A DNA stretch of 32,000 nucleotides, taken from an uncultured Erysipelotrichaceae bacterium (GTDB taxonomy: Bacteria; Bacillota_I; Bacilli_A; Erysipelotrichales; Erysipelotrichaceae). Below, one piece after another: positions 1-32,000 of the stretch (within the stretch, counting starts at the first letter, position 1; each line of letters begins with the position of its first letter). The stretch covers positions 1,920,001 through 1,952,000 of the forward strand of contig OW818653.1 of NCBI GenBank assembly GCA_942492995.1, in the 5' to 3' direction. Both the position numbers and the translations under genes were made by a program. The notes beneath the pieces were generated by a model that had not been told where the DNA came from, did no database searches, and saw only the letters and a program-made list of their open reading frames with translations.

Positions 1-1068
1 AATGCTCAATTTGCTTTCTCACATGGTATATCTAGTTCTGAATCAACCGGTAGTTTAGTAAAAACAATGAAGATTGAACATAATTTATTCGCATTACGTG
101 AACGAAATAATCCATTAAGTATTTTTAATGAAAAAGCTGCACAAATACAAACTCAAAAAATATTGAATTCTTTAGGTTTATTTGATTATAAAAATAAATT
201 AATACAGGATTTATCGGTATATGAGCAACAGATCGTATGTCTTGCAAAATCTGTTATTAATAATGCAAAAATTATTGTAGTCAATGATACATCTATGAAT
301 TCTTATGAAGAGAAGATGCAATTGATAAAAAACATAAAAACCTATTCTAAACAAGGAGTTAGTTTCATAATTATCTGTGATGAGAATGATGAGTCTATTT
401 ATCATGCTAATCGTATTCAATATATTTCAGATTCAAACCAAATTTTTGAATTTGAAGAAGTTAAACAATTTCTAGTTTTCTTAGATGATCAGAACTCATC
501 GCTAATGAATAAAAATATCTCACAAAGAAATAGTTCTCTTGATTTTTTAGTTCCAAATAGTATGGATGCTTTTAGATATGATGACGCAATTTTAGATATG
601 TGGTTATCTAAAAGGCAAGCGTATGAAATAACAGGAAATATAGATCGATATTTTATACCAAATTTTTCAATTAAAGAGAATATTTGCTTAGGCATTTATT
701 CTAAACTTACTACTTGGAGTATTTTAAACGAAAATCTTATCGATTTTACTTTTCTTGAAGCCAAACGGTTTGCGAATATTACTAACTCATCAATTAGTAT
801 AGATAAGTTGACTCATTTACAAAAATTACTTTTACTCATTTATCGTGTTTCATTACAAAATCATAAATTTATCATTTTAAACGACATCTTTAATGAAATG
901 GATGATTATGAATGGAGCCATCTTATTAGAACTTTGGAAGATTTGGTTGAAAAAAGAACAGTAATCTATTTTAAAAACTGTAATAGTCATTATTTCCGAA
1001 TAAAGTCATCCAATTTTTATCAACTTGACCGCAAGAAAGCAATAATGATAAAAAAAGACACCTTTTGA
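1..1068 (+). CDS. ABC-transporter ATP-binding-protein homologue with degenerate catalytic motifs in both nucleotide-binding halves; 5' end runs off the window
   Basis: Frame 1 is open from nt 1: NAQFAFSHGISSSESTGSLVKT precedes the listed Met at 67. It aligns by eye with the intact ATPase at 2190-3668. Signature: LSVYEQQIVCLAKSV vs LSTAQQQMVEIAKAI. Walker B: IIVVNDTS vs ILIMDEPS. H-loop: CDENDE vs SHRMDE. In the second half, LTHLQKLLLLIYRV and FIILNDIF correspond to LSGGNQQKVVMAKV and ILIFDEPT. No GxxGxGK(S/T)-like P-loop is visible for the second half. Confidence 0.55.
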   Translation, partial: NAQFAFSHGISSSESTGSLVKTMKIEHNLFALRERNNPLSIFNEKAAQIQTQKILNSLGLFDYKNKLIQDLSVYEQQIVCLAKSVINNAKIIVVNDTSMNSYEEKMQLIKNIKTYSKQGVSFIIICDENDESIYHANRIQYISDSNQIFEFEEVKQFLVFLDDQNSSLMNKNISQRNSSLDFLVPNSMDAFRYDDAILDMWLSKRQAYEITGNIDRYFIPNFSIKENICLGIYSKLTTWSILNENLIDFTFLEAKRFANITNSSISIDKLTHLQKLLLLIYRVSLQNHKFIILNDIFNEMDDYEWSHLIRTLEDLVEKRTVIYFKNCNSHYFRIKSSNFYQLDRKKAIMIKKDTF

Positions 1069-1081
1069 TAGAAATGGTTCA

Positions 1082-1111
1082 TTGTTTGCGATTAATCGAG
1101 AATACTATAAT
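1082..1111 (+). promoter_or_regulatory. Candidate sigma-A promoter for the ABC importer operon
   Basis: Perfect -10 TATAAT at 1106-1111. Weak -35 TTGTTT at 1082-1087 with an 18-nt spacer. AGGAGG RBS at 1135-1140 ahead of the ATG at 1147. Confidence 0.4.
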
Positions 1112-1146
1112 TTGGCCATAAAGTTATCTGACTTTAGGAGGAAAGA

Positions 1147-2115
1147 ATGAAGAATTTACTTAAATTAGTATTTGTTGTTGCTATGAGTATTGGTATGTTG
1201 ACAGCTTGCAGTTCAAATAATGCTCCTGTAGCTGAAGAAGGTAGTGGTATTTTTGGTGTAAGTATTATGACTTTAGGCGCAGAATTCTTTACTGGATTAC
1301 AATCATCCATGGAAAAAGTTTTCGGTGAAGAAGGATTTGAAGTTGTAACGGTTTCCGCTGAATTGGATGTTGCAAAACAGGTTTCAGATATAGAAAATTT
1401 GGTAACTCAAGAAGCAGAAGGTATTCTAGTTGGACCAATGGATCCAAACAGTTTACAAGATGCATGTATCGCAGCACGTGAAGCTGGAACAAAAATTATT
1501 ACATTTGTACCATTCGAAGATCCTGAAGCATACGATGTTTTAATTGGTATTGATGAATCTCAATTGGGCTTAGCTGCAGCTGAATTAGCCTCTGAATGGG
1601 TAGACCAAAAATTTGCAGAAAATGAAAATGCTAGTGTGACAACGATCTTGATCACATATCCTACAAACCCAAATGCTGTATTACGCGATGAAGGGTTAAT
1701 GACAATTGCTAATAATTTAAAAGTTAATCTTGTAAAGAATTACGAACTAGGTGCTGCAGATTCTGTGGATCGCGTTCAAGAGTTTATGGAAATTGCTTTA
1801 GCTGAATATCCTAATCTTAACTTAATCTTAGTACATGATGCATCATTTGCGATTGCTGCAAATGAAGTGTTAGCTAGAACTAGTGGAGTTGATGCTTCAA
1901 AAGTTGGTATCTTTGCGATCGGTGCATCTGAAGCTACTGTAAATGCAGTTGCTGATTCAAAAACCGATGCTTCTATGATCCGTGGTTTAGTTGCTTTAGA
2001 AGACATTGCTGAAAGTACACTAACAGCTTGGAATGCAATCAAAGATGGCACAGTCCCAGCTGATAAATTTATTGCTGGAAGTTATACAAAAATCAACGCA
2101 GAAAGTCTTAAATAA
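1147..2115 (+). CDS. Sugar ABC transporter substrate-binding lipoprotein (type I periplasmic-binding fold, RbsB-like); putative rhamnose-binding by context
   Basis: Lipoprotein signal peptide with lipobox MLTAC (MKNLLKLVFVVAMSIGMLTAC). IFGVSIMTLGAEFFTGLQSSMEK resembles the N-terminal sugar-binding strand/helix of RbsB-type proteins. First gene of an SBP-ATPase-permease operon, with a strong RBS. Confidence 0.8.
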   Translation: MKNLLKLVFVVAMSIGMLTACSSNNAPVAEEGSGIFGVSIMTLGAEFFTGLQSSMEKVFGEEGFEVVTVSAELDVAKQVSDIENLVTQEAEGILVGPMDPNSLQDACIAAREAGTKIITFVPFEDPEAYDVLIGIDESQLGLAAAELASEWVDQKFAENENASVTTILITYPTNPNAVLRDEGLMTIANNLKVNLVKNYELGAADSVDRVQEFMEIALAEYPNLNLILVHDASFAIAANEVLARTSGVDASKVGIFAIGASEATVNAVADSKTDASMIRGLVALEDIAESTLTAWNAIKDGTVPADKFIAGSYTKINAESLK

Positions 2116-2138
2116 ATCAATAAGGTTTATGAAATAAC

Positions 2139-2171
2139 AATTAGTGGTTGAGTTTCGCTCAACCACTAATT
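2139..2171 (+). promoter_or_regulatory. Intercistronic perfect stem-loop (14-bp stem, 5-nt loop) without a U-tract
   Basis: AATTAGTGGTTGAG (2139-2152), loop TTTCG, then CTCAACCACTAATT (2158-2171). It is followed by CAATGATGGAGG, not a T-run. It lies between the binding-protein gene and the ATPase gene. Confidence 0.7.
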
Positions 2172-2189
2172 CAATGATGGAGGTTTAAC

Positions 2190-3668
2190 GTGAAAGTTGT
2201 TTTAGAACTTAAGCATATAACAAAACTATATCCAGGTGTTACAGCCTTAAATGATGTTTCAATTAGTTTCAAATCAGGAGAAGTTCACTCGATCATGGGT
2301 GAAAACGGTGCTGGAAAATCAACAATGATAAAAATTATTTCTGGTGCTATAAATCAGAATGATGGAATTGTTGAAATTGATGGTGAGGAGTTTACAAAAC
2401 TGACTCCATCATTATCGAAAGAAAAAGGGATTGGTGTTATATACCAAGAATTTAATTTAGTACCTTCTCTTAATGTAGCAGAGAATGTATTTCTGGGTGA
2501 TCATATTGGTGGGAAGTTTATTCAAAATAAAAAGTCTATACATGAAAAAACTCAGAAGATTTTCCAAGATTTGAATGTGAACATTGATACATATAGTATG
2601 GTTGGGCAATTATCGACAGCTCAACAACAAATGGTTGAAATTGCTAAAGCGATTTCAAAGGATGTAAAAATCTTAATTATGGACGAACCAAGTGCAGCAA
2701 TATCGATAAATGATGTTGAGAAGTTGTTTTTAATCATCAAAAAGCTTCAACAAAAAGGTGTAACCATAATCTATGTTAGTCATAGAATGGATGAAGTATT
2801 TAGAATATCGGATTCAATTTCAGTACTTAGAGATGGTAAATATATCGCAACCAAGTCAATGAAGGATACAAGTCGAAAAGAACTTGTAAATCTCATGGTA
2901 GGACGTGAACTAACTGAATCATTCCCTCAGCGAAATATTGAAATCGGTGAAGTAGTTCTTAAAGCTGAAAATATCACCGGGAATGGTGTTTCAAATATAA
3001 GTTTAGAACTTAAAAAAGGTGAAATCATCGGTTTAGCAGGATTAATTGGTGCTGGTAGGACAGAGTTTGCTAAATTAGTTATTGGCGAAGCTAAAATACT
3101 TGAAGGTGATCTTTACATAAAAGGTAAAAAAGTTAATATTAAGAATTCTACTCAGGCTATTGATCATGGTCTTGGTTTAATTCCTGAAGATAGAAAAAGA
3201 GAAGGTGTATTTCTTGAATTTCCAATCGACTGGAATATAACACTAATGGGAATAAAGAAATTCAGTAATTTCACAATAATAGATAAGAAGAAAATAGATG
3301 AAGTGAGCGAGAAATATTGTAATACATTGCAAATAAAGACTCCATCATTAAAACAACTAACAAAGAATCTCAGTGGTGGTAATCAGCAGAAAGTTGTTAT
3401 GGCTAAAGTACTAGCATCTAATGCCGATATATTGATTTTTGATGAACCAACTCGAGGTATTGATGTTGGTGCGAAACAAGAAATATATAAATTAATGAAC
3501 AAACTTGTTGAAGATGGAATGTCGATAATTATGATTTCATCAGAGATGGAAGAATTAATCGGTATGAGTGATCGAATTGCCGTTCTACATGAAGGTAGGA
3601 AAACAGGTGATCTATTGAAACAAGAGTTTAGTCAACAAAGAATTCTAGAATTGTCATCAGGACTTTAA
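2190..3668 (+). CDS. Sugar ABC transporter ATP-binding protein, tandem NBDs (RbsA/MglA/CUT2 type)
   Basis: GTG start 6 nt after GGAGG (2179-2183). NBD1 has Walker A GENGAGKST, signature LSTAQQQ and Walker B ILIMDEPS. NBD2 has GLIGAGRTE, LSGGNQQK and ILIFDEPTRGIDVGA. Confidence 0.95.
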   Translation: MKVVLELKHITKLYPGVTALNDVSISFKSGEVHSIMGENGAGKSTMIKIISGAINQNDGIVEIDGEEFTKLTPSLSKEKGIGVIYQEFNLVPSLNVAENVFLGDHIGGKFIQNKKSIHEKTQKIFQDLNVNIDTYSMVGQLSTAQQQMVEIAKAISKDVKILIMDEPSAAISINDVEKLFLIIKKLQQKGVTIIYVSHRMDEVFRISDSISVLRDGKYIATKSMKDTSRKELVNLMVGRELTESFPQRNIEIGEVVLKAENITGNGVSNISLELKKGEIIGLAGLIGAGRTEFAKLVIGEAKILEGDLYIKGKKVNIKNSTQAIDHGLGLIPEDRKREGVFLEFPIDWNITLMGIKKFSNFTIIDKKKIDEVSEKYCNTLQIKTPSLKQLTKNLSGGNQQKVVMAKVLASNADILIFDEPTRGIDVGAKQEIYKLMNKLVEDGMSIIMISSEMEELIGMSDRIAVLHEGRKTGDLLKQEFSQQRILELSSGL

Positions 3669-3679
3669 GGGGCTGAAAA

Positions 3680-4669
3680 ATGAAAAATTTTAAAGTTAAT
3701 TTCGGACAATTGGTTCGTAATAATGTAGTTTGGGTTTTATTGTTTGTCATATCTGTAATATTTTCCTTTAATGCAGAGAATTTCTTTACCATTAGAAATA
3801 TTCTCAATATTCTAAACCAATATGCATACATTATTGTGGCTGCACTTGGTGTTGCTTTAATCATGATGTCAGGGAATATGGACTTATCAGTTGGTTATGC
3901 AATGAGTATAAATGGCGTTATTTGCGCAATACTACTTACTGAATATCATTTACCAGTCTATCTTATAATTATCATAAGTATTATTGTTGGGATGATTCTA
4001 TCAAGTTTTAATGCAATATTGAGTCAAATTCTATTAATTCCTTATATCTTTGTATCGTTTGGAACAATGGTTATTTATCAAGGTATAGCTTATGTATTGT
4101 CAAATTCAAGATCTATCAGCGGTTTCACTGATGCATATAAATATATTGGACAAGGTAGATTATTTGGTACAAATATCTCAGTTGCTTTAGTCATAACTGG
4201 AGTTTTATTAGCTGTCTTTGCCTTTATTATGAATAAAACTTATTTTGGTCGATATGTATTTGCATTAGGTGGAAACAAGGATGCTGCACGTTTAGCAGGT
4301 ATCAATGTTAAAAAAGTGGAATTACTAATTTCGTTATTTGCAGGTGCAATGTATGGCTTAGCAGCAATGATACAATCAACGCGAATTGGAGCGGCAACTG
4401 CATCAACATCAGTAGGCATTGAATTTACAATCATTGTTGGTTTGTTACTTGGTGGTGTTTCAATCCGTGGTGGTGAAGGTAAGATCAATGGCTGTGTTGC
4501 TGGTATTCTCATAATTGCAATTTTGGGTAATGGTATGGCACTAGCTGGCTTGAATATCTACTTCCAGTATGTAGTTAAAGGTTTAATAATGTTAACAACA
4601 ATTGGTATGGATACTTACCAACATAATAAGAAACAATCAAGTAAAAAACTAATAAAAGCAAAAGAGTAA
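3680..4669 (+). CDS. Sugar ABC transporter permease (RbsC/AraH-type)
   Basis: Polytopic hydrophobic protein. ALGGNKDAARLAGINV matches the conserved RbsC-family cytoplasmic loop (E. coli RbsC has ALGGNEAATRLSGINV). AAGGGG RBS upstream. Confidence 0.9.
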   Translation: MKNFKVNFGQLVRNNVVWVLLFVISVIFSFNAENFFTIRNILNILNQYAYIIVAALGVALIMMSGNMDLSVGYAMSINGVICAILLTEYHLPVYLIIIISIIVGMILSSFNAILSQILLIPYIFVSFGTMVIYQGIAYVLSNSRSISGFTDAYKYIGQGRLFGTNISVALVITGVLLAVFAFIMNKTYFGRYVFALGGNKDAARLAGINVKKVELLISLFAGAMYGLAAMIQSTRIGAATASTSVGIEFTIIVGLLLGGVSIRGGEGKINGCVAGILIIAILGNGMALAGLNIYFQYVVKGLIMLTTIGMDTYQHNKKQSSKKLIKAKE

Positions 4670-4692
4670 AAGGCATGATTAAATGCCTTTTT
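4670..4692 (+). terminator. Rho-independent terminator after the ABC importer operon
   Basis: AAGGCAT (4670-4676), 6-nt loop, ATGCCTT (4683-4689), running into TTTTT. Confidence 0.7.
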
Positions 4693-4729
4693 AAAAAGTT
4701 TAACTAAAAAGGTAACGTATGGTGAAAGA

Positions 4730-7054
4730 ATGAAATTCATAGACGGATCATGGATCGTATCAAAATCACATTTCAATCAACAGAAAAATAAAGCAGTTCT
4801 ATGTACTTATAAAAAGGAAATAGAAATTGAGAGAATAAGTTCGAATTACATAATTGCGATTAGTGCAGATTCAAAATATAAGTGTTATATAAACGGTGAA
4901 TTTGTATGTTACGGTCCTCAAAAGGGAAATCAGACAGAATGGTTTTGCGATTCGGTTGATATAACGAAGTATCTAGTACAAGGTACAAACAGTATTGTTA
5001 TTACGGTTCTAAGTTATCCTAATAAACATTTCAATGGTAATCATAGTTTATTTAGAACAAACACACCTGGTTTGTTTGTTGGATCATTGACCAAAGAAGC
5101 GTCTATCTTTGTGACGGATACATCTTGGAAAGCATATAATCATTTAACTGAAATTTACGCGGAAGATGAGCATTTTGCGCCTTTGTTTATATTTGAAAAA
5201 GCTATAGGTTTAGTTGATACACAAATAATCTGGGAAAGTGTTCAAGTATATCACTCAGAAGAACAAGATGAAATCATAAAGCCGAGTTTCCTAAAAGAAA
5301 GAACAATTCCTTTTTTAACCAAAGAACCAAAGAAATTCGTAGAAGTATCAAGTTTAAAAAAGTCGATCTTCAGTGAAAACGAATGGAATGAGTTCCTTCA
5401 TTTTAATAGAAAGATTAATATACCTCCTTATACGAAGGAAATCATTGAAATTCATGCCGGAGAAGAAACTACCGGGTTTCTTAGATTGATACTTAGTAAA
5501 GGCAAAAATACAAAGATAACAATCTTAACATCTGAATGTTATGCTTATCCGCCAATAAAAAAAGAAAATGGACCTCTTTTTCCGGTCAAAAATGATCGTA
5601 CAGATTCAATAAATGGAACATTATTTGGATTTAAAGATTACTATATCGTAGCTGGAATGAATCAAGAAGTGTATGAACCTTTTTGGTTTAGAACGTTTAG
5701 ATATATTCAACTTGAGATTGTAACAGATTCAGAAGCTATGGAACTCATATCGATAGATTATCTTAAAAATCAATATCCACTAAATATACAATCAAGTATC
5801 CAAACATCAGATAACTCATATCATGATATTTGGGATATAAGCGAGAGAACCTTACGTTGTTGCATGCATGAGACATATGAAGATTGTCCATTTTATGAGC
5901 AACTTCAATATATTATGGATTCAAGAAGTCAAATTCTGTATACTTATGCAACTTCTATGGACGATAGACTTGCTAGAAGATGTATGAATGATTTCAAAGT
6001 AGCTAACAAGTTTGAAGGGTTGCTTAATGCGTGTTATCCGAATTTTGAAGAAAACATTATTCCTGGTTTTTCCATCTATTATATTGGGATGTTATATGAT
6101 CATATGATGTATTTTGGGGATGAAGAATTCCTACATGAACATTCAAAAACAGTTCAAAATATACTCGAATTCTACAAGAAACGAATTAACCACAAAGGTT
6201 TAGTTGCTAAAATTGGAGCACCTCTATTCGAAGATCGTTTATGGTCGTTTATTGATTGGACACCAGAATGGAATGAAACAATAGGCTCACCATCCGCAAT
6301 TCGATTTGGACCTATTACAATGGAAAGTTTGCTTTATCTCATGGGTTTACAATATGCTACAAAGATATTTGAGTATTTAGATATGGTTGAAATTTCAAAT
6401 AAATATAGAGAAGATAATCTTTCACTTAAACAAGCCATTAGGAACTATTCAATGGATAAGGATGGGGTTATAACTGACGGACCTGATGTTTCTCTCTATA
6501 GCCAACACTGTCAAGTGTTTGGAATCTTGACTGGAGTTATCAGTCAAGATAAAGGTAGTACATTACTATTAGAAACGTTTAATAATAAAGAAAAATATAC
6601 ACAATGTTCAGTTGCTTCGATGTTTTATCTCTTTAGAGCTTTAGAAATCTGTAAGCTTTATGATCTTACTGACAAACTATGGGATTCTTGGCGAGTCATG
6701 ATTAAAAAGAATCTAACTACTTGTGAAGAGGATAGTGTAAACAGTCGCAGTGATTGTCATGCTTGGGGAGCACTAATGCTCTATGAGCTACCAAGTTCGA
6801 TTTTAGGTGTGAAACCATACGATACTGGGTATAAAACAATCGAAATAAACCCACATTTTTCAACGTTAGAATGGGCTAAAGGGAGTGTTATCACTCCACA
6901 TGGTTTAGTTGAAGTTGACTGGAAGAAAGTCGATATAGATCACTATAAAGTTAATGTGAGATTACCAAAAGATATTGATTTAGTGTTATGTAATGATAAC
7001 GAAAATATTGAGTATCAAGTATATATTGAAGAGAAAAGAGGAGAAGAATTATGA
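4730..7054 (+). CDS. GH78-like alpha-L-rhamnosidase (six-hairpin glycosidase), cytoplasmic
   Basis: The N-terminal segment ISADSKYKCYINGEFVCYGPQKG...ITKYLVQGTNSIVITV resembles the rhamnosidase N-domain pattern. EDCPFYEQLQYIMDSRSQ and SDCHAWGALMLYELPSSILGVKP resemble conserved blocks of the GH78 catalytic (alpha/alpha)6 domain. No signal peptide. Adjacent to rhaBAD. Confidence 0.7.
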   Translation: MKFIDGSWIVSKSHFNQQKNKAVLCTYKKEIEIERISSNYIIAISADSKYKCYINGEFVCYGPQKGNQTEWFCDSVDITKYLVQGTNSIVITVLSYPNKHFNGNHSLFRTNTPGLFVGSLTKEASIFVTDTSWKAYNHLTEIYAEDEHFAPLFIFEKAIGLVDTQIIWESVQVYHSEEQDEIIKPSFLKERTIPFLTKEPKKFVEVSSLKKSIFSENEWNEFLHFNRKINIPPYTKEIIEIHAGEETTGFLRLILSKGKNTKITILTSECYAYPPIKKENGPLFPVKNDRTDSINGTLFGFKDYYIVAGMNQEVYEPFWFRTFRYIQLEIVTDSEAMELISIDYLKNQYPLNIQSSIQTSDNSYHDIWDISERTLRCCMHETYEDCPFYEQLQYIMDSRSQILYTYATSMDDRLARRCMNDFKVANKFEGLLNACYPNFEENIIPGFSIYYIGMLYDHMMYFGDEEFLHEHSKTVQNILEFYKKRINHKGLVAKIGAPLFEDRLWSFIDWTPEWNETIGSPSAIRFGPITMESLLYLMGLQYATKIFEYLDMVEISNKYREDNLSLKQAIRNYSMDKDGVITDGPDVSLYSQHCQVFGILTGVISQDKGSTLLLETFNNKEKYTQCSVASMFYLFRALEICKLYDLTDKLWDSWRVMIKKNLTTCEEDSVNSRSDCHAWGALMLYELPSSILGVKPYDTGYKTIEINPHFSTLEWAKGSVITPHGLVEVDWKKVDIDHYKVNVRLPKDIDLVLCNDNENIEYQVYIEEKRGEEL

Positions 7055-9000
7055 TTCGCAATTTTCCGAATTTAAGTCGTCCTATCCAAATTGGGAACGT
7101 ATATTTTAGAAATCGTATGTTTGGTGCACCGATGGGAGGTACAGATATTACGAAAGATTGTACAATTGGGCTAAGAACGATAGCTTTTTATGAAAATCGA
7201 GCTAAAGGTGGCGTATCTACTGTAACTGTGAGTGAGCTTGTCGTTCACCCTAAAACAGAAGCTTCACATATGTATCATCTTGATTTAGAAACGGTTGATT
7301 CATTAACAAGTTTTACTTACACAGCCGATGCAATTCGTAGACATGGCGCAATAGCTAATGTTGAATTATCGCATTCAGGACAGTTTGCAGGAACATATTC
7401 AATAGATAAAGAAAGAAAAAACTCACTTGTTCAATGGGGTCCAAGCGAAACTGTTCGAGCTGATGGTAAAAAAGTTCATGAACTAACTATTGAGTTAATT
7501 CAAGAAATTGTAAACTCATATGGAGAAAAAGCAGCGCTCGCAAAAAAAACTGGTTTTGAAATGGTCATGATTCATGGTGGACATGGCTGGTTAATTAATC
7601 AGTTTCTATCCCCATTTTTCAATAAAAGAGTTGATCAATATGGCGGATCTCTTGAAAATAGGGTTCGCTTTGCGATTGAAGTTTTGGATTCTGTTAGAAA
7701 AGCAGTTGGACCTGGCTTTCCAATTGAATTTAGGCTTAGTGGTTCTGAATTTTTTGATGGTGGATATGGTCTCGAAGAAGGTATAGAGATCGCTAAATTA
7801 ATTGAAAGTAGAATCGACTTGCTTCATGTGACAGCCGGGAGCTATCAAAAGGTATTTGGACGAACCCATCCTTCAATGTTTTTACCGCACGGACCAAATG
7901 TATATTTAGCAGCTGAAATTAAAAAACATGTTAGTGTTCCTGTCGCAACAGTAGGTGGATTAAATGATCCAGAGAAAATGGAAGAATTAATCGCAACTTC
8001 ACAAGTCGATATTATTGAGATGGCTCGAGCTTTACTGGCTGATCCTGAATTACCTAATAAAGTTATGCGAAATGAAGAAGATAGAATCATATATTGTTTA
8101 AGGTGTTTTGTGTGTATGGCAGAACGTGTTGAAACAGGCACACGTCGTTGCACAGTCAATCCAGTTATTGGAAGAGAATTGGATGGTATGGAAATATTAC
8201 CTGCACGTCAAAGTAAGAACGTGTTAATAGTTGGGGCTGGTCCTGGAGGTCTTCAATCAGCCTATACTGCAGCTCGAAGAGGACATAAAGTTATTTTATG
8301 TGAAAAGAGTGATAAAGTTGGTGGAATTTTACTTGGCGAACAAGTAATTCCATTTAAATATGAAATGTATCGACTCGCATTATCACTTGAAAAACTAGTT
8401 ATATCAGAAGGTGTGGATATTCGATTGAACTGTAATGTAGATAAAGCGTATATCGAAAATGAAAATCCAGATGTTGTTATAGTGGCGGCAGGATCTAGAC
8501 CATTAATCCCGTCGATAAAGGGAATACAGAATGACAATGTAGTCTTAGTAAACGACTACCACAATAGAGTAAAAGACATTAAAGATTCAGTTGTTGTTTT
8601 AGGTGGTGGATTAGCAGGATGTGAGCTAGCAATTCATTTAGCAAATGAAGGGAAAAAAGTGAGGTTGGTTGAGATGCGTTCTGAATTATCTCCAGACGCG
8701 AACATTAGACATCGACCACTATTGATAGATGAAATCAAGAAATCGAATATCAAAGTTTATATGAAGCATAAAGGACTTGAAGTCAGTGAACATGGTGTTT
8801 TATGTATAGACCATGAGGGGAAACAAGTACTTATTGAAGGAGAGACAGTTATCTGTGCTTTAGGTCAAAAGGCAAATAGAGAAATTGTTGATCTACTCAT
8901 TGATTCTGCACCAGTTGTAAAATCAATAGGCGATTGTGTTAAGGTTTCAACGATTACAACAGCTATTTATCAAGGCCATCATGCAGCAATGGATATCTAA
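7051..9000 (+). CDS. FMN/[4Fe-4S]/FAD-dependent oxidoreductase of the Old Yellow Enzyme-FadH/2-enoate reductase family
   Basis: OYE block HGGHGWLINQFLSPFFNKRVDQYGGSLENRVRF. Cys cluster CLRCFVCMAERVETGTRRC (CxxCxxC...C). C-terminal Rossmann motifs VLIVGAGPGGLQSA and VVVLGGGLAGCELA. The start overlaps the rhamnosidase stop (ATGA at 7051-7054), with an AGAGGAG RBS upstream. Confidence 0.85.
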   Translation: MIRNFPNLSRPIQIGNVYFRNRMFGAPMGGTDITKDCTIGLRTIAFYENRAKGGVSTVTVSELVVHPKTEASHMYHLDLETVDSLTSFTYTADAIRRHGAIANVELSHSGQFAGTYSIDKERKNSLVQWGPSETVRADGKKVHELTIELIQEIVNSYGEKAALAKKTGFEMVMIHGGHGWLINQFLSPFFNKRVDQYGGSLENRVRFAIEVLDSVRKAVGPGFPIEFRLSGSEFFDGGYGLEEGIEIAKLIESRIDLLHVTAGSYQKVFGRTHPSMFLPHGPNVYLAAEIKKHVSVPVATVGGLNDPEKMEELIATSQVDIIEMARALLADPELPNKVMRNEEDRIIYCLRCFVCMAERVETGTRRCTVNPVIGRELDGMEILPARQSKNVLIVGAGPGGLQSAYTAARRGHKVILCEKSDKVGGILLGEQVIPFKYEMYRLALSLEKLVISEGVDIRLNCNVDKAYIENENPDVVIVAAGSRPLIPSIKGIQNDNVVLVNDYHNRVKDIKDSVVVLGGGLAGCELAIHLANEGKKVRLVEMRSELSPDANIRHRPLLIDEIKKSNIKVYMKHKGLEVSEHGVLCIDHEGKQVLIEGETVICALGQKANREIVDLLIDSAPVVKSIGDCVKVSTITTAIYQGHHAAMDI

Positions 9001-9027
9001 TGTTAATGGTGGTGAAAGGGTAAAAAT

Positions 9028-10419
9028 ATGAACTATTATCTTGCCGTTGATATCGGAGCTTCAAGTGGTAGATGTATTCTTGGGTATGTTGAAAACGATA
9101 AGCTTATTTTAAAGGAAATCTATCGTTTCGAAAATGTTTTAATTAATAAGAATGATCATCTTTGTTGGGATTTAGAAAGACTCTATAAGGAAATTATCAA
9201 TGGATTGAAAATATGTAAAAAGCTTAATAAGGCTCCGAAATACATTGGAATTGATACATGGGGTGTAGATTTTGTCATAATTGATGAGAATGGAAAAGTA
9301 CTTGGAGATACTGTATCTTATCGTGATCATCGAACGAATGGAATGGATAGAGAGTTAGAGAAGACCATAAATCTAAAACAATTGTATGAAAAAACTGGAA
9401 TACAAAAACAACTCTTTAATTCTATTTATCAGTTAATGTATTTAAAGAAAAGCCACCCTGAAGAGCTTATTAATGCAAAGAATTTTCTAATGATTCCAGA
9501 CTATTTAAACTATTTATTAACAGGCAAAAAGATAAATGAATATACAAATGCTACGACAACTCAGTTGGTAAATACAAAGACATTTACTTGGGATCATGAA
9601 CTTACTGGACTGTTCGAAAACAAAGATATGTTTAATGATATTCTTCTACCACAGACAAATATTGGTGAAGTCAAACCCGAAATTGCTAATGAAATCGGTT
9701 ATCAATGTGAAGTTATTCTTGTTGCGAGTCATGATACAGCATCAGCAGTTATGGCTGTTCCTAACAATGAAGAGGATTCACTGTATATTAGTTCAGGAAC
9801 ATGGTCTCTTATGGGGACAATATTGGACGAGGCAATTACAAGTGAAAATAGCTTTAATCTTAATTTTACTAATTCAGGTGGATATGATAAAAAGTATCTT
9901 TATCTAAAAAATATAATGGGATTATGGCTTATACAAGAAGTGAACCGAGAATATGATGGAAAATATTCATATGCACAGTGGTGTGAGTTAGCAGAAGGAA
10001 GTGATATAGATTCAATCATAGATTGTAGCGATTATCGTTTCTTATCACCAAAAAGCATGATTGATGAAATTAAAGCTTATTGCGCTGAAACGAACCAAGC
10101 TATCCCACAAAATGAGGCTGATCTATCAGCTGTAATCTATAATTCATTAGCGATGAGCTATAAAAAAACAATTGATGAATTTGAGTTTCTTAGTAATAAA
10201 AAGATAAATCAAATTCAAATAGTAGGTGGAGGATCACAAGCTGACTACTTGAATCGGAAAACTGGAGAAGTTACTGGTAAAAAAGTTAGCGCAGGTCCTG
10301 TTGAGGCAACAGCAATTGGTAATTTGATCTGTCAACTATTGGCGACAAAACAAATAAAAGATATAAAACAAGCAAAAGAAATGATTCAAGATTCCTTTGA
10401 AATCATACATTACAATTAA
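9028..10419 (+). CDS. rhaB: Rhamnulokinase (FGGY kinase)
   Basis: The N-terminus MNYYLAVDIGASSGRCILG matches the RhaB phosphate-1 motif (E. coli has VAVDLGASSGRVML). Size (463 aa) and position before rhaA-rhaD both fit. Confidence 0.9.
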   Translation: MNYYLAVDIGASSGRCILGYVENDKLILKEIYRFENVLINKNDHLCWDLERLYKEIINGLKICKKLNKAPKYIGIDTWGVDFVIIDENGKVLGDTVSYRDHRTNGMDRELEKTINLKQLYEKTGIQKQLFNSIYQLMYLKKSHPEELINAKNFLMIPDYLNYLLTGKKINEYTNATTTQLVNTKTFTWDHELTGLFENKDMFNDILLPQTNIGEVKPEIANEIGYQCEVILVASHDTASAVMAVPNNEEDSLYISSGTWSLMGTILDEAITSENSFNLNFTNSGGYDKKYLYLKNIMGLWLIQEVNREYDGKYSYAQWCELAEGSDIDSIIDCSDYRFLSPKSMIDEIKAYCAETNQAIPQNEADLSAVIYNSLAMSYKKTIDEFEFLSNKKINQIQIVGGGSQADYLNRKTGEVTGKKVSAGPVEATAIGNLICQLLATKQIKDIKQAKEMIQDSFEIIHYN

Positions 10420-10430
10420 AGGAGAAAAGT

Positions 10431-11675
10431 ATGAGCAGATATGAAAGTGCAAAAATAATTTACGAAAGACTAGGAATTAATACTGAACAAGCTATAAACA
10501 CTTTGGGACAATTGAGTATTTCAATGCATTGTTGGCAAGGCGATGATGTTAATGGTTTTGAAAATAATAATGGAATGTCAGGAGGGATTCAGGCTACAGG
10601 TAATTATCCAGGTCGTGCTAGAAATCCAGAAGAACTAATGATGGATATCGAAAAAGCACTATCATTAATTCCTGGTAAACATCGGATTAATTTACATGCA
10701 AATTACGCAATTTTTGATGGTGAACCAGTAGATCGCGATAAACTCGAACCTAAACATTTTGCGAAATGGGTTAAGTTCGCAAAGAAAAATGGTTTAGGCC
10801 TTGATTTCAATCCTACTTTCTTTTCTCATCCATTATCTGAATCAGCTACTTTATCAAGTGAAGATGATAAAATTCGTGCATTTTGGATTGAACATGGTAA
10901 AAGATGTATTCAAATAAGCGAGTATTTCGCTAAGGAATTAGGATCCTCGACACTTATGAACATATGGATACCTGATGGGTTTAAGGATATTCCAGCAGAT
11001 CGAAAATCGCCACGTGCTCGACTTAAAGATTCACTCGATCAAATTATCTCAATAAACTATGATAAATCACTTGTTAAGATTGCGGTTGAATCTAAAGTAT
11101 TTGGAATTGGTTTTGAATCATATACGGTAGGTTCACATGAATTTTATATGAACTATGCTGCAAAAAATAATCTTCTATGTCTTTTGGATAATGGACACTA
11201 TCATCCAACAGAAAAAGTTAGTGATAAAATTTCAAGTATGTTGTTATTTTTTGATCAAGTAGCGTTGCATGTAACCCGACCTGTTCGATGGGATAGTGAT
11301 CATGTTGTAATACTTGATGATGAAGTTAAGGAAATCGCAAAAGAAATTATAATTAATGGTTATAAATCAACGATAATAGGTATGGATTTCTTCGATGCTA
11401 GTATCAATCGTATTTCAGCTTGGGTTATTGGAATGCGAAACATGCAAAAAGCTCTTTTAATCGCATTGCTTTCACCACACGAAAAATTAGCTTATTTACA
11501 AAATACAAGACAATTTTCAGAGCTGCTGATGTTACAGGAAGAATTAAAAACTTTGCCATTTGGAGATATATGGGAGGAATTTTGTTCTCGTTGTGGATGT
11601 AATGCATCGTACCAATGGTTTGATGAGGTTAAATCGTATGAAAAAGAAGTTCTATTGAATAGAAATGAGGGATAA
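10431..11675 (+). CDS. rhaA: L-rhamnose isomerase
   Basis: Characteristic HCWQGDDVNGFE motif. 414 aa. AAGGAG RBS. Flanked by rhaB and rhaD. Confidence 0.95.
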   Translation: MSRYESAKIIYERLGINTEQAINTLGQLSISMHCWQGDDVNGFENNNGMSGGIQATGNYPGRARNPEELMMDIEKALSLIPGKHRINLHANYAIFDGEPVDRDKLEPKHFAKWVKFAKKNGLGLDFNPTFFSHPLSESATLSSEDDKIRAFWIEHGKRCIQISEYFAKELGSSTLMNIWIPDGFKDIPADRKSPRARLKDSLDQIISINYDKSLVKIAVESKVFGIGFESYTVGSHEFYMNYAAKNNLLCLLDNGHYHPTEKVSDKISSMLLFFDQVALHVTRPVRWDSDHVVILDDEVKEIAKEIIINGYKSTIIGMDFFDASINRISAWVIGMRNMQKALLIALLSPHEKLAYLQNTRQFSELLMLQEELKTLPFGDIWEEFCSRCGCNASYQWFDEVKSYEKEVLLNRNEG

Positions 11676-11676
11676 C

Positions 11677-12507
11677 ATGACTATTATAAATATAAAGTTT
11701 GTTCAAGATTTCATTCGTTTGGGTATGGATGGATTTTACAAAGGTTGGCATGAGCGTAATGGCGGGAATTTAACTTATCGTATGAGAGATGAAGATGTTT
11801 TATTAGTTAAGCCTTTTCTCATATTTGATCATAAATGGGAATCAATCGGAACAAACGTACCAGGATTAGCTAATGAATACTTTCTTGCCAGCGGTTCAGG
11901 AAAATTCTTCAGGAACTTTGAAATTGATGCAGAAGACTCTATGTGTATTTTACGAATTGATGATAAAGGTGAAAATTACCAAATAGTATGGGGATTATCA
12001 CGTGGTGGGAAACCAACTTCAGAATTGCCATCACACCTTATGAATCATGAAGTAAAAAAAGAAGTAACAAACAATTCTCATCGAGTTATCTATCATGCAC
12101 ATACAACAAATTTGATTGCACTTACGTTTGTTTTGCCACTTGATGGCGTAACATTTACACGCGAACTATGGGAGATGGCAACTGAATGTCCTGTTGTTTT
12201 TCCTCAAGGTGTGGGAATTGTTGATTGGATGGTTCCAGGGGGTCGTGCAATAGCGATAGAAACATCAAAACTTATGAGAAAGCATGATGTTGCAGTTTGG
12301 GCTCATCATGGTACATTCTGTAGCGGACCAAATTTTGATGTTACATTTGGTTTGATGGATACAATCGAAAAATCAGCAGAGATTCTTGTTAAAGTTCTTT
12401 CGATGAGTTCAAAAAAAGCTCAAACGATTCAACCACATAATTTTAGAGAACTCGCAAATAGTTTTAACATTACTTTATCCGAAGATTATCTATTTGATAA
12501 AGATTAA
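11677..12507 (+). CDS. rhaD: Rhamnulose-1-phosphate aldolase (class II aldolase)
   Basis: [35 protein letters not shown] aligns with the E. coli RhaD N-terminus (..[29 protein letters not shown]). I prefer the ATG at 11677 (GAGGGA 4 nt upstream, 1 nt after the rhaA stop) over the track start at 11665, which lies inside rhaA. Confidence 0.9.
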   Translation: [276 protein letters not shown]

Positions 12508-12611
12508 TTTTCCACAAACATAAATTACTCAATTGTTCAAGAAACATTGAGATAAACAGTAAACAAAAGGTATAAAAATCAACTCTCAGGGTTAGTACCA
12601 TTCATTTAATT

Positions 12612-12633
12612 AAGTTCTGAAAAGAACTTTTTT
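12612..12633 (+). terminator. Rho-independent terminator of the rha catabolic operon
   Basis: AAGTTCT (12612-12618), GAAA loop, AGAACTT (12623-12629), followed by TTTT then ATATTTTTT. Confidence 0.75.
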
Positions 12634-12719
12634 ATATTTTTTATCTTCTAAATCCTTATTAATTCATATACAATATTCATTGTGTGAATGATTTAACATC
12701 ATAAAAATAAGGGGAAATA

Positions 12720-13607
12720 ATGAGTCATAATGAAACAGAAGTAAGTTGTAATCATTGTAAGAGGATTATTTATAAGAGTGATATCTTTTGTCCATATTGT
12801 GGAAAAAAGAATGAAGAGATTAAACAGGATAGTCCGATTAAAAAGTGTAATAAATGTGGCGAACCAATGGGTGAGAATGATGTGTTTTGTGGGAATTGTG
12901 GACATAATCAACAAGTAGAAAAAACGATAGAACCTATCCAAGAGAAACCTACTGAGGTTATTACACCTAAACCAGTTGAAGTAAGTTCAAATAATCCAAT
13001 TAAGCCTAAAAAGAAATCGAAATTACCACTTATCATAGGGTTAGTAAGTCTAGTAGTTGTTGTGTTATGTGGGGCTGTATATGTCTATCTTGAAAATGAA
13101 AAGAAAGAAGCAGAAATTGCACGTCTTGAGACGCTCGAACGTGAAGAGAATGAACGAGTTAATCGTGCACTAAATGATCAACTATTATATTGGAACGTTG
13201 AATTTGCGTCTCCTGATAATGATGATACCTATATGACCTTTTATCCTTTTGATGAAAGTGTTAATGATAGTCAAATGGATCAAATGTGCGTTTTAGTTGG
13301 TGTAACAGCGAACAAAAGACCTAGTGGTAAGTTTGTACTAGATGATTCAATTGATGGTGGTTTGTTTAACTTTGAATTATCAGAATTTACCATAAATGAT
13401 TATACTCCACTTAATTCGGCTCAAGAATGTGGGTGGAATTTAGATGATTATCAAGTCGAATACAATGATTCTTTTAGTTTACTAAGTGGTGAATCTAGAT
13501 TAATTTTATTTAAAATGTATTTAACTGATTTATCGCTTGATTCGTATAACTTTATGTATAAATATCTGACAATTACGTCTTTAGATACATCCAGCTTAGT
13601 AGAGTAA
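12720..13607 (+). CDS. Double zinc-ribbon, single-pass membrane protein of unknown function
   Basis: Two CxxC...CxxC ribbons: CNHCKRIIYKSDIFCPYCG and CNKCGEPMGENDVFCGNCG. A Pro/Lys-rich linker follows, then one TM helix (LPLIIGLVSLVVVVLCGAVYVYL) and about 170 aa of C-terminal domain with no motif I recognise. AAGGGG RBS. Confidence 0.6.
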   Translation: MSHNETEVSCNHCKRIIYKSDIFCPYCGKKNEEIKQDSPIKKCNKCGEPMGENDVFCGNCGHNQQVEKTIEPIQEKPTEVITPKPVEVSSNNPIKPKKKSKLPLIIGLVSLVVVVLCGAVYVYLENEKKEAEIARLETLEREENERVNRALNDQLLYWNVEFASPDNDDTYMTFYPFDESVNDSQMDQMCVLVGVTANKRPSGKFVLDDSIDGGLFNFELSEFTINDYTPLNSAQECGWNLDDYQVEYNDSFSLLSGESRLILFKMYLTDLSLDSYNFMYKYLTITSLDTSSLVE

Positions 13608-13630
13608 ATAGTTTGTAAAAACTTGTTTAG

Positions 13631-13659
13631 TTGAGGCGATACGCAATTCAAGTTATAAT
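13631..13659 (+). promoter_or_regulatory. Sigma-A promoter of the nucleotidyltransferase-ADH bicistron
   Basis: -35 TTGAGG (13631-13636), exact 17-nt spacer, -10 TATAAT (13654-13659). GAGGA RBS 7 nt before the ATG at 13681. Confidence 0.65.
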
Positions 13660-13680
13660 AAGAACAGCGAGGAATTAAAA

Positions 13681-14595
13681 ATGAATCATGTGAGTTTAGT
13701 AATACTAGCGGCTGGAATGGGAAGCCGTTATGGTGGTTTAAAGCAGATTGATACAGTAGGTAATAATGGCGAAAGTATCATTGATTTTACGATTTATGAT
13801 GCGATTAAAGCAGGCTTTAAGAAAGTCTATTTAATCATCCGCAAGGAACATGAATCAGCGTTTGAAGAGTCATTGGTTAAACATATTCGTAAGTTTGTGG
13901 AAGTAGAATATGTGTTCCAAGATAAAGATGATCTACCAGAAGGATTTAAGTGTCCTGAGGGTCGTGAGAAACCATGGGGTACAACGCATGCATTACTCGC
14001 ATGTCGTAATCAAGTTAAAGAACCGTTTATGATTTGTAATGCGGATGATTACTATGGTAAAGATGCGTTTACGAGTATGTATGAATATTTAACGCAATCC
14101 ATTGATGATGAAAACTATTCAATGGTTGGATATCGTTTACGTAATACACTTTCCGATTCTGGAACAGTATCACGTGGTGTATGTCAGATTGAAGATGGTA
14201 AGTTAAAAGATGTGGTTGAAATTGCGAAGATTAAACGCGATGGCGATGACATTGTGTATCTTACAAAAGATGAAACATGGGATAAGTTACCGTATGAGAG
14301 TTTAGTATCTATGAACTTCTGGGGATTTACGCCTAAGATTTTCAAACTAGCAGAGAAACAATTTATCCAATTCTTACATCGTGATTTAACATCTAATCCA
14401 CTTAAATGTGAACATGTTATTCCTACGATGATTGGAGAAACATTAAGTCAAAACGTATATACCTTACATGTACTATCTTCTGAGAATACATGGTTTGGGG
14501 TTACATACCAAGAAGATAAACCATTTGTCGTTAATCAATTCAAACAGTTTAAAGCAGATGGTGTATATCCATTTGATCTATGGGAGGTTAAATAA
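13681..14595 (+). CDS. Sugar/alcohol-phosphate nucleotidyltransferase family protein (substrate unknown)
   Basis: N-terminal NTP-binding signature LVILAAGMGSRYGGLKQ, typical of the GT-A-like nucleotidyltransferase fold. 304 aa. Confidence 0.7.
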   Translation: MNHVSLVILAAGMGSRYGGLKQIDTVGNNGESIIDFTIYDAIKAGFKKVYLIIRKEHESAFEESLVKHIRKFVEVEYVFQDKDDLPEGFKCPEGREKPWGTTHALLACRNQVKEPFMICNADDYYGKDAFTSMYEYLTQSIDDENYSMVGYRLRNTLSDSGTVSRGVCQIEDGKLKDVVEIAKIKRDGDDIVYLTKDETWDKLPYESLVSMNFWGFTPKIFKLAEKQFIQFLHRDLTSNPLKCEHVIPTMIGETLSQNVYTLHVLSSENTWFGVTYQEDKPFVVNQFKQFKADGVYPFDLWEVK

Positions 14596-15773
14596 TGAAT
14601 AATTTTACCTTTTATAATCCTGCACGCATTGTGTTTGGTAAAGATACTGAACTTAAAGCAGGTTCACTTATAAAAGAGTATGGTAATCGTGTACTCGTTC
14701 ATTTCGGTGGACATTCTGCGAAAGCTTCAGGTCTATTAGACAGAGTTATCGATTCACTTCATAAAGAAGGAATTACTGTATTTGAATTAGGTGGTGTTAA
14801 ACCTAATCCACGATATTCACTTGTTAAAGAAGGTATTGAGTTATGTAAGAAAGAAAACATCCAAGCGATCTTAGCTGTGGGTGGTGGTAGTGTTATTGAT
14901 AGTGCTAAAGCCATAGCGTTTGGAGCACTCATCGAAGAAGATGTTTGGGATTACTACCTTTATAGTAAAGCAATTAAACAAATTCTACCGTTAGGCGTTG
15001 TGTTAACGATTCCAGCGGCAGGAAGCGAATCTTCTACGAGTACTGTAATTACACACGATGAAACTTTAATTAAACGTGGTTTAGGTTCACCTTTATTTAT
15101 TCCTAAGTTTGCGATCATTAATCCTGAACTTCATTACTCTCTACCTAAGTTTCAAACAGCATGCGGTATTGTGGATATGAGTGCACATTTAATTGAGCGT
15201 TACTTTACACAAGTTGAACACAATGATTTAACGGATCGTTTAATTGAAGCAAATCTAAAATCGATTATTGCGAACGCATTACCGGTATTGAATAACCCTA
15301 CTGACTACAATGCACGTGCTGAAATCGCATTCTGTGGTACCTTAGCACATAATGGTTTATTCAGTGTTGGACGTGTTGGTGATTGGGCAAGTCATGCGAT
15401 TGAACATGAACTTTCCGCAAAATTCGACATCGCACATGGGGCAGGACTAGCCATGATTATCCCTTGGTGGATGCGTCATGTGGTTAACGAAGGAACATTC
15501 AAATTTGTACAGTTTGCACAACGTGTATTTGATGTACAAATGGATGCTCGTTATCCAGAACTTATCGCTTTAGAAGGCATTCGTCGTTTAGAACTTTTCT
15601 ATCAATCGCTTGGTTTAGATACTGATACAACATCTCTTCCAATTGATGAATCAGTCATCGATGAAATGACTGATAAAATATTTGTCGCAAAAGCAGATCA
15701 AACATTAGGTTTCTTTAAGCCTCTTACTAAAGAGGATATTAAAGCAATCTATCGAAGTGCAAACCAAAAATAA
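14595..15773 (+). CDS. Iron-containing (group III) alcohol dehydrogenase, YqhD/BdhA-like
   Basis: GGGSVIDSAKAIA nucleotide-binding motif. His-rich metal site region: HLIERY, HNGLFS and HAIEHELS. The start overlaps the upstream stop by 1 nt (TAATG). Confidence 0.9.
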   Translation: MNNFTFYNPARIVFGKDTELKAGSLIKEYGNRVLVHFGGHSAKASGLLDRVIDSLHKEGITVFELGGVKPNPRYSLVKEGIELCKKENIQAILAVGGGSVIDSAKAIAFGALIEEDVWDYYLYSKAIKQILPLGVVLTIPAAGSESSTSTVITHDETLIKRGLGSPLFIPKFAIINPELHYSLPKFQTACGIVDMSAHLIERYFTQVEHNDLTDRLIEANLKSIIANALPVLNNPTDYNARAEIAFCGTLAHNGLFSVGRVGDWASHAIEHELSAKFDIAHGAGLAMIIPWWMRHVVNEGTFKFVQFAQRVFDVQMDARYPELIALEGIRRLELFYQSLGLDTDTTSLPIDESVIDEMTDKIFVAKADQTLGFFKPLTKEDIKAIYRSANQK

Positions 15774-15795
15774 AAGATGGGCAACCATCTTTTTT
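15774..15795. terminator. Bidirectional rho-independent terminator between convergent units
   Basis: AAGATGG (15774-15780), GCAA loop, CCATCTT (15785-15791). There is a T-run on the + strand (to 15795) and a T-rich tract (TTATTTTTGG) on the - strand. Confidence 0.75.
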
Positions 15796-15892
15796 AGTCT
15801 CTATTTCTTCTTATAACTACAATCATCACAAGAACCAATGCGATCACAAATAAACTCATCCCAAACTTTAATACAGTCACAAGAGAGAACAT
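15794..15892 (-). CDS. Small hydrophobic ORF 2 (32 aa, predicted single TM helix); not in the supplied track
   Basis: My translation is MFSLVTVLKFGMSLFVIALVLVMIVVIRRNRD*. The ATG lies 6 nt after the stop of small ORF 1 with no obvious SD. The stop codon abuts the terminator hairpin. Confidence 0.3.
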   Translation of the reverse strand: MFSLVTVLKFGMSLFVIALVLVMIVVIRRNRD

Positions 15893-15898
15893 GATTGG

Positions 15899-15985
15899 TT
15901 ACTTAGGTGAAGTTGTTGCGACAATAATCACAATAACGATGATGATAAATACAAGAGCGATACCGCCAATTAACATAATAGACAT
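15899..15985 (-). CDS. Small hydrophobic ORF 1 (28 aa, predicted single TM helix); not in the supplied track
   Basis: My translation is MSIMLIGGIALVFIIIVIVIIVATTSPK*. A consensus AAGGAG (15997-15992) sits immediately after the TraB-like stop codon (16000-15998) and 6 nt before the ATG at 15985. Confidence 0.45.
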   Translation of the reverse strand: MSIMLIGGIALVFIIIVIVIIVATTSPK

Positions 15986-15997
15986 AGAGTTCTCCTT

Positions 15998-17140
15998 TTA
16001 GTTAAATAAGTTTTTAATTAAATCAATTGAATATACTATTGAACCTAAACTCGCAAAGATATTCGCAAGTAAGACAACCAATAAGATACGTGCAACACGA
16101 TTCTTCCAATAGCCTTTGATGTGTAAGACATCATCCTGTAGATTCATAAAGTCTTCTACCTTTGGTTTACGTATCCAAGCTTCAGTAAGACCTGCGAACC
16201 AACCAGTTGCTAAGAAGGGACTTAATACGCCAATAGGAGCCATCACAAATGCAGTTAATATACTCAATGGATGACCCAATGCGATAAGGGTACCGAGAGC
16301 GGCTAAACTACCATTGATAAGAATAAAACGTAATACTGTCTCAAAGGCTAAACCAGGTGAGTTAATAATACTTAATCCGATTAAACCAACAATAAAGAGT
16401 GGGAAGATCCAAGCGAATAGATTTCCATTCTTTTTCTTTGGGACAACCATTAACTGTGAAATAGAATTCTGATTTGATAGATTCTTTTGAATACCAGGGA
16501 CATGGGCTGCCCCTACAATCGCCACTATCTTTTGACCAGAAGAATGAGCTAATTTATACGCCATGATACGATCACGTTCAAAGATCAATGTCTCCGCAAT
16601 CTGAGGGAACTGTACGCTGATTTCCGCAAGGGCAGCTTGTAACATATCCCCTTGTTTTAATCGTTCAATATCTTCTTCTTTAACATCATTCTCAAACATT
16701 GAACTTAATAGTTCTGTTAACATCTTAATCTTCTCAAACCAACCTAAGTTATGCCATATACGTAATAGAGTTGTTTGTATATTACGATCTATCATTAATA
16801 ACTTAGTTGAATTCTCTTTACTGTATTGAATAGCTGTACTCATTTCTTCGCCAACATTCAATTTCAAATTCTGTGCTATTTTACGTTGATAAGAAGAAAG
16901 GATCATCTGAGCGAAAAGAAATCCAACTTTCTTTTTCTTGATAATATCGACAATATCCATATCCTGCCAATTCTTCTTTTCAGTCATGGATTTATATCGT
17001 TCATCATCTAGCTCTATCGCAATAACATCAGGTTTTATCTCGTCTAACGCTTGTTTAACTTCTTCAACACTTTCACTGGAAATATGTGCAGTCCCAATAA
17101 TCGTGATTTCTTTTCCATTAATAACTTCTTGAATCCTCAT
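15998..17140 (-). CDS. TraB/GumN (TIKI-superfamily) protein with C-terminal membrane domain
   Basis: N-terminal ITIIGTAHISSESVEEVKQALDEIKPDVIAIELDDERY is the TraB-family signature (GTAH plus acidic strand). A second GxxH is present (IVGAAHVPGI). About 4 hydrophobic helices fill the last 140 aa or so. AAAGGTG RBS. Confidence 0.8.
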   Translation of the reverse strand: MRIQEVINGKEITIIGTAHISSESVEEVKQALDEIKPDVIAIELDDERYKSMTEKKNWQDMDIVDIIKKKKVGFLFAQMILSSYQRKIAQNLKLNVGEEMSTAIQYSKENSTKLLMIDRNIQTTLLRIWHNLGWFEKIKMLTELLSSMFENDVKEEDIERLKQGDMLQAALAEISVQFPQIAETLIFERDRIMAYKLAHSSGQKIVAIVGAAHVPGIQKNLSNQNSISQLMVVPKKKNGNLFAWIFPLFIVGLIGLSIINSPGLAFETVLRFILINGSLAALGTLIALGHPLSILTAFVMAPIGVLSPFLATGWFAGLTEAWIRKPKVEDFMNLQDDVLHIKGYWKNRVARILLVVLLANIFASLGSIVYSIDLIKNLFN

Positions 17141-17200
17141 AATACACCTTTCTAAGCCTCAGCTTTATCTCGCCATCCGACTATATCTATCACATAATTG

Positions 17201-17209
17201 TGTTATAAT
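17201..17209 (+). promoter_or_regulatory. Extended -10 promoter element upstream of cdaA
   Basis: TGTTATAAT (TGn plus TATAAT at 17204-17209), 24 nt upstream of the cdaA ATG. No good -35 element. GAGGAGG RBS at 17219-17225. Confidence 0.5.
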
Positions 17210-17232
17210 AATTTCGCTGAGGAGGTCTGTTC

Positions 17233-18555
17233 ATGCTTAATTATACGACCCTACAAACCATCATCCAAATGCTTAGAATGTTTTTCGATATCCTAATCCT
17301 TTGGATATTACTCTATTATACAATCAAGATCGTTCGAAACAACTCTCGAACTGCACAAATCTTTAAAGGAATCATACTTATTCTAATAATTCGTGCTATT
17401 GCGAACTTCTTCGGCTTTAAAGCAGTCGATTGGTTAGCTGGAGTACTTGTTACGTATGGATTCTTGGCTATTATCATAATATTCCAGCCAGAAATACGAT
17501 CCATCCTTGAGAAACTCGGTAAGAGTAGTGTTTTCTCACGTTTAAATACCTTATCCGTTAATGAGAGATTAAGACTTGTTGATGAACTTGTTAATGCGAC
17601 AATGAGCTGTTCACAAAGTAAAGTGGGAGCGCTTATTACCCTTGAACAAGGTCATTCATTGAGCGATTTCATTAAAACAGGTACAGCGATGAATTCAATC
17701 GTAACCGCAGATCTACTCCAAACTATCTTTATGCCAAGTACACCACTTCATGATGGAGCGGTTATTATTCAAGGGGACCGCATCGCCTGTGCATCTGCGT
17801 ATTTCCCACCAACCAATTTAGAAGTACCAAGTCGCTATGGAGCACGTCATCGTGCAGCGATTGGGATTAGTGAAATAACGGATTCAGTAACGATCGTTGT
17901 GTCTGAAAAGACAGGACGTATTTCGATTGCGGAAGAAGGCAAATTACTAACCATGACCCAACAAACGCTTCGTGCTTACCTTGAACAAGTCATCCTACAA
18001 GATGAAGAAGAAGTGTATCATGCGGATCCTGCGAAACAGGTTGGGACTGTTGTAAAAGAAAGTATTCCTAAACCAATTCAATTCAAATCGAAAGATGGAA
18101 GTACTGAAGAGAATGGTCCTAAGAAACTTGTGAACTTTGACTTTAAAGGATTGTTTGGCAAAAAGAAACCAAAACCGGAAGTTGAAGAGAAAATAGTTGA
18201 AATAGAAGTTGCGGATGAACCAATCGAAGAAATAGAGCTACAGAATGTGAATGAAGAAGTGGTTGTGGAAGATGTTAAACAACCTGAAGTGTTAGAAGAT
18301 GTGTTAGATGAAGTTAAGAAATCATTAGAAGTTGAACGTAAAGAATCATTAACGTCTATCTTCAAAAAGAAGAGAAAAGTAAGTAAAAAAGTAGAAGAAG
18401 TAAAAGTAGAAGAAGAGAAAATTGAAGTGGTAGAAGATGTGAATACAAGTACACACAAACAAATGCCACATATAAAACTAGAGTACAGTGTATCAGATGA
18501 TACATTGTTGGATGATGAAGAAGATGAAGTATCTAAGGGAGGGGAAAAAGAATGA
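17233..18555 (+). CDS. cdaA: Diadenylate cyclase CdaA with an unusually long acidic C-terminal extension
   Basis: Three N-terminal TM helices. DAC domain with LHDGAVIIQGDRIACASAYFP (DGA) and GARHRAAIGISE (RHR). About 180 further residues are rich in E/K/V. Confidence 0.95.
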   Translation: MLNYTTLQTIIQMLRMFFDILILWILLYYTIKIVRNNSRTAQIFKGIILILIIRAIANFFGFKAVDWLAGVLVTYGFLAIIIIFQPEIRSILEKLGKSSVFSRLNTLSVNERLRLVDELVNATMSCSQSKVGALITLEQGHSLSDFIKTGTAMNSIVTADLLQTIFMPSTPLHDGAVIIQGDRIACASAYFPPTNLEVPSRYGARHRAAIGISEITDSVTIVVSEKTGRISIAEEGKLLTMTQQTLRAYLEQVILQDEEEVYHADPAKQVGTVVKESIPKPIQFKSKDGSTEENGPKKLVNFDFKGLFGKKKPKPEVEEKIVEIEVADEPIEEIELQNVNEEVVVEDVKQPEVLEDVLDEVKKSLEVERKESLTSIFKKKRKVSKKVEEVKVEEEKIEVVEDVNTSTHKQMPHIKLEYSVSDDTLLDDEEDEVSKGGEKE

Positions 18556-19916
18556 GCCAGAATAAAAAACCCGTTGAACAAGGATACGATAAATTAGAAC
18601 TTGCGAAGAAAATCGCTGAACAAAGTAGTAAAGTATTTAAAACGTATAACTCAATAGAGTTTATCGTTATGCGTATTGTGCGTTTCTTCAGTATGTGGAT
18701 TGACCGTTTATTGTTTAGTCCGCATTCAGGTAAAATTGTTAGTTTAATCTTAGCAATTGTCTTATATGTAGCGATTAACTTTAATATCGGAGAGATAATC
18801 TTTGAAACACCGATTACATCAGGGGTAACCATTGATGCGATTCCGGTAACTGTAATCTCAAACGATGAAGTATATGAAGTATCTGGATTACCAACTGAAG
18901 TAAAAGCATATGTCATTGGAGATATGTCTGATATTACATTGATTCGTACGCAAAAAGCATATTCTGTTGTGGCGGATTTAACTGGGTTATTGGAAGGTAC
19001 GCATGAAGTTAAACTTGCGCCTAAAGATTTCTCAACGCGTGTAGAAGTTGCACTATCGCAATCAACTGCGGTTGTGACAATCAAGAAGAAAGTATCCCAA
19101 CACTTTAATTTAGAATATGACTATATCAACACCGATAAGATGAACCAAGAGTTCGTGTTATCCGATCCGGTGTTTGTGGACCAAGAAATTATTATTCGTG
19201 CATCGCAAGATACACTCTATAAGATTGGGATTGTGAAGGCATTGATTGATGCGAGTGGTGTAACGGCAGACTTTACACAAGAAGCCCCAATCGTAGCGTA
19301 TGACCAAGATGGGAATAAAATGGATGTCGATATTATTCCTTCATCAGTAACAGTTAGTGTTGGTGTAAGCTCACCAAACAAAACAGTTGGTATAGAAATT
19401 GTACCAAATGGTGATATTCCAAATGGTAAAGCGATTGAAAGTATTACCTTAGACCAACAAACCATTACCATCTTTGGTAGAGACACAGTCCTACAAAACA
19501 TTGATACTATCCAAGTTCCAATTGATGCGACAACTCTTACAACCGATACCAGTTTAGTGGCAGATATTCCACTTCCAACAGGTGTTAAGAAAACCAGTGT
19601 AAGTCGTGTTAATATGCAAATTACATTAGGTGATGGAGTGAGTGGAAGAGTTGAAGATGTGTTTATTCAATTCATCAATAATGTAAATGGATATCGCTTT
19701 ACACTGATTAATTCAGGCGATACCGTAACTGGTATAGATTTATTCGGTACACAATCGAATGTGGATACTGTCACAAGTGATGATTTCTATGTGTATTTCG
19801 ATATGTCAAAACTTGAACCAGGTGAACAGGATGTACAACTCTTAATGAGATCATACAAACCGTTGGTAAAAGCGAGCTTAGTTAAACAAACAATAAGGAT
19901 CAATGTGGTGAAATAA
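18552..19916 (+). CDS. cdaR: CdaA regulatory protein CdaR (YbbR-domain repeats)
   Basis: ATGA overlap with cdaA. One N-terminal TM helix followed by repeated beta-rich modules of about 90 aa, typical of YbbR domains. Canonical position between cdaA and glmM. Confidence 0.85.
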   Translation: MSQNKKPVEQGYDKLELAKKIAEQSSKVFKTYNSIEFIVMRIVRFFSMWIDRLLFSPHSGKIVSLILAIVLYVAINFNIGEIIFETPITSGVTIDAIPVTVISNDEVYEVSGLPTEVKAYVIGDMSDITLIRTQKAYSVVADLTGLLEGTHEVKLAPKDFSTRVEVALSQSTAVVTIKKKVSQHFNLEYDYINTDKMNQEFVLSDPVFVDQEIIIRASQDTLYKIGIVKALIDASGVTADFTQEAPIVAYDQDGNKMDVDIIPSSVTVSVGVSSPNKTVGIEIVPNGDIPNGKAIESITLDQQTITIFGRDTVLQNIDTIQVPIDATTLTTDTSLVADIPLPTGVKKTSVSRVNMQITLGDGVSGRVEDVFIQFINNVNGYRFTLINSGDTVTGIDLFGTQSNVDTVTSDDFYVYFDMSKLEPGEQDVQLLMRSYKPLVKASLVKQTIRINVVK

Positions 19917-21239
19917 ATGGGGAAATATTTTGGGACAGATGGCATTCGTGGAAAAGCGAATGTGGAATTAACAGCGGAGATAGCGTTTAAAATCGGTCGT
20001 TCGTTAGGTTCAATCTTTAAACAAAAGAAAATTGTGGTAGGAATGGATACGCGTTTATCCAGCAGTATGTTAAAACATGCGGTATGTGCTGGACTCTGTG
20101 CAAGTGGAGCAGATGCGTATGATATGGGTGTTGTGCCAACACCAGCGATAGCGTATATCACAACCCATGAAGACTTTGCGTGTGGCATTATGATTTCTGC
20201 TAGTCACAATCCTTATTATGATAATGGGATTAAAGTATTTAATACCCATGGTGTAAAGATTGATGATGAACTAGAAACTAAAATAGAAGCTGTGATTGAT
20301 GGGGCTGAAGTACCATATGCACAATCTGAAGAGATTGGACGTGTGTATGACTTTACAACTGGACTTGAACATTACAAACAAAATTTGATTAACCTATTTG
20401 ATATGGATTTATCCGGATTACGTATCGCGATTGATGCGTCAAATGGATCGGCGAGTGTTACGGCACTTGATGTATTAACTGAACTTAATGCGGATTGTTT
20501 TATCATGAGTAATCAACCTGATGGTTTAAACATTAACGCACACTGTGGTTCAACACATCCTGAGAATCTTCAAGAGTACATGCGTACTCACAAATGCGAC
20601 ATTGGTTTAGCGTTTGATGGGGATGCGGATCGTTTAATCGCAGTCGATCATGAAGGTAATTTAGTCGATGGGGATAAAACAATTTATATCTGTGGAATGT
20701 ATCTAAAAGAATTAAATCAATTAAAAGATAATACTGTTGTGACAACCGTCATGGCAAACTTAGGTTTATACAAAGCCCTTCAAAATGCGGGAATTCATAC
20801 TGAACAAACGCAAGTTGGGGATAAATACGTTTATGAGCGTATGGTGAGTAATAACTATGATTTAGGTGGCGAACAATCAGGTCATATCATCTTTAAGCAA
20901 CATGCCACTACGGGTGATGGATTACTAACTGCCCTTAAATTGATTGAAGTAATGCATGCACATAAGAAGAGTTTAAAAGCACTTGGCGATGATGTAAAAA
21001 TCTATCCACAAGTCTTAAAGAATGTAAAAGTAAACAATAAGAAAGCCGCATTAGAAAATCTTGAATTAAAAGCTGAGATTGATCGTTTAGAAAAAGAATT
21101 ACAGGGTGAAGGTAGAATACTAGTACGTCCATCCGGTACAGAACCATTGGTTCGTGTCATGGTTGAAGCCGCTACATTAGAAAAATGCCATCATTGTGTT
21201 GAGCCTTTGGTTAATTTGATTCAAACATTGAATCTATAG
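19917..21239 (+). CDS. glmM: Phosphoglucosamine mutase
   Basis: MGKYFGTDGIRGKAN N-terminus. Active-site Ser loop SASHNPYYDNGIK. Metal loop FDGDADR. Sugar-binding GGEQSGH. Confidence 0.97.
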   Translation: MGKYFGTDGIRGKANVELTAEIAFKIGRSLGSIFKQKKIVVGMDTRLSSSMLKHAVCAGLCASGADAYDMGVVPTPAIAYITTHEDFACGIMISASHNPYYDNGIKVFNTHGVKIDDELETKIEAVIDGAEVPYAQSEEIGRVYDFTTGLEHYKQNLINLFDMDLSGLRIAIDASNGSASVTALDVLTELNADCFIMSNQPDGLNINAHCGSTHPENLQEYMRTHKCDIGLAFDGDADRLIAVDHEGNLVDGDKTIYICGMYLKELNQLKDNTVVTTVMANLGLYKALQNAGIHTEQTQVGDKYVYERMVSNNYDLGGEQSGHIIFKQHATTGDGLLTALKLIEVMHAHKKSLKALGDDVKIYPQVLKNVKVNNKKAALENLELKAEIDRLEKELQGEGRILVRPSGTEPLVRVMVEAATLEKCHHCVEPLVNLIQTLNL

Positions 21240-21248
21240 GAACAAGAT

Positions 21249-21905
21249 ATGAAACGTGTAATATGCGTCGTAGAAGATGAAAAGGATTTAAATGAATTAG
21301 TCCGTAGTTATCTTGAAAAAGAAGGATTTGAAGTGCGATCTTATTTGACGTATGAAGCAGCGGCAGTGCATGTAATGGATGATGATGTTCATCTATGGAT
21401 ATTAGATATCATGTTAGACAATAAGAGTGGGTTTGATTTAATTGAAGAGATTCGTCACCAATCTAAATCCGTGCCAGTTATCTTTATGTCGGCACGTGAT
21501 AAAGAATTTGATCGTATTATTGGATTAGAAAAAGGTAGTGATGATTATATTACCAAACCATTCTCGCCAAAAGAATTAGTTTTACGCGTAAACAATATTA
21601 TTCGACGTGTGTATAAAGATGATAATCGTACACATGTAGATTCATATGAAATCGATGTGGAACAACGTAAAGTCTATAAAGACAATCAAGAGATTGAACT
21701 TACGACAAAAGAGTTTGATCTATTGATGTTATTTGTTCGAAATAAACAAACCGCTTTCTCAAGAGGTCAAATCTTAGGTCGTGTATGGGAAACAAATTAC
21801 TTTGGAAGTGATCGTGTTGTGGATGATACATTACGTAGATTACGCAAAAAAATGAAGGATTTAAATATTCATACCATCTATGGTTATGGATATCGATTAG
21901 GATAA
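21249..21905 (+). CDS. OmpR/PhoB-family response regulator
   Basis: Receiver domain (VVEDE..., phospho-acceptor region LWILDIMLD, KPF). C-terminal winged helix (LTTKEFDLLMLF..., YGYGYRL). Confidence 0.9.
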   Translation: MKRVICVVEDEKDLNELVRSYLEKEGFEVRSYLTYEAAAVHVMDDDVHLWILDIMLDNKSGFDLIEEIRHQSKSVPVIFMSARDKEFDRIIGLEKGSDDYITKPFSPKELVLRVNNIIRRVYKDDNRTHVDSYEIDVEQRKVYKDNQEIELTTKEFDLLMLFVRNKQTAFSRGQILGRVWETNYFGSDRVVDDTLRRLRKKMKDLNIHTIYGYGYRLG

Positions 21906-21907
21906 AA

Positions 21908-23272
21908 ATGAATCGATTAAAGAAGTTTATAAAAGGCATGTCCCTTACGCAACAGTTGATGAGTGTTGTGTTGGTTTCACTTGCCTTTTTTATCTTCTTC
22001 TTACTCGTATTTATCTTCGGTAATATCAATACACTGGTAAGTGAACAACTCTTTACCAGCATCGATGGAACCCAACAACGTGTCATAAATAACTATGAGA
22101 ATTCAATGAGTTTAGATGATATCTTCATCGGAACAGATCCAAATGTTATACACATTATCTATTCACTCGATGACACAAAAGGCGCAATTACCAATGCGAA
22201 TACAACCTTAGATCCTGAATTAGATCAAATTTTCAGAGAGAATTTCAAGGTTCAAACGACTGAACTCGTACGATACGAAAGTACGACAACAGATATTAGT
22301 GTTGTATATCAAATACGTCGAATTGATGTCGCAAACTATATTGTAAGTTTTGTGCCTAATAGTTATATGGATCAGTTTAAACTAGCGTTAGTAAATGGCG
22401 TTGTGAATATCTTGTTGGTTATTGTTGGTATCTTATTTCTATTATTAATGATATGGGTAGGCTACTTAATCCATTCACTTAAACAAATTGAAATCTATAT
22501 CAGTAAATATCGTAAAGGTGAAAAAGCTGAACTCAAGATGGATCGTAACGATGAAGTTGGCGAACTGGGTCGAGCGATTGTCGATATGAACCAAGAAATT
22601 CGTAGACAAGAGTTATTAAAAGAAGAAATGGTTCAGAATATATCGCATGACTTAAAAACACCAATCGCCACAATCAAATCGTATGGAGAAAGTATCAAAG
22701 ATGGTATTTATCCGTATGAAACACTTGAGAAGAGTGTTGATGTAATTATCGAACATGCGAATCGATTAGAGAAGAAAGTACATAGTTTACTCTTATTAAA
22801 TCGTATGGGTTATTTAATTGCGGAAGATAAGGGAAATGATAAAACAGATATGAAAGGTGTGATTGAAAAAGTCCTGCTTTCATTAAAAGTTATTAAGCCA
22901 GCGATTAAACTAAAAACAGATTTAACTTCATGTAGTTATTATGGAAGTGAAGAGCCTTGGCGTGTTGTGATAGAGAATATTCTCGATAACGCATTACGTT
23001 ACGCAAAGTCAGAAATAACCATTGATTTAAAACCAGACTATTGTATCATTTACAATGATGGTCCTCCAATTCCAGAAGATCGTATTGAACAAATCTTCAA
23101 ACCGTATGAAAAAGGTACAGGTGGACAGTTTGGATTAGGACTTGCGATTGTTCGTCGTGTTTTAACGGCGTATCATTATACAATTAAGATAAAGAACTTG
23201 AATGTAGGTATTCAATTTATTATCGAGAAAGAAAAGAATGGATCGAAAATCACGAAAGATGAGCTCCTATAA
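21908..23272 (+). CDS. Sensor histidine kinase (two TM helices, extracytoplasmic loop, HAMP, HisKA, HATPase_c)
   Basis: H-box SHDLKTPIATIKSY. N-box ENILDNALRYA. G-boxes YNDGPPIP and GGQFGLGLAIV. Starts 2 nt after the regulator stop. Confidence 0.9.
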   Translation: MNRLKKFIKGMSLTQQLMSVVLVSLAFFIFFLLVFIFGNINTLVSEQLFTSIDGTQQRVINNYENSMSLDDIFIGTDPNVIHIIYSLDDTKGAITNANTTLDPELDQIFRENFKVQTTELVRYESTTTDISVVYQIRRIDVANYIVSFVPNSYMDQFKLALVNGVVNILLVIVGILFLLLMIWVGYLIHSLKQIEIYISKYRKGEKAELKMDRNDEVGELGRAIVDMNQEIRRQELLKEEMVQNISHDLKTPIATIKSYGESIKDGIYPYETLEKSVDVIIEHANRLEKKVHSLLLLNRMGYLIAEDKGNDKTDMKGVIEKVLLSLKVIKPAIKLKTDLTSCSYYGSEEPWRVVIENILDNALRYAKSEITIDLKPDYCIIYNDGPPIPEDRIEQIFKPYEKGTGGQFGLGLAIVRRVLTAYHYTIKIKNLNVGIQFIIEKEKNGSKITKDELL

Positions 23273-23274
23273 CC

Positions 23275-24036
23275 ATGCCTTATTGTAATATACAGAATAG
23301 TAAAACCTATTATACCCAAAGCGGTGAGGGCAAAGATGTTGTATGCCTAGTTGGTTGGGGTCAAGATACACGAATGTTTGAGCCAACACAAAAGTACTTA
23401 TCTAAGTATTTTAGAGTTACATGTGTTGATTATCCAGGTTTTGGACAAAGTGATTTGATGAGCACACCTTGGTCTGTGGATGATTATGTACGTTGGTTTG
23501 AAGAGGTTGCTCAGACATTGAATATTGAAAACCCAATTATTATTGCGCATTCATTTGGTGCACGTATTGCACTAAAATATAATCTCAAGAATCCAATTCG
23601 TAAGTTAATCTTTACCGGTGCAGCAGGCATTCGACCTAAAGTTAAATTTAGTACAATGTTAAGAATACGTTTGTATAAATTACTAAAAATACTTGTCCAA
23701 TTACCAGGTTTATCATCGTATCAAGAGAAGTTGAAGAAAGTATTTGGAAGTGAAGATTATAAATCAATTAGTGGTGTTTTACGCGATAGTTTTGTGAGAA
23801 TTGTGAATGAAGATTTAAGTCCGTATTTAAGTAAAGTTGAAGTTCCATGTCTACTCATTTGGGGCGATAAAGATGATGCGACCCCATTATGGATGGCTAA
23901 ACAAATGGAAAAAGAAATGAAGGATGCTGGACTTGTTGTGTTTGAAAATGAAGGTCATTATGCTTATTGGAACCAAATTCATCGATTTAATAAAATCGTA
24001 GATGTGTTCTTAGAAAAGGATCGTAATCATGAATGA
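23275..24036 (+). CDS. Alpha/beta-fold hydrolase
   Basis: Nucleophile elbow AHSFGA. Candidate acid in WGDKDDATP. Candidate His in NEGHYAYW. 253 aa. Confidence 0.75.
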   Translation: MPYCNIQNSKTYYTQSGEGKDVVCLVGWGQDTRMFEPTQKYLSKYFRVTCVDYPGFGQSDLMSTPWSVDDYVRWFEEVAQTLNIENPIIIAHSFGARIALKYNLKNPIRKLIFTGAAGIRPKVKFSTMLRIRLYKLLKILVQLPGLSSYQEKLKKVFGSEDYKSISGVLRDSFVRIVNEDLSPYLSKVEVPCLLIWGDKDDATPLWMAKQMEKEMKDAGLVVFENEGHYAYWNQIHRFNKIVDVFLEKDRNHE

Positions 24037-25627
24037 TTTTTTACTCTTTATTAATCGTCTTTTAATCGTGATAGCGTGGATTGTCTTATACTCTACTGCC
24101 ATCAAACAAAGTCTTCATATGTTTCAACAGAATCGATATGAAGTACGACGCTTTTGGCCATGGCTTTTAGAACATATTCAATTCGAGCCTAAACAATCCC
24201 TTAAATGGATTCTAATCTATGTTGGATACATCGCAATCGCATTCATTGCGAATCGTTTTACAGCACTTGGCGCAACACTTGTCATATTATTTACACTGTT
24301 AATTAGTTATCAATTTATCCAAACAGAAAAACGTACGAACTACATTAAACAGTTAAATGTGACTGCACGTGTTAAACGTCAGATCTTTGTGATGATTGGA
24401 CTCGTTGGTATAACTTTGTATTTTGTCTATACACTTGATTGGATGTGGATTGCGCTATTTACACCATTCATGTGGGGTGTTGTTTGGCTGTATGTCATTC
24501 TTATGGCAGTTATTACGATGCCATTTGAATCAATGGTGAAATTGATATTCATTCAAAAGGCTAAAGGTATATTAGCGAATCAATCACGTTTAATCAAAAT
24601 TGGGATTACTGGAAGTTATGGTAAGACATCCAGTAAAAATATCTTAAATGAAATACTCGCAGAGAAATATTACGTTCTAAGTACACCTGCTTCATTCAAT
24701 ACACCAATGGGATTAACCATCACCATTCGTGAACAACTCAAATCCATTCATCAAGTGTTTATTGCGGAGATGGGTGCAGATAAAGTTGGTGAGATTGATT
24801 TCTTAAGTAAATTCATTCGACCTCAATATGCGATTATTACATCCATCGGTCCCCAACATCTCAATACCTTTAAATCAATTGATAATATCATTCGTGAGAA
24901 GATGCGATTAGTTGAGAACTTACCTGTATCAGGGGTTGGTGTAATTAACTATGACTATGAATCGATTCGTAATTATCGAATTAAGAATAACTGTAAAATA
25001 TTAACGTATGCGATTGATCATGAAGCGGATTATCGTGCACATGAAATTGTGTATACCGTTAATGGTTCAAGTTTTACCGTACGATGTGCAGAAGGTGATT
25101 ATCCTTTCTCAACACGTTTGTTGGGTAAACACAATATTGCGAATATCTTAGCGGGTATCGCATTGGGTAGACAACTTGGTTTATCGTGGGAATTATTACA
25201 AAAAGCAGTAGGTAGTGTTAATTATGTCGAACATCGCTTACAACTTAAGAAAATAAATGGATTTAACTATATTGATAATGCGTTTAACTCAAATCCTGAG
25301 GGTGCTAAAATGTCCTTAGAAGTGATTAAGATGATGCCGAATCATCGTTATATTGTTACACCAGGTATGATTGATTTAGGCGTTAAACAAACTGAATTAA
25401 ATAAACAATTTGGGACACAGATGAAAGATCATGTCGATACAGTAATCCTTGTTGGTAAAAAACAAACAGTTTCAATCTATGAAGGATTAAAAGAATCAGG
25501 CTTTGATATGAATGAAGTTATCGTATTAGATACTGTAAAAGAAGCGTTTAGATACATCGAAGCTCATGCTCAAAGTGATGATATTATCTTACTAGAGAAT
25601 GATTTACCGGATGCGTTTAATCACTAG
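24029..25627 (+). CDS. murF: MurF-like Mur ligase (UDP-MurNAc-peptide:D-Ala-D-Ala ligase type) with a polytopic membrane N-terminal domain
   Basis: P-loop GITGSYGKTSSKNIL. Central-domain blocks EMGADKVGEI and SIGPQHL. C-terminal VEHRLQ...IDNAFNSNPEG (compare MurF DDSYNANP). The first 180 aa or so contain at least 5 hydrophobic helices in place of the usual soluble N-domain. 8-nt overlap with the hydrolase gene (ATGAATGA). Confidence 0.7.
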   Translation: MNDFLLFINRLLIVIAWIVLYSTAIKQSLHMFQQNRYEVRRFWPWLLEHIQFEPKQSLKWILIYVGYIAIAFIANRFTALGATLVILFTLLISYQFIQTEKRTNYIKQLNVTARVKRQIFVMIGLVGITLYFVYTLDWMWIALFTPFMWGVVWLYVILMAVITMPFESMVKLIFIQKAKGILANQSRLIKIGITGSYGKTSSKNILNEILAEKYYVLSTPASFNTPMGLTITIREQLKSIHQVFIAEMGADKVGEIDFLSKFIRPQYAIITSIGPQHLNTFKSIDNIIREKMRLVENLPVSGVGVINYDYESIRNYRIKNNCKILTYAIDHEADYRAHEIVYTVNGSSFTVRCAEGDYPFSTRLLGKHNIANILAGIALGRQLGLSWELLQKAVGSVNYVEHRLQLKKINGFNYIDNAFNSNPEGAKMSLEVIKMMPNHRYIVTPGMIDLGVKQTELNKQFGTQMKDHVDTVILVGKKQTVSIYEGLKESGFDMNEVIVLDTVKEAFRYIEAHAQSDDIILLENDLPDAFNH

Positions 25628-25641
25628 AAATCGAGTGAACT

Positions 25642-26241
25642 ATGGAGTGGAATCATTTTCTAAGTAAATTATTATCCATCAGTAAGATTGGATTAAAGTT
25701 CTCTAAAGATCCGTATGCGCTTGAGAATTATCAAGAACTACAGGATTTAGTAGTGCTTCAATCCAATGAAGTTAATCAACCCATCGATGTCGTTAAGCTA
25801 TACCCTAAAGATACCTATCCTACACCGAATGTATCTGTACGCATTATGATCTTCAATGAAAAGAAAGAATTATTAATGGTACAAGAGAAAACCGATGGTG
25901 GATATGCAGTACCTGGTGGTTGGTGCGATGTGTTTGAATCAGCGCGCCAAAACGCAGTTAAAGAAACCAAACAAGAAACTGGATTGGATGTAGAGATAGT
26001 TCGATTACTAGCAGTGATGCAACGTGAATTGTATAAATCTAAACCAACAATGATTTCTGAATATGTCTTTTATTTCTTAGCAGAAGTAAAGGGTGGTACA
26101 TTAGCGTATAATCATGAACTCTTAGATATAGGATATTTTGAATATAATGCACTACCTGTGTTATCATTTAAAACGTCAAAACGAGAATTAGAGATTGCGA
26201 TGGATGTGCTTTCGAATCACAAAGAAGTCTACTTTGATTAA
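25642..26241 (+). CDS. NUDIX hydrolase with N-terminal Nudix-associated helical domain
   Basis: Nudix box GGWCDVFESARQNAVKETKQETGL. It is a variant of GX5EX7REUXEEXGU, with K and Q at the R and first E positions. Confidence 0.8.
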   Translation: MEWNHFLSKLLSISKIGLKFSKDPYALENYQELQDLVVLQSNEVNQPIDVVKLYPKDTYPTPNVSVRIMIFNEKKELLMVQEKTDGGYAVPGGWCDVFESARQNAVKETKQETGLDVEIVRLLAVMQRELYKSKPTMISEYVFYFLAEVKGGTLAYNHELLDIGYFEYNALPVLSFKTSKRELEIAMDVLSNHKEVYFD

Positions 26242-26256
26242 ATAGGAGGAATCGGT

Positions 26257-27426
26257 ATGAAATTAAATATTGGCGTATTGTTTGGAGGAAACTCAGTTGA
26301 ACATGAAGTAAGTGTAATCTCAGCGTCACAAGCGATTGCGGCGATTGATAAAGAGCGTTACCATGTTATTCCGTTATATTTAACGAAGGATCACCGTTTA
26401 TTCAGTGGTGAAGCTTTATTTGATGTAAAGAACTATAAGAGTACATCGAATTTACTCAAACAATGTAAACAAGTTAGTATCGTTAAAATCCAACAACGTT
26501 TCTATATTCAACCGGTTAAATCCAGTCTATTCGCTAAAGCACAAGAAGTTGATGTCATCCTTCCTGTTGTCCATGGTACACATTGTGAAGATGGTAGTAT
26601 CCAAGGTTATCTTGAAACAATTGGCATTCCATATTCTGGATCCGATGTCATCTCTGCCGCATTAGGTCAAGATAAAGTGTTTATGAAAATGGCGTTTGAA
26701 CATCATAATATTCCGATGGTGCCATGGTTCTACTTCAATCAAAATGAATATCGTTTAAATAAAGATAAAGTTATTTCGGACATCCTGTCTAAAGTAGGAT
26801 TACCGTGCGTTGTCAAACCAGCTCGTTTAGGATCAAGCGTTGGTATTACATTAGTTAAAACACTAGAAACATTAAATGAGTCGATTATAGACGCATTAAA
26901 TTATGATACAAAGATAGTGATTGAAAAAGCAGTAATCGATTTAAGAGAAGTAAACTGTTCTGTACTAGGTGATGAAGTTAGTGTCGAAGCTTCTGTTCTT
27001 GAAGAAGTTATGAAATACGATGCGATCTTATCCTACAAAGATAAATACCAATCCAATTCTAAATCAAAAGGTATGGCATCTACTTCACGCATCTGTCCTG
27101 CAGAACTCGATGATGCACTAACGAAAAAAGTTCAAGATCTCGCAAAAGAAGTGTTTGTAGTATTAGGTTGTTCAGGGGTTACACGTATCGATTTCTTAAT
27201 GGATTCCAACACAATGGAACTCTATGTGAATGAAATTAATACAATTCCTGGTTCATTATCGTTCTATCTCTGGGATAAATCAGGATATAACTTTACCGAC
27301 TTAATGGATCGATTAATTGATCAATCCATTCAACGTCAGAGAAGAAGAGAAAAGATGGTGTTCTCATTTGAATCAAACTTATTGGACTTATATTCTAATA
27401 AAGGGTCTAAAGGTAGTAAAGCTTAG
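26257..27426 (+). CDS. ddl: D-alanine--D-alanine ligase
   Basis: IGVLFGGNSVEHEVSVISA N-terminus. ATP-grasp blocks VVKPARLGSSVGI and RIDFLMD...LYVNEINTIPG. AGGAGG RBS. Confidence 0.92.
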   Translation: MKLNIGVLFGGNSVEHEVSVISASQAIAAIDKERYHVIPLYLTKDHRLFSGEALFDVKNYKSTSNLLKQCKQVSIVKIQQRFYIQPVKSSLFAKAQEVDVILPVVHGTHCEDGSIQGYLETIGIPYSGSDVISAALGQDKVFMKMAFEHHNIPMVPWFYFNQNEYRLNKDKVISDILSKVGLPCVVKPARLGSSVGITLVKTLETLNESIIDALNYDTKIVIEKAVIDLREVNCSVLGDEVSVEASVLEEVMKYDAILSYKDKYQSNSKSKGMASTSRICPAELDDALTKKVQDLAKEVFVVLGCSGVTRIDFLMDSNTMELYVNEINTIPGSLSFYLWDKSGYNFTDLMDRLIDQSIQRQRRREKMVFSFESNLLDLYSNKGSKGSKA

Positions 27427-27445
27427 CGTGGAAACACGCTTTTTT
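27425..27445 (+). terminator. Rho-independent terminator ending the cdaA-to-ddl gene block
   Basis: AGCGTG (27425-27430), GAAA loop, CACGCT (27435-27440), then TTTTT. Confidence 0.8.
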
Positions 27446-27446
27446 A

Positions 27447-27475
27447 TTGTTTAGTCATACTAATGAAGGTAAAAT
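27447..27475 (+). promoter_or_regulatory. Candidate sigma-A promoter for the mgtE pair
   Basis: -35 TTGTTT (27447-27452), 17-nt spacer, -10 TAAAAT (27470-27475). The ATG is at 27499, so the leader is only about 20 nt. Confidence 0.5.
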
Positions 27476-27498
27476 GATAGAGTAAAGGAAGTGATCTT

Positions 27499-28854
27499 AT
27501 GGAAATGAACGAAGTAAATGTAGAACTTTTAACCACTTGGATTAAACACAAAGAATATAAGAACATAAGGCACTTTTTCGAAGATACAAATACAGTTGAT
27601 GCGGCACTATTAGTCGATCAATTAGCTATTGAAGATTTACTACATCTATTCAAAATACTAAGAAAAGATGTTGGGGCAGATGTTTTATCTTACTTATCAA
27701 GCGATACAATAGAACACTTAACAACCAACTTAAATCCTGAACAAATTCAGAGTTTAATGGAAGAATTATACTCCGATGACTTGAATGAAATCTTAAGTGA
27801 ATTACCGGATGAGCTCGTTACAAAAGTATTACAAGCTGCGACGCCAGAATTGCGTAAACAGATAAATGAATTCTTAAGTTATGAAGATAGTTCCTGTGGT
27901 TCGATTATGTCAGTCGACTTTGTGACATTGAAGAATAATAGTACGGTTGCTCAAGCGATGCGTGCAATTCGTAGACAAGGTAAATTAGCTGAAACGATTA
28001 ACTGGTGTTATGTCATAGATGATCAAAAGAAATTAATTGGAAGTATTTCCTTAAAAGATATACTGTTTGCGAAAGATGAAGTAATTATCGAAGAGATTAT
28101 GGAACATGATATTCATTATGTGTTTACACATGATGATCAAGAAGAAGCAGCACGACTTATTTCAAAGTATGATATTACATCCATCCCTGTTATCGATAGT
28201 AGTAAAACTGTATTAGGTATTATTACGGTCGATGATATCTTTGACGTTGTGGAAGAAGAAGCGACCGAGGATATTCATAAGATGGGGGCGATGACACCGC
28301 TTGAGGGTTCATACGTAGAATCAAGTACGAAGTCAATTATCATGAGTCGATTACCTTGGTTATTAGTGCTTATGGTTTCCGCTACATTTACAGGTTCTAT
28401 TATTTCTAGCAATCAAGAAATGTTGGTTCTATTGCCTTCACTTGCGATTTTTATTCCGATGTTAATGGATACGGCAGGGAATGCGGGTTCACAAGCAGCC
28501 GCGATGGTTATTCGAGGCTTGGTTGTGGATGATATGGGATTAAAGGATTTTATGATGATTTTAATTAAAGAGACGCAAGTGTCGATTTTGTTAGGTATCG
28601 CATTATTCGTAATTAACACATTACGTATTGGTTTATTTATGCCGGATGTTGGTTGGGGCATTGCGATTATGGTTTCTTTAACGATATTTATAACGATCTT
28701 ATTAGCGAATTTAGTGGGTGGTGCATTACCTCTTTTTGCTCTAGTTCTTAAACAAGATCCAGCTTCAATGGCTGCGCCTTTAATTACGACATTGGTTGAT
28801 GCGTTATCGCTTACGACGTATTTCTTAATTGCGTCGTATTTCTTGAGATTGTGA
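27499..28854 (+). CDS. mgtE: Magnesium transporter MgtE, paralogue 1
   Basis: MgtE N-domain, two CBS motifs, and a five-helix TM domain with IPMLMDTAGNAGSQ and PLITTLVDAL. Confidence 0.93.
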   Translation: MEMNEVNVELLTTWIKHKEYKNIRHFFEDTNTVDAALLVDQLAIEDLLHLFKILRKDVGADVLSYLSSDTIEHLTTNLNPEQIQSLMEELYSDDLNEILSELPDELVTKVLQAATPELRKQINEFLSYEDSSCGSIMSVDFVTLKNNSTVAQAMRAIRRQGKLAETINWCYVIDDQKKLIGSISLKDILFAKDEVIIEEIMEHDIHYVFTHDDQEEAARLISKYDITSIPVIDSSKTVLGIITVDDIFDVVEEEATEDIHKMGAMTPLEGSYVESSTKSIIMSRLPWLLVLMVSATFTGSIISSNQEMLVLLPSLAIFIPMLMDTAGNAGSQAAAMVIRGLVVDDMGLKDFMMILIKETQVSILLGIALFVINTLRIGLFMPDVGWGIAIMVSLTIFITILLANLVGGALPLFALVLKQDPASMAAPLITTLVDALSLTTYFLIASYFLRL

Positions 28855-28861
28855 GGCTGAT

Positions 28862-30214
28862 ATGAGAAAGAAATTACATAAAAAAGTATTTAAAGCCTTA
28901 ATCGAAGGTCGGAAATTTCAAGAGATTAGAGATGCGTTTAATTATTACAATATGGTAGATTTAGCACTTATGGTTGAAGAATGTAGTGTTGATCAAATCC
29001 TTATGTTGTTTAAGATATTAAAACGTGAGATTAGTGCAGAGATGTTTACGTATTTATCCAACAATAAACAAGAAGAATTGATACAAGCATTTACGAGTTT
29101 AGAAATTAAAGGAATGTTAGAGAATTTATATTCAGATGATATAATCGATTTTTTAGAAGAATTGCCAAGTAATCTCGTTAAGAAGATCTTACAATCTGCG
29201 AGTGATGATCAGAGATCAGAAATAAATCTATTGTTAAGTTACCCTGAAGATTCTGCAGGGTACATGATGACAACTGATTTTGTGGAACTCAAAGTCAATG
29301 ATACGGTTAAACGTGCTATAACACGAATTAAGACGCAAGGTAAGGTCGCAGAAACGATTTCCAACTGTTACATCGTAAATGAGAATCGCACGTTAGTTGG
29401 CTCTATTCGACTACGTGAGATATTGTTTGCGGATGAAGATGAAATGATATCGGAAATTATGGATCGTGATGTCATTACAGTTATGACGAGTGATGATCGA
29501 GAAGTTGTTGCGAATGTATTTAAAAAGTATGACTATTCTGTAATACCAGTAGTGAATGATGAAGAAAAACTCATTGGGATTATTACTGCGGATGATATCA
29601 TCGACGTTATCTATGAAGAAACAACCGAAGATATCCAGAAGATTGCGGCGATTACACCAATGGAAGGATCCTATACTGAAACGAATATTCTTGAGATGGC
29701 GAAGTCGAGAGTTTCTTGGTTAATTATCTTAATGGTATCCGCAACGTTTACGGGTTTAATCATACAAGGTTATGAACAAACACTTACCCTAATTCCCGCA
29801 TTAGCCGCATCAATGCCAATGATTATGAGTACAGCAGGTAATGCTGGATCTCAATCATCCATCATGGTTATTCGTGGAATATCGGTTGATAATATGAACA
29901 TTAAAGATTTCTGGTTAGTTATATGGAAAGAATTAAAGATTGGCTTAGTGATAGGATTAATCTTGTTTATCGTGAATGTAATTCGCTTAATGATCTTTAC
30001 ACCGACAGTAAGTATTGAAGCAGATCTTGTAATATCACTAACTGTATTCATCACAATACTAATGGCGAATATAACGGGTGGATTACTTCCTTTATTCGCA
30101 TTAATCTTTAAACAAGATCCTGCCGCAATGGCAAGTCCACTCATCACAACGATTGTCGATGCACTCGCATTAATTGTCTATTTTAAGCTAGCGATGCAGT
30201 TCTTATCGATTTAG
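28862..30214 (+). CDS. mgtE: Magnesium transporter MgtE, paralogue 2
   Basis: Same architecture as paralogue 1. TM motifs are MPMIMSTAGNAGSQ and PLITTIVDAL. Starts 7 nt after paralogue 1, with GAGG overlapping the upstream stop. Confidence 0.93.
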   Translation: MRKKLHKKVFKALIEGRKFQEIRDAFNYYNMVDLALMVEECSVDQILMLFKILKREISAEMFTYLSNNKQEELIQAFTSLEIKGMLENLYSDDIIDFLEELPSNLVKKILQSASDDQRSEINLLLSYPEDSAGYMMTTDFVELKVNDTVKRAITRIKTQGKVAETISNCYIVNENRTLVGSIRLREILFADEDEMISEIMDRDVITVMTSDDREVVANVFKKYDYSVIPVVNDEEKLIGIITADDIIDVIYEETTEDIQKIAAITPMEGSYTETNILEMAKSRVSWLIILMVSATFTGLIIQGYEQTLTLIPALAASMPMIMSTAGNAGSQSSIMVIRGISVDNMNIKDFWLVIWKELKIGLVIGLILFIVNVIRLMIFTPTVSIEADLVISLTVFITILMANITGGLLPLFALIFKQDPAAMASPLITTIVDALALIVYFKLAMQFLSI

Positions 30215-30217
30215 CTA

Positions 30218-30226
30218 TGATATAAT
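30218..30226 (+). promoter_or_regulatory. Extended -10 element upstream of deoD
   Basis: TGATATAAT (TGn plus TATAAT at 30221-30226). AAAGGAG RBS before the ATG at 30256. No terminator between mgtE-2 and deoD, so read-through is also possible. Confidence 0.4.
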
Positions 30227-30255
30227 AGATAAACAGAAAATAAAGGAGATATACT

Positions 30256-30969
30256 ATGTCTACACCACATAATGCAGCACAAAAAAATGATGTTGCGAAA
30301 TTAGTATTAATGCCAGGCGATCCATTACGTGCCAAGATGATTGCGGAAACGTATTTAGAAAACGTTACCCAATTCAATTCAGTTCGTAATATGTTTGGTT
30401 ATACTGGAACCTATAAAGGCCATCCTGTATCCGTAATGGGTTCAGGTATGGGCATGCCAAGTATCGGTATCTACTCATACGAATTATATGATCAATATGG
30501 AGTTGAAACGATTGTTCGTATCGGCTCATGTGGATCATATCGTGAAGATTGTAAGATTTATGATGTAATTCTAGCAGACAGTGCATACAGTGAATCAACC
30601 TATGCAGAAACTGCGTTTGGTTACACTGAAAATGTTCAACTACCGGATGCGGATGTTAATGCATCACTCATCAATATTGCGAAGGAATTAGATATTCCAA
30701 TGCACGTTGGTCGTATTCATTCAGGAGATGTATTCTATCATGGTGCAGGATCTGTTCCTTACCAAGAAAAAGTTGCGAAGTATGATTTACTAGCGGCTGA
30801 AATGGAATCATTTGCGTTATTTGCGAATGCTCGTTATTTAGGTAAGAAAGCGGCTTGTTTATTAACCGTTTCTGATTCTATCGTTACGCATGAAGCAACT
30901 ACTGCAGAAGAACGCCAAAATGCATTCACTAAAATGATGGAGATCGCATTAGGCTTAGCGGTAAAGTAA
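30256..30969 (+). CDS. deoD: Purine nucleoside phosphorylase, DeoD type
   Basis: [37 protein letters not shown] closely parallels E. coli DeoD ([36 protein letters not shown]). Also [11 protein letters not shown] and AAEMES. Confidence 0.95.
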   Translation: [237 protein letters not shown]

Positions 30970-30970
30970 A

Positions 30971-31162
30971 ATGAAAACAATTCTCTTTATTCGCGATATG
31001 AACACTGAGGAAGCAGCTCAAAAGGTTGCGGATGCTTTGTCGGAAACACGTGTTGATTTCGAAGTAAAATTAAAAGATCGTTGTGTGGCAATAGAGGGAA
31101 GAAACGATGTTGTGTATACTGCGAAAGTCGCAATCCGTGAAGCAGGTTTCAATGTAGATTAA
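30971..31162 (+). CDS. Small HMA/ferredoxin-like-fold protein lacking the metal-binding CxxC
   Basis: 63 aa. The beta-alpha-beta-beta-alpha-beta pattern aligns with CopZ-type proteins, but GMxCxxC is replaced by DMNTEEA. Starts 1 nt after the deoD stop. Confidence 0.45.
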   Translation: MKTILFIRDMNTEEAAQKVADALSETRVDFEVKLKDRCVAIEGRNDVVYTAKVAIREAGFNVD

Positions 31163-31188
31163 ATCAGTCAAAAATGACTGATTTTTTT
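31162..31188 (+). terminator. Rho-independent terminator after deoD and the small ORF
   Basis: AATCAGTCA (31162-31170), AAAA loop, TGACTGATT (31175-31183), then TTTTT. Confidence 0.85.
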
Positions 31189-31199
31189 ATTAAAAATAC

Positions 31200-31229
31200 T
31201 TGCCAACTCGTTTACCTTTATGATAGTAT
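31200..31229 (+). promoter_or_regulatory. Candidate promoter of the tRNA cluster
   Basis: -35 TTGCCA (31200-31205), 18-nt spacer, TG-extended -10 TGATAGTAT (31221-31229). tRNA-Ser starts at 31254. Confidence 0.5.
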
Positions 31230-31253
31230 TATAGGGCACTGACGTATTGCCTT

Positions 31254-31346
31254 GGGGAAGTACTCAAGTGGCTGAAGAGGTGCCCCTGCTAAGGGTATAG
31301 GTCGGGTCAAACTGGCGCGAGGGTTCAAATCCCTCCTTCCCCGCCA
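31254..31346 (+). tRNA. tRNA-Ser (anticodon GCU), class II with long variable arm, CCA encoded
   Basis: Acceptor GGGGAAG/CTTCCCC. Anticodon stem-loop TGCCC-CTGCTAA-GGGTA. T-arm GAGGG-TTCAAAT-CCCTC. 93 nt. Confidence 0.95.
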
Positions 31347-31363
31347 AAAAAACAAAAGTGAAT

Positions 31364-31439
31364 GGTCCAGTGGTGTAGTGGTTAACATGCCTCCCTGTCA
31401 CGGAGGAGATCGCGGGTTCGAGTCCCGTCTGGACCGCCA
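31364..31439 (+). tRNA. tRNA-Asp (anticodon GUC), CCA encoded
   Basis: Acceptor GGTCCAG/CTGGACC. Anticodon stem-loop CCTCC-CTGTCAC-GGAGG. T-loop TTCGAGT. 76 nt. Confidence 0.95.
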
Positions 31440-31440
31440 T

Positions 31441-31514
31441 GCAGGTGTAGTTCAATGGTAGAACGCGACCTTGCCAAGGTCGACACGAGGGTTCGATTCC
31501 CTTCACCTGCTCCA
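31441..31514 (+). tRNA. tRNA-Gly (anticodon GCC), CCA encoded
   Basis: Acceptor GCAGGTG/CACCTGC. Anticodon stem-loop CGACC-TTGCCAA-GGTCG. T-loop TTCGATT. 74 nt. Only 1 nt separates it from tRNA-Asp. Confidence 0.95.
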
Positions 31515-31527
31515 AAAGAGCTCGATG

Positions 31528-31553
31528 AGATGTACTAAGTACATCTTTTTTTT
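31528..31553 (+). terminator. Rho-independent terminator of the tRNA cluster
   Basis: AGATGTAC (31528-31535), TAA loop, GTACATCT (31539-31546), running into a T-run. Confidence 0.8.
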
Positions 31554-31621
31554 ATTTATAAGTAGATTAAAAAAAAGAGTATTTAGAATCGTTTGATTCT
31601 TTAACTACTCATTTCAGAACG

Positions 31622-32000
31622 TTAATTCTTATCGATGATAATCGCATATCGATTACCATTGATTAAATAGATATACTCACTGTATTTACTTGTATGAGAT
31701 ATTTTCTTTAATATTCTATAACATTCACATCTAGTTATTTCACTGAAGTATTTATTATGCTCATAGATAGAGTAATCTCTAACAATAACTTCATTTAGAT
31801 AACCATCTGAATTCTGATATAAATCACTAGTTTCAAATAGATATAATTGTGTATCATAATCGTTATTACTGTATTCAATCACATAGAAATATGTGTTTTC
31901 TCCAAAAAAAACATTACCATCACCTTCGGAATCAACTATTGTAAAATTACCATCTAATAAAGGAATATCTTTTAATAACTGTTGTCGTGTACTGTCTTCA
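31622..32000 (-). CDS. Hypothetical protein, 5' end beyond the right window edge
   Basis: The listed GTG start at 31882 is probably internal. The same - strand frame stays open to nt 32000 (...EDSTRQQLLKDIPLLDGNFTIVDSEGDGNVFFGENTYFYVIEYSNNDY...). AT-rich, with no motif I can assign firmly. Confidence 0.5.
   Translation of the reverse strand, partial: EDSTRQQLLKDIPLLDGNFTIVDSEGDGNVFFGENTYFYVIEYSNNDYDTQLYLFETSDLYQNSDGYLNEVIVRDYSIYEHNKYFSEITRCECYRILKKISHTSKYSEYIYLINGNRYAIIIDKN

Follow-up and report, generated by a model that had tools for sequence, protein, structure and literature searches.

The window analysed here, a stretch of 32,000 nucleotides, comes from an uncultured, Erysipelotrichaceae-like Firmicute of gut or sediment type and carries a locus for the use of rhamnose and rhamnosides, encoding a CUT2 ABC importer, a GH78 protein, RhaB, RhaA and RhaD. 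Its features are as follows.

1..1068, + strand: abcX, degenerate ABC-ATPase-like gene (428 aa), 3′ part, cut by the window start
1147..2115, + strand: CUT2-type sugar ABC substrate-binding protein (Peripla_BP_4, 104.7 bits)
2190..3668, + strand: sugar ABC ATPase with two ABC domains (ABC_tran, 174.6 bits, two stretches)
3680..4669, + strand: sugar ABC permease (BPD_transp_2, 111.3 bits)
4668..4691, + strand: stem-loop 3′ of the permease gene (nine-pair hairpin in MFE and centroid folds)
4730..7054, + strand: GH78-family alpha-L-rhamnosidase-related protein, cytoplasmic, 774 aa (PF17389 and PF17390 above cut-off)
7051..7054, + strand: ATGA start/stop overlap of the GH78 and reductase genes (ATG 7051-7053, TGA 7052-7054; TTATGA at 7049-7054)
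7051..9000, + strand: Fe-S flavoenzyme of the FadH/2-enoate-reductase superfamily, 649 aa (Pfam and NCBIfam matches)
9028..10419, + strand: rhamnulokinase RhaB (TIGR02627, 553.8 bits, cut-off 527.95)
10431..11675, + strand: L-rhamnose isomerase RhaA (NF002203, 652.9 bits, cut-off 572; Pfam RhaA, 641.5 bits)
11665..12507, + strand: rhamnulose-1-phosphate aldolase RhaD (NF002963, 309.4 bits, cut-off 170)
12612..12640, + strand: terminator-like hairpin and U-run 3′ of rhaD (AAGUUCU-GAAA-AGAACUU then UUUUUAUAUUUU, in a fold of 12500-12640)

The reading frames, the start/stop overlap, the motifs and the gene position given in the initial annotation agreed with the ORF list and the sequence; the four-base overlap is ordinary operon packing, unremarkable alone. 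The abcX frame is open across 1-66 with no in-frame stop. A full-length copy lies in L086 at 4265-5551 (ABC_tran, 36 bits), orthologs are present in L081 and L082, and in the full locus the gene follows a response-regulator(AraC)/histidine-kinase pair. The substrate-binding protein matched the RhaS, RbsB and ChvE models weakly, all far below cut-off, and the ATPase scored 511-537 bits against the xylose, arabinose and ribose ATPase models, under their cut-offs. The stem-loop after the permease gene was picked up by a terminator scan on the minus strand, and an equivalent GAGGCAUA...UAUGCCUC hairpin occurs in the sister loci L081 and L082. It may act as a weak attenuator or as a hairpin that stabilises the mRNA, splitting the transporter genes from GH78-reductase-rhaBAD. 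The hairpin after rhaD was missed by the consensus terminator scan because of its AT-rich stem, and is the probable end of the transcription unit.

Identification of the 774-aa protein as a GH78-like rhamnosidase was confirmed by Pfam scores above the gathering cut-offs (Bac_rhamnosid6H 72.7 bits, cut-off 24.5; Bac_rhamnosid_C 43 bits, cut-off 22.1) and by a match to the Bacillus RhaB structure (PDB 2okx, E 1e-43). All four RhaB acidic residues D567, E572, D579 and E841, which we take to be catalytic, have identical counterparts in it. The protein is 99% identical to its counterpart in P0121, 61% to that in L081 and 46-51% to a large 'alpha-L-rhamnosidase-related' family. Its homologs include lactobacillus-type proteins occurring with sugar transporters. 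Abhydrolase_3/BD-FAE esterases encoded near the homologs may do no more than remove acetyl groups from pectic oligosaccharides. CUT2-type importers usually carry monosaccharides, and the importer type may count against supply of rhamnosides to a cytoplasmic GH78.

The product of the next gene has the architecture originally described, with an OYE-type FMN barrel (Oxidored_FMN, 205.8 bits), a Pyr_redox_2 match (99.9 bits), an Fe-S motif C349-x2-C352-x2-C355-x11-C367 and Rossmann motifs VGAGPGG at 394-400 and VLGGGLAG at 516-523, and it lies between GH78 and rhaBAD. Canonical rhamnose catabolism indeed has no ene-reductase step. By sequence comparison the enzyme belongs to a distinct, highly conserved clade of the FadH/2-enoate-reductase superfamily. 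It is 60-75% identical to its counterparts at 160 loci spanning phyla, and the four cysteines and H175-x-x-H178-G-W180 are invariant across 159 sequences. As Trp180 occupies the position of the family's catalytic Tyr, the proton donor of characterised members, the predicted reaction type is not guaranteed. The enzyme is not close to FldZ, BaiCD or BilR. The clade is only 33% identical to FldZ, and the BaiCD/BaiH, BilR and mycofactocin OYE-2 NCBIfam models matched over their full length at 401-415 bits against cut-offs of 750-825. These proteins share the superfamily with the reductase, but by the curated cut-offs it belongs to none of their families. Homologs are named 'NADH oxidase' in some sources.

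The distribution of the gene order was examined at 160 loci returned by two scans, with the reductase called in 157. None had GH78 and rhaBAD beside the reductase, or rha genes near it. The order was found only in L085 and L086 (same species, 98-100% identity) and in L083 (sister species, 87%), thus recurring in independent assemblies, in L083 partly. L085 and L086 show the same ATGA overlap, and 5 nt separate the stop of the upstream ORF from the reductase ATG in L083. In L081 and L082, the next-closest relatives, the order is permease-GH78-rhaB-rhaA-rhaD; the genes are spaced by 1-3 nt and the reductase is missing. Conservation of the GH78-reductase adjacency across genomes, proposed as a check, was therefore not found. 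In the MAG of these relatives (L002) the reductase ortholog lies in a PadR(-)-MFS-RED-LactamaseB-ROK(-) array (RED, reductase), ~18 kb upstream of GH78 and ~5.5 kb ahead of the first transporter gene. Upstream synteny (ROK, esterase, response regulator, kinase) is common to L086, from the window species, and the relatives. In the tree, the window reductase clade is nested in a PadR-MFS-linked clade (bootstrap 93), weakly sister to L002. The placement in the rha operon is a lineage-specific relocation from a PadR cassette. A literature search found no described operon with GH78-reductase-rhaBAD wiring, in agreement with the initial annotation.

The PadR/monocarboxylate-MFS/reductase cassette is the dominant context among the 157 reductase loci, with PadR no more than three genes from the reductase in 56 and an MFS gene in 50. 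The cassette MFS scored 419 bits against the SfMCT monocarboxylate-transporter model (cut-off 320). These usual partners suggest that the substrate is an unsaturated (aromatic) carboxylic acid in free form and not the aglycone of a flavonoid. Judged from gene neighbours only, a hydroxycinnamate-type acid is likelier than a flavonoid. The CHI, Phy and FLR partner genes of flavonoid degraders were absent from the window, and Phy and FLR also from the surveyed loci. Neither CoA-ligase nor transferase genes occur alongside the reductase clade.

In at least five other lineages, members of the clade also stand, independently, in operon-like arrays with deglycosylation genes (GH1, GH78, esterases, glycoside transporters). 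Overlap of GH1 with the reductase gene occurs in Lachnospiraceae. GH1 and RED share an ATGA overlap in L057, and a single base (TAATG) belongs to both the GH1 stop and the RED start in L063. The order RED-PTS-GH1 occurs in L134 and L135, esterase-RED pairs in L051 and L052, and GH5-like-carboxylesterase-RED-GPH with a divergent AraC-GH78 in L147. Paenibacillus L018 has PadR-MFS-RED-AraC(-)-GPH-GH78-LactamaseB, and in L154 RpiR-GH1-PTS-GH78-YdjC is followed by a metallo-beta-lactamase (LactamaseB)::RED fusion. A glycosidase or esterase lay within 10 kb of the reductase in only ~12% of the scanned loci, a raw share taken over these loci. These neighbours, which cleave plant glycosides, suggest that the reductase acts on a plant phenolic freed by deglycosylation. 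Of the module originally proposed, these links favour the pairing of a glycosidase with a reductase of the aglycone or phenolic, but the flavonoid aglycone is disfavoured by the cassette partners and the missing CHI, Phy and FLR genes.

We lean, with modest confidence, towards a relocated Fe-S reductase of the PadR cassette that is co-expressed with GH78-rhaBAD and reduces a plant-derived unsaturated acid or aglycone. Ancestrally the gene stood under PadR control in a cassette that also holds a monocarboxylate-type MFS gene and, in the window lineage alone, it moved into the GH78/rhaB junction. Thereafter it would most likely be co-transcribed with GH78 and rhaBAD, no longer controlled by PadR or supplied by its own transporter. 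Electrons from NAD(P)H would pass through FAD and [4Fe-4S] to FMN, and the enzyme would most likely work in the direction of reduction, on the activated C=C of an unsaturated, probably aromatic, carboxylic acid or similar aglycone of plant origin. Making the saturated product may dispose of electrons or serve detoxification. The operon position would tie reductase expression to growth on rhamnose-bearing plant material, and the enzyme may also be metabolically coupled to the rhamnosidase.

A specialised enzyme is not what the locus contains. The window reductase is unremodelled, with six conservative lineage-specific substitutions at conserved sites and no more, and is under strong purifying selection (dN/dS 0.073, compared with 0.068 for rhaB and 0.063 for rhaA, at dS ~1). 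Its GC3 (0.212) is similar to that of neighbouring genes. The dN/dS value argues against a recent decaying duplicate of an intact cassette copy. The lack of adaptive remodelling would suit a neutral hitch-hiker, put under a convenient promoter by local rearrangement and keeping the role of its PadR-MFS orthologs with no rhamnoside link, as would the restriction of the adjacency to one narrow lineage (0/160 scan loci) and a sister lineage whose same rha operon works without the reductase. With the ancestral cassette ~18 kb off in sister genomes, a short-range shuffle would be enough. We regard this origin as unlikely, though it deserves real weight, since the arrangement has been kept to dS ~1 at a dN/dS of 0.07 with tight spacing (-4 nt to GH78, +27 nt to rhaB), the clade recurs in operon-like arrays with deglycosylation genes and in one MBL-hydrolase fusion, and the sister MAG carries a separate Fe-S flavoenzyme paralog directly 3′ of rhaD.

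Two other roles appear improbable. Fcr/ERED- or FLR-like action on the aglycone or chalcone of quercitrin-, rutin- or naringin-type rhamnosides would fit the superfamily shared with Fcr/ERED (PMC11572103, PMC8398226), the lactobacillus-type GH78 homologs and the GH1-GH78 pair of L154, which would suit rutinoside-type glycosides. In characterised flavonoid degraders, however, Fcr is found in one cluster with FLR and phloretin hydrolase (PMC11868195), unlike the window and the loci surveyed here. The standard partners of the clade indicate free acids, and FldZ, an aromatic enoate reductase, is only 33% identical. We likewise give little credence to a redox valve, in which a flavoenzyme of general function would oxidise NADH or reduce electrophiles (quinones, enals, oxygen), balancing reducing equivalents or detoxifying by-products during rhamnose fermentation, with no part for phenolics. 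PadR-MFS pairs often serve in drug or toxin efflux, anaerobic rhamnose use is redox-sensitive via lactaldehyde and 1,2-propanediol, and the 'NADH oxidase' naming would agree with such a role. But rha genes accompany the reductase at none of the 160 scan loci, the MFS belongs to the lactate/monocarboxylate family and not to a drug-efflux family, identity of 60-75% across phyla suggests a single specific conserved substrate, and the glycosidase/esterase linkage would be left unexplained.

Among known systems, the two closest solved structures (E 1e-68 and 2e-86) have the same domain order and Cys motif as the window reductase, but their substrates are CoA thioesters and each retains the catalytic Tyr that is Trp in this clade. 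The Fcr/ERED of E. ramulus, which goes with CHI and phloretin hydrolase, and the FLR-Fcr-Phy system of C. butyricum are alike in using a superfamily member on a plant phenolic after deglycosylation, the enzyme being cytoplasmic, NADH-dependent, oxygen-sensitive and from an anaerobe. Their gene clusters include FLR, CHI or Phy (PMC11868195, PMC11572103), whereas the clade described here has PadR, a monocarboxylate MFS, glycosidases and an MBL hydrolase as partners. That Fe-S flavoenzymes occur in clusters of saccharide type is already known in general terms: Pascal Andreu, Fischbach and Medema (2020; PMC7371122) found Oxidored_FMN+Pyr_redox_2 enzymes in at least 849 gene-cluster families of gut Clostridia, 80 of them predicted to be saccharide-related, with an MFS transporter in most. 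Theirs is a domain-level survey that assigns no substrate, mentions no rhamnosidase, PadR or rha operon, and sets neither this clade nor its Trp substitution apart.

The clostridial 2-enoate reductases (Enr; FldZ) share the three-cofactor architecture of FMN barrel, 4-Cys [4Fe-4S] and FAD/NADH domains. Cinnamate and p-coumarate, members of the substrate class proposed here, are reduced by C. sporogenes FldZ (EC 1.3.1.31; PMC5882074). FldZ is 665 aa long against 649, and its active site reads H-A-V-H-E-G-Y against H-G-G-H-G-W, with Trp for the Tyr proton donor and one residue fewer in the window enzyme. FldZ serves amino-acid (Stickland) metabolism, whereas the present clade lies in sugar or PadR loci. 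The phenolic-acid stress system PadR-PadC and the hydroxycinnamate reductases HcrAB and Par1 of lactobacilli likewise place a PadR-family regulator beside an enzyme that removes hydroxycinnamates, though the published descriptions of HcrB and Par1 are of heterodimeric or hcrB-like enzymes, unlike the Fe-S 2-enoate reductases. In lactobacilli, reduction of hydroxycinnamates to phenylpropionates serves as detoxification or as an electron sink (PMC10295242, PMC9876838).

A single array of genes on one strand fills positions 1-12,640 of the window.

Genes of the array (window coordinates)
1-1068, + strand: degenerate ABC-ATPase-like gene, 3′ part, cut by the window edge (full length at L086:4265-5551, on a contig of the same species)
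1147-2115, + strand: CUT2-type sugar ABC transporter, binding protein
2190-3668, + strand: CUT2-type sugar ABC transporter, ATPase
3680-4669, + strand: CUT2-type sugar ABC transporter, permease
4730-7054, + strand: GH78-type protein, 774 aa
7051-9000, + strand: flavoenzyme (the reductase), 649 aa
9028-10419, + strand: rhaB (TIGR02627, 553.8 bits, cut-off 527.95)
10431-11675, + strand: rhaA (NF002203, 652.9 bits, cut-off 572)
11665-12507, + strand: rhaD (NF002963, 309.4 bits, cut-off 170)

The kinase, isomerase and aldolase encoded by rhaBAD all scored above their NCBIfam equivalog cut-offs. The stop codon of GH78 overlaps the start codon of the reductase (ATGA, 7051-7054), and the spacings beyond this overlap are +27, +11 and -11 nt. 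Directly after the permease stop lies a hairpin (4668-4691) that is kept in sequence and position in two related loci, L081 (~9948-9971) and L082 (~9946-9971), the flanking proteins of the three genomes being only 60-90% identical; it may determine how many transporter transcripts are made relative to enzyme transcripts. RNA folding also revealed an AT-rich terminator-like hairpin 3′ of rhaD. A consensus terminator scan, which misses AT-rich hairpins of this kind, gave no informative hit on the + strand within the operon. The common strand, the tight spacing and the flanking hairpins together make GH78-reductase-rhaBAD look like one transcription unit. The genes, overlap, position and motifs described in the initial annotation were borne out in every particular; its interpretation held in part only.

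The degenerate ABC-ATPase-like gene (abcX) encodes a 428-aa protein with a weak ABC_tran match (36 bits), placed between a histidine kinase and the sugar-binding protein. It is kept in the window species, L081 and L082, as an odd extra part of the sensor and transporter set. Past the rha terminator, the interval 12720-15773 encodes an Fe-dependent alcohol dehydrogenase, preceded by a 295-aa double zinc-ribbon protein and a 304-aa nucleotidyltransferase-like protein. The dehydrogenase (14595-15773) scored 263 bits with a generic alcohol dehydrogenase model and 120 bits with that for lactaldehyde reductase (FucO, cut-off 523). It was rejected as a FucO equivalog on this score and was not counted in the rhamnose pathway; the window contains no FucO equivalog. 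Two tandem MgtE-type magnesium transporter paralogs of 451 and 450 aa lie at 27499-30214, and three tandem tRNA genes near the window end (31254-31511). These tRNAs were the only hits of an Rfam scan of the window, which detected no M-box riboswitch at gathering thresholds.

The GH78 protein carries the catalytic (alpha/alpha)6 six-hairpin domain PF17389 (72.7 bits, cut-off 24.5) and the C-terminal beta-sandwich PF17390 (43 bits, cut-off 22.1). Residues 314-753 match the structure of Bacillus RhaB (PDB 2okx, E 1e-43), and in the phmmer alignment RhaB D567, E572, D579 and E841, which we take to be its catalytic acidic residues, are all aligned to identical residues. Of the accessory domains found in canonical GH78 proteins, the concanavalin-like PF05592 remained below its cut-off (20.4 against 22.2 bits), and Pfam detected no N-terminal PF08531, which is present in some homologs of 46-48% identity. 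There is no signal peptide-like N-terminus. The protein falls within a large family whose members NCBIfam names 'alpha-L-rhamnosidase-related', and its linkage to rhaBAD is conserved in the window, L081 and L082. By domain content and catalytic residues it is a predicted GH78-type alpha-L-rhamnosidase.

The reductase consists of an OYE-type FMN barrel (Oxidored_FMN, residues 9-343, 205.8 bits) followed by FAD/NAD(P)H domains (Pyr_redox_2, residues 390-613, 99.9 bits) with two GxGxxG motifs (394-400 and 516-523). Between them is a [4Fe-4S] motif, C349xxC352xxC355x11C367, whose four cysteines are invariant among 159 aligned clade members. The motif H175-x-x-H178-G-W180 is equally invariant in this alignment. 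It places Trp180 (window 7588-7590) at the position of the tyrosine proton donor (Y196 in OYE1, Y166 in FadH), where Tyr is kept in FadH, NCR and four clostridial enoate reductases. The proton source for catalysis in this clade is therefore in question, and judging from the alignment even the catalytic mechanism cannot be assumed. A 2-ER similarity-network study reported that other clusters also deviate at the catalytic Tyr, and did not treat the present clade (PMC11759058).

Among solved structures, 2-naphthoyl-CoA reductase (E 2e-86) and FadH (E 1e-68) are the nearest to the reductase, which is a member of no curated NCBIfam equivalog. It scored 401 bits against the BaiCD cut-off of 825, 402 against 750 for the long bilirubin reductase and 415 against 793 for mycofactocin OYE-2. 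Nor is it a classical clostridial 2-enoate reductase (Enr/FldZ): it lacks the HxxHEGY motif and is 33% identical to C. sporogenes FldZ, in a pairwise comparison with a sequence machine-read from a paper supplement and possibly containing a few errors.

Homologs of 60-75% identity, nearly all of 648-651 aa, were found in many taxa, including Lachnospiraceae, Erysipelotrichaceae, Coprobacillaceae, Clostridium, Clostridioides difficile, Acetobacterium, Paenibacillus, Fusobacteriaceae, Vibrio, Tolumonas, Klebsiella, Rahnella and Erwinia. To investigate their surroundings, one scan each of genome_contigs and metagenome_contigs was made, and all window proteins were compared by tblastn with the 160 loci obtained. 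None of the 160 had GH78 and rhaBAD adjoining the reductase. In this comparison only L147 gave a GH78 homolog, at 44% identity, 4.4 kb away and on the other strand. The GH78-reductase adjacency is thus not conserved across the genomes surveyed, where it is confined to the window species and a sister species (L083). The usual neighbours were of another kind. Among the 157 loci with a called reductase, 56 had a divergent PadR-family regulator within three genes, and in 50 an MFS transporter lay immediately upstream. The partner MFS scored above the cut-off of the curated model for the SfMCT L-lactate/monocarboxylate transporter (419 bits, cut-off 320).

The closest syntenic relatives, an Erysipelotrichaceae MAG (L081 and L002) and a Logan contig (L082), indicate how the window arrangement may have arisen. 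L081 and L082 both carry, in order, ROK (on the opposite strand), an Abhydrolase_3/BD-FAE esterase, an AraC-type response regulator, a histidine kinase, abcX, the ABC transporter, GH78, rhaB, rhaA and rhaD. Here rhaB follows 1-3 nt after GH78, with no reductase in between. The reductase ortholog of the MAG (75% identity) lies ~18 kb upstream of GH78, in a cassette of the order PadR(-)-MFS-reductase-metallo-beta-lactamase-ROK(-) that ends ~5.5 kb before the first transporter gene. L086, from the window species (98-100% identity), has the same upstream synteny but with GH78 overlapping the reductase, and a further contig of the species (L085) repeats the order GH78-reductase-rhaB. Samples SRR29063592 and SRR29063594, and JGI 3300021174 and 3300021176, contain this species. 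In the sister species, whose reductase is 87% identical, the order is reductase-rhaB-rhaA; the 24 nt 5′ of the reductase are homologous to the 3′ end of the window GH78, with a stop codon 5 nt ahead of the ATG. A neighbour-joining tree nested the window clade inside the PadR-MFS-linked clade (bootstrap 93) and made it weakly sister to the L002 ortholog (bootstrap 23). On the simplest reading, the reductase gene would have moved over a short range to a place between GH78 and rhaB, in an ancestor shared by the window species and L083.

A look upstream in the window species for a remaining PadR-MFS cassette or metallo-beta-lactamase (MBL) gene reached only 78 nt past ROK. L086 ends inside ROK, and in a homology search with the ROK fragment the one full-length hit was on a 1,178-bp contig, where the 78 nt beyond ROK are unlike the 3′ end of the MBL gene, a stretch too short to interpret. 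A ROK homolog of 68% identity (P0243) was rejected as a source of upstream context, its surroundings being unrelated.

Compared between the window and L083, the reductase has a dN/dS of 0.073, rhaB 0.068 and rhaA 0.063, at dS ~1, and the GC3 of the reductase (0.212) equals that of the neighbouring genes. The reductase gene is therefore an old, maintained resident. Relative-rate tests suggested that unique substitutions are 1.5 to 2.7 times commoner in the window lineage when it is set against L002 or L053. This moderate excess falls across variable sites. Where a site is at least 90% conserved elsewhere, lineage-specific substitutions number only six, all conservative and no more than in single control lineages. 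We do not take the excess for neofunctionalisation, because the conserved sites are almost untouched, some outgroups gave non-significant tests and a genome-wide rate effect is possible. The chemistry of the window reductase is presumably that of the whole clade, and what relocation changed was presumably its regulation and neighbours, not the enzyme.

Other clade members recur in operon-like arrays that include genes for deglycosylation. Two Lachnospiraceae loci (L057 and L063) have the order AraC, GPH transporter, 916-aa protein, MBL hydrolase, ROK kinase, GH1, reductase, with an ATGA overlap of GH1 and reductase in L057 and one base shared by the GH1 stop and reductase start in L063 (TAATG). 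In L134 and L135 the order is reductase-PTS EII-GH1, and in C. difficile a bgl-type PTS-GH1 unit stands beside PadR-MFS-reductase. On the metagenome contig L147 the reductase stands between a carboxylesterase gene, which itself follows a GH5-like gene, and a GPH transporter gene, the group being divergent from AraC-GH78; in L051 and L052 an esterase is immediately 5′ of the reductase. The Paenibacillus locus L018 reads PadR(-)-MFS-reductase-AraC(-)-GPH, followed by a canonical GH78 (355 bits) and an MBL hydrolase. In L154, RpiR-GH1-PTS EIIBCA-canonical GH78-YdjC is followed by a 927-aa in-frame ORF (L154:9158-11941, one metagenome contig) that joins an MBL-fold hydrolase to the reductase. Its hydrolase portion shares 42% identity with the product of the gene after the reductase in L002, and the linker reads ...NKEKVYKKQVLFERKYPNL..., with Phe in place of the reductase initiator Met. 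As a Rosetta-stone hint, the fusion suggests that hydrolase and reductase act together.

The conserved 913-916-aa protein (L057:3936-6686; L063:3955-6696) is encoded between the genes for the GPH transporter and the MBL hydrolase. Neither Pfam nor PDB gave a significant match to it, and when tested as a GH78 relative it showed no similarity. Both copies gave sub-threshold matches to GH106 alpha-L-rhamnosidase (E 9e-4 and 9e-5), a hint that it may be a very divergent rhamnosidase.

The sister MAG (L081) carries a different Fe-S flavoenzyme paralog of 638 aa, 32% identical to that of the window, in the region 3′ of rhaD. This region (L081:15931-21992) contains HTH_5, the second Fe-S flavoenzyme, CMD, MatE(-), an aldo-keto reductase and Cyclophil_like2, and the CMD-Cyclophil_like2-AKR trio recurs next to a GH78 homolog in an unrelated MAG of 5 Mb (L171:12553-15728). 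The Abhydrolase_3/BD-FAE esterase (L086:942-1826; L171:1-649) is linked in both to a set of kinase, regulator, ABC transporter and GH78 genes, the transporter being CUT1 in the distant L171 and CUT2 in the window species. The substrates of this esterase-linked set may be acylated rhamnosides or acetylated pectic fragments.

Since the glycosidase and esterase arrangements are independent, a functional link between the reductase clade and glycoside utilisation is plausible, judged by the listed loci and not by enrichment over a background frequency. The initial annotation had proposed a module that removes rhamnose from a phenolic or flavonoid glycoside and then reduces the aglycone. The repeated GH1, GH78 and esterase arrays lend partial support to deglycosylation followed by reduction, whereas the exact wiring is lineage-specific and a flavonoid aglycone is not favoured. 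In characterised flavonoid degraders, Fcr goes together with FLR and phloretin hydrolase (PMC11868195); the annotated window ORFs include no CHI-, Phy- or FLR-like gene. PadR-family regulators include phenolic-acid sensors (PMC10295242), and the presence of BD-FAE and carboxylesterase genes nearby suggests that an esterified acid is released. The PadR, monocarboxylate MFS and esterase neighbours therefore point to a hydroxycinnamate-type substrate, an alpha,beta-unsaturated, probably aromatic, monocarboxylic acid. The gene contexts point away from a flavonoid aglycone. Taken together, the PadR, monocarboxylate MFS, GH1, GH78, esterase and MBL-fusion contexts point to reduction of phenolic acids or aglycones from plant phenolic glycoconjugates.

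Phenolic glycosides from the diet and from plants are turned by anaerobes of gut, rumen and sediment into phenylpropionates that are absorbed and bioactive. To our knowledge, the responsible reductases of most taxa have not been assigned, those characterised being HcrB/Par1 of lactobacilli, FldZ, Fcr and FLR. It is possible, although we regard it as doubtful, that the Trp-containing ~649-aa clade serves specifically to reduce hydroxycinnamates or phenolic aglycones. It would then belong to a widespread, undescribed pathway that deals anaerobically with plant phenolic glycosides and is assembled modularly across several phyla, with the window as its most extreme wiring. Such a pathway would comprise a rhamnosidase and/or beta-glucosidase, a glycoside transporter, an esterase and the MBL-fold hydrolase once fused to the reductase. 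With the reductase inside the rhamnose operon, sugar catabolism and aglycone reduction would be induced together. A widely distributed enzyme would then be added to maps of polyphenol metabolism, and operon rewiring would be shown to couple sugar release to aglycone disposal; otherwise the window is a rhamnose operon with a passenger gene. The main value lies beyond the single adjacency, in a reductase clade that spans phyla, is uncharacterised and carries a non-canonical residue in its active site.

The full-text literature searched, with incomplete coverage that leaves novelty unproven, described neither a GH78/Fe-S flavoenzyme operon nor a characterised clade member. A gene-cluster catalogue places Fe-S flavoenzymes in >849 gene-cluster families, 80 of them predicted to be saccharide-related and most with an MFS transporter (PMC7371122). 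Rhamnosidases and PadR do not appear in that paper. What the window shows is best described as an enzyme of known kind that was rewired, in one lineage, into an operon of known kind.
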